Shown: piece after piece, positions 1 to 64,000 of the stretch
Layout of the letters: every line of letters starts with the position of its first letter
Numbering within the stretch: position 1 is the stretch's first letter
Assembly: GCA_043228905.1 (NCBI GenBank)
Contig: JBHGNT010000009.1
Coordinates: forward strand, 11,222,001-11,286,000
Reading direction: 5' to 3'
DNA length: 64,000 bases
Origin: Azolla caroliniana
Lineage: Eukaryota; Plantae; Polypodiophyta
Translations under genes and position numbers: made by a program
The notes under the pieces: model-generated
Told to the model about the DNA's origin: nothing
What the model saw: only the letters and a program-made list of their open reading frames with translations
The model's database searches: none

Positions 1-2263
1 GACATTTTTGATAAGGTAAAAGCTAGTACTCTTCCGCATTATCAACCTTATGATTGTCCCATTGATTTACAACCAGGAGAAGAGCCACCATGGGGACCAA
101 TCTACAAGTTGTCACCATCAGAGCTTGAAGTTCTTCGAGCTTACATAGAAGAAAATTTTGCAAACGAGTTCATTCGACATTCGAAATCTCCAGCCGGTGC
201 ACCCATTTTCTTCGTCAAGAAAAAAGATGGCTCACTTCATCTAGTCGTGGATTACTGTGGCTTGAATAAGGTCACCATCAGGAATAGGTATGCACTTCCC
301 TTGACCTCGAGTCTTTTAGAAAGGGTTAATGGCAACAAGTTTTTCACAAAAATCGACTTACGAGGAGCATATAACCTTGTACGAATTCAACCAGGGGATG
401 AATGGAAGACAACTTTCCGCACCCGATATGGGCACTTCGAGTATACGGTTATGCCATTCGGCCTTACCAATGCAGCAACAATCCTCCAGCAAATGGCAAA
501 TGATATAGTCCGAGATCTTTTGGATGTCTGTTTAATCATCTACTTGGATGATCTGCTAGTTTATTCAAAGACACAGGAGGACCATGATTCTAATGTACTA
601 TTAGTACGAAGACGACTACGAGAACATGTTCTTTATGCAAAGCTAGAGAAGTGTAGTTTTGATTGTAGCCAAGTGGAATTTCTCGGCTATGTCATTTCCT
701 CAGAAGGTATTTCTATGGATCCGGCTAAAGTCCAAACTGTGCTAGAGTGGCAGACTCCACGTTCGTTGCGAGATGTGCAATGCTTTCTAGGATTCGCAAA
801 CTTCTATTGCAAGTTTATACAAGACTACTCAAATCTTATTTTGCCGCTCACACAGCTTACAAAAAAGGGTCAATCATTTGTTTAGTCTAAGGAAGCGGAC
901 ACGGATTTTGAGGGTCTCAAGAAGGCATTTACATCAGCTCCTGTTTTAGCTCATGTTGATGCGCAAAAACCATTTATCATGGAGGCAGACGCGTCAGATT
1001 TCTCCCTAGGTAGTATTTTATCACAACAAGGCGACGATGAGAAGCTACATCCCTTGGTGTTTCACTCCTGCAAATTTAACGTCACCGAAATCAACTACGA
1101 GATACATGACAAGGAGCTATTAGCAATAGTGGACTCTTTTGCACAATGGAGGCATTTTTTAGAAGGATCTCCTCATCAAGTCACTATATTCAGTGATCAC
1201 AAGAATCTTGCCTACTTTCAGAATGGATCCGGCTTCCAAACTGTGCTAGAGTGGCAGACTCCACATTCGTTGCGAGATGTGCAATGCTTTCTAGGATTCG
1301 CAAACTTCTATCGCAAGTTTATACAAGACTACTCAAATCTTATTTTGCCGCTCACACAGCTTACAAAAAAGGGTCAATCATTTGTTTAGTCTAAGGAAGC
1401 GGAAACGGATTTTGAGGGTCTCAAGAAGGCATTTACATCAGCTCCTGTTTTAGCTCATGTTGATGCGCAAAAACCATTTATCATGGAGGCAGACGCGTCA
1501 GATTTCTCCCTAGGTAGTATTTTATCACAACAAGGCGACGATGAGAAGCTACATCCCTTGGTGTTTCACTCCTACAAATTTAACGCCACCGAAATCAACT
1601 ACGAGATACATGACAAGGAGCTATTAGCAATAGTGGACTCTTTTGCACAATAGAGGCATTTTTTAGAAGGATCTCCTCATCAAGTCACTGTATTCAGTGA
1701 TCACAAGAATCTTGCCTACTTTCAGAATGCTCGCGTGTTAAATAGACGACAAGCTCGGTGGGCCCAATTCCTCACTCATTTTGATTTTAAGATTACATAT
1801 CATCCGGGCAAGCAACAGGGGAAGACAGATGCATTATCACGACGCTCGTATCTAGCTCCTCGTCCCGGTGATCCGGCCTTCGACAATCAAAAGCAAGTAA
1901 TCCTGGGACCGGCACGACTTCAAGCAACGTGGGTCCACGCCATTGGATTCCTGCATTATCGATACCATACGTGAAGATTTGAAGATGGATGTTTTCGCTC
2001 AAGCTATTCTAGATCAAATCGATTCTTCTCGGGTATCTTGTTCACGATCACAACAACCAGGTATAGATTGTCAACAATTCGAATGTCATAATGGATTACT
2101 CTTCTTTAAGAAAATTTTGTATGTTCCCTATGGTTCATGCGGCCTTCGAATAATACAAAATTGTCATGACATATATACAATCGGACATTTTCGTAGTACT
2201 AAAACATTGGATTTAGTACAACGATCATTTTGGTGGCCTCGTATGCGAAGATTTGTCGAAGTC
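1..2263 (+). mobile_element. Degenerate Ty3/gypsy pol fragment (RT, RNase H, start of integrase zinc finger), chromovirus/Tcn1-like; truncated at its 3' end
   Basis: ORFs with [69 protein letters not shown] and CHD...GH...WWPRM; internal stops and frameshifts. Lineage assignment is by motif resemblance only. Confidence 0.9.
715..1729 (+). repeat. Tandem duplication of about 505 bp inside the gypsy RT/RNase H region
   Basis: 715-1225 is repeated at 1223-1729; both copies carry the same TAG stop (883-885 and 1387-1389); ATG microhomology at the junction. Confidence 0.95.
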
Positions 2264-2360
2264 TTCCTAAGGAGTGGTTCTCGACTTTGGAAAGCCAGAG
2301 TAGCTAGGAGTCGTCGAAACTGGCGATGACACCCCTCAACCCATTGAACACATCAGAGAT

Positions 2361-2807
2361 TGTTACCCGGCCGGCAAAGGAGCAGAGACCAAAATGTGAA
2401 AGGGATGGTTATTCGGAATATATTTAATTAAGTAGATTGGATTATAATTATGTAGTGAATGGACGGACCGGAATCGATATGTCGATCTGGATCCAGACCG
2501 ATTCCGAACAGGTGCTGGTTGGCACCGTTTTGTACGCAGCACCGGTGACCTATATAAAGGCCCAGTTACAATGTATAACTTTAATGGAGAATTAATATAA
2601 GCTTCTTGTTTTATCTTCACGTATTGATTACTGTTCTGAATTAATTGTTATATCTTACGCGTGTATTAAGTGTATGCCTTATTGCTAAGTAGCTAATGTA
2701 GTCGAAGTAATCGTTGTGTCTTAAGTTATCTCACTGTAACACCCTTTGGTGAAGTTTATTCCGGAGACACCCTGTGTTAGGCCATTGTCCGGCCCTAATG
2801 ATTAACA
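2361..2807 (+). repeat. 5' LTR of gypsy A
   Basis: TG...CA ends, TATA-like CCTATATAAAGG near 2549, direct repeat of 18324-18770. Confidence 0.95.
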
Positions 2808-3747
2808 CAGTTTTTGGCGACCACGATTCCTGCACAATCGCAGCGAACAACGCTGGGAATGGATGACGTGACCAACGAACGACCCGGTTACGGAGCGTCC
2901 AAGGCGACTTGTTGAACGGCTGAGGAAGCGAGAGGCTTTCCAGCAAGCGGCAGAAGAAATCAGAAACGCCTACCTGGACGAAGGAAGCAGCCTAAGCAGC
3001 CTCCAGGAAGCAGAATCCCTTCTCCAGGCATTGGTAGCGGGGGAAGACGAATCCGAAGCATTTTTGGCATTTGAATCAGGTTCGGACGGGGAATACAGTG
3101 CGCTGACGAACTACCGCAGCAGTAACGACACCCCAGGCGGACCAGAGGACGAGGAGTAGGATACTTTGCCGACACCAGAACCCGAATCGACAAGGCTAGA
3201 AACTCTGGTACCAGAAGTCGACCACACTCTGGAACCAGAAGTCGACAACGAGAGACCTCCGACACCGGAAGTCGAGGAGGAGAAGCCTCCGACACCACAA
3301 GAGGAGCAGGAAAGACCTCCGACGGTGACAGAAGATCGGGGAAAACCTCCGACACCACTAGAGGAGGAACGACCACTGACACCACCAGCCCGTGTACCGA
3401 CACCAGACGACGATATGTCATTCCAATATCCCAAATACCAAGATGATCCGGACGTGGAAGCCCACATCCATGCGTTTTAGCAGACTTAGGAAGCCAACCA
3501 TGTGTCCCAACGCTTAAATGCAGCCGAAGAGGAACACTCAAAACAGGCAGAGTTTGGCATGACCTTGGAGGGACCGGCCGCCAGATGGCACCGAACACAG
3601 GATCCTAGCACCATCCCCACATTTGAAACATTAAAGACAAAATTCTTGCATTTCTTCCACAAGGAGATGGACCAGCGGGAAATGGTCAACTTATTTTACA
3701 ATATCCGGCAGGAACCAACGGAGAACATCCAACAGTTTGTCATCCGG

Positions 3748-4434
3748 TGTCGCGTTGTTACGCGCCTGCGTGGAGAACAAGGTGGGACCACTGGGGTCTT
3801 GGACCGAGGAATAGGTGAGGAAGCGAAAGGAGAGAGAGAGAGATACACGCTCACACACGTATAGACAAAAAAGCGCGCGGGAACGCAACCCAACAACACA
3901 AGAGACACAAGTTGAGCAGGAGATAGGGTAAAAGGGACGCGTAAATAAATATATGTATGCAGACGACTAGAACGGTTACAGCCGATCAGGTCGGCGAGAC
4001 GGGTGTCGACGCATGATCACCCACGCACATAGGGGAGCAAGATGGAGATTCTGTCGGAAGCGCACGGGCGTTCGACGGGGCAGAATCAGCCTCTTGAGAA
4101 CCTGCGCAAAGAAAGCTAAGGAGAACGACATAGGAGAAGAGCTCGGTCCCAGTCCGACAGCACTTCGTCCCCTCTAACGCGCGATACCTTCTCTCCCCCG
4201 TCTCCCTCTCTTTTATAGCTCAAGGAGGGAGGCCGTCTTGCCCATTTACATCACATTAATTCTTTGTCCTTTCGGACAGAGATACTCCTCAATTCTCCCT
4301 ATAGAATATTGCTACCTAGGATTTAACCCTTGCGCATACCTATCTTCTTTACGACAAGTGACGTGCCCACGTGTAAGGGCCGGTTCACACACATTATACA
4401 CGGTTTGCGCCTGGGGACGGTTTTCTTCACGACA
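3748..4434 (-). repeat. 3' LTR of element B
   Basis: Direct repeat of 9607-10293; on the minus strand it reads TGTCGTGAAG...CGCGACA. Confidence 0.95.
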
Positions 4435-4510
4435 TCCGCCCCCACCTAACCGCGCATCCACCGGTATGCGCCAAAGTTGGGTTCCTACGGGAGAAAACCG
4501 ATCCTTGCTT

Positions 4511-7439
4511 TTATTCCTTGTACATGCCCCCTAGGTCCGGCTCCCCGTCGTGCCGTTTCTTGAACGCTTTGATCCTCTTCCCCGCTACCGGTATCGCCAT
4601 TCTCGTACCGTCGAGCTCTGCGAGATGGTACGTCCCATTGCCGTTGGCGCCTGTTACTACGTAAGGCCCGAACCACCTCCTCGCAAACTTCCGCGTGGCC
4701 CTGTGTTGATTGTCGAGGCTGTTGTCGTAGACTAGCACCCAGTCGCCTTCCTCGATCTTTCTTGGCCTGGACTTGTGTGTTTGGTCGAACCGGGCTTTGT
4801 TCCTTATCCTCGCTACTCGTAGTTTCTCCGTGACTCGCTCTACGTCCTCCGGCCTCCGCTCGAGCTGTCGAATCCGCGCCGCCAACAGTTCCTCCTGGCT
4901 CATCTCATCCCTCCAGTCCACCATGGCCCACGAGGAGATCGTTCGCTCTGCTAGCATGATCGGTTTTTGTCCGAACATCAGCTCGGCCGGCATGAACCCG
5001 GTTACCGAACTGTGCGTGGTCCAGTCCGCCCACAAGGCATAAGGTAGCAGCCGTGGCCAGTCCCTGACTCGGCCTCCGCACGCCCGTACTAGCGCTTTGA
5101 CAATTGGCCCGTGTCCACGCTCCACCTTCCCATTCGCCTCCGGATTGTACGCCGTGGTGAGCGAAAGTTTGACTCCTAGCCGGTCGAACAGCTCTTCGGC
5201 CTCTTCTGCGTCCAACTCACCACGGTCAGCCACGATCTTCCCTACGCACCCGTATCGGCATACTACATCCTCAATCAAAAACCGGCACACGGCTGCCGTC
5301 GTCTTGTTCTGCAGGGCTCGGCCTTCAACCTGGTTCGTTAGATCTTCCCGAGCTAGCACAAGATACCGCATCTGTCCTACCCCCATTGGCATCGTCACCA
5401 AATCCACCATCCACTTGAAGTGGACGGTCGGAGGGTAGGTCAGGTGCAGCTCGTCCCGATGTCGGATCATGGAGTGCACCTGACAGCTTTCGCAAGTCGT
5501 CACGAACCGATGGTCCCGGCCACCAGTACTTCCCCATTAGCTTTTCGAACGTGGCCCACCTTCCACGGTGTCCAACCCACGGGCTATCGTGGTACGCCGC
5601 CAGCAACTCCTCATGTTCCTCCTTTACCGCCGAAACGATACCCCAGAGCTCGCGTTTAACCTGGGCGTATCCTCGTTGTTGCTCGCTGAGGACCTTCGCG
5701 CCGAACTGGATCGGGAAATGCATGTCGTCCTCGTCCTCCTGGTTGACGACCCATCCGATCCCGGTCGGACTCGTGTCTACCGTTACGTAAACTGGAGTGC
5801 TCCGTCCGTAGACAGCCTTTCGGAGCGCCGGAGCCGCGGCAAGTGCTCCCTTCATCTTCCGGACAGACTCCGTATGCTCGTCTCTCCACTCGAATTTTTG
5901 CCCCTTTTTCAGCAACCCGTATAACGGCTCCGCGACGTGAGCGTAATGCGGGATCCATATATGGTAGAACGCGCACGCTCCCAAGAACCTCCGAACCTCC
6001 GTGACTGAGCTACAGTCGTTCTTCATCGTGGAGATGGCTTCTACCTTAGTCGGAGACGGTTTCCGGCCGTACAGCCCGCATAGGTGTCCGACGACCATGA
6101 TCTCTGATTGCCCGAAGGCCGATTTTCCCCCGGAGAAGGTGAGCCTCGCGCCCTCCAACCTTTGGAGCACCTTCTCGCAGTCATCGATGTGCGCCGCCAC
6201 GAATTTCCGGCATCCGTCCGGTCCAATCGTCTCGTCCCTTTCCTCCATCGGGTATCCTTTGATCGGGACATCGTCCAAAAACGGCATGGTTATGTCCGGG
6301 ATACAATCCCTCAGCACCTTGTTCATTGCGTTCACCATGTGAGCCACCGAGTTCGTCCCTCCTTGCTGCAGGGTACACATCCGTACTAGGCCGAGAGGAG
6401 TTCGCATTGTCGTGATGTCTCTGCTCTCTACAGCGAGCTGGAACTGATCGTACCCCGAGTAGAGATCACCGACCGAGTAAATCGACCTTCCGGCGAAGGC
6501 CTCCGCGAACTCGTCTATTGTCGGTCCGATTCCTGCGTTTCGAATGGTCACCTTGTTGACCGGCTGCAGGTCTTGAATAAAGCGCAGCATGTCGTCCTTC
6601 TTCGGCACGGTAAACCACCGATTCGAGTATGGGGCACTCGACGGTTCGAGGATTCCCATCTCCACCTTCTGCTTTAACAGCTCCATCAGCTTCGGGATGT
6701 GAGCTCTGGGTACTGGAATCGGTTTGAGACTCCACGGCACATGCGGTACCGTGAATATCACCATCATTTCCACGACTGTCGGGTCTACGCACCCAATCTC
6801 CTCCGGTGAGAATGCGAAAGCCTTCCCGTGCCTTCCGAGCATTCCCCGAAAACGGTCCTCTTCCGCCAGCAGTAGGAAGCCGCCCCCACCGATTTTGAGC
6901 TCGCGTAGCGTTATATCGGTGAACGTGTGTCCTATGCGGGCCGGATTTCGTAAACTCGGGTCCGACACAACCCCCTTTATTCGCAACTCGCTGCCCTCCG
7001 GCAAGGGAGCCGCGACTGGCCTCACCTTCCGGTCCACAGTCTTGTACCTCGTGTCCAGCCGGGCGGTCCGATCTGACTCGAGCCCTCTACTGAATTCCGC
7101 GATGACTTCGTACATCTTTTTCGAACATACCGGAATCGTCCGGTCCTCTTTAAGGACTCCTCTACCTACCTCTCGCAGCTCCCCCAAGGTATCGTTGAAA
7201 GAGACCGCCTCCACGGCTCCGTTGATTTCCTCTCCAAGGCCGAGGACGCCACATGCCCGAAGTCGCTCCTCCGCCCTTTTCTTCTTCCGTCCAACAACGT
7301 CAACTATCGTACACCCTCCGTTGTCGGAGAACCAAAATTTCCTACTTATAGTACAGGGATTCTTCGCTATCATACACTTGTGGGGTTTTCCCAGAGTGTC
7401 CGGACTATCGCGGCCCCACACAATGATAGCCCTCTTCAA
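4511..7439 (-). pseudogene. pol (RT, partial RNase H, integrase) of element B, in the -1 frame relative to gag-PR
   Basis: YKTVDRKVRPV, DLYSGYDQ, FLDDVPIKG, VDTSPTGIGW, VDLVTMP, YNPEANGKVERGH, RWFGPY; frameshift near 5510; internal deletion near 5622. Confidence 0.9.
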
Positions 7440-9562
7440 AAATCCTCCCAGCTTTCGCCCCCGAGGGTCTCGCGGTTCCTCTCATGGTTTGGTCTCACCG
7501 TTAGGAACTGGACCGAGTGGCGCCCATCCTGGCTCTTGACCCTTGCATAGGCCGAGCTGTTGTCCAGCACCTTGGTCTCCATCCGTGCTGCCGTGATGTA
7601 CGGTTCTCCTAGTATAACCGGGTGTGAGGACGTCTCCTGCACGAAGAACTGCTGGTCAATCTCGACATCGCCGATCTTTACTCGTACATTCGGGCAAGCT
7701 CCATGCAGTTCTTCAGTGGCGCGCGTCGCTGCCCGTATCTTCCACCCATGCTTGGTTTTGATCGGCCATTTCCCCTTCTTATAGAAGTCCATGGACATCA
7801 AATTGATTTCTGAACCGTGGTCCACCAACGCCACCACCGGTTCATGAACATCTCCGATCTTCACGGGGGTCTCCATGGTCGCTCTGGCCCAGTGCGGCCT
7901 CGAATAGTGGCTCTCCGCCAACTTGTCTTCCAGCGCCATGTCCTCTATGTGCGTCGTCCGCACCTCCACCGGCTTCTCCAGTTCTGTCTCCGTCGACAGC
8001 CTCTTCCTCTTCACCAAGTCTACGATGGAGTCGTGGAACTCCTTCTTGGCGATCCCGAGCACTTCCCTCAGCGACAGTTCCACCTTGTTGTCGAGGATTC
8101 GTTCTTCCAGGACCTTTCGCAGGTCCGTGGATCTTTCGATTTCTGTGCCCAGCCAGTACCCACCCTTCTTGGGATTATCCTGGGCGCCGGTTACAACGGC
8201 CTCATTCCGTCTTTGCCCGAACCGAGTTTCATGTCGCTGCGAGGGCCCGGCCCCTCCGGTTTTCCCTACCCGCTTGTCCTCCACCAGAGCCTCGTAGTTT
8301 TGACAAGCGGCTTCGACGAAGCCCGTCCTTTCTTCCACCGGGTCACTCCACCCAGTTACCTCCCGGACCCGTTTTTCCGCGCGGTCCACCTCTTCTTTCC
8401 TCAGTCGTGCGCTGGCGAGGCCTTCGAGCATCGTTGGCCAGAACCCGGCTTTGTTCGTCTTCGGGGCCTCGCCACCTCCGACCCGAATACCAATTGACGC
8501 CGAGTAGTGGACGGTCTCCGCGTCACGAGCCGCCGCCTCCTCCATCAGCCTTTTCATACCCCCTTGCCCAACGTTCAGGTTCAGGGCCCTTCGGGTCTCG
8601 CTGGCGTGCACCCAACCGTTCCACAGGTACACCACGTTGCTTCTCATCGCCTCGGCGAAGTCCCCGCAGTCCTTCCAGATGTGCCCAACCGCGTCACACC
8701 ACATGCACCTGTTTTCAGCCAGAGGTCGTCGGTCACGGGCCTGTTCGCCACCATCCCTTCGTGCCTAGGCGATCTGGAGATCCCTTACCATCCGCATCAG
8801 CTCCTCCAGAGCTGCTCCCCCGGACGAGCCCTTGACCACGCCGGTTGAAGCCGATCCGGTCTCGAGCCAATCTCGGGTCTCTTCCCTTCGCGTTGGTGGT
8901 ATTGGCTCAAACTTCCTTACTGCGACAGAGCCCGCCCTTGTCGATCCTTTGTCAACCCATTCCCGCCGTTTGTCGAAACGGCCACAGACCCTTTTCACCA
9001 CGGCCCAGTCGGCCGTCAGCCCGTCATCAGTCTCCAATAGGAGGCCTACCTGCTCCCGATCCCGCTCGTCAACCGACTTAACAAACAATAGGACACGGCT
9101 TGTGTCCAAAACGGTCCGGTCAAGCACCGAGAGGCGCGCGAAGCGTTCCTCAAAATCCCGAAGGAGCACTGACGCGTTCCTTCCTTTGTCGGGGGTCTCC
9201 ACCCACTCCATGAAGTCCCGCTTCGAAAGTCGAAGTGCATCTTCAAGCCCGTATCTTTCGAGGAGCCGACCTTCGAACTCCTCCTAGGTCCGGCTCTCGG
9301 CTCGTACCTCGAGCACCTCCGTATGGATACCCGGCATCACCACTCGGGGGAATCCGGCTAGACGCCTCTCTTCCGGAATGTCCCTCATTACCATCTCAGC
9401 CCAGTAGGACGCCAAGTAGCTCGTGGCATCCTTTCCACTAAACCGGCCGATCGTACCGACAACCGCCTCGATAGCCCTATCAAGGGTGCCGGTGCCTTCG
9501 CGCGCACTCACTATACGGTCTACATCCGAAGCCATGGCTTCTGTGAGGTCCAACCCCCTCAT
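7436..9562 (-). pseudogene. gag-protease of element B
   Basis: Three ORF pieces (9562-9284, 9211-8765, 8704-7436) separated by TAG stops and one frameshift; CxxC-GH-C knuckle; aspartic protease ALVDHGSEINLM and VILGEPY. Confidence 0.88.
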
Positions 9563-9585
9563 CTTCTACTCCTCTGCCGCCTGTT

Positions 9586-9602
9586 TCACGTCAGGTTCAC
9601 CA
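9586..9602 (-). promoter_or_regulatory. Primer binding site complementary to the tRNA-Trp 3' end (element B)
   Basis: Minus strand TGGTGAACCTGACGTGA matches the plant tRNA-Trp 3' end (...TCACGTCGGGTTCACCA, recalled from memory) with one mismatch; 4 nt from the LTR. Confidence 0.75.
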
Positions 9603-9606
9603 AATA

Positions 9607-10293
9607 TGTCGCGTTGTTACGCGCGTGCGTGGAGAACAAGGCGGGACCACTGGGGTCTTGGACCGAGGAATAGGTGAGGAAGCGAAAGGAGAGAGAGAGA
9701 GAGACACGCTCACACACGTATAGACAAAAAAGCGCGCGGGAACGCAACCCAACAACACAAGAGACACAAGTTGAGCAGGAGATAGGGTAAAAGGGACGCG
9801 TAAATAAATATATGTATGCAGACGACTCGAACGGTTACAACCGATCAGGTCGGCGAGACGGGTTTCGACGCCTGATCACCCACGCACACAGGGGAGCAAG
9901 ATGGAGATTCTGCCAGAAGCACACGGGCGTTCGACGGAGCAGAATCAGCCTCTCGAGAACCTGCGCAAAGAAAGCTAAGGAGAACGACATAGGAGAAGAG
10001 CTCGGTCCCAGTCCGACAGCACTTTGTCCCCTCTAACGCGCGATACCTTCTCTCCCCCGTCTCCCTCTCTTTTATAACTCAAGGAGGGAGGTCGTCTTGC
10101 CCGTTTACATCACATTAATTCTCTATCCTTTCGGACAGAGATACTCCTCGATTCTCCCTATAGAATATTGCTACCTAGGATTTAACCCTTGCGCCTACCT
10201 ATCTTTTTTATGACAAGGGACGTGCCCACGTGTAAGGGCCGGTTCACACACATTATACACGGTTTGCGCCTAGGGACGGTTTTCTTCACGACA
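9607..10293 (-). repeat. 5' LTR of element B
   Basis: Direct repeat of 3748-4434, adjacent to the PBS. Confidence 0.95.
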
Positions 10294-13200
10294 CCGGTTC
10301 CAGCGGATACACAATCAGCTCAGCCGGACACCACCGGAGGAAGAAACAAAGGCCATATTCTTAGCAGCACTCCGGAAACCCTTACGGACGGTGTGCACCG
10401 TCATCGATTTCCGCACCAGCAGCATAGATCAAGTGATTGACCGAGTTTGGGAAATGGAAAACTTGAGTTCATGGCTAACCATGGGCGCACTGCAGCGTAC
10501 GCTACCGACGGAAGAGGACCTCCGTTTCCGACAAGCAGTTCAATGTATGATATGCCTGAATGCCGGACATTCAGCGTTGGAATGCACCATGCGTTCCCAA
10601 TGCTTGCTCTGCCACTCCAGAAGTCACACAATGGAACGGTGTGAGTATAACTTGTTAAATCGACAAGCACCACCGGTCCGGCAAATTGAACCACGGAGCA
10701 ACCGAGAGGAAGAAGAAGAACAATGGTGGCGAGAGGAGCGCTACCGGCCAGCACAAGATGTCTGGTATAGCGATCGAAGACACGCGTATGACCGGTATGA
10801 TAGACAGGATAGGTACCAGGACTATAATGGATGGTATGAAAGATATAACCGGGATCGCTCCCCTGGTTACAACCACCGACAGGACGACTATGGCAAGGAT
10901 GAAGATCAGCCCCGGCAAGGATACCGCACCAAAAAGAATTTCAATAAGAAATGTCATTTCAACAGAAAGGGGGGTCATCCACGAGAACCGGAAAAGGGCG
11001 CTCCGAGCAGCCAACCAAACCAAAACCAAGCACTTGCCCCCGGTCCGCCACCAAGCACACACGCCGAATCCAGCAATGCCCGGAAGCCGTACTGCTATTA
11101 TTGCCAGCAAGAGGGCCACTATAGTAATCAATATCCGGCAAAGAGCTACGACAAGCGACCAGCGGTGAACATGGTAGACACGGAAGTCGCGGACCTACAA
11201 CAAGTCACTACAAGATCAAAAGGCAAAGCCACGGAGTGGGAAACTCAAGAAGCCATCCGAAAGCAGGCAACCGAATGGGTGAAGAAGGCAAATGAGCGGA
11301 ATGCAGCAGAGCTCGAACAAAAGGTGAATGCCGAAGAACTCGCCGGCTCGGGGCAACCCGAAAACCCAACAGGGCAGGCGTTACAAGAATGCCAAATCAC
11401 ATTGCCGTTAGGCCGGCTATTGCAACTGGTACCACGGTTCACGGAAGGACTGAAGACCGGAAGGACGACAGCTGACACACCACCGGCTCCGGCATTCTTT
11501 TCAAATCCGGAGGAAGGACCGGCAGTGGTGGACACAAGCAGTCCAGCAATCATAGCCATCGTGAAGGGAAAAGAGCTACCCGGCATGATTATCGATGGAG
11601 GATCCGGCGTGAACATGATCAGCCTCCGAACGTGTAACACGCTAGCGGATGGCGGACACTAGCTCAGTACGGCCGACCGGATTAATACGCGATATGGAAG
11701 TGACCATCGGGGGTCACACATTTCGCATTTCCATAGTTCTCTAGCTACAAGCTCAGGGAGCTTACCCACTATTGTTGGGACGGCCCTGGTTTAAAACGGC
11801 ACACATAAAGCAAAATTGGAGGAAGAACATAATTACGTTCCAGTGTGGAAAAGCGAAAGTACGAGTACGGACTCAACCACGATCCAGTACCGGCAAGGAA
11901 TCAATGTCGCTATATGCGGAATTTGTTAACATGCTGGAAGGATTGGCGGACGAAGAGGTCGATCAATACTTACAGGAAAATCCGAAGATCGTACCTCTGT
12001 TCGAGATTGATGTAGCCAAAGCAGTATCACCGTACGTACTGCAACCGGACGAGACCGACAAGGAACCGGATAAAGAGGCAATCCGGGAATTACGGCAAGC
12101 ACAGGAGGCACTGGAAAAAGAAATGGCAGTATCACAGCGCGTGAAAGCATCCCAGCTAGAAGAGGTAAACCTAAGTACCACAGAGGACACAAGACCGGTG
12201 CACATCGCCAAGGAAATGACTTCGGAGAACAAAACGGCAATGATCACACTCCTAAAAGAATTTCATGATGTGTTCACCTGGTCCTACGAAGACATGCTAG
12301 GACTCGATCCTCAGTTATATCAATACCAGATACATCTTAGCAAAGACGCCAAACCGGTAGCGCAACGGCGTTACCGGATGAACCCGAATTACGCAGCAAA
12401 GGTCAAAGAAGAAATCGACAAGTTGCTGAGAGTGGGTTTCATCTGACCGGTAAAGAAAGCCACATGGCTTAGCCCGATAGTGGTAGTACCCAAAAAGAAC
12501 GGTAAGATCAGAGTGTGCGTCGACTACCGGAAATTGAATGCGGCTACGGTAACAGACGCCTTCCCACTTCCATTCACGGATGGAGTCCTGGATGCAGTCG
12601 TCCGTCATAAGGTGTACAGTTTTCTGGATGGTTTCAGCGGCTATAATTAGATCCGGATGCACCCCGCCGACCAGGAGAAAACAACTTTTGTCACCGAATG
12701 GGGAGTCTTTGTTGTCGTAGTGATGATGTTCGGACTGAAAACAGCAACGGCACCGGCAGGTGTTTTTGGATGACTTCGTTGTTTATAGCTAGGAAGGGGA
12801 TCACCTTCAACACCTCCGACTATGCCTAGAAAAATGTAGGGTTTACCGACTAAGCCTGAACCCGGCAAAATGTGTGTTCAGAGTAACCAGCGGAGCATTA
12901 TTGGGCCACATAGTGAGCAAGGACGGTATCGCAGTGGATCCGGACAAAGTAAAAGCAATCCTGGAGGCACCGGCACCAGCCACAGCACAGGCACTAAGCC
13001 GGTTCTTAGGACAAATTTGGTGGCATAGCCGAATGCTCCGGTATCTGGCAGACCTGGCTACACCACTGCATGCCGCAGTACATCGGACACAAAAGACCAA
13101 GCTTACCGGGCACTAAAAGTATTGTTGTCACAAGCGCCGATGGTGCAACCTCCGGATTGGTCCAAAGAGTTCCATGTGTTCGTTGACGCGTCCGACATTG

Positions 13201-15049
13201 CAATCGGGAGCGCACTGATGCAACTGACAGAACCAAAATGGTACCGGCTAGTCTATTATGCCAGCCGGAAGTTGTCCCAAGCGGAACATAATTATTCCAC
13301 GACGGAAAGGGAGGCTTTGGGAATGATCTACAGTGTCACCAAGTTTAGACACTATCTGTTGGGAAGGAAATTTTCCTTTCACGTAGATCATTCGACGCTC
13401 CTCTATTTGGTGTCCAAAGCATCACTTGCCGGTAAGCTGGCCCGGTGGACGTTACTACTGCAAGAATTCGAGTTCGAGATATTCCACCGACCCGGCATAC
13501 AGCATGCGGTAGCGGACTATTTATGCCGGCTAGATTCCGGCGAAACCGGTGATGGAGTCCCAGACGACTTTCCGGATGCAGAGCTGTTTAGAGTCATAGC
13601 AAAAACGGCAACAGACAGTTCGGTCGTAGAGGAAGACAAGTGGCTCACCAATATGCACCAATTTCTGAGCATCGATTTACCTCTGGAGGAGATGAATAGA
13701 GACGAAAGGAAACGCTTAGCGGTTCAAAGCTGGCACTTCTGTCTAGTGCAGGACACACTGTACCACAAAGGCGCAAATGGCATATGGCGGCGTGCAGTGC
13801 GCAGTGATGAAAAGGAAGTAATATTGCGCGAGGCACACTATGGCGTGGCCGGAGGACATTATGCCGGAGACGCTACGGCAGGGAAAATATGGCAGAGTGG
13901 ACTATGGTGGCCAACAACATTCAAAGATGTAGTCCGGTACGCTAAAGAATGAGACCTATGTCAACAAATGGGGCAACCAACCGAACAAGCCAGAATGCCT
14001 CACCTGCCCGTGCTACTGTTAGAACCATTTCAGAAATGGGGGCTAGATTTTGTCGGTCCGTTCAAACCATCGACAATGAGAACCGGCAACCGGTACATGA
14101 TCGTCACTACGGATTATTGCACGAAATGGGTGGAAGCGAAAGCACTACGCGACAACACCGCGACATCCACGGCAAAAATTTTATATGAATGCATCTGGTG
14201 CCGATATGGATGTCCGAAAGAGCTCATAAGTGACCACGGTGGGCACTTCTTAGGGCAAGTAGTGGAAAGTTTGACGACATTTTATGCGGTGGTGCACAAA
14301 CGGAGCCCTCCCTATTATCCGCAAGCCAACGGATTAGCAAAGTCAACAAATAAAACACTACAGAATATCTTGCGGAAAATCGTCAATGAGAACCAGACGG
14401 ATTGGGATACAAAGCTGCACAATGCACTCTAGGCCTACCGAACGGCATATAAAACAAGTATCCGCACAACACCGTTCTGCTTAGCATTCGGATTAGAAGC
14501 AGTGATGTTGGTAGAGTTCCAGGTCCCAAGTTTACGAATACAGATTCGGGAACGCCTAAATGAGAAGGAATCGGAAGCTATCCGGTTAAACGCGTTGTGC
14601 GAATTGGAAGAACACTAGCTAGCCAGCATCATGCACCTAGAACTAGAGCAGCGACGAAGGAAGGCGTTCGTGGATCGTCACCGAAAAGGGAACGAAAAGA
14701 TGTTCAGCATCAGTAAGCCGGTACTCGTATTCCAAACCCGGATGGGTAAGATGCTGGGAAAGCTACGGTTTCGGTGGACCGAACCATACTAGATTACGCG
14801 AGAGTTCAACGGTTCCTACCAATTAGGGACACTCGTCGGCAAGGTTCTGGGTAAATGGGTCAACGGGTTCCGACTCAAACCATACAATGGACCCATGCCA
14901 AGAAACCCATTTGAACAAGTGAAGGGCGACACAAAACCAGACACCGGTAAGTCGAAAGCGCCGACAAGCGGTCCAGCGTCCGGCAAGAATCACAATCCGG
15001 ATAGGGGTCCAATGGGACCGGTTGCTAATTAGCAAAACCATTTATTATC

Positions 15050-15121
15050 AAAAAGAAAGAAAGAAAGAAAGAAATCAAATCAAATCAAATCAAATCAAAT
15101 CAAATCAAATCAAAGTAAATC
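15050..15121. repeat. Compound microsatellite (AAAG)n(AAATC)n between pol and the extra ORF of gypsy A
   Basis: Directly visible. Confidence 0.9.
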
Positions 15122-15458
15122 ATGCAAGGGCGAGGGGTGAACGGACACATGCAAAAAGAAGGAGTGAACAAGCACTTTGAAAAGGTATGTAGTGGGCTAT
15201 TAATAGGGTATTAAACCGCCGCCACATGGCACGTCATTCTATTTTAGTACACGACGTGCACATGCGCGGGTAATGAAAAAAGAAAAAACAGGCGCCAACA
15301 TGCAACAAGAAGACCCCCGCCACATAGAAACCCTCACATTTCGCAAACAGAGGAGCACAAACGCAGACAGGTGATTAAAGATCAGCAAACGCGAACCCAC
15401 GCACACAGAGACTCCTCACACACAACCCTCACCAACGCTCACTGACCTCGACGAAGCC

Positions 15459-18270
15459 ATGGACTGCCAAGCACTCTCTGAAGCAGCCAAGAAGTGGCTA
15501 AGGAAACACGGCTTAGAGGGTTTCCTCACCATCATGGAGGCGCCACCGCACCGGGAGGCGAAAAAGATAGTCAAAGAAATCGACACGGAGCTGATTACTG
15601 AGGAGGCCATCCATGCGTTGATTGGCCTTCTGGAAGGGGGAATCTTCACTATCGACAACCCTACCCCGGAATAGCTCCAAAAATACTTTGGGGAATACTC
15701 TCTGGCAAGCAAGGCCTACCGGACACAAGGCGGCGAAGATCCTCTCTTTCGAGAGATTGCCCGGGTGCTCCATGAATTCGGACATGTATACCCTCGACCC
15801 CCCTGCATGCCCCAGAACCGGGCCAGCTTAATCATAGCCACATATGAAGGCGTGAAGGTGGACTGGGCAGTACTGATTGCGGCCATCCACTCTGTTAGAG
15901 GCAAAGAGGGTCGGAAGATATGGACGGCGTTGGCGCAATCACTCACTCTATTGGCGCCACCTATCGAGCCCGTCAAGACCACGAAGCGGGGAAGAACAAT
16001 TGAAGGCACCCCGAAAACAACCTCTAAACGGCAACAGTTGTTGGCGTCTAAGGCAACCAAAGGGAAGGCGGCTGACACGGACCAGGCGGCAAAGGAGTGT
16101 GCCAACAGGAAGCGGCAGGCGGAAACGCAGGACGAGCCACCGGTGCAGCCAATCAAGATTAGGCTTAGCCGACCGGTTCAACAAGCGTCGGACCTCTTGG
16201 CAGCGAAAATCAACATCGAGACTTAGGAGGAGGAACCGTTAGAGCACCTCTAGCGGCGCCAGAAGGCAAGCACATCCGAACATGCCGGGGAGCGTTCGGA
16301 CCCAAAGAAGGATGGAACGCTTGTACCCCGCCCTGAGCAGCCCGCACCAAGGATAGAACCGGCCACAGAGCCCCCTCCACAACAACCTCTACCGGCGGGT
16401 CAGGATACGGCAAGACCCGATATGCAAGCGCCGGAAGTATAGTTGCCGACCCCACCGGCAGGCCAAGAGCGTTCAGAGGCGGAGCGGCCAACGGAGCGGC
16501 AACCAAAAATGGCAAAGTGGTCACCAACAAGAGCCAGAGTTGCAGCTCGACGCAACTGGACAAAACCGACCACTAGCCAGCGACACCAATAGCCAACCCT
16601 CTAGGCAAACGCAACAACAAGGCACCGGCAGCCAATGGCTCCGGTGGATTGGAGAACAGATTGATGGAGTGGTACACTACATAGAGGCGGAAGAGAAAGC
16701 GTAGATGGATCGGTTGCTTGTCACGACCAGAGAACTAGAGACGACCCGGTCAAGGATCCGCAGCCTAGAACAAGACTTGGACCTAGCCACAGAAGAATTG
16801 GCCAAAATGGCCTTAACTGGACCACAGCTCCAAGCACCGGTGACCCCGGTCGATGTACAGAATAAAGAAGCACCAGCACCTGTACATAGCAATAAGACCC
16901 TGGAGACGGAAACAGTCCCAGAGATTGTGGTAGCGCAAGCAAAGGAGCTTGTTGAATTAAGAGATGAACTGGCCGCACATGAAGCATTACGGACCCGAGA
17001 GCGGGACTTGAAGAAAGCGGCAGAAGAAGAGCAACGAAAGACTGCTGAGAACCTCCGCAGGGCAGAAGAGAATCTGCGGAAAGGACATCAAGCCTATGAC
17101 TGGCTGAAGGAGGAGAAAGAGAAGGTGCTACAAGAAAAGGAGAAGCTGTGACGGATGGCGGAAACAGAGATCGAAAGGCTGAAAGAAGAACTCCGTCAGC
17201 AAAAGGTCCGGGAAGACCACGCTCGCCGGCAACTCAACCAAAAGCTGAAGCAGAAAACCGATGATTTTGAGCACCTGCATCGGGACTACAAGCACCTGGA
17301 TACAGAGCATAAGAAATAGTAGGAGAAGATGGTAGAGCTCCTACAGGAGGTACATCAGGTTGAGACGGCGTTGGCGGAGGAACGGGCTGAAAGAACCACG
17401 CTGCTGGAGGAAGCCGCGCAAGAACGGATGGAGTTGCATAAGCAGCATTATGAAGAGAAGGAAAGAGCGACGATGATCTTGCAAAGGCTGCATAACACTT
17501 ATCAAACCCAACTGTCACATTGCCAGGAGCAGGAGGTGGATACGGTGGCACTCATCAAGCAGTTGAAGGACGAACGGCAAGCCGCAGAGGACAAATCAAA
17601 GATGGGATTGGAGCGGATCCAGTTCATTGTCCAGGCATGGAGGAACAAGACCAAATGCTTGATTGACGAAAGCTCCACGCAATGGTGGGACAAATGGGCA
17701 AAGCACACAGCCGAGCTCCAGTTGCTACGGGCAGACACGGAAAACCGGAAGAAGGATGGCGACGACTGCTACATGCTAACGAAGGAGGACTTCACCGCCG
17801 TCAGAGAGGACTTAGCCGAAGATTTTATAACTATGGCGGAGGAGTAGGTAGCAGTGGTCCGGCAACTTGTAGCCCAGCTAGATGATGATCGACTGGATGC
17901 TCAAATCCAGTTTGAGAGCTATGAGCGGACCAGGCTACGGAGAGAAGAAGCAAAGCAGGCGGCGATCGTCAACCTCAGCGATGAGGAGCCATCACCAGAG
18001 CAAGGACCGGATGGAGACAAGGCCGGGACGAGTCAACCGGAGTCAAATCCAACGGAGCAGCTAACGGAGGAATCACTGCCACAACCGCCGGTACCGGGAG
18101 CCGAACAGACGCCCTCTCAAGAGCAACAGCAACCACAACAGCAACAACAATAGCAGCCACAACAGCAACAACAATAGTAGCCGCAACAACAACAACAACA
18201 ACAACCGAATTCTGAACAACCATTGGATACCCTAGAGCATAGTATTATGGACATCTTGGACAAAGGCTAA
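15459..18270 (+). pseudogene. Degenerate additional ORF (about 900 codons) of gypsy A: globular N-terminus, Pro-rich linker, long coiled coil, poly-Q tail
   Basis: ORF pieces 15459-15674 and 15765-16226 share one frame; 16705-17151, 17329-17847 and 17854-18153 share another; most breaks are TAG/TGA stops; the frame ends at TAA 18270, 53 bp before the 3' LTR. Confidence 0.75.
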
Positions 18271-18323
18271 GGGCCGGATAGTGGGATTCGACGTACAAGG
18301 TACTGTCCCACGGGCGTGCCATG

Positions 18324-18770
18324 TGTTACTCGGCCGGCAAAGGAGCAGAAACCAGAATGTGAAAGGGATGGTTATTCAGAATATATTTAATTAAGTAGAT
18401 TAGATTATAATTATGTAGTGAACATACATACCGGAATCGGTATGCCGATCTGGATCCGGACAGATTCCGAACAGGTGCCGGTTGGCACCGTTTTGTACGC
18501 AGCAACAGTGACCTATATAAAGGCCCGGTTACAATGTATAACTTTAATGGAGAATTAATATAAGCTTCTTGTTTTATCTTCACGTATTTATTACCGTTCT
18601 GAATTAATTGTTATATCTTACGCGTGTATTAAGTGTATGCCTTATTGCTAAGTAGCTAATTAAGTCGAAGTAATCATTGTGTCTTAAGTTATCTCGCCGT
18701 AACACCCTTTGGTGAAGTGTCTTCCGGAGACACCCAGTGTTAGGCCATTGTTCGGCCCTAAGGATTAACA
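18324..18770 (+). repeat. 3' LTR of gypsy A
   Basis: Direct repeat of 2361-2807, followed by TSD GAGAT. Confidence 0.95.
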
Positions 18771-20410
18771 GAGATGTCCCTCAGAGTCATGTCGGTCAGA
18801 GAGGAATCATGAGGAATGTCTTGCATGCGCCGACAATCACCAAGAGCTTGGTGTTGGTCAGATAAATTGTCGACTAGGGCATGCAAGTTCGATTTACTCA
18901 CCTCGGGTGCTTCATAGAGGAAGAAGGCAAGATCATTGCGCAAGGGCGCAAAGAAGGGACGATGTTTGTCCTCCAAACAAATGATGTTGGAACCGCCATT
19001 TTCGCAAAGGGGCAAAAAGTCGAATAAGATATCGACTTGTGGCACAAGCGGTTCCGCCAGGTCAACTTCATACGGTTTCGAGAGATGTAGACGAAAAACA
19101 TCGTTTTCAACTTGCCGAAATTCAGTGACAGAAAGGGCTAGGTCTGCGAAGCCTACCAATTAGGGAAGCATCACCAAGTTCCGTTCCCAAATAAAAGAAA
19201 TCGGAGCTGAAACAAGCTCGATTTAATCCATTCGGATGTATGGGGATTGACGTAGAACGTGAGTATTGGTGGAGGTCGTTATTTTGTAACCTTCATCGAT
19301 GACTACACTCAGCATAGTTGGGTGTGCTTGATCAAGAAGAAAAGCGAAGTCTTCTCCTGCTTCTTGAAGGTGAAAAGCCTTGTTGAATGGGAGACCGATC
19401 AAAAGATCAAGTGCCTAAGGTCTGATGGTGGAAAAGAGTACTTTTTCGACCAGTTCTCTGGCTATATATAGAAGGAGGGAATTCGAAACGAATTCTCTTG
19501 CAGATACACACCAAGGCAGAATTGTGTGACCGGGTAGAAGAATCGAACAATCGAAGAAGCAACAAGGGCAATGCTTGAGGAGAAGCATATGTCGAAGTTC
19601 TACTAGGTCGAAGCAGTTAGAACTGTCATTTACCAGTAGAATCAGACATCTGCAAATTGAGGAGTGTCGCCACATGAGCTGTACTTCGGGAAGAAGCCGA
19701 GTTTGGCAAACTTGAGGGTATTCAGTAGCATAACATATATGCATATGCCGAAGGAGAAGCGCCGGAAGTTAGATGCCAGAGCCAAGAAGGGTGACTTGGT
19801 TGGCTACTCGGATGAGCAAAAGGGTTATAAATGTTATAATCCCTGAACAAAAGAGGTCTGAGTAAGCTGAGATGTCATTTTCGATGAGTTGGCTTCGTGA
19901 TACTTGTCTTCACCTCCACCCCCATCCACTCCATTCCGAATTCTGAGGATGTGGCCAGTGAGGCCAAGTTTCCCCTGGAAGATGAAGCAATCAGAGCTCT
20001 AGAGGAGAGTCTGATTTCATTTCAGCTAAGCGGGCCGAATGAAGAGCTGTGTCGGGAAGACCAGTAGGATGAAGAGGCGGCGAGTAGTGGAGACTTGGTC
20101 GTGCTCTCCCCGTGCAAGGACCCGAGGAGACGGTTCAAGCGCAAAGAGAAGGGGAAGAAGAAGATGTCGGAATACGACACTGGCAAGGAAGAGTCGGACC
20201 GAAGTGAATCCAACTCCAGAAAGAGCAAGGAGGGACATCTGAAGACGAGGTAGAAGTCAGCCAAGAGGGCCATGAAATCAACGAACCGGAAGTTACGTTG
20301 ATCCGCCTGCGAGAAGAATCCCGTGATCCGGTGCAAATACAATGATTCTATGGCGCATCATTATGCATACATGGAAAAGATGGCAACAATGCGTGAGCCA
20401 GAGGGTTATG

Positions 20411-20852
20411 CAGAAGCGGCCAAGGATCCGAATTGGAAAAAGGCCGAGTATCAAGGGGCGGATGTTGCCACGTGTGAAAGCATTTGTCTCAAAAGGCTAT
20501 TTAAGGATTTGCATGTAGAGGTGTCCGAACCACGACAACCTCAACAACATCTAGTTAGTGAAGAACCTTATCTTCCATGCCTGGACAAAGCACATTGAAG
20601 TGCACTATCATTTCATCTGCGAGTGAGTCCTCAGAAGCGGCCAAGGATCCGAATTGGAAAAAGGCCGAGTATCAAGGGGCGGATGTTGCCACGTGTGAAA
20701 GCATTTGTCTCAAAAGGCTATTTAAGGATTTGCATGTAGAGGTGTCCGAACCACGACAACCTCAACAACATCTAGTTAGTGAAGAACCTTGTCTTCCATG
20801 CCTGGACAAAGCACATTGAAGTGCACTATCATTTCGTCTGCGAGTGAGTCCT
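20411..20852 (+). repeat. 221-bp tandem duplication spanning an RT-deletion junction in the copia host
   Basis: 20411-20631 is repeated at 20632-20852; both copies fuse AAKDPNWKK (pre-RT) to AEYQGADVATCE (RNase H). Confidence 0.92.
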
Positions 20853-20911
20853 CTTTGTGAAGTAGAACTTGTGTATGTTCTGATTGATCGGCAAGTTGCC
20901 AATATCTTCGT

Positions 20912-22067
20912 TGTCGTGAAGATTTTCGACAATGGTGTGAAAATTGCATAAAACATACGAAATTGAGTATGAATCATATAAAACAATAATAGTGAAAAGA
21001 CTAGTTTAAATATGTTTAATATCCTAGTACAAAAAGATGGAGGTCTGCAAGAGCTTTCGAATGCACCTTACTACATAAGAAACGGACATCTAAGTCTCAA
21101 GTTATGTGGGTAGGAAGTTTGCAAAGGGAAAGAGAAAAATAAAACTGTGAAATATCCCACATAGAAAGGAAAAGTTTAGGCCCAGCTATATAAGCAGATT
21201 GAGATCCATCATAAATCATCTATGTGTTAAGAGCACATAAGAAATAGTTTGACTTGAGCCACTTTTGTCTAGATGGACATATGTGGCTAAATTGCTAGAT
21301 GTGGCTAAGTGCCCGAACCGGTTAGTGAAGAAACTCAAACCGGCTTACGATAGAACCGGAAATCGGATGGAGTCGACAATCGGTGACCGAATGCATCTGG
21401 CAACCGATGATAGAACCGGTGATCGGTGGTAACCGGCGACATCCGGCGGCCGGATAGATATATAAATAAATATATGTATACACATATATATATACACATG
21501 AGTGCAAGTGTGGATTTGAACCTTGCACCTCCAAGTTGAGAGTCTATAGGTTTACCATTAAGCCAAGACATTTTCTTGAAATAATATTTTTATCATTGTA
21601 ACTTTACATGTAAATTTTCATACATGAGAGCTAAAATGAGTGACGTGGTTATCATGCACCACATGTAATACATGAGCGCCAAATGGCAAACATGCATTTT
21701 ATGCATGTCTTGAACCCTCAAATGCATGAGGGCATCTATAAAAGAGGGGATGAAAAAGACAAAAGGGGGATTTTTTTGTAATGTAAAATTCTTATCAAAG
21801 AAGCTTTGTACTTTATATCAAAATTAATATTAAGAAGAAAATTCGTTATCTAATTGATGTATTAATCTTGTTCTTCAAATCTAAAGTCAAGAGTTCAATC
21901 TTAATCTCTCTCTGAATCTAAAGTCAAGCGTTTAATCTCAATTTCTTTCTCTCTCAATCCATCTTAAATACTTTCTCACTAAAGCTTGTGCAACTTCGAA
22001 TCCTTTCAGTCCAGAACCCCGGTGGTTCTGCCCCGCGATCCACGCGTAGTGACGGAACTTCACGACA
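20912..22067 (+). mobile_element. Solo LTR (1156 bp) related to the B/D lineage, inserted in the copia RNase H end
   Basis: 10-bp terminal inverted repeats TGTCGTGAAG/CTTCACGACA; flanks TCGT and TCGC restore the IFAKP codons; TATA-like CTATAAAAG near 21737. Confidence 0.8.
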
Positions 22068-22847
22068 TCGCCAAACCTCTTGGCCTTGACAAGTTGCGAC
22101 ATTTTTTGAGTATGCTTGGCTTACAACATCTTGAGATGCCAAACTTGAGGGGGATGAGTGAAGCCGAAAAGGAGAGAGACGAAATCCGAAAAGCTGAATC
22201 TGATGAAGAGTTCAATTTCGGCACGACTAAAGAAGTCGGAATGTTCAGATCGGCTGGCAAAGCCAAGGATGCATGGATAGGTGGAAGAAGATCGTCTAAG
22301 ACAAGACTAGCCACATGCAGGAGGAGCGGCTGAAAGAGAGAGTTGAAGCTAGAGCCAACCAAACCAAGGGGAGGAAGAGCCGAGAGAGGCGGCAGAGCCG
22401 AGAAGGGCAGAGCCGACCAAGGAAAGGCCAGAACCAAGACATGGGCAAATGTCATCAAGGGCCTAGGACCAAGACAGCCAATACAGACAAGAGATAGTTG
22501 ATTTGGTCTAGGAGCTCAATTCAGACGAACTGAATCACATGAAGGCCAGGCAGACAAGAAGGGAGCCGAAGCCGACGCTGAAACGGAGGAGCGGACGGGT
22601 CGAGGGGCATCAATACCGCAACAACAAGGGACCTGAGAAGGGCCAATGTAGCAGACAAGCCAACCATAGAGGTTGAGGTGTGTGGGACTAGACGAGTTGA
22701 GTAGCGCCAGACCAGAGGGGTCATAGGACACCGGACCAGAGTGGATGAGGAGCATTAGTGAGGCGTCAAGATGCTAGAAGAGGAGGTTGGAGTGACAAAC
22801 TAGCCAGAGCTAACATGGTGGTACCTCAAGGTGAGCTTGAGGGGGAG

Positions 22848-23398
22848 TGTTGAGATACAAGCTCAACATGGGCCGAATCGGTTGAAGACTGATCGACTAG
22901 GCCCGAATCGGCTAAGAAGTCGAGAGCCAAATCGAAGAAAGTTCGACTCAAGAGAGCCAAGTCGGAGGGATTCTGGTAGGCTCTTAGGGGCTTATATTCC
23001 TATTATAGTAAATAGGAATATTGGAGGCAAAATTAGTGTTAGGCTCATTTATGAGCATTCTAGTACTGATGGTACTTGTGTCAGCCCACTTGTCAGGGCT
23101 TGTATAAAAAGTGCTCACTCAACACATTGTAAGTACACTGAGTTTTTTCTTGTAATCGAAATATCATTGTCTACTACACTTAATCTCTCTCTCTCTCTCT
23201 CTCTCTTATTCTGTGCTTAACCAACTTTCGAGTTTCCGAATAATCGGCTGTGTACTCAGTCGGTGTCTTTCGCACTCACTTCCGCACACGAATACTTTTT
23301 CACCAACCAACCTTCGTCTATCTAAGAGAGATTGTCAAACATCTAGTCTAGAGGGGGATCATATGAATTGTGTTTCATCACATGTCATTCCTAATTCA
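22848..23398 (+). repeat. 3' LTR of the copia host element
   Basis: Starts TGTTG directly after PPT GAGGGGGAG; TATAAAA near 23103; ends TTCA where a minus-strand copia RT begins. Confidence 0.75.
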
Positions 23399-23690
23399 TG
23401 GTGTAGCTTTTGATTGTGGTCGAGGGGAGTTGAGATTGGTTGGCTATCCATCATGTCAAACTTGCACAACATATTCAAGACATAATGTCATTAATATGAC
23501 TTCGAGAGTGCGAATCACTTTGATCCCAAGGAAGTAATGAACGATCCCCAAGTCCTTCATATCAAATGCATCCAACAATTGGGATTTGACCAGTTGATTT
23601 CGGGCAGGTCGGCTCTTGTAATGACTAAGTCATCCACATAGAGCAATATGCATATCAGGCTTGCACGACCTTTTCGGATAAATAGCAGAC
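23399..23690 (-). mobile_element. Copia RT fragment
   Basis: Minus-strand LYVDDLVIT, FDMKDLG, YFLGI and TPLDHN motifs. Confidence 0.8.
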
Positions 23691-24020
23691 AATAATACTT
23701 TTATTACAAAAAGACTTTGTACATAGAATGTGCCCAAAGAGCACTTTTTTAAAAAGTCTTGACCGAGGGCTAACAAATACTTGATTGCTCATTAACTGAG
23801 CATTTGGCATTGAGTCCCAAAAATATTCCTATTACTATGAATAGGAACATCAGTCCTAATGGCCTATTGGCTCCCCGTCGATCCGGCCTAGCCGATCGGC
23901 GTTCGTCTGATCAAACTCTTGGCTTTTTCAACCGATCCAAGCCTAGACGATCGTTCCATGTCCTATCCGGCTCACGTCTTCTTCAACCGATCCAGCCCAT
24001 GTTGAGCTTGTCATTCAATA
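23691..24020 (-). repeat. Partial LTR of the same family as 22848-23398
   Basis: Reverse complement begins TATTGAATGACAAGCTCAAC, compared with TGTTGAGATACAAGCTCAAC at 22848; shares a TAGGAATATT block. Confidence 0.55.
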
Positions 24021-24039
24021 GTGGCCAAGGGCAATGTAC

Positions 24040-25602
24040 TAACACATGACATCGACTAGACGAGACCTTCGCGCCAGTAGCGAAGATTGTTGACAATGTG
24101 AGTGTCTTTGTCAGCTACTAATAGATGAGATGATGGATGACTGATGTAGAAACATATGAGGATTCTTTGTGTGGAGTTAGCAAACGAACAACTAATCAGA
24201 TGAAGGTTAAGATTCTCTATTCCTATCAAGAAGGTCTACAGAGAGAGAGAGGGGTACACATAGTTTTCTCAAGAGACTATCTTATAGTACCACAAAACTC
24301 TCTTTACAAGGTCAATTACCCACTTATATAGTTAGTTTAATTGTGTGTTCCCACTAGAGTTACAACATAGGGTGGAGTGGGACTTTATCGGGCAACAAAG
24401 ATGATGATGGTCTGTGTGGTGCTAGCGGTAGTAGCAGCGAAGGGGTGGTATCTCCATCAAATGGATGTGACAAATGTGTTCCTGCAAGGCAATCTTGAGA
24501 AACATGTGTACATGGTACAACCCCCCATATTACGGTCCAAGTTGAACAAGTCACTTTATGGCCTCAAGCAAGCCCCACAAGTTTGGAACTCTAAGATCAT
24601 GTAACGACTGCGTCAAATGGGGTTTCAGGTCTCTAAATCTAACTCATCTCTATTCATCCAGAAATGCCAGAAGGGTCTGATCTACATATTGTTGTACGTG
24701 GATGACTTAGTCATCACCGGTGCCGACCTTGCTGAAATCGGCCAAGTCAAGTCCCAATTGTTGATTGCATTCGAGATGAAGGACTTGGGGGACCTTAATT
24801 ACTTCCTCGAGATCGAAGTGATTTGCACCAACGACGACATATTGATTAGTTAATGCCACTATGTGTTGAGTATTTTGTACAAGTTCGACATGAAGGATTA
24901 TCGATTTGTCACAACTCCTCTTGACTGAAACTTGAAGCTTCACCATGTCTCAAGAGCAGCTTGCAATGAGAAATGGTTCCGACATGTTGTTAGAAGCCTC
25001 ATCTATCTTACGATCACATGACTTGATTTGAGCTATCCAGTCGGCATGATCAACCAATTCATGTAGATGCCAACAATCGAGCACCTTCAATGTGTGCACA
25101 GAATATTGTGATATGTTAGTGGCACAAAGGATTGCGTGTTGCTATATCGACACGACGTAGGTAAACAGTTGGTTAGTTACACATATGTCGATTGGGCCAG
25201 AAACGCCGCATATCGTCGATCAACATCTGGATTCACGTTCTCCCTTAAGAGCACGATGATCGCGTGGAGTAGTAAGAAACAACCAATAGTGGCACTAATG
25301 AGTACTGAGACTGAATACAGAGTAGTGGTTGTTGCTACATGCGAGGCCGTATGGCTCAAATAGTTGTTGCGGGATTTGCAGGTGGAGGTTGCCAACCCAA
25401 TCCCGATCTACTGTGATAGCATAAGTAGTATGCAGCTGGTGGAGAACCTTGTCTTCCATGTTCACATCAAGCACATAGAGGTGCACTACCACGTCATGCG
25501 TGAACGGGTCTTGAGCGGTGTAGTTAAACTAAGGTATGTTTAGACTGATCGGCAGGTGGCCGATATATTCACCAAGTCACTTGGACTACTCAAGTTACGA
25601 TA
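24040..25602 (+). mobile_element. Degenerate copia RT-RNase H
   Basis: [41 protein letters not shown]...RRSTSG, HIKHIEVHYH, ADIFTKSL. Confidence 0.9.
24088..24397. mobile_element. Solo LTR (310 bp), TSD AAGAT
   Basis: TGTTG...CAACA flanked by AAGAT at 24083-24087 and 24398-24402; interrupts FAPVAK|M. Confidence 0.85.
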
Positions 25603-27306
25603 TGTTAGAATATAGGACCGGCCACAACCAGTTCTCAAGCTACTTTGAGGAATGACAAGAACACAAAAAACACAAAAAACAGATAACATCGAGACACAAT
25701 ATTTAACGTGGAAACCCTGAAATAGGGAAAACCACAGGAGCCCACAGACTCCAAATAGAATCACTATATTGAGAGGAAATACACAAATAAAAATCTTAAG
25801 GAAACGGCCTTAAGTTCTTCTTCATCTAAATGACAACTACAACGTTACAACTCTCGCACACACTCTCTCACTCTAGTTACAGAGGCAACTATACACTATA
25901 TCTTTTACAACAATGATGATCCTTACCTAACTACTTGGCCTAACTATATGTATACTCATATACACGATATGAGCTATTTACAAATATAGTCCACTAAGGG
26001 CACTATTAAAGTTACAATGCGGAAGCTTTGACGAACTCGTTTATCGGGACAACTACAGAAAACAAAGAATAAAGGTTTAATGGAAGCTTAGGAACAAAGA
26101 ATACACAAGAGAGACAGAGAAAGAGCAGAAAGCCTAAACTCTATTAAAAAAATAATACTCTATAACACTCTGTGCATGGGATGTGCTCTGTGAGCACTCT
26201 TTATACAAGTCCTTATATAGACTGACAGAAGTACTGACAAATACTTCAATGCTCATACAAGCGATTGACGCTAACTACGAGGACCATGACTACCTAGTAG
26301 TCTAGAAGCATAGACCTTTGAACGGCCTATCGGTACACACGTGGGTCCGGCTCTTCGATCCGTCTCCCTAATCCTGATCTGGCTCTAGCTTATCCAGTCG
26401 ATCCGGATCCGGTTGAGCTTGCTCGCTCAACAGGCACATTGAGGCTATTTACAATTATAACCCCTTGAGTCAGCTTTGACCGATTCGGCTACTAGCCGAA
26501 TTGATTATTACCTGATTTTTCGACTTCGACCAAGTCACTATTGACTGATTCAACTTACTCTTCTCTTCGGCTCGCGTTCTCCTTTCCATCCAGAGGGACT
26601 TGTTTCCTAACAAACTCCCCCTTCACTTCGGCATGGGTTGCTTCATCAACACAACATGTTTTCTGCACACATCCAACTTCTCTGCTAACAACACCTTCTT
26701 CAGCATGTCCGATCCGTTGTCATTTGTGTGGATCTTTACTAAAGCAAATTCCTTTTCTTCAACTCGCACCCGGAGCCAATGGTATCTCCTCTAGATGTGC
26801 TTGGTCCTCGAGTGGTAGGCAACATTCTTCGTAAGGTGGATGGTACTTTGGTTTTCGTAGTAGAGTCAGAATTCCTCCTATCGAATCCCCACCTCTCCGA
26901 TGAACTCCTTCACCCAAACTATTTCCTTGTCAGCTTCTACAACAGCCATGTACTCGGCTTCTGTGGTTGACAACACCACGTCCTTTTGTTGCCTCGATTC
27001 CCATGAGACAGCTCCCCTTGCACAAGTCATCACATATCCGGACATGGACCGGCTGGTATCAACATCAGCCAACATGTCGGACTCCGTGAACCCTTCAAAC
27101 TCGAGGTTACGTGACCCGTATCGTAGGCACACACTTGAGGTGCCCCTCAGGTATCGAAATATCCACTTGATTGCAATCCAATGTTCCTTGTCGAGGTTGC
27201 TCATGAACCGGCTGACTACTACGACATCATACGCAATGTCCGGCCTAGTGCAAACCATTGCATACATTAGGATTCTGACCGTTGAGTAATATGGGATCTT
27301 GTTCAT
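25603..27306 (-). mobile_element. 3' end of a Tnt1/Tork-like copia: RT end, RNase H, PPT and 3' LTR (25603-26612)
   Basis: LMYAMVCTRPDIAY, LSTTEAEYMA, YHSRTKHI; PPT GAAGGGGGAGTT abuts the LTR starting TGTTAGGAAAC on the minus strand. Confidence 0.85.
26004..26432 (-). mobile_element. Solo LTR (429 bp) nested in the LTR at 25603-26612; TSD GGCAC
   Basis: GGCAC at 25999-26003 and 26433-26437; minus-strand start TGTTGAGCGAGCAAGCTCAAC resembles the LTR at 22848. Confidence 0.8.
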
Positions 27307-28559
27307 CAGAGATTAAACTTCTAATTACTATTAATTATTAGGCCTAAATTTTTTTACAAAATTAGGGACATAATGAGAAAGAGAGAGAGGGCTAGTCATT
27401 AATTGTTAATTAAAGTTAGCTAAAACATGTCAAATCTTGTGAAATAAGCATGTCAAATACCATTAATCCTAACCAAGAAACAACATCTGAGCATTCCCTT
27501 GTCTCTTCTGTAAGTGGCACAAAGTTTCAACACTATTTTTGCATGTCAAATACCTAAATGCATCATTAAAGGGGAACTTGTATACATCCCGAGATGATTA
27601 ATCAACAACACCTCAGAAAAATGGGCCACCAAAATGCGTAACTCTCTTTCCATAACAATACTGTTTTTGCATCCAAAATTTTAGCCACAAGATTGCATTT
27701 CCGAATAAGCATTTCTTCGCAGCATTTCCTTGCCAAAGTTGGTAAGAGTCCACAAATTAACATTTCGTCATAACATCTTACTGCTTCCATATCATGGCAA
27801 TGCAAGACTGCTTGGCTATGGAGTGATCCACAAGTGCTCCTGCCCTCTTCAATGATCCACAGATCCCCGTAGCCAATAGTTTCACCCATATACCTAAATA
27901 GTCTCTGAATCCACAACAACATTCGAATGGGTAGATATTACATTAATAAGGCTAGTCAATATACAATGTGAGGCCACATTTTCAAAATTCAGCCACGTTT
28001 ACAAAATTTGATGCATACAAAGATTACAACATCCTCAGCATACAAAATTTACAAAGTTTGCTACATACAAAGTTTACAATATCCTCTGTGTACAGAGTTT
28101 ACAAAATCTGTCGTATACAAGAGCTCTCGTATACAAAATTTACAAAATACACCCACCAGCCACAATTGGAAATCCCAAAACCCGTCGAGCCCAACTTGCG
28201 ACTTGAAACCGAAGGGAATCCACATCATATTGGGTGAACCACATCTTTGTGCCCTATCAACAAATATGTATAAGAACAAGATCCAACAAAATCCGAGGAG
28301 AGACATCCATTTACAAACCGACTTACAAATCCTGGAGATATCCATCCAAGAATAAACTCCTCGGTCAGCATTTGTATAGTCTTCATCACATAAAAGCCAC
28401 AATCCTAACCATTTGGTTGAGTTGGGATGTGCATTACATGATGTCGACCTTGCAACGCGATGTCATGGTCTTTCAGTGCTCTAGATATTGTCCGAATCGC
28501 GATGTCTACAAGAGCAAAAGCATGAACCTAAAATCAAGCAAAAACATGAATTTTAAATC

Positions 28560-29296
28560 AAGCATGAATCTAAGGTCAAGCAAACACTAAACCCTATTTC
28601 AAGCAAAAAGAAATCATATAGAAATCCACCAAAACCGCAAATATTTTCTGGAACCCTAAACCCTCGACATGATAAACATGATTTACACCAAGAAATTTAA
28701 TCACAACTCAAGTAAAACCCTAAATAATCAATAATCAACCATCAAGAAAAACCCTAACATTTTCCTGAACCCTAAACTTGTGACATGAAAAATGGCATTT
28801 ACGCCAAAAAACCTAGTAACCATATATATACCAAACCCCAAATAATCAAATATCAATAATCAACAATCCATTATCATGCAAAACCCTAAACATTTTCTAA
28901 AATAAATGTTCAAGAAAAAACATTACATTTTTCTAAACCCTCAACATGAGAATAATGATTTACACCCAAACTTTTTTGTAGAAAAAGTAGAAACAAGTAA
29001 AATACTTACCTTTGGTGTAAATGGGGGCGAAGGTAGATGTGGCGAATGAGAGAAAATGATAGGTCATACCTGGCCGAAAATCTTTCCCGGTAAAAAACCC
29101 TGAAAATCTCGTTTGAAAAATGAGGAAAATGACAAGTTTCTCATATTTATATTGTATACATTAGGTTGGGCGACCTAATTAAAATAGGTTGGGCAACCAA
29201 AGTTGGCTAATAGGTTGGGTGACCACGTAACAGTTGGTAGGTTGGGCGACCAAAATAGGTAGTCGGGAGACCTAATTAAAATAGGTTGGGCGACCT
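28560..29296. repeat. Cluster of AAACCCTA motifs followed by about six AGGTTGGGCGACC short repeats; possible DNA-transposon subterminal region
   Basis: Repeated AAACCCTA(A) at 28589-28945; AGGTTGGGCGACC variants at 29162-29295. No TIR or TSD pair was found. Confidence 0.45.
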
Positions 29297-29570
29297 CTGA
29301 CAACTTTTTTTATCGCGCGTGTTTTTTTTCTCCTCAAATCGAACGGTGCAGATCGCACGCGTCCTCTATTGAGCGACCGACACCGTCTCTGGGCCGCAAA
29401 GAGCCCTCTTCTCTATTTATGATTTGGTAGCTAATAGACATAGACAGGTCGTTAGCTGTCTCGCATTCTATGTATGTATTCTAAATTTGTGTTGTGGGGC
29501 GACGTATACATACTATATCCTTGACTTAACATGGAATGGTCGTCAATGTGATCTGCTGCTACTACAACTG

Positions 29571-29603
29571 CAGGAGGAGGAGGAGGAGGAGGAGGAGGAG
29601 GAG
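29571..29603. repeat. (GAG)n microsatellite in the probable 5' UTR of TIP41
   Basis: Directly visible, about 45 bp upstream of the ATG. Confidence 0.85.
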
Positions 29604-29647
29604 GTGTACGTCATAAATATAATCGAGAGCTCCTCCCCACACAGGAG

Positions 29648-32600
29648 ATGGAGGACGAAGAGGAGAAGGAGAAGCAAGAAGCTTTGCGACGAATCGGAGC
29701 TCATATCATCGCCGCCACCACCATCAGAGGCGGACACGACCAGAAAGGCCATGTCCATGGAATCGAAGCTTGTGGATGGAAGATCACAACGAAGAAGCAT
29801 TCCATCTTAAAAATGCACGCGAGAGAACAGTAAAATCTCCCTCCTTCTCTCCCTCCCTCTCTCCCTCTCTCTAATCATTCTTCCTAGGGTTTGAAACATA
29901 TAGTAACCTATCATGAAGAAGAAGAAACGTTATAATAACAAGCGATACAAAAAACTCACGAAACTCTGATGCCTTATGGATAGTATGATGTCGTCTTTTG
30001 ATATCTCCAGTAGGTTCAGATTCAGGTTCAATCACGTCTGGTGATGGTATATACACATAGATTCATTCAACAACACTCACATGTATCAATCACTAGTCTT
30101 TGACCTGGATTGTCAACACCAAATATATCAATCTAGGACTTTTAGTTTCAATCACATTTACTAACAATTAATGTATTCAAGGGATTTTCAAGATCATATA
30201 TATACATAGCAACGGAGAGCGCATGAATAAGAACAAATAGCATATTTTGTCTAGTTTATCTCATAACATGTGCAATGACAAAATATTAGCTGAGAAAGGG
30301 AGGGAGAAAGAGATTGTAATTATGTGACCATTGTTCAGCTTGCCATGGGGCCTGAGAGTATCGCTTCCTGTTGATTGCCAACAGCTGATTCTATAGTAAT
30401 GGCAACCAATGTTATATATATATGTATATGTATATATTTGCAACGTAAATGATATGAGATATACAAATTGTCTTTCTTTATCTTCCTCATGAGCCAGACT
30501 AGTTTAGATGTAGGAATATGTTTTATATATTCTATTATTGCTTACAGTAGTCAATCTACCCTTTTAAGTCAAGAGCAGTTGATAGTCTCAGGACCTAATG
30601 TCGAGCTACTGAATACAGTCCAAATAATTACTCTTCATCAGATAGTCTATAGTATGTGCGTTTGTTGGTACATGAATTAGGGAAAATATATCATGTTATG
30701 TGCATGCTATAATTTTGTATATGTATACTTTCATGACGAGCCTGTGCAGGCATTCGTTGTTAATATTGTGACTGCAACTGAAAGTAGTGCTGCTGGAGGT
30801 GCAAGCGGAGGAATATATTTCTCAACCTCCTGAAGTTTAAGGCAATATACTCCCACTAAGTGATTGGAATTTCATGAACTAAATTTTATGAGAGTTTTCA
30901 TGCCGAGAAAAAAGCATAAATCAAACTAAAAGCTCATGTGATTTGGTTCTTCTGTTAGGGTTTGAACCGATAATGAGCTCAAGAAAGCATGAAGAACCAT
31001 GCCTGATTCATTATATTTGCTCTGTTGAACACTTATTATAAAAGAATGCATAGAAAACCATGCCCAAGCATTGAGGCTAGCCCTAGGTTTCAAACACACA
31101 TCATCAAACAAGAAAACATAAAAACCATGGCTGATTTAGGGTTGTACTTCCTGTTTACATTGGGAATTACATGCTTATTTTTAGAGTTTAAACAAGAAAA
31201 TCTACGTTTCTTTCTAGAAGATTGCAAAAAGTTTCCACATTATCATTTCTTTTTGTTGTCAATGGACAAACTACTGAAATTCTATTCAAAATTTGAGAAA
31301 AGCCAGTTATTTTCTGAGGAGAAGACTAGCGTTTAGGCTGAAAACTTTTTACGAAAACAAATCTCAGTAGAAAACATATGAAATTGTATGTTTTGCATGC
31401 ATCCATCATCATGTTTGGCCTTGTTACAGACACATGTTCTCCATTTCGAGAAGGATTCATGAAGTAGGCAATACATATTGGAAAGTATCAGGTTCAGCCT
31501 TTAACAAATATTTGATGTCATTCCGCTGTTATCAGCGGTGGATATTTGCAGTTGTGTAATCCGTTTTGTCTTTTTCCTTGAAAAAGACTATTAACGCCGA
31601 GATGCTTAGATCTAACATGAGCATTCTCAAAAGTATAGCGGTGTAAGTATCTCAAACGATAGTGATTTTGTCTAATCCAACTTACCTGCAGATGGGAGAA
31701 GATGCTTGGTACAACACACCTTCCTGAAATGGTGTTTGGTGACAGCTCATTAGAGCTTATTCACAAAGCCTCGGGTATTCATATTCATTTCAATGCCTTC
31801 GATGCCCTTCATGAATGGAAAAAGGAGGCATTGCCACCTGTCGAGGTTCCTGCCGCCGCTAAATGGAAAAATAGAAGGTCTGTTTGCATCTTTATTCATA
31901 TCTTGATATAATTCTAGTCTTAAAGTTTCAGTTCTAGAGGTTTATGAATTTGATTCAGTTTTTATATCTTGCTGGAATCAGCAAACCGAGTCAAGAGATT
32001 GTATTGAATTACGATTACACATTCACAACGGCTTACAGCGGTAGCGCAATCATTGAGTGCGATGAAGAACAAAAGGTTCTTTATTTTCTCTTGAAGAAAG
32101 AGCTTATCTTTATTATCATCAAAAGGAAAAAATGATGTTTTCACAGTTTTTAACAATATCGTGTTTTAGTGAAGACATATAAATGGAAAATATAAAGTAA
32201 GCGTTTAACATGAGATCTACATGTGCCAATGTTTAGGACAAGGACGAAATGCACAATGCTTGACTTCAGATTAATGTGCTTAAATGGGGCGTTTTTTTAA
32301 TAGTTATAATTTGCTAAGAAAGTTGAAGACCTTGTTAGAGACTTCAGACAAAAATTTTCATCGTTAATAATTTTTTTACCCTAGTCTTTTCTTGTTATCA
32401 CATAAGATTGGTAATGTCAATTGATAAGTCGAGAAAATTTCTTTAATCCTTTCTGACTAGCAGAACAACAAGAAGCAATGCTAACATATTGAGATAATTG
32501 TCAGGAAAGATCCTCTCTAGGTACATTCCTAGTTTACATAAGGGAACTAGTAAAGTTTTTAAAGCAAATATGCCTAGTGTTAGTCAAAACCTTCTTAACG

Positions 32601-35461
32601 AACTAACCTAATTTACTCTCACCTCCCAATACATTTACGCTTGTGCACTTCTATGTACATCAAATTCGAAGGAGACTTATTCCTCCATGCATTGGCATGG
32701 GATCTACAGGTAAACCTTTAGTCCCAAATAGGATGGCATTAACCCCAGGTCTGTGAGCTTGAACTGGGAACCTCAGCTTCCACTTGATACAACCAAGATG
32801 ACCTTCAGTGCTCCCAGTTAGGAACAACATGGCCACGTACATCACAAGTACTATCATATACACACCTTCTGTTTTGATATAGAAGGCAGGATTTGTTAGT
32901 CATCCCTTAAATCTGCCATCAATGAGGAATCCATTATTAACTCGTACCTAACTATTGGTGCTTGCTTCAACCCATATAAAGCTTTCTGCAACTGCGATAT
33001 CCTTCTTTCTGAATCAGGCAGCTCAGAATACTGTTGATTTCTCCAGAATTTGTGTTCCTCGAGAATATCCATTCAGAAAAGATGGCTTCATATCCATTTG
33101 GCATATTGGCCACTTCCATGCCATAGACACTGCCAACATAAGCCGAATAGATCTGAGCCGTGCAGCTGGAGCAACTTATTCCTCAAAATCAGCTCCCCTA
33201 CATACCCATTCAGTCTTTCTTTATATTTGGCTACAGTCCAATCAGCGTTGTCCGTAGTCTTAAAGATCTTCAAGACGTCATCTCGATGACCTTCCTTTTC
33301 ACTTCCATAAGTTCCAAATCTGATTAAGTGTCAACAAACTATGAGATTTAGTGCTCACTTTTCAACTGCTCACTTGCCAAAGAAAGGAAATCATCATCAT
33401 CTTAAAACCAAGTTCTCACTTGCCAAAGATGATGACCAGCTAAGTGCTCACTTGCCAAAGAAAGGAAAATCACCTTTCGAAGGGCAAGCTGCCATCTCAT
33501 CATCATCACCTCACAACTGAAAGCTTCGACGTTTACTTTATAAATGAACAAAACGAAATCTTATCATCTGAAATGTTGACAGGAGCTTCAAATTGATGCA
33601 GAAACTTTATAAATTCCGAGATCTTTGGTGAAAATGCAGACTTGAGTTTGCATTTTAATTCCTGTTATGTTGTTTCATGCTTTCTTGCAATAAGCATGTC
33701 ATCGACATATAAAACCAAAATATTAGAACTGCCACTAGCTTCCTTTGTCATATAGAGACAAGGATCTGCCTTACTTTGAGTGAAGCCATTTGAGAGCATG
33801 AAAGATTCAAATTTCTTATACTATAGATGTGGGGATTGTTTCAGCCCATCGAGGCTGTGTCGAAGTTTACAAACTAAATCATTTCCTGGAATCATGAACC
33901 CTTCAGGCTGCAACATATAAAGCTCCTCATCCAGGTTTCCATGAAGGAAAACCGTCTTTTCATCCATTTGTTCTAACTCCAAATCCAGAAAGGCTGAAAT
34001 AGCGAAAAGTGTGCTAAATATAGTCATTGGATTACTAGAGCAAAAACCTCTTGAAAATTAATTCCTTGTACTTGTTTGTACCCTTTGGCTTGTAAACAAG
34101 CCATACACTTGGGTTTACCTTCTAGAGACTTTACCTTGTAGATCCACTTGTTGGGTAGCTCTATAAGATCCCATGTGTTATTCTCATGGAGTGCTTTGAT
34201 CTCCTCTTGGATAGCAAGTTCCCACTTGTTAGAATGCTCACATATCCTAGCCTCTTTAACTGTGAGGGGCTCCCCTTTATCTGTTAAAAAGAATTTGATG
34301 AAGAGATGGATCATACCTTTGGGTTGGACACCGCAACCGTGTTGATCTCCTAACCCAATGATCTACATTATCTGGAAATGGTTCGAAATCTAATGGAATA
34401 TTGTCTTGCTATTTTCAGCAGCTATTTGTTCATGTGTAGGTGGCTGTAATTGATCTTCATCTTCAGGGTCTAAAATTTATTGCTACAAGTCAATCAACGA
34501 CTTTACAAATGGGCTTCTGACCACGACATAGCAGGGGTTACAATAGATCGGGCAATAGCAATTTCCTGTGCACATAGGACTTCAGAACCCTTGTCATTGA
34601 CAGATAAAGACCATTATCTCCAGCCATTGCAAGTGCTTCCCTTGCTTTGGAGACCTCTCCATTCTAGATCGACCTATGTTAGAGATATTTCAAAAAAGAA
34701 TTACAATCTGATTTGAGAATCTTACATGTACCGATAGGTCGAGATCTTTCAAAAAATAATTACAATCTGACTTGAGAATCTTACATGTACTGATAACAAG
34801 ATTCGCTAGTCACTTTTTATCTTATTTAGTTTGTTTACTCAGTAACGTTTATTTTGGGTTTTGTTCTCAAAGATGATATAACAGTTAAGATATATTCTCT
34901 TGTTTGGTCTTATAGGCCATGTCGGCCTCTTGATGTGAGAAAAGCTGTTAATAACAGCAGCGGAAGACTTAAAACAAAATAGGCACAGCCAAGCTGTGAG
35001 AAGGCTGTTAGACAGCAGTAGAAAAAGCCAAGGAATAGAGCTTGTTTTAAGTAGCAAAAAAGAAAATGAAAACTTATACAAAAGAGGCTGGTATAGCCTA
35101 TTTATACAAAATTGGGGAATGTGGGTGAAATGGCTGTTTGGTAGTTTAAGTGACTCTTGTACTACCAAACAGGTACAAAAAACTAGGAATATCTTGGAAA
35201 AGGTAGAAGAGAGAAAAGGCATTTAAAGCATTGCAGATTCTAGAGAGAGAAGGCATTTAAAGAGTTGCAGATTCTAGAGAGAGAAGAATCTGAGAAAAGA
35301 GAGAATGTAGTACAGAGATAATAAATATGAAAGAGAGTGCAGGTCTGGAGCTGCCACCCTCCAACACCTCCTCTTAGCTCCAGAACGGCCATCAAACATT
35401 GAGTCGACCGAGGAGTTGATTAATGGCATGCCTTGGAAGCGGGAAATATATATATATATAT

Positions 35462-35534
<73 letters not shown>

Positions 35535-38500
35535 TGTCAACATAACAGTTCTGAAACCCAAGAGAGAGAAAGAAGCTATCAATTTTGTCATGCCAAGCTT
35601 TGGGAGCTTGCTTTAAGCCATACAAGGCTTTGTGTAACCTGTAGACCATGTTTTTTTTTCTGCTCTAAAATCTCGAAACCTAGAGGCTGTTCAACATAAA
35701 CCTCCTCTTTCAAGTCACCGTTAAGGAAGGCTGACTTGACATCCATTTGAAAAATGGTCCATTTGTTGTGAGCAGCAAGTGCAAGTGCACATCGGATAGA
35801 TGTATACCTTGCTGTTGGAGCAAAAGTTTCCTCATAATCCACTCCTTCAACATGTGAGTAGCCTTTTGCCACTAAACGTGCCTTGTGCTTATCCAAAGTA
35901 CAAGGCACGTTTGGTCTTGAAAATCCATTTCAATCCAATGACTTGTCGATGTGGAGGCCGTGGGACTAGCTCCCATGTATGATTCCGCTCAATGGAATCA
36001 AGTTCAACTTCCATTGCTGCTTTCCACTTTGGAAGAACAAGGGCCTCTTTTGCTGTTGTGGGTTCTTTTGATTGCACAACAGTGCACAATAAGGCAAAGT
36101 TGCATGAGTGAAGAGGCCATTGTGACTTACGTGTTCGAGAACTAGATGTATACTCATGAAGTTCAGCATCGGAGAGATGAGAATCACGAATGGTGGCTTG
36201 AAGCCACTTGGGAAGTGGTGGAAGCTGGTTTGTAGAGGGAGTGGAAACAAGTGGAGTTGAGGGAGAGGTTTGAATTGTTGGCGAAGTTAGAGATTGAGTA
36301 GGAGGAGATGGGGGGCTTGAAGATGAGACATCTTCGTCTAAAATAGGAGATTCCGGAGGAGCTTGGATTTCAACCATGAACTCAGGTAAAATCCTAGAGT
36401 CATCCGGCTGAGACTCCACAAAATGAACGTCCCTAGATATGACTAGGGACTTTGACTCTAAATCCCATAACCTGTATGCGTTAGATTGTGTGCTGTAATC
36501 AAGAAATTTGCATTTCTTGGTTTTGGACTCAAATTTCGTCCTTTTATGATCTGAAATGTGAACATAAGCATCACAACCAAAGACTTTAAAATGAGATACT
36601 GAGGGCTTTACACCTGTAAATGCTTCTTCAGGCGTCATTCTAGCAACTGCTTTTGTTGGGCAGCAGTTGATGATGTAGACTGCTGTGTTGACAGCTTCAC
36701 CCCAAAACGAGAGAGGAAGATTAGATTGAGATAGCATCGTACAAGCCATCTCTTGGACTGTCCGGTTCTTCCTTTCCACGACTCCATTTTGTTGAGGAGT
36801 ATTGGGTGTAGAAAATTGGCGAGCAATGCCTCGTTGAGAGCAGAAATGGTGGAAAGCTTTGGAGATAAACTCTCCACCATTGTCCGACCTGATCTTTCGA
36901 ACTTTCTTCGATGTCTCGTTCTCCACGAGAGCTACCCATTCTTGAAATTTTGCGAAGGCTTGGGATTTTTCTACAAGAAAATAAACCCAAACCTTGCGGG
37001 AGAAGTCATCAATTATAAGCATGAAGTAGCGTGCACCACTAAGAGTAGTGGTTTTCATGGGACCACAAAGATCCATGTGCACTAACTCCAAGATAGATGT
37101 TGCTCGGTGAGTGGCTTCATGAGGGAAAGGCTCTCGATGTTGCTTGCCATGAAGACAAGCAACACATGGGGTATTGGGAGATTTGAAAATAGGAAGACCC
37201 TCAACTAGTTGGGAGGAGGAGAGCTTTTGAAGAGAATCATAGTTGAGATGACCAAACCTAGCATGCCACAACGTGGGATCTTCTTGTGCCACCAAGGCAT
37301 GAGAGCCTTGAAGAAGATGAAGAAGATGAGATTTGGAGTTTTCCAAGGGGCTATGGGAGCTTTTTAGGCGATATAAACCCCCTTCTTGTGTGCCACTAGC
37401 TACAATTTGTAGGCTGTTGGTGTCAATCACTTCCAAAACTGAGCTATCAAAGTAGACTCCATAACCTTGCTTGGTGATTTTGTAAACCGAAAGTAGGTTG
37501 GTAGAGATGCGAGGCACATGTAGCACATCTTGAAGAACGACAGGTTCTTCACTTGAAGAATTGTCAAGAATCACATTACCCACACATGAAGCCTCAATGC
37601 TTGAGGCATCTCCTATAGAGATTTGGGAAGAGCTAGGCTTCACATCATGCAAAATGGATTTGTCATAGGTCATGTGTGAAGTGGCACCACTATCTACTAA
37701 CCACTCATCGATGGTTGAAGTAGTTGGTCCAGCCAAATGTGAAGTATGTTCCTCAATGCCAAGGAAAACTGTTTCTTTGGCTGAGTGGGCCGAGTTGGAT
37801 TTCGGTGTAGGTTGATTTCTGGTAGAAGAAGAGTTCTTAGCATTGTCCATTTTCTTTTTCCGACAATCTGGCTGAATGTGACCTTTGTAGCCACAATAAT
37901 GACAAGTGAGCTCCTTGTAAGCTGGGTTGTTTGGCGGTCTTGGATTGGGTTTGTTGTAGGAGTTACCATTTTGCTTCCACTTGCCTTTACTTGTCGCATG
38001 TAGAAGCGTCTCATTGGAAGTTTGAGCACTTTTCTTCCTTGTTGCCCTATCTTGTAGCATACCAAGAAATGTATTCATGTCAGGTGTGTTGGGAAGAAGA
38101 GAAATGGTGTCACAAAAGGCTGAGAATGACTCAGGCAACTTTATCATTAGACGATGCACAAACTCAACTTCAATGGACTTGCTTCCCAAAGAAACTAGTT
38201 CCTTTTGGAGAGTGACAAATTCCGTTATTTGATCCATGATGCTGGGAGTGTCATGAATCTTGAGATTTGCTAGTTGGCTTTCAATAGCTATCATTTGAGC
38301 ATGATTAGCTCGATGATACCTCCTTTTGATGGCTGTCCATAGTACATTGGCTGTCTCGTCATCTTTATCTTGAAATTGACGAGCGATGCTCGGTTTAATA
38401 TTAAACATGAGGAAAGCATGAGCACGAGAATCCTTATCTAGCCAAGCTTCAATCTCAGCGTTAGATGAGCCAGCAACTGATTTGGTTGAAGAGGATGAAG

Positions 38501-41500
38501 TTACTGGTGGTTTCTTGTCACTACCATTGACTACATTCCATAAACGATGGTATTGTAGCAAGGTCTTTATTTGTAGCTCCCAATCCAAGTAATTGTTCCC
38601 ATCCAAGATGGATTCTTTGGGGAGTTGGGGAATGGTTGATGAAACAATGGTGGCATGTGAGGCCATGGATATCCTCCTCTTGAGCTACAGCTGGACAATT
38701 TACAGCAGTTGTAAGTAGATACTCAGGGTCTTTCTACTTCTCCCTAGATGCTAGGTGAGGCTCAGATAAGGGGAAAAGAAAACAGAAGAGCCTCCTCTGT
38801 AGGGTTGGGAGGGAGGGATAAAAGAAGGTAGGTCTGTGTGCTCTTTGGCAAAAAAAAATCAGGCTGAGGATATGGAGACCTCACTGCTCTGATACCATGT
38901 GAGAAAAGCTGTTAATAACAGCAGCGGAAGACTTAAAACAAAATAGGCACAGCCAAGCTGTGAGAAGGCTGTTAGACAGCAGTAGAAAAAATGGTTGCAA
39001 AGAGTAGAGACACAGCCAAGGAATAGAGCTTGTTTTAAGTAGCAAAAAAGAAAATGAAAACTTATACAAAAGAGGCTGGTATAGCCTATTTATACAAAAT
39101 TGGGGAATGTGGGTGAAATGGCTGTTTGGTAGTTTAAGTGACTCTTGTACTACCAAACAGGTACAAAAAACTAGGAATATCTTGGAAAAGGTAGAAGAGA
39201 GAAAAGGCATTTAAAGCATTGCAGATTCTAGAGAGAGAAGGCATTTAAAGAGTTGCAGATTCTAGAGAGAGAAGAATCTGAGAAAAGAGAGAATGTAGTA
39301 CAGAGATAATAAATATGAAAGAGAGTGCAGGTCTGGAGCTGCCACCCTCCAACACTTGAAAGACATTAATATATCGTTTTTTTCCTACAAGAGCTGCACA
39401 TGCTTGACTTTCTCGTGAATATGCAACCCTTGGTGCACTTCAAAGAATGTGCACATATATTACTTCAAGAACCACAAACTAAATTATGGTTATTTGATAA
39501 ACTTGTGACACCAACACTTCTTTATGGTGTAGAAATTATGGGGACTGAACCTTCATAGGGCATATAACTGAGAATTTGTTGAAATATTTAGTCTCAATGT
39601 TTTCCTTCAGGATAAGGAGCAAAGCATCAGTTCCCCATGATATAATTTGGAGGGGTATAAGAGTAGCCCCAATAGTGACCGAGGTATCATTCCTATCAGT
39701 GATCCGTTTCCAATGGAGATTTGGTGTTCCCTAAGCAAAGGTGTGCAACATTTGGCACTTATGTCATAATAACAACTTGCTGAACACAGAGGTAAGTCAA
39801 CTCGTGGAAATGCAAGAATGGTGTCAGCCACATGGTATAAGTATCAATGCACTACCCCCATTTCAATACAATGTCCATACTTGAACATGGTATAAGACTT
39901 GAACAGACTCACACCTGAAGTAGAAAGTTCCGGTTTTTCTTGGCTGGTTGACGAACTTCACCCTTGGAGTTTTGTGCTCCTTGGTTGAGCGCTAAAGCAT
40001 ATTCTCCTCTTAGAGACTAAATTATTGCTCTTGATCACAGTCCTGTTGCTGGATTCTGTAATCGATACCTAAACTTGGCATTTGGGTCCAAAGAAATGGA
40101 AAATGCATTTCCTCAATGTTGGATCAGACTTCTATTGAAGGTCCGTTGGCATGTGGACGTATGTTTCACAGTTAAATGTGTACAGGTGATTGTAGTGTGG
40201 CACTTTCTTAGCCCAAAGCTCCTACATTACATTGAAGCATTTTGATTTGCTCCGGGGAAGGTCTACAATATGCTATGATTAAATTTGCAAAATGGAAGAA
40301 CATGGATCAGTCCCACAATATCTATTGATAGGAAAATGGGCCATTATAAGGCACTCTTTTTACACACGTCACAGGATGGGTACTTCATCATTTCTTGTAA
40401 TATGGATACACAATCTCTCTAATGTGCTCTGTAATGTGATAGGGTTACTCAGGCCTTCTTAACCTTAGTTATGGATTGAGATTGATAGATATGCATTCAT
40501 ATCTATGGAAGAAGGAATGCCAGTTGTGCCATCAGGGGTTGAAATCGGAAGAACATAATGTTCTTCCGATTTCATTGCAATATGATAGGGCTGCTCAGGC
40601 CTTCTTAATCTTAGTTATAGATTGAGATAGGCAGATATGCACGCATATCTATGGAAGAAGGAATCTGCCAGTTGTGCCATCAGGGGCTGAAATGAGAAGA
40701 ACGTTATGATGGAAAACATAATGTTCTTCCGATTTCACTGCAATATGATAGGGATGCTCAGGCCTTCTTAATGTTAGCTACAGGTTGAGATAGGCAGATA
40801 TGCACGCATATCTATGGAAGGAGGAGTCTGCCGGTTGTGCCATCAGAGGTTGAAATCGGAAGAACATTATGATGGAAAACATAATGTTCTTCTGATGTCA
40901 CTGCAATATGATAGGGCCACCCAGGCCTTCTTAATCTTAGTTACAGATTGAGATAGGCAGATATGTATGCATATCTATTGAAGAAGGTATCTGCCAATCA
41001 TGCCATGAGGGAGTAAAATCAGAACAACGTTACGTTTTCCATCATGTTGTTGTTTATGAAATAAGAGGGGTAGGTACTATTACCTTTTCAAACAAGGCTT
41101 TGGCTCACTGTGGAAGGTAATGAGTATGAAGACCAATGGTGGATTGGACCATGCTTGTTAGAACTCAAGAGACACAAAGAAGTTGTGGAATGGCTCATTA
41201 ATAGAGAACAATCATGACATTCTGTAGCTCCTCACCTCATGCTACAAGTCAATCAAGGTTACACAAGTGCGGTCTGGACCAAAACACTTGGAAGGCTACT
41301 CTTGAAGTTTCAGTTCAAGTTCAGAATCTTAAGTGCTTGAGTAAATGGATTCTTTACCCTATTTAGTTATATTTATTGTGGTTTGTTGCTCTAAAAAGAA
41401 GAGACAGCATTTTAATATGTGTTTTCTTGTTCAGTCTCATAGGCCATTATGGCCTCGTGAATGACGTTAATATTTCTTTCCTTTCGTTCTTTCAACCACC

Positions 41501-43157
41501 CCATACAGTGACCACAGCCAAAGGGTCAGTTGTCACTTCTTCACGTCAACTTCACTCGAGCCGTATTGAAGCTAAAGCCAAAGCACAAACAAACAGATTA
41601 TGTGAACATAAGTGTTCTTATCCTCGATTTGTTCTATGAGGCTTCAATCTACCATTTTCAACATATACATTATTTCACACAAGCGTTACGTCAAATTTTA
41701 AACTCATTTAGAGTAGTTGGGTGCGTTTCTGACTCTCTTGTGTGTTGATTACAGTGGAAGATGACTGCTAGTCTGAGATCAAGTTATGTATGATGTTGCA
41801 GTTGTTGACACTTAAACATCGCAGAGTGAACACTCGATTCATAAGTTCTGTGTTTTCGTTCACGCTTCATTTAATAAAATCATAATTCCCATTTGGCCTT
41901 CGCTTTTCAAAGTCCTTTTTATGTTCTTACGTTCTAACTCCTGGTTTATCTTGCACTGGTGTATGATTTTGTCACTTAGTATTACTATTAATAGAGTTTA
42001 GCTTCACATCAACTCACTGTTCAATTAAAATGCAATGGATGATATCAGGAAAATATCAATATAAATTTCATGTTATTGCATTGTTGTATTGTTTTATGTG
42101 TGTTATTGATTGATAGTCTTATTTATAACTTGTAATTTCAAGGGTTGCAACTTGCAAGGATTCAGTACAATATTTTTTTCTTCAGATAGATGGGGCTCAG
42201 AGGAGGTTAGAGTGGATGGAATGCGAAGAACGCATCGATCTTGATGCATTACGGACAAGGGATCCCATCTTATTTTATGATGAGGTATACATACATACAC
42301 TAGTTTCTAATCTTTCTTAAAGTTGGGTACTAAGAGCAGTTATCTTGTTCATCCAACCATTCACTTTTACAAATTCGGTTGGTCTATTATGACTATTCAT
42401 CCAACTGTCCAACCATGTAACAGTGGTAAATTGAGCTCGGAATATTTGAACCCACTTTTGAGATACAATCACGATGTAAATTTGTGTTAGTTATTTTTCC
42501 GTTTTCTGTGAACTTTATTTATTTTATAACATGTGAATTATTAGGTGATTCTCTATGAAGATGAACTTGCAGACAATGGGGTGTCACTACTCACAGCTAA
42601 AGTGGTATGAAGTTGATTATTTAATCCCAAGATTTTGTTTTGGAAGTTAGCAATCTGTTGATGTCAAGATATGCTTCAATGCAGAGAGTCATGCCAAGCT
42701 GTTGGTTTATTTTATTGCGCTTTTGGGTAACATTCATATTACTACGTTTCATGATCTATTTGTAGTAAGTAGATTCATAATGTTGAGCCAAGTTTCAATG
42801 CAATACTAATTTTAATACAGCTTAGGATTGATGGCGTACTAATGCGATTGAGAGATACTCGCATGTATTCAAGCTTCCAGTACTGCACCCATCCACATCC
42901 GATTGTGCTGAGGGAGCGTTGCATAAAAGAAGGAAAGATCAAAGAATTAGCATCTGTAAGGATTCCAGTTTGTGTTGTGTGACTTGGTGCACGGGTATTT
43001 TTTAAATTTTCGTTTGTGCTGAAATTTTGTTGTTGTTGACCAGATGGGGCTCCCACCAGATACCCTAGCTGACAAAGATGGGAATTTAATTTATGACAAG
43101 CTGCCAGTATTGAAAGAGTACATTGAGAAGCTCATCATAAACGCAAAAGAAGTTTAG
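29648..43157 (+). CDS. TIP41: TIP41-like (TIPRL family) PP2A/TOR-pathway regulator, 303 aa; exons 29648-29829, 31692-31877, 31982-32075, 42186-42284, 42545-42604, 42685-42726, 42821-42955, 43044-43157
   Basis: All introns are GT-AG and the spliced length is 912 nt in frame. Conserved motifs: [87 protein letters not shown]. Confidence 0.95.
32610..34470 (-). mobile_element. Old copia RT-RNase H fragment in TIP41 intron 3
   Basis: [45 protein letters not shown] motifs; heavily frameshifted. Confidence 0.8.
35446..35530. repeat. (TA)n(GA)n compound microsatellite at the RT deletion point of element C
   Basis: Directly visible. Confidence 0.95.
35889..38666 (-). CDS. Copia gag-protease-integrase polyprotein (925 aa open), frameshifted at the start of RT
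   Basis: [66 protein letters not shown]; RT continues in another frame at 35588-35908. Confidence 0.9.
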   Translation of the reverse strand: MASHATIVSSTIPQLPKESILDGNNYLDWELQIKTLLQYHRLWNVVNGSDKKPPVTSSSSTKSVAGSSNAEIEAWLDKDSRAHAFLMFNIKPSIARQFQDKDDETANVLWTAIKRRYHRANHAQMIAIESQLANLKIHDTPSIMDQITEFVTLQKELVSLGSKSIEVEFVHRLMIKLPESFSAFCDTISLLPNTPDMNTFLGMLQDRATRKKSAQTSNETLLHATSKGKWKQNGNSYNKPNPRPPNNPAYKELTCHYCGYKGHIQPDCRKKKMDNAKNSSSTRNQPTPKSNSAHSAKETVFLGIEEHTSHLAGPTTSTIDEWLVDSGATSHMTYDKSILHDVKPSSSQISIGDASSIEASCVGNVILDNSSSEEPVVLQDVLHVPRISTNLLSVYKITKQGYGVYFDSSVLEVIDTNSLQIVASGTQEGGLYRLKSSHSPLENSKSHLLHLLQGSHALVAQEDPTLWHARFGHLNYDSLQKLSSSQLVEGLPIFKSPNTPCVACLHGKQHREPFPHEATHRATSILELVHMDLCGPMKTTTLSGARYFMLIIDDFSRKVWVYFLVEKSQAFAKFQEWVALVENETSKKVRKIRSDNGGEFISKAFHHFCSQRGIARQFSTPNTPQQNGVVERKNRTVQEMACTMLSQSNLPLSFWGEAVNTAVYIINCCPTKAVARMTPEEAFTGVKPSVSHFKVFGCDAYVHISDHKRTKFESKTKKCKFLDYSTQSNAYRLWDLESKSLVISRDVHFVESQPDDSRILPEFMVEIQAPPESPILDEDVSSSSPPSPPTQSLTSPTIQTSPSTPLVSTPSTNQLPPLPKWLQATIRDSHLSDAELHEYTSSSRTRKSQWPLHSCNFALLCTVVQSKEPTTAKEALVLPKWKAAMEVELDSIERNHTWELVPRPPHRQVIGLKWIFKTKRALYFG
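39380..41480 (+). mobile_element. Decayed non-LTR (LINE) 3' fragment with a tandemly amplified Cys/His segment
   Basis: [16 protein letters not shown] at about 39490; [21 protein letters not shown] repeats; tail motifs TGCTACAAGTCAATCAA and ATAGGCCAT..GGCCTC also occur at 34481-34933, suggesting a second short 3' copy. Confidence 0.6.
40435..41040 (+). repeat. Tandem repeat of about 4 units (146, 163, 163 bp and a partial unit) with fold-back junctions
   Basis: Units start at 40435, 40581, 40744 and 40907 (TRTGATAGGG). Confidence 0.9.
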
Positions 43158-44213
43158 AAAAAAGAATCAATGAGTGTTTATGAAGTTCAAATTCTTTACT
43201 TGATGAGATCATCAATGCAACGCCTCCAGAATTTGAAGTGATCAGGCAAAAGCTAATCACAGGCACATTTATCTGCTCTGGAAATATTCAAACTTGTGTT
43301 TCAGTCTCATCATAAGTGGTGTACGCTTGCTGTATGCTGTACTCTACAGGGCGAGATTAATTTACTAGTGAATGGTACTAAAGGTTCAAAAGGCTCTGAC
43401 GTAATCATTGGTTATTGGAAAAAGTGCCCTTCCTATTTTAGGCTGGAAAATTAATTAAAAAGATTCTTGGTAAGAAATCTGTGGTAATATGAAATCAAAG
43501 CTGACCATTTCCTGTATAACCAGGATAAATGAATCAGATCGTTAGGTCTCCATATAGTACAAAGTTATGTTGTTTTATTTGATCTACATCATAAACTAAA
43601 GGATGATTTGCCATTAAACATGCCTTCTCCTTTCCAAAAATGTTTATAGTGATGTTACCTTCGTAGTAGAACCAGATGTCTCTCAGGTAGAGATATTGAA
43701 GTTGTCAATATAGAAAATGCGTATGGACTCTGTTCTCTATATCATAGGAGCAGCTGTTCTCTTAGAAGAATGATTGAATTTGGTGTCTTATGGAAGTACG
43801 TCCTTCAAATGGAAATATTTGCTGTGAAATGTGAAAAAGTTATCCCAAAACACAGATTTTGTACATATTTTTCATGAATGTTTTTCTGTAGTTGAGTTTC
43901 CCATTGCTTATTTAAATATTTAATGCAATGAAAGTTGTAAATTTTCTTGAGCTTTGGATAGACTCACATGCAACAATTTTGATGGTCTTGTGTGATAGTC
44001 TGCAATGGTATGTGGCCATTTTTATGGTTTACAATATTATACAATTGATCAACCTTATGTGTGTGATTTGCCATATGTTGCAACACAAGCAATAATATAG
44101 AGCTGTATGCAACTTCTTCCCATTATTCATCACATCATAGCATTTGAAGTGATGGGCACTTTACTAATGCCAAAGCAATGCTGCCAATAAGCAAATAATA
44201 GATGTTGCATATT

Positions 44214-47200
44214 TTAGTCTGCATCCCTGGTCTCAGCATAAATATTTGCCATTAAAACAAAGGCTGCAGAATTCATCTTGCTAACATCTGTGGCCCACTC
44301 AAAAATCAGTTTACCAGCTTCAAGGTTTCCTAATTTTCTGCTGGCGGCAAGAAGATTTATCCAGCCTATACCCTGTGTTTGTAAAGGCATTTCTTGCATC
44401 AACAATGATGCTTCTTCAAGTCTACCAGCTCGGCCAAGGACATTGACCATGCAATCCCTGTGCTTATCACTTGAAGAATTTTCTCTACACAAGGAATAAA
44501 AATACTCTTGGCCTTTACCTACAAAGCCATCATGATCACAACCAATTAGTAGGTTAAGAAAAGTTGATTCATCAGGTCTGATTCCCTCTTCCTTCATTCT
44601 TTCAAACAAATATATAACTAAATCACTCTGCCCATGGCGAGCATACCCATTTGACAATGCATTCAAAGCCACAATATCTACTTTTGATATTGTATTGAAC
44701 AGTACTTGGGCATCAATCATGCACCCACATTTAGCGTACATGTCAAGGAGGGCAGTTGTAAACATTGCATCACCTTCAAAATTTAGCTTCATTTGAGCAT
44801 GAATTCTTCTACCAGCCTCCAATGCGCTTATACTTCCATATGCTTTCAATAAGCTCATGATAGTTACCTCATTTGGAGCTACCCCTTCTTCTTGCATTTC
44901 CTTGTATAGCGAAAATGCTGTATCGATTTCACCGTTATCAACACATCCAGATATCACAGAACTCCATGATACAACATCTCGGAGCTGAGGCTGCTCATCT
45001 AATAGGTCTAAAGCTTCCAATATTGCACCACATTTAGCATACATATCAATCAAAGTATTGTTTACATAGATGTCACTTTCCAGTTCCTCTTTCATGGCTT
45101 CCATATGTATTTCTCGGCCTATCCCTAGGGCTCCTATGTCACCACAAGCTTTTAATATGGGGAATAACGTAATGGCATTTGGAGAGACACCGTCGAGTTG
45201 CATTTTATTATAACAGCAAAGTGCATGCTCAGCCAACCCCAGGTCAACAAAGCCTTCAATAAGTCCACTCCATGATACAACGTCTCGAACTGACAACATG
45301 CTCAATATCTCTTCTGCTTCAAATAATTGACCACATTTTGCATAGAGATGTACTAATGCACCGCCTACTATAGGGTTATCCTGAAACCCTACTTTCATGA
45401 TATAGCTATGCGCCTCTCTTCCTTTCTTGATGGATCCAATGTTGCTGCAAGCTTTTAGGATGCACAAGATGACATCAACATCTGCATATATTCCCTCTAA
45501 CTGCATTTGTTCGGAATGCTTCAATGCTTCTGATGCAAGGCCATTTACTGTATAGCCTGAGATGAGGATAGACCATGTCACTGCTGTCCGAACTGGAAAA
45601 GCATCAAAGAGATGTTGTGCTTCAATAAGGTAGCCACATCTACAATACATATCAAGCAAAATGCTTCCGATAAACGCATCTCTTTCAAACCCTAGTTCTA
45701 CTATGTATGTGTGGATCTTTTGGCCTTCATTTCTATATCCAGCATAGCAACATGCTTTCAAGACGTTGACGAGTGTGCTTTCATTGGGAGCAATGCCTTC
45801 ATTTCTTATATTTTCTAAGAAACCGAGTGCTTCATCATATAGCTCATTTCCAACATACGCATCGATCAATGTGTTCCATGCCACTACATCTCGAACAAAA
45901 AGCTCGTTGAACACATCACAAGCTTCCATTAGCAAACCACCTTTGGCATACATATCCAGTAAAGTATTGCAAACTAAAAGAGATCTTTCAAACCCCTCTT
46001 TGATTACTTCAGCATGGATTTCCCTCCCCTTTGCCATGTCTTTTATAGCAGCACATGCTTTCAACCCACAAACACATGCAACTGAATCAAGCCTAGCCTT
46101 ATCCACTTGCATATCACAGAGAGTACCTAATGCTTCTTGCATAAATCCATGTTCAGCATATGCTACAAGCATGATAGTCCATGTAACAGTATCTCGGCCA
46201 TTCATCTCATCAAAGACTTTCTGAGCCTCCATAAGTGAACCACATTTAGAATACATGGTTATTAGAGCACTAGCAACAGTGGGTTCTCCAAATCCATACT
46301 TCTCAACCTCTAAATGAAGCCGTGTTCCATGGTCTAAGTCTCTGAGATCTCCACAAGCTTTCAGGGAGTAAACAAACACGGTTGGGTTCAACAGAAAAAG
46401 ACCGTCTGAATCCAATTGTTTTTTGCAATCTAATACTCTATTGCTCAATCCACTTTTCGAATATGCTGCCATCAAAGCGATTGATGACTCAACATCTGGG
46501 ACCGGTAATGCTTTTACTACTGCCTCTGCATCTACAAAGCCTTTCCAAGAGGTGTATATATCTACTAAGCTCTCGATGAGAAATGTCTCCATTTCACATC
46601 CCTTCGCGATGAGCATGTGGTGGAAAAACTTAGCTCTAGCATAGTCACCTGTGCTTACGCAAGCTTTCAAGATATGTCTAAAAGTCGTCGCATCAAGAGA
46701 AATACCTTCAATCTCCATGGATTTAAGGCAGAGTATTGCTTCTTCACCAATGTTTTGCTCGACATACAATGAAATGAGTGTGTTCCAAAGGTAGATATCT
46801 CTAATGGGTGCCTGGTTGAATACCGAGCGAGCATCAATTAGCAGACCACATTTTCCATACAACGCCACTAATGCATTAGTTAAAAAGAGTTCATTTATAT
46901 CATGATGATAATGGCCTTCCTTAATCATCTTAGAGTGAATGTTTTGGCCCATCTCGAGCTTAGAAAAGCTACCACAAAAGCTTAACAAATGCATGAAAGT
47001 GTGTCTACTTGGTTGGACACCATCTTGCTCCATTTGATCTAGGAGAGTGAATGCTTGTAAGGAGCAGAATTCTACGTGGGTATATGCTTTGATGAGTGAA
47101 GTCCATGAATGCTCACTTCTGATGTGTAAGCTATGGAAGGCTTGCTCAGCAGCAGCAAGGGAGCCACAATCCACAAAGAGAGGGACAAGGTGATTCTTCA

Positions 47201-47420
47201 CAGAATCTATGCTTTCCAACCCATTGCTCACCATACAGTCATGAACATGGATTGCGTAAGACAAACTGCTCTTCTCTTCCTTCTTTTTTCTGCATTCTAG
47301 CATAATAGCTATGGTGTCTTGTATGCAGGGGAGATCTGAATTCCTCTCTTGAAAGGTCTTGAAGGTACCGTCTACCATGAAATCCTCACAAAAGGAGGCA
47401 ATCGTTTGGCATATGTTCAT
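44214..47420 (-). CDS. PLS-class pentatricopeptide repeat protein with a C-terminal E-type extension and no DYW domain (probable organellar RNA-editing factor)
   Basis: Uninterrupted ORF of 1082 codons (first ATG at 47420; true start uncertain). Repeated NTLIDMYAKCG / DVVSWSSVISG / PNEVT triplets; ends WINLLAASRKLGN...AFVLMANIYA. Confidence 0.93.
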   Translation of the reverse strand: MNICQTIASFCEDFMVDGTFKTFQERNSDLPCIQDTIAIMLECRKKKEEKSSLSYAIHVHDCMVSNGLESIDSVKNHLVPLFVDCGSLAAAEQAFHSLHIRSEHSWTSLIKAYTHVEFCSLQAFTLLDQMEQDGVQPSRHTFMHLLSFCGSFSKLEMGQNIHSKMIKEGHYHHDINELFLTNALVALYGKCGLLIDARSVFNQAPIRDIYLWNTLISLYVEQNIGEEAILCLKSMEIEGISLDATTFRHILKACVSTGDYARAKFFHHMLIAKGCEMETFLIESLVDIYTSWKGFVDAEAVVKALPVPDVESSIALMAAYSKSGLSNRVLDCKKQLDSDGLFLLNPTVFVYSLKACGDLRDLDHGTRLHLEVEKYGFGEPTVASALITMYSKCGSLMEAQKVFDEMNGRDTVTWTIMLVAYAEHGFMQEALGTLCDMQVDKARLDSVACVCGLKACAAIKDMAKGREIHAEVIKEGFERSLLVCNTLLDMYAKGGLLMEACDVFNELFVRDVVAWNTLIDAYVGNELYDEALGFLENIRNEGIAPNESTLVNVLKACCYAGYRNEGQKIHTYIVELGFERDAFIGSILLDMYCRCGYLIEAQHLFDAFPVRTAVTWSILISGYTVNGLASEALKHSEQMQLEGIYADVDVILCILKACSNIGSIKKGREAHSYIMKVGFQDNPIVGGALVHLYAKCGQLFEAEEILSMLSVRDVVSWSGLIEGFVDLGLAEHALCCYNKMQLDGVSPNAITLFPILKACGDIGALGIGREIHMEAMKEELESDIYVNNTLIDMYAKCGAILEALDLLDEQPQLRDVVSWSSVISGCVDNGEIDTAFSLYKEMQEEGVAPNEVTIMSLLKAYGSISALEAGRRIHAQMKLNFEGDAMFTTALLDMYAKCGCMIDAQVLFNTISKVDIVALNALSNGYARHGQSDLVIYLFERMKEEGIRPDESTFLNLLIGCDHDGFVGKGQEYFYSLCRENSSSDKHRDCMVNVLGRAGRLEEASLLMQEMPLQTQGIGWINLLAASRKLGNLEAGKLIFEWATDVSKMNSAAFVLMANIYAETRDAD

Positions 47421-48899
47421 TGATGACCATAGAGGAAGTAAGGACCTATGAATAACAAACAACGTGTGATATCGTTACTAGAGACTACATATTTAGATAT
47501 ATCATATATGTATGTAGATACTGTATACATACATATATACATATATATATAATATACATATATGTATGTATGTATGTATGTATAGAGTGGCACCCCAATT
47601 CTGCTATATTACATATTTACTTATGCATTTGGTTAGAACTTAACTTAGGACATGGTTTTTGCATGGGGGTCCAAGTGTTGTTTTTTGCAATGAACACAGG
47701 GCCCTCACTAGGGTTCCGAGCTACCCCCTCGCTTGTTGGGGCTGCCCACGATTAGTGTTGAAAATATCCGAAAAACAAATGCCGTATTTTTGGTGTTTTG
47801 CCCTTGGCCATATTGCCTGGATAGATATTTCCAAAAGCTTCGCCCAATTATTGGGCTATGTAGTGTGAATGAGTCCAAGTTTGGGCAAAGTGTAGGTTAT
47901 ATAGCTATGTGCTCTCTTATAGTTGTTATTGTGGTGTCTCTTACATATTATAGATCGAATAACAATGATAAGTAATGAATATTAAGATTAAGAAAAGGTG
48001 GTTTAACTGTGCTTAACCACACCCAACCACTTCCAAGCGAAAGACAAGAGACAAACATAAAATAGTAGTAATGTCCCATACCAAAGAATATTACCTTATG
48101 TTATACTTTGGAAGTTAAGATGAATGGATCTGAAAGAAACAAGCTTTGCATCACCAATAGAGTCTCAACCAGATCTCAAGGTGGTCTAATTAATGGAGTC
48201 ATTAAGCCCCTTCATAAATCCCAAATTGTTAGGCTCCCAAAACCACCATGTATTCCCACATGTCATAAGTCCTTATGTGTTTGTCCGAAGTTCTAGGATA
48301 ATAGATTTCCTATTATACTATCCTTAATTAATTAATATTAGCCTTTCAATTGAAGAATGTGCTCCTCCCAAGTGTCATCATGCACAATTCAATCCAACCA
48401 TTTAATTTCGATTTCTTGGATTTCTTTAGGTTTCAAATGTTTAGCTCAAGCATCAAGGGTTTTTTCTAGCAAACGAGATTACCAAATAAATCGTCATGAA
48501 TGACTACATCTTTAATGGTTACTCTGTTGTTGTAACAACCAATATGTTTTTTTGGCAACTAACATTAAAAATAAGATGAACACCAATGCCATCAAGAAGA
48601 TCAAGATGATAGGCATCTAAACAAACCAAAGTGCTTTAGGACTATGAAAGGTTTGCAAAAGCGTGAAGCTAATTTAGCATACGTACTATAGATAAAATTT
48701 TGAATTTTGGAGGTGACATAGAAATATTTATTTACCTTTGGTAAGAACATGAAGATACATATTATTATCAACAATACAACATGATCTATCTTGACTTGTC
48801 TTAATATTATCTCACGTGAATGAAATATTTCATACGTATCCTTAAGAAAATATCGTGTACTCTCTACTTCACTTGAATGAAAATTAATAATGTTTTGTA

Positions 48900-51800
48900 C
48901 TTCGTCTTTCACTAAAATAGGAAGACTTCGTAGGGGATTGAGGTCCTTGCAGCATTTGCAAGGGAGAAGGCCATATTCGACTTATATAAGTTCTAGAGTG
49001 ATACAATTAGGGAATCAGATATTGGAATTAGAAAAGGTTTCCGCCGAATTTACTTACCACAATATATCTTCTGAATGGGCAGAGTCAGGAGATAAAAGTA
49101 AATAAACTATTCTTTGCAGTGCATAATCACCATAATTCAACTACTAGGATCTCCCGTTTAAAATGTCATGATGGCTCTTATAACAATGATCCTAGTTAGA
49201 TGCGTCAAATAGCCTCTAATTATTATGATAATTTGTTGACGGCTCGATCCTTTTCTGGAGATGATTTGTTTAAACGAGATATTATATGGTCAAGGATTTA
49301 ACATAGAGTATTTGTAAAACTTTCAGAATGCCTTTTGAAAGCAGCAAAGGCCCTAGCAAAGGACGTTTGTCCTGGATTGGATGGGCTAGGGGTTTAGTGG
49401 TATATACAATATTGGGATTTGATAGGTGAGAGACTGACCAAAGCTTATCAACATATTTTAGATTATGGAAATATGCCACAAGAATGGAATGAGGGTTTAA
49501 TCTACATGATTCCCAAATCAAGTGGTCAGTTAGAGGAGCTTTGTCATTGGAGGCCAATTACTTTGCTCAATGTTATTTATAAGATATTAGCAAAAACGAT
49601 AGCTAGATGTTTACAACCTTATCTTTCTAAACTGATTCATGAATCTCATATTGGTTTTATACAAGAGCGGAGTATTTTTTATAATATTATTCTTTTTTGG
49701 GAAATGGTAGCCTTTGCTGAATTGCATAAGCAAGATTTGGCAGTGTTATTTCTAGATTTTGAAAAAGTTTATGCCAAAGTGGATTGGGATTTTATGGAGG
49801 GCATTTTGCTCAGGATGGGTTTTCCAAACAAATTGATACGAGGTGTTTTAGCATTATATCATAATGCACATAGTTCTCTTTTATTTGCAGGAGATGTTGG
49901 TAGGCGATTCTCTATTTCAAGATCAATAAGACAAGGATGTCCACTTGCTCCTTTTCAATTTTTACTAGTATCTAAAGCATTTTCTATACATTTAAATTCT
50001 CAGCATGTTAATATCAAAGGTTTAGAGTTACCATTTGTAGATGTTGGTGTGGACAGTGAGTTTGTTGATGATACAACTCTTTATGTTCACGCCTCACAAT
50101 TTAACTTGTTGTAGGTCCAAAAAGCTATGGGTGTTTCTTAGATGCATCGGGTGCACTGATTAATTGGGATAAATCATCAAGTTTTTGGGTGGCTTCGGGA
50201 GATCTGCCATTTAATGTACCTAGCTTAGGATTCACGTGGATACCTAAAGGGCACTCCATTAGGTATTTAGGATGTAGAGTGGGGTTAGGATTAAATGTAG
50301 AAGTTATGCTTGCGCCCTTGTTGTTGTTGAGAATCGTGACCGGCCACAACCGGCTTATTGTTCGGATGTTCGGGTGCAGGGAACGTAAAGTAGAATGCAG
50401 TCAGACAGAGTACAAAAACAGAAATAGCACAAGAGACAAAGACACACGATCTTAACGTGGAAACCCTAAATGGGAAAACCACGGGGGTCCACAAACCCCG
50501 AGAAACAGAATCATTATGATAAAAGGAGGAGTACAACTAGAAGCTCCAAGGCAACGACCTTGAGATTCTACTTCATCAATAGATGGCTACACCGTTGCAT
50601 ACTCTCTCACTCTCACTCACTTACAATTACACAGTTACAGAGGCAACAACCTTCTAAGTAACTTTAACAATGACAGACAATCACATTATGATTGCCCTAA
50701 GTACTTATACTAGTACACCTTTTGGGTTATTTACAAGTGTAGCCCATAAGGGCATATTTAGACTATTGACAAGTATAATCTTCCGAGTTGGCTGTTTACA
50801 TGATTTCGGTATCGGCCTCGGCCGAGTTCCTCATCAACTCGGCTCTTCTCTTTCCATCCGGAGGGACCCGTTTCCTAACAATTGTTAAGATTAAGGAATA
50901 AGCTAATATACTGGAATAAGGAAAAGTTATCCCTAGCAAGATGTATAGTTGTTGCTAATTCTGTGCTTTTGTCTTCCATTTGGTATATAGCGTCTACATG
51001 GCTGTTTTGTAGGTCAATAATGCTTAAAGTTCAACGCCTAGTGCAGAATTTTATTTGGGGGAATGCTATTGTAGAAAATATTGTAGCAAAGGTAGCTTGG
51101 TCAGTTTTTATACAGCCTAAACGGAAAGGAGGTTTAGGTTTGATTGATCCCTTTATGCAAGTAAAGCATTACTTGCTAAACATGTTATAGAAAAAGTTAT
51201 GGATTTGTCATTTATATAAATTTAAGCCAGCGGTAGGTGGTCAATGGCGTGATAGTCTTAGGTGGTTCTTTAACTCTGATTTTCCGTTGCCTAAGTCGAC
51301 TGTTGGGTCTTTATGTTTTTACAATGGAATTCTCCAGGCATGGGAAAGTACTCGTCAAGCACTTGTTTTCTTGCCACCAAAAACTTATCATCAATTCATG
51401 CGTCAACCGTTGTTATGGAATCCATTATTTACTGATGAAGCTACATGTGTTTTGGGTTTACAGTCTAGGTTATCTTGAACTGCAATGGATAGTGAGTGGC
51501 TCATGCTGTACAGTTGCAGATTGGGTAAATTTTCTGCAGACTTCAGTGCAAGACCAAAAGAAATAGGGTGTCTAATTTCGAGGGGAAAATATTATGCTCT
51601 CTCAAGTGTCAACGGTGTATCAGGTAACAGTGCCAACTTTGCAATTCAATCATTTTTAGAGTTGGTATGGTATGTTTTCAACATTTAATATACTTATAGG
51701 AGCTCGTTTATATCATCAAAATGGCAAATTCTATTTTTATGAAGTTCTGGATAATGGTAGGTTGTTATTAGTGGAGGAGGAGTCTCCAATTATGCCTTCT

Positions 51801-52283
51801 ACCAAGCAGTTGCCAGTGCAAATAATTGCTAGATTAGATAAAATGATATTTATAGATCTGAATCCATTAATTGCTAATTACTCATCTCATATGTGGGTTT
51901 TACACTCTAGGCCAATTGCTGATCTGCAGTGGGGTCCATCTGATTATGGTTGGAAGTTATCCAGGTCTGACACTTCGCAAACGAAAGTTCTTCCATTCTT
52001 CACATATTCTGTGGCATTGGGTAGAAACTTTTTGTTGAATTAGATAGAGTCGGTACCTGTGGGGAAAAAGTATTGGGAGGAAGGTAATTTGTCATCTTCT
52101 CATTTGTTGAAGTTCTAGAAATAGTTTTGGTCACTTGAATGTATGAACAAGGTATTGCATTTTCGATGGTTGATGATTCAATATACAATGCTAGTAGGAG
52201 ATTTATTGAGGGAACTGGTGCCTGATTGATCATGTGTTCCATGTGGGTTTGCATCTAAGACATTGCATCATGTTTTTTGGGAC
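48900..52283 (+). mobile_element. Degenerate LINE (L1/Tx1-like) ORF2: RT and C-terminal zinc finger, 3' truncated; left boundary approximate
   Basis: WRPITLLNVIYKILAK, DFEKVYAKVDW, IRQGCPLAP, FVDDT, RYLG, PKRKGGLGL, CVPC...LHHVFWD. Confidence 0.88.
50325..50880 (-). mobile_element. Solo LTR (556 bp) inserted in the LINE; same family as the LTR at 25603-26612
   Basis: TGTTG...CTAACA; flanks GTTGT and ATTGT; shares ACCGGCCACAACC, AACGTGGAAACCCT and TTTCCTAACA with the 25603 LTR. Confidence 0.85.
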
Positions 52284-55099
52284 GGCCAAACGTACAAGGA
52301 AGACACAAACACACGCAAGAATGCTCGTACGTCTTTTGAGGAGGAGAGGTGCATGGGCACACCCGAAACACTCCCTCGTCATAAGACGGCCGAACGTACA
52401 AGTGGATGAGAAGAAAGAAAGAAAGAAAGAAAGAAAAAACACAAATGATATTGGCTAAAGAAATAAATATGTGTTCAATTCCAACGCAAGAGGGCCCTTT
52501 ATAAAATAGGGTTTGATTACAATGTGGAAACTTGTAGTTAACCACAAGCTCAACAAAACATAAATACTAAATGCCCTTAGAGACTAGAGCAAATCCAAAC
52601 ATGGAGCACAAACACGACGAAGACGAACACACGAGCACCACAAAAATGCCGACCCCAACGAACCACGACCACCCGAATGGCGAGCACACGGGCTCACAAC
52701 GACGAACAGGGCTCGCAACGTCCAACCAACAAAGCTCGGGCTCATGAGCACCGTAAACAAGCACTTCGAGTGCCAACGTGAAGAAGACGAGCACGTGGCG
52801 ATGAGGGGATGAAGGGGTATGAGATGAAGAGAAGTGGTGAAGATGAAGATGAAGCGCTCCAAAGGAAAAATGGCGATAGTCTCCTCCTCCCAAAACGAGC
52901 CCTCCTCGACCTCCTTTTATAGGAAAAAAAGAAGGGGGGTCACCAATTTTGGCTTCAATGAAAAAGGAATAAAATTTCTTAGATCACGCTGCATTGTAAG
53001 ACCGGATTTGAACCAAGCACCCCTAGCTAAAAGTCAATGTGACTATCCACTAGCCCATTAGCTCTCTCTTATATAATATATAATTCTATATCAACAAATT
53101 CATAGCATGTCTCCCCTCTACTTTTTATCTCTCCTCTCTCTTACTTTTTGCACGAGCTTCTATACCTCCGTTCCACCCTTTCTTTTCCTTTTTCGTTTGC
53201 ATGTGCACAATTAATTGCCTTTGTGTGCACACACATTGGACATGCACATTTTGACCCCCGCCCCTTTCGCCGGTTTTTCCCACTCTCGATCACGTGACAA
53301 CACGACATCCACCCCTACCTAACCGCACATCCTCCGGTATGTGCCAAGAATGGCGGGCTGAGGGTGGTCAATAGTTCCTTTCCTCCTCCTCATTGGCCCC
53401 GCGGCTTGTTGTTTGCTCGTCTTTATCTTCGTCAAGGTCATCGAGGTTTGGCTCCTTGTCCCGTCGCTTTTTGAAGATTTTGACCCGCTGGCCTACTATT
53501 GGTACTGCTAGCTTAGTCCCATCGAGTTCAGCGAGGTGGTAGGTGGCATTATCGTTTGCACTCGTTACCACGTACGACCCGAACCATCACTTTGAGAATT
53601 TGCACACCGAGCTATGTTGATTGTGGAGACTGCTATCATACACAATCACCTAGTCTCCTTCTTCGATCTTCTGAGGGCGTCGTCGGTGTGTCTTGTCGAA
53701 CCGAGCTTTGTTACTTAGCCTAACCGCTTCTAACCTCTCCTTTGCCAACTCCAAGTCTTCGGGTCTTCTCTCAAGTTGTCTTATCCTTGTTGCTAGAAGC
53801 TCTTCTCGACTCATCTCGTTTTCCTACGACATCGCTACCCATGACGCGATCGTGTCTTTAATGGGCATCACCGACTTTTGTCCGTACATGAGTTCAGCTA
53901 GCATGAAACCTGTAACTGAGCTATGAGTTTTTCTGTCAGCCCACAAGTCATAGGGTAGTAAACAAGGCCAGTTCCCGACTCGCCCATCACAAGGTCTTAC
54001 AATGGCTTTTACGATAGGCTCGTGTCCGTGTTCTATCTTTCCATTAGCCTCCGGGTTATAGGCGGTCATGAGAGAGAGCTTCACTCCAAGTCATTCAAAG
54101 AGCTCTGTAGCTTCATGAGCGTTCAACACTCCTTTGTTGGCCACTATCTTTCCCACACATCCGTACCGGCAGATGACATCCTCGAGTAAGAATTTACACA
54201 CCCCCGTTGTCGTTTTGTTTGCTAAGGCTCGCCCTTCTACCTGGTTTGTTAGGTCTTCTCTTGCTAGCACCAAATATTTCATTTGACCCACTCCCATTAG
54301 CATCAAAACCAAATTCACCATCCATTTGAAGTGTATGGTGAGTGGGTAGGTCGGGTGCAACTCGTCCCTATGCCGTATGTTTGAGTGTATCTAGCAGTTT
54401 TCACACGTCCCCACGAAATGGGCGACATCCTTGTACATTCCCGGCCACCAATACTCTCCTTTAGCTTCTTGAATGTTGCCCACGTTCCTCTATGGCCCGC
54501 CCAAGGAATCTCGTGGAACTCAGACACCAATGTTGTCTGGTCCTCTTCCTTTATGACCACTCGTTGTGGCATCCCCATCCTTCTCTTCGGGTGCCCCCAG
54601 AGGAATCCCCCTTGTAGGAAGTACTTGTATGCTTTCTTTCGGACTCTCTGTGCTTCCTCCTTTGACCATGAACTATCCACCGTCATTGAGCTTAAGAACT
54701 TGCCAATGTGTAGCCACTCCCCTTCGTATTCACTTTCGTTGAAGGCGTGGAGTACTCGCACATCTCGATCATCTATAGACGCTTGGGCCGTCTTAAAGAA
54801 GTCAAGAGCGACATCCTCATCTTCAGACATCATGTCGCTTTTGCACTCGAATCTTGCCGTCAATAGCATATCTGCCATGGCATTGTTCTTCCCTGAAATG
54901 TGGTGAATCTCCAGGTTCATAGATTTGATGTAAGAAATCCATCTTAGCATAGCTAGGTTAGGTGTTGCACATCCCGAAACCATCCCTAGGATTGGAAGAC
55001 AATCTGTCTCTATTACCACCTTTGACCTGATTAGGTAATCTTTATCCGCCTTCACTGGGGACACAATACCCCAAAGCTCGCGTTTTACTTGGGCATATC

Positions 55100-55857
55100 T
55101 GTTAGGAAATAGGTCCCTCCGGATGGGAAGTGAGAAGAACAGTGCTAATGAGAATCTCAGCCGAGGCCGAAACTGGATGTCGAGTACCCGGCAACGGAAG
55201 ACCCGGTGAGAACCGGATGTGGCGTACCCGGCAAGCGCCGGATGAAGAGTACTCGGGAACGGAAGACCCGGTGAGAACCGGACGTGGTGTACCTAGCAAG
55301 CGCCGGATGAAGAGTACCCGACTACGGAAGACCCGGTGAGAACCGGATGAGGAGTATCCGGCAAGAGCCGGATGGTGAAGGTCCGGTGAGAAGTGCTCAC
55401 CGGATGAAGGGACATATTCATAAATATGTTTCTTGAGAGTCCATTGGGGCTATATTTGTAAATAGCCGAAAAGTCATATTAGTATAAATATGACTTAGGG
55501 CAAACTTAGAAGTTGTTGTTGTCATTCTTGTTGGCACAAGATTAGAGCGCGTAACTGTGTACAGAGAGAGTGAGAGAGAGGAAGAGGTCGTTGCCTCTGT
55601 TGTAATCGCCGCCTGTGGCGAAGATAGAAAGCTCGAGGTCGTTGCTTCGGTGTTTTACCATTTGTACATTCGGACATAGTGATAGTTTGCAGTTTGGGGG
55701 CTGCCGTGGTTTTCTTTCCCTAGTTTGGGTTTTCCACGTTAACATCCTATGTTCTCTTCTCTCCATTGTGTCATGCATTCATTCCCCATTTTCTGTGTTT
55801 GATTCTAAGCTCGGTTGTGACCGAGCGTTGCTAATCTAGAGCGTGTAGTTCTTGTCA
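55100..55857 (+). mobile_element. Solo LTR (758 bp) in the RNase H of element D; TSD ATATC; internal repeats of about 65 bp
   Basis: TGTTAGGAAA...TGTCA; ATATC at 55095-55099 and 55858-55862; CGGAAGACCCGGTGAGAACCGGA occurs three times; related to the 25603 and 50325 LTRs. Confidence 0.88.
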
Positions 55858-55991
55858 ATATCCTCATTGTCGCTCGCTTAATACCTTGGCTCCGAACCGG
55901 ATGGGTTAGCATGTACCATCCTCTCCTTCTTGGTTGATGACCCATCTGATCCCTATTGGACTCGTATCTACCGTCACATAGATGGGCACCA

Positions 55992-56666
55992 CTTCCTTGT
56001 ACGTTCAGTCGTCTTGTGAGGCGGGAGCGTTTCGGGCGTGCCCATCCACCTTTCCTCCTCATAAAGGCGTACGAGCATTTTCTGTGTGTGTTTGTGTCTT
56101 CCTTGTACGTTCGACCGTGTTGTGACGAGGGAGCGTTTCGGGTGTGCCCATGCACCTCTTCTCCTCATAAAGGCATACGAGCATTTTGTGTGTGTGTTTG
56201 TATCTTCCTTGTACGTTCGACCATCCTGTGATGAGGGATCGTTTTGGGCGTGCCCATGCACCTCTCCTCCTCATAAAGGCGTACAAGCATTTTGTGCGTA
56301 TGTTTGTGTCTTCCTTGTACGTTCGGTCGTCTTGTGACGAGGGAGCGTTTCGGGCGTGCCCATGCACCTCTCCTCCTCATAAAGGCGTACGAGCATTTGT
56401 GTGTGTGTTTGTGTATTCCTTGTATGTTTAGTTTTCTTGTAACGAGGGAGCATTCAGGCTTGGCCATGCACCTCTCCTCCTCATAAAGGCGTACGAGAAT
56501 TTGTGCGTGTGTTTTGTGTCTTCCTTGTACGTTCAACGTCTTGTGACAAGGAAGTGTTCGGGTGTGCCCATGCACCTCTCCTCCTCATAAAGACGTACGG
56601 GCATTCGTGTTTGTGTTATCGTCCCCTTGTGCGTTCATCTTGCGTGGTCATCTTTGCTTGTATCTA
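55992..56666. repeat. Inverted copy of the element D LTR segment 60701-61374 inserted in its own pol
   Basis: Reverse complement of 60701-61374; identical spurious 136-aa ORFs at 56165-56575 (-) and 60791-61201 (+) apart from one residue. Confidence 0.93.
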
Positions 56667-59600
56667 CCCTTCCTTGTATACGACTTTTTGTAAAGCTGGT
56701 ACCACTACCAACATTACTTTGAGCCTCTTCATTGCCTCTATGTGCTCTTCCTCCCACTTGAACTTCCGCCCCTTCTTGAGTAGCCCATACAAGGGCTTGG
56801 CTAGGTGAGTGTAGTGCGGGATCCAGATGTGGTAGAATGCACATGCACCAAGAAATCGCCTCACCTTTGTTTGCGATTTACATTCTTCCCTCATGTCTGT
56901 GATGGCGTCCACCTTTGCCAGGGATGGCTTCCCTCCGTACGCCCTGCACAAGTGTCCCACCACAAGAATCTCCGGTTGGCCGAATGCCGATTTCTCACTT
57001 GAGAAGGTTAAGCGTGCATCTTCGAGTCTTTATAGAACCTTCTCGCAATCGGGGATGTGATATGCCACATAACTTCTGCACCCATCCTTGTCCAAGGTTT
57101 CATCTTTCTCCGCTTCAGAGCACCCTTTTATGGGGATGTCATCGAGGAATGACATGGTGATGTCGGGGATGCAATCTCTCAATACCTTGTTCATTGCATT
57201 TACCATGTGGGCTACAGAGTTAGTGCCTCCTTGTGGCAAGGTACACATTCACACTAGGCCGGTAGGGGTCCACATCGTCGTGATGTCCCTACTCTCCACA
57301 ACTAGTTGGAATTGATCATACCTTGAGTATAGATCATTGATTGAATAAATAGACCTTCAAGTGAAGGCGCTCGGCCCGACCCCTGCATTTTGAATTGTCA
57401 CTTGATTAACAGGTTGTAGGTCCTGGATGAAGCGTAAGGTGTAATTCTTCTTTGGCACAATGAACCACCGATTCAAGTATGGGGTGCTTGATGGATCGAG
57501 GATACCCATCTCAATATTTTCCTTGAGTAGCTCAATCAACTTCGGGATGTGAGCTCTCAGAACCGGGATTGGTTTGATGTTCCACGGTACATGCGGTACC
57601 GTAAAAATCACCATTGGTTCCACGATCTTAGAGTTTACACACCCTATCTCACCCGACGAGAAGGCGAAAGCCCTTCTGTGGCTTTTGATCATCTTTCTAA
57701 ATCTTTCCTCCTCCCTAGCCAATAGGAAGCCACCCCCACCAATCCGGAGCTTCTGTCGCGTCTTGTCGGTGAACTAGTGCCCTATGCCTCGTGGGTCCCG
57801 CAAGCTAGGATCAGTTGCTACCCTCTTTATCCGATCCCAACTATTGTTAGGCAATGTGGTAGCCACAGGTTTCACCTTCTTGTCCACGGTCTTGTACTTT
57901 GTTTGCACCTTGACCGTCCTCGCTTCGTCAATCAACCGCCCAAGCTCTTCGATGGCGGTGTACATGTCAACTGAGTTGACTGGAATTACCTTGTCTTCAT
58001 TGAGGCCCAAAACGACTATCCTCTCCATCTCTCTGAAAGTGTCATCGAACGAGACCACCTCCATGGTGCTGCTTATGGTGTCATCTTTCCCCAATAAATT
58101 ACATTGTTTGAGATACCTTTCGTATCTCTTGGCCCTAGGATGATCTCTATCACTAAAACTAGTAATTTTACAAGCTCCATTTTTGGAGAACCAAAATTGT
58201 TTCCTATTACATTTAATAATTTTGCTAGGGTTTAGGGTCTTAGTTTGCCTCGGGCTATTGCGTCCCCACTCTTTAATAGCCCGCATCAAAAATCCTCTCG
58301 TCTCTCCCCTTTGAGGGAGGCTCGATTGTGCTCATGGTTGGGCCCCACCGTAAGGAATTGGACCGAATGCTTCCCATCTTGGTTCTTGACCCTCGTATAT
58401 GCCGACCCGTTGTCTAGCACCTTCATCTCCATGTGAGCCGCCGTGATGTATGGTTCACCCAAGATGACCGGGTGCGAGGACGTCTCTTGAACAAAGAAAT
58501 GTTGATTTATTTCTATGTCCCCCACCTTCACACGTACATTCGGGCAAGCCCCGTATAGCTCCTCGGTTGCTCGGGTCGCCGCTCTAATCTTCCACCCGTG
58601 GTTCGTGTTGATCGGCCACTTTCCCTTTTTATAAAAGTCCATGGACATAAGGTTGATCTCAAAACTATGGTCGATCAATGCTACAACTGACACTTTTACA
58701 TCTCCGACCCGTACTGGTGTCTCCATTGTCGCTCTCGCCCAATGCGGCCTTGTGTAGTGACTGTCCGCATAGTCTTCGTCTTCCTCAGGAACCTCAGTTG
58801 ACAATGCATTTACAATCGTGGGCTTTGCCACTTCTTGCTCCGTCGAGAGCCGCTTCCTCTTCATTAGGTCGATGATGACCTCATGGAATTCTTTCTTGGC
58901 AATTCTGAGGACCGCTCGCAGAGTAAACTCTACATGACTATCGAGGATCCTTTCCTCCAATACCTTCTTCAAGTCCATTGCTTGTTCGATCTTTGAGCAA
59001 AGCTTGAAGTTCGGGGGGTTCCCCTTCTCTTTCCATCTTTCGTTGCGTGCTTGAGACTGGTTCGACTCTTCCTTTCTTCGTGCACCTCGAGTGTCATATT
59101 TCCTTGATGGACCATATCCCTCGTCATTTCCTACCTTCTTCTCCTCTACCATTACTTCGTAGTTTTGGCAAGCGGCTTCCACTAAGCCTGTCTTTTCTTC
59201 TACCGGATCCTTCCACCCACTTGCTTCTTGGACCCTTCTTTCCGCTTTGTCCACTTCTTCTCTTTTGAACTTTCCCCTAGAGAGGCTTCCAAGCATTGAC
59301 AACCAAAAGTCAAACTCTTTCTCCTCTTTCCTCCTCACCTCTTTCCCCACTCGGATCCCAACCAACGCCGAGTAGTGGACGGCTTCAACATGTCTTTCTT
59401 CGGCCTCCTCCATTAGCCTTCTCATGCCCCCTTAGCCTTGATTCAATCCCAAGGGCTGCCTTGTCTCCGTTGAATAGACCCTATTGTTCCAAAGATAAAC
59501 AATATCCCTTCTTAGGGCCTCTTGAAAGTCTCCACACTCCCTTCGTAGGTGGTTGGGATTGTCACACCACATACATGTTTGTGCGAACGGGGGACGTCGA

Positions 59601-60769
59601 TCTTGAGGGCCACCACTCTCTCTCCTAGCTTGCGCTATTTGGAGATCTCGCACCATCTTTGCGAGCTCATCTATTGTTGACCCTCCCGACGGTGCTTCAA
59701 CCACGTTTCTCTCGGGGACGGACCTTGCATTTGCTTGTTCTCTTTCTTGAGGTGCTCTACCACCCCTAGGTTTGTGTGTCTCACTAATAGAGCTTGTGGA
59801 TGTTTGGCCACTCAACGGAGACCATTCGTTCCATTCCCTTCTCTTATCGAAGCGACTACAAACCCGTTTTACCATAGCTCAATCCGTAATGAGCTCATCA
59901 TCAGTTTTGAGGAGGAGCCCCACCTTCTCTCGGTCTTATGCATGACCAACTTTTATGAATAGTAGGGCCTTGCTTGTGTCAAGCACCATCCTATCGAGAG
60001 CCAAGAGTCGTGCGAAGCGCTTCTCAAATTCTTGTAGAAGTGCCATAGTATTTCTCCCCTTGCTGGGAAGCTCAACCCACTCCATTAGATCCCTTTTCAA
60101 AATTCTGAGTGAGTCATCAAGGCCGTACTTCTCGAGGAGACTTTCTTTGAACTCCACCCAATTGCAACAGTCCGCTTGGATCTCGAGTACCTCTGCGTGG
60201 ATACTCGGCATTACCACTCTAGAAAATCCGGTTAGCCGCCTATCTTCCGGGAAATTTCGCATAAGTATTTCGGTCTTATAATCATCCAAGTGGCTCGTGG
60301 TATCTCTTCCATTGAACCAACCCATTGTGCTGACCACCACCTCTATGGTCTGGTCTAGGCCGGTGATGCCTTCTCGGGCATTTACGAAGCAGTCCACCAT
60401 CGCCGTCATCGCTTCAGCGAGTTCTCCTCCTCTCATCTTGGTTCTCCCTTGCCACCCTTTCACGTTAGGTTCACCAATTTATGTCACGATGTTTCGCGTG
60501 TGTGTGTTATTTGGGTGGGACCACGGGGGTCTTCGACTAGGGAGTACTGAAGGGATAGAGAAGACCCAAGGTTTGTTTTACGACAATACTACTTCTTGAC
60601 CCCTTAGCAAGTGCTCGTTGCCCCTTTTGTGAGGCCTCTGGCTTTCGTTGATCACGACTTGTCAAGTTTTCGAGATCACCGCACGAGCCAATGATCAAAC
60701 GGGTACAAGCAAAGATGACCACGCAAGATGAACGCACAAGGGGACGATAACACAAACACGAATTCCCGT

Positions 60770-62110
60770 ACGTCTTTATGAGGAGGAGAGGTGCATGGGC
60801 ACACCCGAACACTTCCTTGTCACAAGACGTTGAACGTACAAGGAAGACACAAAACACACGCACAAATTCTCGTACGCCTTTATGAGGAGGAGAGGTGCAT
60901 GGCCAAGCCTGAATGCTCCCTCGTTACAAGAAAACTAAACATACAAGGAATACACAAACACACACACAAATGCTCGTACGCCTTTATGAGGAGGAGAGGT
61001 GCATGGGCACACCCGAAACGCTCCCTCGTCACAAGACGACCGAACGTACAAGGAAGACACAAACATACGCACAAAATGCTTGTACGCCTTTATGAGGAGG
61101 AGAGGTGCATGGGCACGCCCAAAACGATCCCTCATCACAGGATGGTCGAACGTACAAGGAAGATACAAACACACACACAAAATGCTCGTATGCCTTTATG
61201 AGGAGAAGAGGTGCATGGGCACACCCGAAACGCTCCCTCGTCACAACACGGTCGAACGTACAAGGAAGACACAAACACACACAGAAAATGCTCGTACGCC
61301 TTTATGAGGAGGAAAGGTGGATGGGCATGCCCGAAACGCTCCCGCCTCACAAGACGACCGAACGTACAAGGAAGACAGAAACGCACGCACAAAATGCTCG
61401 TACGCCTTTATGAGGAGTAGAGGTGCATGGGCACACTTGAAACGCTCCCTTGTCACAAGACGACCGAACGTACAAGGAAGACACAAACACACCCACAAAT
61501 GCTCGTACACCTTTATGAGGAGAGAGGTGTCTGGGCACGCCCGAAACGCTCCCTCATCACAAGACGACCGAACGTACAAGAAAGACACAAACACACACAA
61601 AATTCTTGTACGCCTTTAAGAGGAGGAGAGGTGCATGGCCAAGCCTGAATAACTCTCTCGTCACAAGACGACCGAACGTACAAGGAAGACACAAGCACAC
61701 ACACAAATGCTCGTACGCCTTTATGAGGAGGAGAGGTGCATGGGCACGCCCGAAACACTCCCTTGTCACAAGATGGCTGAACGTACAAGGAAGACACAAA
61801 CACACACACAAATGCTCATACGCCTTTATGAGGAGGAGAGGTGCATGGGCAAGCCCGAAACGGTCCCTCGTCATAAGAAGACCGAACGTACAAGGAAGAC
61901 ACAAACACACGCACAAAATGCTCGTACGCCTTTATGAGGAGGAGAGGTGCATGGGCAAGCCCGAAACGGTCCCTCATCACAAGACGGCCGAACGTACAAG
62001 GAAGACACAAACACATGCACAAATGCTCGTACGTCTTTATTAGGAGAGGTGCATGGGCACGCCCGAAACGCTCCCTCATCACAAGACGGCCGAACGTGCA
62101 AGGAAGACAC
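60770..62110. repeat. Tandem array of about 13 units of 104-106 bp inside the 5' LTR of element D
   Basis: Unit GAGGAGGAGAGGTGCATGGGCAC...CGTACAAGGAAGACACAAAC...CGTACGCCTTTAT. Confidence 0.95.
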
Positions 62111-63000
62111 GAACAAAGAAAGAAGGAAAGAAAGAAACACGAATGATATCGGCCAAAGAAATAAATACATGTTCGATTCCAACCCAAGAGGACCCTTTAT
62201 AAAATAGGGTTTGATTACAATGGCAACTTATAGTCAACCCCAAGCTCAATCAAAACATAAATACTAAATGCCCTTAGAGACAAGAGCAAATCCAAACACG
62301 GCGAAGATGAACACATGAGCACCACCAAAACTCCAATCCCAATGAACCACGACCACCTGAACGGAGAGCAAACGGGCTCGCAACGATGAACGGGGCAGAG
62401 CAATGTCGAACCAAAGAAGTTTGGGCTCACGAGCACTTCGAGTGTCGACGTGAAGAAGATGAGCATGTGGTGATGGGGGGATGAAGGGGTATGAGATGAA
62501 GAGAAGTGGTGAATAAGAAGATGAAGAGCTCCGAAGGAAAAATGGCGATAGTCTCCTCCTCCCCAAAATGTCCTCCCGAATGAGCCCCCCTCGACCTCCT
62601 TTTATAGGGAAAAAAGGAAGGGGGGTCGCCAATTTCGTCTTTAATGCAAAAAGGAATAAAATTCCTTAAATCACGCTGCACTGTAAGCCTAAATTTGAAC
62701 CGTGCACCTTTAGCTAGAAGTCAATGTGACTATCCACTAACCCATTAACTCTCTCGTATATAATATATGATTCTATCTCTATAAATTCTTAGCCTGTCTC
62801 CCTTCTAGTTTTTATCTCTCCTCTCTCTTACTTTTTATATGAGCTTCTATGCATCCTTTCCACCCTTTCTTTTCCCTTTTCTTTTTCATGTGCGCAATTA
62901 ATCGCCTTTGTCTGCACACACATTGCATATGCACATTTTGACCCCCCCCCCCCCCCCTTTCGCCGACTTTTTCCACTCTCGAGCATCCCACGTCACGACA

Positions 63001-64000
63001 CCGGCCTTGTATCGGTTGACCGAGCCATCAGTGTTGTACTTGACCTTGTACACCCACCTGAATCCAATCGGCTTTACAACCTTGGGGGCGTCAACTGGGT
63101 TCCAGGTTTCATTCTCTGCAAGTGCGTTCATCTCTTCCTCCATGACGGCACACCAATTTGCATCTGTTGCCGCTTCAGCGTAGCTCTCCGGCTCACGCAC
63201 TTCCGCTACACGTGTCATGTACGCATAGTGATGCGCCATGTACTTGTTGTATCCGAACCGCACAACAGGGTCTTCTGGCGGGTAGATCGACGTAAATGCT
63301 CATTAGCCGATGTTGAGGTTATTCTGGCCGACGCGGGCTTCGCTCTTGAAGGCTCGTCATCTCTCTTCTTCGAGTCGGATTTGCGTCGATTCGACTCGTC
63401 CTTATCTGTGCCGTACTCCGGCATCTTCTTTTTTCCTTTTTCTTTACGCGTAAGCCGTCTCTTCGGCTTCCTGTGTGGGGAATGCACGGCCACGACTGAG
63501 TCTCCACTTCTCACCGGATCTTCATCTGACAGGTCAAACCGACTCAGTCGCTCATTCGGTCCATTTAGCCGAAATGAGATCGGACTCTCTTCAAGAGTTC
63601 TGACTTCGCGTTCATCAAGAGGCATCTCAGCTTAGCTGACCTCATCTTCAGAACTCATATTGGAGTTGAGGTCCAGAGTCGGAGGCAAATACCAAGACGC
63701 GGACTCATCGAACACAACATCACGACTTACGCGAGCTTGTTTGGTCTAGGGGTTATAACACTTGTAACCCTTTTGTTCGTCTGAATATCCGGCTTTCGCG
63801 TCCAGCTTGCTCCGCTTCTCCTTCGGCACATGCACATACGCGATGCTACCGAAAACCCTCAAGTGTCATAGATTCGGCTTCCTTCCGAAATACAACTCAT
63901 ATGTTGACACTTTTTCTCTGATCCGATTTTGGATGTAAACCGCGGTTCGGACCGCTTCGGCCCAATGGAACTTGGGCATGCTCTTTTCTTCCAAAATTGC
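63001..64000 (-). mobile_element. Degenerate copia (integrase C-terminus to RT start), same family as the 2264-23398 host; runs off the window
   Basis: YMAHHYAYMTRVAEVREPESYAEA, WVYKVKYNTDGSVNRYKA, YSDEQKGYKCYNP. Confidence 0.9.

What the first reader, a model, noticed from the sequence alone, without database searches (positions are those of the whole stretch)
3744..10297. 4-bp, CG-centred target sites for the B/D gypsy lineage
Seen: B is flanked by CCGG/CCGG, and removing it plus one CCGG restores the host gag frame. The related solo LTR 20912-22067 is flanked by TCGT/TCGC, restoring the IFAKP codons. D has CCGG at its intact end (63001-63004). The other LTR insertions with both flanks readable have 5-bp TSDs without CG (GAGAT, AAGAT, GGCAC, CTTGA, ATATC, RTTGT). 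All three sites lie inside other retroelements. Inference: the integrase makes a 4-bp stagger and prefers YCGN sites, possibly steering it into methylated TE DNA even though no chromodomain is visible. Only three sites support this.
Basis: partly seen in the sequence, partly recalled or inferred. Interest (0 to 1): 0.7.

Follow-up and report, generated by a model that had tools for sequence, protein, structure and literature searches.

The report
CG-targeting plant retrotransposon, Phygy type
A family of plant jumping genes inserts almost only at CG dinucleotides and duplicates four bases there, a habit already described for the moss Phygy group to which it likely belongs; whether it also senses DNA methylation is untested.

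Summary
Of 1029 exact B-type LTR starts, 620 are not preceded by the PPT end; 528 of these (85%) follow NCGN and 583 follow NYRN. CG background is 3-5%. In 58 paired ends, 51 show a 4-bp duplication (at most 1 mismatch) and none a 5- or 6-bp one. Two control families give 5-bp TSDs, with CG central in 1 of 68 flanks. 'YCGN' is wrong: the motif is VCGB, ACGT is best and T first is rare. The trait is in print: Neumann et al. 2019 give Phygy a 4-bp NCGN TSD, a tRNA-Trp primer and no chromodomain, all met here. No Phygy reference sequence was available for a tree. Insertion flanks are repetitive more often than matched CG sites (70% vs 44%). That fits steering into TE DNA but does not show methylation sensing. 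The scan's own notes showed no earlier record of this trait. Verdict: real, a likely new member of a known kind.

The parts
3748..10293 (-). Element B, Ty3/gypsy, 6546 bp; defective copy (stops in gag, about 160 codons fewer than relative P0001 between RNase H and integrase, a frame break)
3744..3747 (.). TSD copy CCGG at B's 3' end
   Evidence: single CCGG in 9 of 11 uninterrupted host copies
10294..10297 (.). TSD copy CCGG at B's 5' end
9607..10293 (-). B 5' LTR, 687 bp, TGTCG...CGACA
3748..4434 (-). B 3' LTR, 96.4% identical to the 5' LTR (18 transitions, 7 transversions)
9585..9602 (-). Primer binding site complementary to the 3' end of host tRNA-Trp(CCA), 4 bases after the LTR
4435..4451 (-). 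Polypurine tract ending GGA directly before the 3' LTR
   Evidence: 409 genome copies of the LTR start follow GGA
7436..9283 (-). gag (weak DUF4100 match) and protease frames
5325..7481 (-). RT (FLDD), RNase H and integrase zinc finger
4511..5536 (-). Integrase core (DRGEL at the second catalytic Asp) and SH3-like end with GPY motif; no chromodomain
20912..22067 (+). Solo LTR of a related subfamily (S), 1156 bp, flanked by TCGT (20908-20911) and TCGC (22068-22071), inside a copia RNase H region
60482..63000 (-). D 5' LTR, about 2.5 kb with an internal array of about 105-bp units; followed by a tRNA-Trp PBS starting at 60476
63001..63004 (.). CCGG next to D's 5' end (one side only; partner not readable)
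52281..60481 (-). D internal region (RT-RH 73% identical to B; integrase end 53368-53586 without chromodomain; inverted LTR piece and a nested solo LTR inside) and truncated 3' LTR starting at 53307
2361..18770 (+). Host gypsy element A (5-bp TSD GAGAT) in whose gag B sits; used as control family

Best explanation
B, D and the solo LTR belong to one tRNA-Trp-primed Ty3/gypsy lineage without chromodomain that duplicates 4 bp around a central CG, and it is likely a member of the Phygy clade whose integrase likely selects the CG itself. Shown: TSD length, the CG centre, the symmetric VCGB motif (ACGT best), the PBS, the domain order. Inferred: the integrase multimer cuts the two strands 4 bp apart, bends the target at the central step as other 4-bp integrases do, avoids T at the joining base, and adds a near-obligate read-out of CG. 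Inferred: TG/CA centres are mostly later deaminations of methylated CG. Because CG is concentrated in repeats in this genome, CG choice alone raises landing in detected repeats from 25% to 44%. The further rise to 70% likely reflects a chromatin preference or the loss of insertions from single-copy DNA.
For: Whole-genome counts: 1029 LTR starts, 409 after the PPT end GGA, 528 after CGN, 583 after YRN; 1289 LTR ends followed by NCG (denominator not counted). CG background 3.0% in 320 kb of evenly spaced regions and 4.9% in flanks. Host-flanked ends of three subfamilies (B 154, S 61, D 23): centre CG 194, TG 24, CA 16, other 4, TA 0 of 238. Paired ends: B 27 of 41 exact and 36 of 41 within 1 mismatch at 4 bp, S 8 and 15 of 17; none at 5 or 6 bp; 53 of 56 TSD pairs have CG in at least one copy. 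Controls: gypsy A 7 of 8 and copia 12 of 15 exact 5-bp TSDs; CG central in 1 of 68 flanks. Motif: ACGT 44 of 141, 6.8-fold over background, TCGA 0; reverse-complement pairs balanced (ACGC 12/GCGT 13, ACGG 19/CCGT 16). Outer base away from the junction: A 123, C 54, G 44, T 13 of 234. tRNA-Trp match. Phygy: 4 bp (100%) NCGN, tRNA-Trp 81%, no extra domain (PMC6317226). 4-bp retroviral integrases favour central YR and disfavour T/A at the outer TSD positions (PMC4422553). ZAM integrase binds CGCGCg directly in vitro (PMC2527525 abstract). In unnamed metagenome contigs, 8 of 9 plausible 3' LTR/host junctions read NCGN and 1 reads ACAT (ends picked by eye among candidates).
Against: No Phygy reference sequence could be read, so clade membership rests on features, not on a tree. 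Un-nested full-length B-type copies are 5.7-7.8 kb, mostly below the 7.7-10 kb given for Phygy. Repeat enrichment beyond CG availability (124 of 177 vs 204 of 463 matched CG sites) is not explained by sequence read-out alone. 3 of 56 TSD pairs have TG/TG or CA/CA, a few more than double deamination would give, so CG may not be absolute. 37 of 620 non-PPT starts are not NYRN; they were not examined and may include mutated PPTs. No biochemical evidence exists here for direct read-out.
Confidence: 0.72

Rival explanations
1. The integration complex prefers methylated CG or methylated heterochromatin, by reading 5mC or through a host tether, and so steers itself into silenced TE DNA without a chromodomain.
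For: Flanks hit repeats in 124 of 177 events (70%) against 177 of 400 random CG sites (44%, region-bootstrap CI 29-58%), 204 of 463 motif-matched CG sites, 9 of 24 gypsy A and 3 of 21 copia flanks. Without own-lineage hits: 87 of 138 vs 108 of 359, 6 of 21 and 3 of 21. 40 of 238 flanks show TG/CA, so these sites were likely methylated at least after insertion. Phygy nested in Tcn1 was the commonest nested pair in moss (PMC6911290 passages), and Phygy is enriched in predicted centromeres of a liverwort (PMC12885004 passages).
Against: No methylation data. Flank GC, CG density and CpG o/e do not differ from random CG sites (o/e p=0.24, CG/bp p=0.38). The repeat index is crude (320 kb library, 40 regions) and selection against insertions in genes gives the same sign. 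The PPR gene in the window is itself CG-depleted (o/e 0.39), so composition cannot tell methylated from unmethylated DNA here. No reader domain is seen after the integrase. CG-type targeting exists in Drosophila ZAM, a host that I recall lacks CpG methylation.
Confidence: 0.22
2. The lineage is not Phygy but a separate seed-free-plant clade that shares the 4-bp NCGN target and tRNA-Trp primer by older common descent or convergence.
For: Phygy was defined from one moss and called species-specific. Sizes differ. Named close relatives are from Riccia (about 50-67%) and Ceratopteris (49-53%); no Physcomitrium-named protein was among the hits listed.
Against: Four independent features coincide with Phygy (TSD length, NCGN, Trp primer, no extra domain), and Neumann et al. 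found NCGN in no other plant lineage. LTR length varies from 0.65 to 2.5 kb between subfamilies here, which can account for size.
Confidence: 0.12
3. The pattern is only the generic preference of 4-bp integrases for a flexible YR step, combined with CG-rich targets.
For: Central YR and avoidance of T at the joining base are general for 4-bp TSD retroviruses and both are seen here.
Against: TA is 0 of 238 although it is 5-7% of background steps; TG and CA are each more common than CG in the background yet together make 40 of 238. Retroviral YR use is only about 63% above chance; here CG is about 17- to 28-fold above.
Confidence: 0.03

Closest known systems
Phygy clade, non-chromovirus Ty3/gypsy of Physcomitrium patens (Neumann et al. 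2019, PMC6317226; passages, section 9 and Additional file 5 read)
   Same: 4-bp TSD, NCGN target, tRNA-Trp PBS, no chromodomain or aRH, no extra ORF, coding region filling the internal part.
   Different: Another host genome; B-type copies shorter (about 7 kb vs 7.7-10 kb); motif refined here to VCGB with ACGT best. Sequence kinship not tested.
TatI (4-bp TSD, tRNA-Trp) and Selgy (4-bp TSD, tRNA-Ala), same paper
   Same: Non-chromovirus lineages of seed-free plants with 4-bp TSDs.
   Different: TatI carries an extra aRH domain, not found here; Selgy uses tRNA-Ala; neither is reported with NCGN.
ZAM of Drosophila (PMC2527525, abstract only) and the Drosophila gypsy group (PMC3276498, passages)
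   Same: Gypsy-type integrases with 4-bp TSDs and sequence-specific palindromic targets; ZAM targets CGCGCg and its integrase binds that site.
   Different: Different lineage and host; most Drosophila families use ATAT or TATA; ZAM's site is longer.
PFV and MLV-type intasomes with 4-bp TSD (PMC4422553, abstract and sections 6 and 14)
   Same: Central YR step, T and A disfavoured at the outer TSD positions; PFV integrase is the best solved-structure match (E 9e-9).
   Different: Weak preference for any YR there, near-obligate CG here; the small residue at PFV Ala188 has no small counterpart in DRGEL.
Fungal DUF4100-bearing gypsy elements (Smittium culicis P0137, P0140); possibly the Ylt1 lineage (name from PMC2864245 passages; link recalled, not tested)
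   Same: RT-RH 39-45% identical, DUF4100 gag, DRGEV motif in P0137; they fall in the same large starred clade.
   Different: Their TSDs were not examined; no Ylt1 sequence was available.

Membership tests
Phygy | Clade membership on RT/RH/INT trees (REXdb) | not testable with these tools
   The reference FASTA and element table are too large to read; my tree has no Phygy row.
Phygy | 4-bp TSD | tested here: met
   51 of 58 pairs within 1 mismatch at 4 bp, 0 at 5 or 6 bp.
Phygy | NCGN target motif | tested here: met
   528 of 620 genome-wide; 194 of 238 sampled ends.
Phygy | tRNA-Trp primer binding site | tested here: met
   6 of 6 loci matching the PBS complement are tRNA-Trp(CCA) genes; PBS present in B, D and S types.
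Phygy | No chromodomain, no aRH, no extra ORF; coding region fills the internal part | tested here: met
   Pfam on B, D's integrase end and relatives; integrase frame ends 76 bases before the 3' LTR.
Phygy | Size 7.7-10 kb | tested here: inconclusive
   13 un-nested B-type copies measure 5.7-7.8 kb, 1 of them inside the range; S and D types have longer LTRs. Neumann et al. call size a weak criterion.
TatI | Extra archaeal-type RNase H (aRH) | tested here: not met
   No second RNase H family in B or in P0001, P0002, P0026.
Selgy | tRNA-Ala primer | tested here: not met
   PBS matches tRNA-Trp.
Chromoviruses (Galadriel, Tcn1 and others) | Chromodomain after the integrase | tested here: not met
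Ylt1-like fungal gypsy | RT/INT clade with Ylt1 | not testable with these tools
   No Ylt1 sequence returned; the original paper is not held.

The most novel reading that the evidence does not exclude
This lineage, spread through liverworts, ferns and with fungal kin, has an integrase that reads methylated CG directly (candidate determinant: the lineage-wide DRGEL loop, 152 of 195 close relatives, lacking the small target-contacting residue of other integrases) and uses it as a chromodomain-free route into silenced repeats.
Probability: 0.15. Interest if true: 0.7.

Novelty: new member of a known kind. Interest (0 to 1): 0.27.

Why it matters
The trait itself is published, so the finding mainly extends it: another genome with more than a thousand LTR copies, a sharper motif (VCGB, near-obligate CG, no TA) and relatives in Riccia and Ceratopteris. 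Plant LTR elements otherwise show little target sequence choice (PMC6317226), so this lineage is a good system to ask how an integrase reads a dinucleotide and whether methylation counts. I found no mechanistic study in three searches ('Phygy', 18 papers listed, passages read in 3, 'NCGN' plus 'retrotransposon', 2 listed, 20 of 54 listed); subscription journals are not covered. The duplicated CG also records later methylation, since one copy often decays to TG or CA.

Tried and rejected
YCGN motif: rejected. 5- or 6-bp TSD: rejected. Orientation-dependent target: reverse-complement 4-mers are balanced. A longer motif: outside the TSD only a modest C at -1 (39%) and G at +1 (35%) stood out. Composition as a methylation proxy: flanks equal random CG sites and a gene is CG-depleted too, so it is uninformative. 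The first repeat test used a library enriched for loci near these elements; it was redone with evenly spaced regions only. Bisulfite runs: none was listed. Phygy or Ylt1 reference sequences: not obtained; Additional files 1 and 3 of PMC6317226, which I could not see, bear on membership. The ESM Atlas gave only generic rve clusters. PMC5014426, PMC7466625 and PMC12810828 (passages) had nothing on this target motif. Rows set aside: ends next to a PPT or PBS were classed as internal (132 of 286 B ends, 15 of 76 S, 7 of 30 D); 1 of the first 100 matches (a PPT-preceded one) was not fetched; 6 of 177 plus flanks shorter than 250 bases were left out of the repeat test (B 111, S 43, D 23 used); some long pairs may be false pairings. 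Earlier scan notes: no match by words or sequence; 8 of 35 shown for the genome concern other elements.
Full report
Observation. B lies at 3748-10293 on the minus strand, with 687-bp LTRs that are 96.4% identical and CCGG on both sides. The host gag frames on either side are in register with a 4-bp duplication. In 11 other copies of the host element the site is a single CCGG in 9, CCTG in 1, and CCGG plus the right flank in 1 whose anchor failed. The solo LTR 20912-22067 has TCGT/TCGC. D has CCGG at 63001-63004, but its other end is truncated. Five of the six control TSDs were located without doubt; AAGAT fits several spans.

One lineage. B, D and the solo-LTR type share a PBS and a PPT. The PBS complement matches 63 places in the genome, and 6 of 6 checked are tRNA-Trp(CCA) genes. 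D's RT-RH is 73% identical to B's. Solo-type LTRs elsewhere are followed by a gag 31-35% identical to B's. B encodes gag (weak DUF4100), protease, RT, RNase H and integrase, ending in an SH3-like GPY region with no chromodomain and no second RNase H. B itself is defective.

Genome-wide test. An exact 21-base LTR start occurs 1029 times. 409 follow the PPT end GGA, leaving 620. Of these 528 follow CGN and 583 follow YRN; 37 were not examined. CG makes 3.0% of dinucleotides in 40 evenly spaced regions and 4.9% in flanks. The 3' end pattern followed by NCG occurs 1289 times. In loci chosen by LTR match and not by flank, 238 host-flanked ends had centres CG 194, TG 24, CA 16, other 4, TA 0. Of 58 pairs, 35 match exactly and 51 within one mismatch at 4 bp; none matches at 5 or 6 bp; 53 of 56 TSD pairs keep CG in at least one copy. 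The control gypsy A gave 7 of 8 and the copia 12 of 15 exact 5-bp TSDs, with CG central in 1 of 68 flanks.

Motif. Among 141 CG-centred sites the first base is A 79, C 32, G 22, T 8 and the last is T 77, G 40, C 18, A 6. ACGT is 6.8-fold enriched and TCGA absent; reverse-complement pairs are balanced. Using only the base away from the LTR junction gives the same picture. D-type flanks have more T first (5 of 19).

Context. With a library of evenly spaced regions, 124 of 177 flanks hit a repeat (70%), against 44% of random or motif-matched CG sites (CI 29-58%), 25% of random positions, 9 of 24 gypsy A and 3 of 21 copia flanks. So CG choice explains part of the nesting and something else adds to it. 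Flank composition equals that of random CG sites. No bisulfite run was listed. Methylation steering is neither shown nor excluded; selection against genic insertions points the same way.

Mechanism. Shown: 4-bp symmetric duplication around CG. From established work: 4-bp intasomes bend the target at a central YR step and avoid T at the joining base (PMC4422553, abstract and sections 6 and 14). Inferred: this integrase adds a specific read-out of CG, since TA is never used and TG/CA behave like decay products. ZAM shows that a gypsy integrase can bind a CG-type site directly (PMC2527525, abstract). A candidate determinant is the DRGEL motif at the second catalytic aspartate, found in 152 of 195 close relatives, which lacks the small residue at the PFV Ala188 position. 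In PFV and HIV that residue contacts bases outside the TSD, so this is a lead only.

Relatives. Named homologues are from Riccia (about 50-67%) and Ceratopteris richardii (49-53%), then the fungus Smittium culicis (39-45%). B groups with the Riccia proteins in a starred clade of 26 rows. Of 80 metagenome loci, 14 show the Trp PBS and 8 of 9 plausible 3' junctions read NCGN. An earlier scan note suggests a fern host (e1-10587443); I did not test this.

Known kind. Neumann et al. 2019 write that Phygy elements prefer NCGN, the only such case in plants, and list 186 elements with 4-bp TSD (100%), tRNA-Trp (81%), 7.7-10 kb and no extra domain (PMC6317226). All testable features are met except size, which is inconclusive. 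The tree-based definition could not be tested because the reference files cannot be read. TatI, Selgy and chromoviruses each fail a defining feature. Phygy nests in other elements in moss (PMC6911290 passages) and has been annotated in a liverwort (PMC12885004 passages). I found no mechanistic study.

Verdict. It is a likely new member of Phygy. Interest 0.27; the methylation-reading case has probability about 0.15 and would deserve about 0.7.

Noticed in passing
TSD pairs of B and S types (e.g. L081, L109): Where the left TSD copy starts with G, the right copy starts with A in 7 of 8 pairs, while the mirror change at position 4 occurs in 2 of 16 (p=0.0007). In the first 100 rows the matching counts, made by eye, are 8 vs 15 (p=0.18). 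It may be CHG deamination at the new LTR junction or false pairing; the asymmetry is unexplained.
   Followed up: partly
window 18300-18323 and loci L199-L228: Host element A has no purine tract before its 3' LTR. Earlier scan notes on this genome (e.g. e1-10598290) describe such elements with a tRNA-Arg-like site there; I did not test the tRNA match.
   Followed up: no
window 60729-62124 and 55992-56662: D's 5' LTR holds a tandem array of about 105-bp units, and a 671-bp inverted copy of it (99.4% identical) lies inside D's pol region.
   Followed up: no
L082 (C1:23122700) and L114 (C2:11547504-11547522): Two LTR 3' ends face each other head to head, joined through cut-off PBS stubs; possibly fold-back or aberrant cDNA products.
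   Followed up: no
G000:C8:17796786-17823371, C16:4989495-5105657, C5:10105608-10112201: Clusters and tandem arrays of matches to the tRNA-Trp 3' end, about 1.2 kb apart on C8; 63 matches in the genome, 6 of 6 checked are tRNA-Trp genes.
   Followed up: no
L339-L378: CG density is very patchy (8-87 per kb); CG-rich regions are mostly the repetitive ones, while the PPR gene and the copia element are CG-poor (o/e 0.39 and 0.33).
   Followed up: partly
L139, L130/L144, L153, L134: Several S-type elements are only about 4.7 kb long, with gag but short internal parts; possibly non-autonomous derivatives.
   Followed up: no
window 44214-47474 (-): Intact 1086-aa PPR gene with E motif amid the repeats.
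   Followed up: no

Follow-up and report, generated by a model that had tools for sequence, protein, structure and literature searches.

The window analyzed here, a 64,000-nucleotide stretch of the Azolla caroliniana genome, carries on its minus strand (3748-10293) a damaged copy of a Ty3/gypsy LTR retrotransposon, element B, recognized by its LTR pair and by Pfam domains. Its 5' LTR (9607-10293, TG...CA) and 3' LTR (3748-4434), both on the minus strand, share 96.4% identity across 687 bp, and a 4-bp target-site duplication, CCGG, flanks the element at 3744-3747 and 10294-10297. The primer-binding site (9586-9602, minus strand), presumably tRNA-Trp-like, lies 3 nt after the LTR and recurs in a second element of the window, element D. 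The gag-protease (gag-PR) region (7436-9562, minus strand), traced by tblastn with the intact relative P0132, has premature stops in gag, is open from 8764 to 7436, and terminates in Glu-Asp-Phe-stop. The pol region (4511-7481, minus strand) is in the -1 frame and comprises a linker, the reverse transcriptase (RT), part of the RNase H and the integrase; its ORF, 7481-5325, starts 15 codons upstream of the gag stop, and pol carries an internal deletion and a frame break near 5600-5500. Pfam matches were found for DUF4100 and an Asp protease, both weak, and for RT, RNase H and integrase.

Element B is a Phygy-type Ty3/gypsy element, placed by REXdb-listed traits rather than by REXdb sequences. 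These traits are a 4-bp NCGN duplication, a tRNA-Trp primer in 81% of elements, and the lack of a chromodomain and of an extra RNase H, while the REXdb table gives the Phygy ORF organization as not determined. The CCGG on both sides of element B has the NCGN form, and Pfam detected no chromodomain in the ORFs of element B, which has an internal deletion, nor was one present among the precomputed domains of its pol homologues. The named homologues are from Physcomitrium, Riccia and Adiantum.

At the junction of the two frames, the slippery heptamer G_GAU_UUU (7439-7445, minus strand) stands in X_XXY_YYZ register with the gag-PR frame. It is followed by a 6-nt spacer (7433-7438, minus strand) that includes the gag-PR stop TGA (7438-7436), and then by a predicted H-type pseudoknot, stem 1 of which (7402-7432, minus strand) pairs GGGCTATC (7432-7425) with GATAGTCC (7409-7402), and stem 2 of which (7379-7420, minus strand) pairs TGTGGGG (7420-7414) with CCCCACA (7385-7379). 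The initial annotation had described the gag-PR end GAG GAT TTT TGA, the -1 pol, and both stems 6 nt past the heptamer at these very positions, and all were recovered on the minus strand. The same holds for the cassette it reported in element D (58233-58295, minus strand), where GGATTTT (58295-58289) and TGA (58288-58286) precede a 9-bp stem 1 of CGGGCTATT (58283-58275) with AATAGCCCG (58259-58251) and a 5-bp stem 2 of TGGGG (58268-58264) with CCCTA (58237-58233). Element D comprises, over 53371-60436 of the minus strand, a damaged gag-PR (60436-58286) and pol (58286-53371), with a primer site at 60476 and CCGG on the 5' side. By a scoring scheme of our own that counts stacking only, the pseudoknot score of B or D was equalled by 0/60 dinucleotide shuffles, and in other pol windows by 0/31 for B and 1/31 for D. 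When 80 nt of element B were folded without pseudoknots, another fold was preferred (-26.6 kcal/mol), which keeps stem 2, loses stem 1, and relies on a 3' partner specific to B. Since elements B and D are both damaged elsewhere in the window, the case for frameshifting rests on their relatives.

Among the relatives, GGATTTT stands directly before the stop codon in 63 of 77 scored sequences, and one further copy, in L066, is followed by a stop 5 codons later. Clustered by nucleotide identity, the heptamer-bearing sequences give 43 groups at 90% and 17 at 80%. There is free variation in the base preceding the heptamer and in the stop codon (TAG 31, TAA 18 and TGA 14 among the 63), and other Asp-Phe dicodons are spelled G GAT TTT in only 1 of 23 cases in 16 representatives. 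The standard site is missing from 13 of the 77 loci, two of which (L054 and L057) carry a variant discussed below, the other 11 appearing decayed. Of the 49 sequences having an RT match in range, 42 carry pol in the -1 frame, the remaining seven being L054, L057 and five broken copies. The cassette is thus conserved across the lineage, as the initial annotation had supposed. In L081, a distant element, stem 1 is a different one of 11 bp, stem 2 is GGGGA/UCCCC, and pol is open in the -1 frame over 907 codons; L081 is one of two stray contigs from a scan of prokaryote genomes, the other of which (L082) stops short of the junction. Scans of viral contigs for elements bearing the cassette returned no loci, and Rfam held no matching family, its three weak matches falling far under the gathering scores.

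Protein calls lead to the same layout. The 93 directly called long gag-PR proteins end in DF (67), NF (3), GF (3) or VFD (1), or in [MVR]P[LF] four residues past a DF (17), two being cut short, and none continues into RT. The NF and GF ends, which are known as protein alone, fit other slippery heptamers. Named gene models from moss, liverwort and fern likewise end in or near Asp-Phe. Intact members with protease and RT in one frame would have spoken against the frameshift; among the 83 directly called pol proteins, 82 have the two in different frames and one has the protease in frame with pol, and the two are likewise apart in all 93 gag-PR proteins. A remote relative, P0288 (53% RT identity, one member on one contig), read as protein, combines protease and RT in a single ORF. 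In Riccia, 26 of 37 gene models hold both in one predicted protein; in the 22 of these 26 that were inspected, the protease-RT joins fall at varied points and the junction peptide is absent, and, on the protein models alone, we read the fused models as predicted introns laid over a frameshift.

Both stems of the pseudoknot are conserved and covary. Over 28 sequences, 92.5% of 252 stem 1 cells are paired, and four of the nine pairs are altered on both sides. Nineteen cells changed on both sides; 0/500 shuffles scored as high, and pairing was at most 43% when the stem was slid. In partner-swap permutations on 19 representatives, 1/100000 were as good as the true partners for stem 1 and 102/100000 for stem 2, both stem covariation controls ignoring kinship among the sequences; L043 fits stem 1 poorly, ranking 19 of 19. 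Synonymous change is reduced at the cassette, the difference being 0.24 in the 15 opening pol codons vs 0.40-0.66 in the other 35 windows. Between the cassette and RT, 8/8 pairs have a lower pN than pS when the linker is read in the pol frame, which indicates that the linker is coding; its lack of stops is given no weight, the 18 representatives having been chosen for intact pol. Three of the elements (L006, L012 and L017) have no Met within the first 86-103 pol codons. As judged from sequence divergence, the whole linker up to RT is shown to be under purifying selection in the pol frame.

Frames, heptamer conservation and stem covariation support the programmed -1 frameshifting put forward in the initial annotation. 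Phygy gag-PR ends on a conserved heptamer, a stop and a covarying H-type pseudoknot, where a minority of ribosomes very probably slip by -1 and thereby make Gag-PR-Pol. A ribosome holding Asp-tRNA and Phe-tRNA on G_GAU_UUU would be held up by the pseudoknot that follows after 5-6 nt, and the tRNAs would re-pair on GGA_UUU after a one-base backward slip. Unshifted ribosomes would terminate at once or within about 5 codons, so that Gag-PR would be in excess and protease output would equal that of Gag; we infer abundant Gag-PR and rare Gag-PR-Pol.

The variant elements L054 and L057 (80% identity in protease DNA) form a clade with 100/100 support nested inside the -1 elements. Their site is the 8-nt AG_GUU_UUU, the same as the arterivirus -2 site and of its general form RG_GUU_UUU, and the invariant GG of stem 1 follows at 5 nt, versus 6 nt elsewhere. 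In both, some 820 codons of pol stay open in the +1/-2 frame, with pN 0.07 vs pS 0.57. The arterivirus CCCANCUCC motif was absent from the 75 nt after the L054/L057 stop, where a pseudoknot is found instead. As a separate observation, the sub-clade is a high-copy one.

From these features it appears likely that L054 and L057 use a -2 slip. As they differ from the standard layout by one base in or beside a homopolymer, their pol frame might instead reflect a one-base assembly error, a dead mutation of the U run, or a +1 slip, which we regard as possible but doubtful. An error is opposed by the clade support, by two open pols under selection, by the QVFD end of the P0122 cluster, found in 6/6 members that reach the end among 15 of 35 members listed, and by sequencing runs: no one-base insertion at the U run was listed in run X1 (depth ~360, 5% threshold) or in X6 (depth ~1400-1600, 1% threshold). 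A bridging contig of X6, at depth 1005, showed no gap; rare variants are lost from contigs. For a +1 slip, re-pairing would fail at GUU_U and, in L057, also at UUU_G. P-site re-pairing would, for its part, be poor following a -2 slip. Furthermore, in many -1 families a C-G pair can lengthen stem 1 to give an effective spacer of 5 nt, and L081 has a 5-nt spacer yet its pol is in the -1 frame; spacing alone therefore cannot separate the -1 and -2 groups.

Splicing of an intron across the junction, as in Ogre, with the structure serving splicing or packaging, would also join pol to gag-PR. It has a precedent in the functional intron of Ogre (excerpts of PMC12786077) and its GAG-PROT/RT break (REXdb table), the Riccia models draw splices across the junction, and the L054/L057 junction, with its U run and CTAG|G, resembles a 3' splice site. 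We nevertheless consider it improbable, given that the linker is coding in the pol frame, with pN below pS in every pair compared, that an AG after the site is missing in 3/16 representatives and lies in differing phases in the others, and that the joins of the gene models are mutually inconsistent. By a crude score, the sole two strong donors common to L054 and L057 within 900 nt upstream are in phase 1, and the CTAG|G acceptor needs phase 2; splicing also leaves unexplained why the heptamer is fixed in X_XXY_YYZ register. Separate production of pol, by re-initiation or from a sub-genomic RNA with an internal AUG, is more improbable still: a Met is nearly conserved some 20-25 codons upstream of KYKTV, a motif lying ahead of RT, but about 100 codons upstream of this Met, back to the cassette, are under purifying selection with no conserved earlier Met, and the heptamer and pseudoknot would be left unexplained.

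We thus return to frameshifting, and lean somewhat towards a joint reading, in which a lineage-wide -1 shift after the protease would have been switched, in one amplified sub-clade, to -2 by AG_GUU_UUU and a closer pseudoknot. If true, this would amount to a -2 event that occurs in nature, is driven by RNA structure and serves an essential polymerase, and it would put the spacer-tension model to a natural test. In reporter work, as part of one study describes, -2 shifting is best at spacers 1-2 nt shorter than for -1 (PMC3458567). The -1 elements and L054/L057 make up a natural pair, with the same pseudoknot and different slip sizes, that could test this spacer effect in an evolved signal. To the initial annotation the analysis adds the Phygy lineage and the sub-clade with pol in the +1/-2 frame; neither the -1 signal nor the -2 variant of Phygy was found described in the literature searched. 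Control of the Gag:Pol ratio is poorly known in plant LTR retrotransposons, and the cassette is a compact, 70-nt candidate recoding signal for a lineage whose ORF organization REXdb leaves blank. The frameshift layout accounts for broken-looking Phygy copies and for predictor introns at the junction. The cassette family is distributed among ferns, mosses and liverworts, i.e., non-seed land plants.

Among plant elements, excerpts of two papers describe most LTR retrotransposons as having a single ORF, the characterized plant solution being splicing in Ty1/copia (PMC5580714; PMC12786077). The initial annotation's statement that most plant LTR elements are single-frame or broken before the protease needs one qualification: a break after the protease also occurs in Retand and Ogre (REXdb). 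These Tat-clade elements, plant non-chromovirus gypsy elements as well, are split past the protease, a single stop dividing GAG-PROT from RT in Retand, and a stop or a spacer, with an intron, doing so in Ogre (REXdb table), whereas Phygy is distinctive in its overlapping frames with a frameshift signal. According to the summary in PMC5009743 of the 2003 survey by Gao et al., two types of plant element with separate frames were known at the time, both with pol in +1.

Canonical -1 signals, such as those of retroviral gag-pol and coronavirus 1a/1b, consist of a slippery heptamer, a 5-9 nt spacer and an RNA stimulator (in sections of PMC7618472 and PMC5009743). The Phygy cassette resembles them in its in-register heptamer, 5-6 nt spacer, predicted H-type pseudoknot and polymerase in -1, and differs in that its host is a plant LTR retrotransposon and the shift is placed after the protease. 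Parts of one review list G_GA as an X_XX variant in dianthoviruses, some umbraviruses, insect flaviviruses and mesoniviruses, and describe G_GAU_UUU with a nearby stop in pea enation mosaic virus RNA 2 (PMC5009743); the initial annotation had named GGAUUUU as a functional -1 slippery site of dianthoviruses. The dianthovirus and umbravirus sites share with Phygy the same heptamer, closely followed by a stop, and plant ribosomes; their stem-loop, in the same excerpts, pairs with an element about 4 kb away, whereas the Phygy pseudoknot is local (PMC5009743).

Rous sarcoma/avian leukosis virus gag-pol is likewise expressed by a -1 shift with a pseudoknot, at an efficiency of about 5%. In Rous sarcoma virus, the protease is encoded in gag and tRNA-Trp is the primer; one published account instead derives the Pro of these viruses from Gag-Pol. 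They differ from Phygy in their heptamer and in being vertebrate retroviruses, and any likeness would be convergent. Finally, the arterivirus nsp2TF -2/-1 site of PRRSV has the same 8-nt AG_GUU_UUU as L054/L057 and a downstream ORF in the -2 frame; according to portions of two reports, it depends on nsp1-beta together with poly(C)-binding protein and has no RNA structure (PMC7618472; PMC4937337). In contrast, L054 and L057 have a covarying pseudoknot at a distance of 5 nt, and what the shift would yield is Pol, an essential product. From its sequence, the L054/L057 signal would act like the arterivirus signal but is not one.

The junction between gag-protease (PR) and pol in the two gypsy elements B and D is as the initial annotation placed it, all of its coordinates having proved correct on rechecking. 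In element B (3748-10293, minus strand; 687-bp LTRs of 96.4% identity) the gag-PR frame ends GAG GAT TTT TGA, with G_GAU_UUU (7445-7439) in the slippery register; pol (ORF 7481-5325) lies in the -1 frame. An 8-bp stem opens 6 nt past the heptamer. A C-rich sequence 16 nt beyond the stem forms 7 bp with the loop, completing an H-type pseudoknot. Element D, whose protease DNA is 75% identical to that of B, shares the slippery site and has a pseudoknot with stems of 9 and 5 bp; both copies are damaged, and the junction pattern occurs nowhere else in the window. With our own stacking-only pseudoknot score, for which 60 dinucleotide shuffles and other pol windows served as controls, 18 of 20 representatives scored above all shuffles and two were equalled by 2/60, while one other pol window scored equally in 3/20. 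For B alone, a competing fold is present. A CCRG..CYGG hairpin (18 of 62 loci; window 7403-7391, minus strand, and B-like loci) overlaps the base of stem 1, and is possibly a third stem or an alternative conformer.

Element B is flanked by a CCGG target duplication, and its primer site, which lies 3 nt in from the 5' LTR, presumably corresponds to tRNA-Trp. The REXdb table describes the Phygy lineage as having a 4-bp duplication of the form NCGN and, in 81%, a tRNA-Trp primer; its ORF organisation is entered as 'ND' (PMC6317226). From the duplication and primer features and named homologues in Physcomitrium, Riccia and Adiantum, B can be provisionally filed as Phygy. A second direct-repeat pair (2361-2810 and 18324-18773, 93%) brackets B across 2361-18773, and remains of a different gypsy element (gag, RT, RNase H, integrase) lie beside it on the plus strand at 10274-14915, the whole probably representing a nested insertion. 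Within the pol of D, a recent-looking inverted 671-bp copy (55992-56662 versus 60704-61374, 99.4% identical) duplicates the 106-bp tandem array of its 5' LTR region. The window also holds a Ty1/copia element (34933-39355; LTRs ~95% identical, 931-codon ORF ending early in RT) and an uninterrupted 1086-codon PPR protein ORF (44214-47474) with a weak E-motif match.

The structure claimed from B and D was borne out in a wider set. Stem 1 is conserved and covaries across 28 sequences (92.5% paired, both sides changing in 4/9 pairs), with a score reached by none of 500 shuffles, a control that ignores relatedness; sliding its partner lowers pairing to 23-43%. Because the register of stem 2 varies, its loop was paired with its own downstream strand or with that of another family (19 representatives, 100000 permutations, relatedness ignored), and own-partner pairing was matched by 102 permutations, compared with one for stem 1. 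Stem 2 takes the forms GGGG/CCCC, GGGACA/UGUCCC, GGGGCGU/AUGCCCC and AUGAGGGU/ACCCUCAU. In one relative, L081, whose protease identity is 63%, stem 1 is an unrelated 11-bp helix and the -1 pol frame stays open over 907 codons; another, L043, fits the model poorly. Synonymous difference reaches its lowest value over the cassette (0.24 versus 0.40-0.66). L081 and L082 are Phygy-like contigs in a cyanobacterial and a Streptomyces assembly, most likely plant contamination.

The slippery site itself was scored in 77 sequences: 80 loci kept of 152 confirmed in a metagenome scan, plus B and D, less five that run off the contig. GGATTTT stands immediately 5' of the stop in 63 and five codons earlier in one (L066), GGTTTTT stands one codon before the stop in L054 and L057, and the remaining 11 look decayed. 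The preceding base is unconstrained (A 26, C 24, G 8, T 5), the stop codon is likewise free to vary, and GGATTTT-type spelling occurs in only 1/23 other Asp-Phe dicodons. Where RT could be placed (49 sequences), it lies in the -1 frame in 42, in +1/-2 in four (L054, L057 and two broken copies) and in frame 0 in three, all broken and retaining the stop. Among 120 listed homologues (85 with the anchor motif), DF is the C-terminus in 40 of the 55 with a 50-75-residue tail. In 93 directly called long gag-PR proteins, 27 eukaryotic gene models having been excluded by source label, the end is DF in 67, NF or GF in six and VFD in one, DF lies four residues upstream of it in 17, and two are cut short; none reads through into RT. 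Proteins P0137-P0166, P0044 and P0211, which extend four residues beyond DF to end in [MV]P[LF], form a group that takes in Physcomitrium and Adiantum gene models and is known here as protein only. Gag-PR of remote relatives also ends in DF, GF or NF. Such ends, DF or GF behind the protease, are found even in the very distant P0344 and P0317, so that the signal may not be confined to land plants.

Pseudoknot-driven tandem slippage from G_GAU_UUU to GGA_UUU is the simplest reading of these sequences, and very probably the right one. Pol would otherwise be entered at an internal start or behind an intron; entry at the slippery site is likely, since in 8/8 pairs the pol-frame pN of the linker (120-130 codons, from the site to the motif before RT) is lower than its pS, and three families have no Met in the first 86-103 pol codons. 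Against this reading, protease is joined to RT in 26/37 Riccia gene models; among 22 joined models compared, the join points are inconsistent and the junction peptide is absent. The proposed separation of PR and RT frames holds in 82/83 pol proteins called directly, and P0288 speaks against it. This remote relative, a single member, has both in one ORF that retains Asp-Phe at the others' stop position, and reflects either loss of the shift in its lineage or one mutated copy. A real, lineage-wide Phygy frameshift cassette is well supported by comparative sequence evidence.

In the sub-clade of L054 (cassette 2496-2570) and L057 (2834-2910), AG_GUU_UUU precedes the pseudoknot and pol lies in the +1/-2 frame. 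The junction reads CAG GTT TTT NAC TAG. Downstream of it lies the same pseudoknot, with its invariant GG beginning 5 nt past the heptamer instead of 6; the +1/-2 frame runs without a stop for 818 and 820 codons, and the -1 frame shuts within five codons of the site. In a comparison of the two, pol shows purifying selection (RT pN 0.07, pS 0.57; linker pN 0.13, pS 0.52). The pair forms a clade (100/100 support; midpoint-rooted tree, 19 rows) sister to the -1 element L058, and the +1/-2 state therefore looks derived. QVFY and QVFD ends are kept by every listed cluster member complete at the C-terminus (2/2 and 6/6); a third protein ends in WVFP, and its single cluster mate differs. Public DNA runs from two organisms contain sub-clade families at summed depths of ~360 and ~1400-1600, among which no one-base insertion at the U run is listed. 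Two extra T at L054:2499, in one low-depth contig each of runs X3 and X4, would put gag-PR and pol in one frame, and possibly arose by polymerase slippage ahead of the structure. On balance, -2 slippage is the favoured account. Reporter work, in the available text, found that spacers 1-2 nt shorter favour -2 shifting (PMC3458567), an argument that is only partial here because extension of stem 1 would bring many -1 families to an effective spacer of 5 nt, and the spacer of L081, with pol in -1, is likewise 5 nt. The sequence at the junction is also similar to a 3' splice site, but no shared strong donor of the required phase was detected in 900 nt.

No paper describing this signal was found in the literature searched, although subscription journals or supplements may hold a mention, and the signal is undescribed in the accessible portions of two papers on how plant elements are expressed (PMC5580714, PMC12786077) and one on Retand (PMC11963269). 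REXdb, in its available text, records overlapping GAG/PROT frames in Tcn1, Selgy and some SIRE, and GAG-PROT/RT separated by a stop or spacer in Retand and Ogre (PMC6317226). According to the sections available of a 2016 review, those plant elements with separate frames that were known at the time carried pol in +1, and G_GA starts and the exact heptamer G_GAU_UUU are known from plant viruses (PMC5009743). The frameshift mechanism itself is of a known kind; the most surprising part of the finding is the likely switch from -1 to -2 slippage in L054 and L057, whose 8-nt AG_GUU_UUU is also, in the available text of two papers, the -2/-1 shift site of PRRSV (PMC7618472, PMC4937337).
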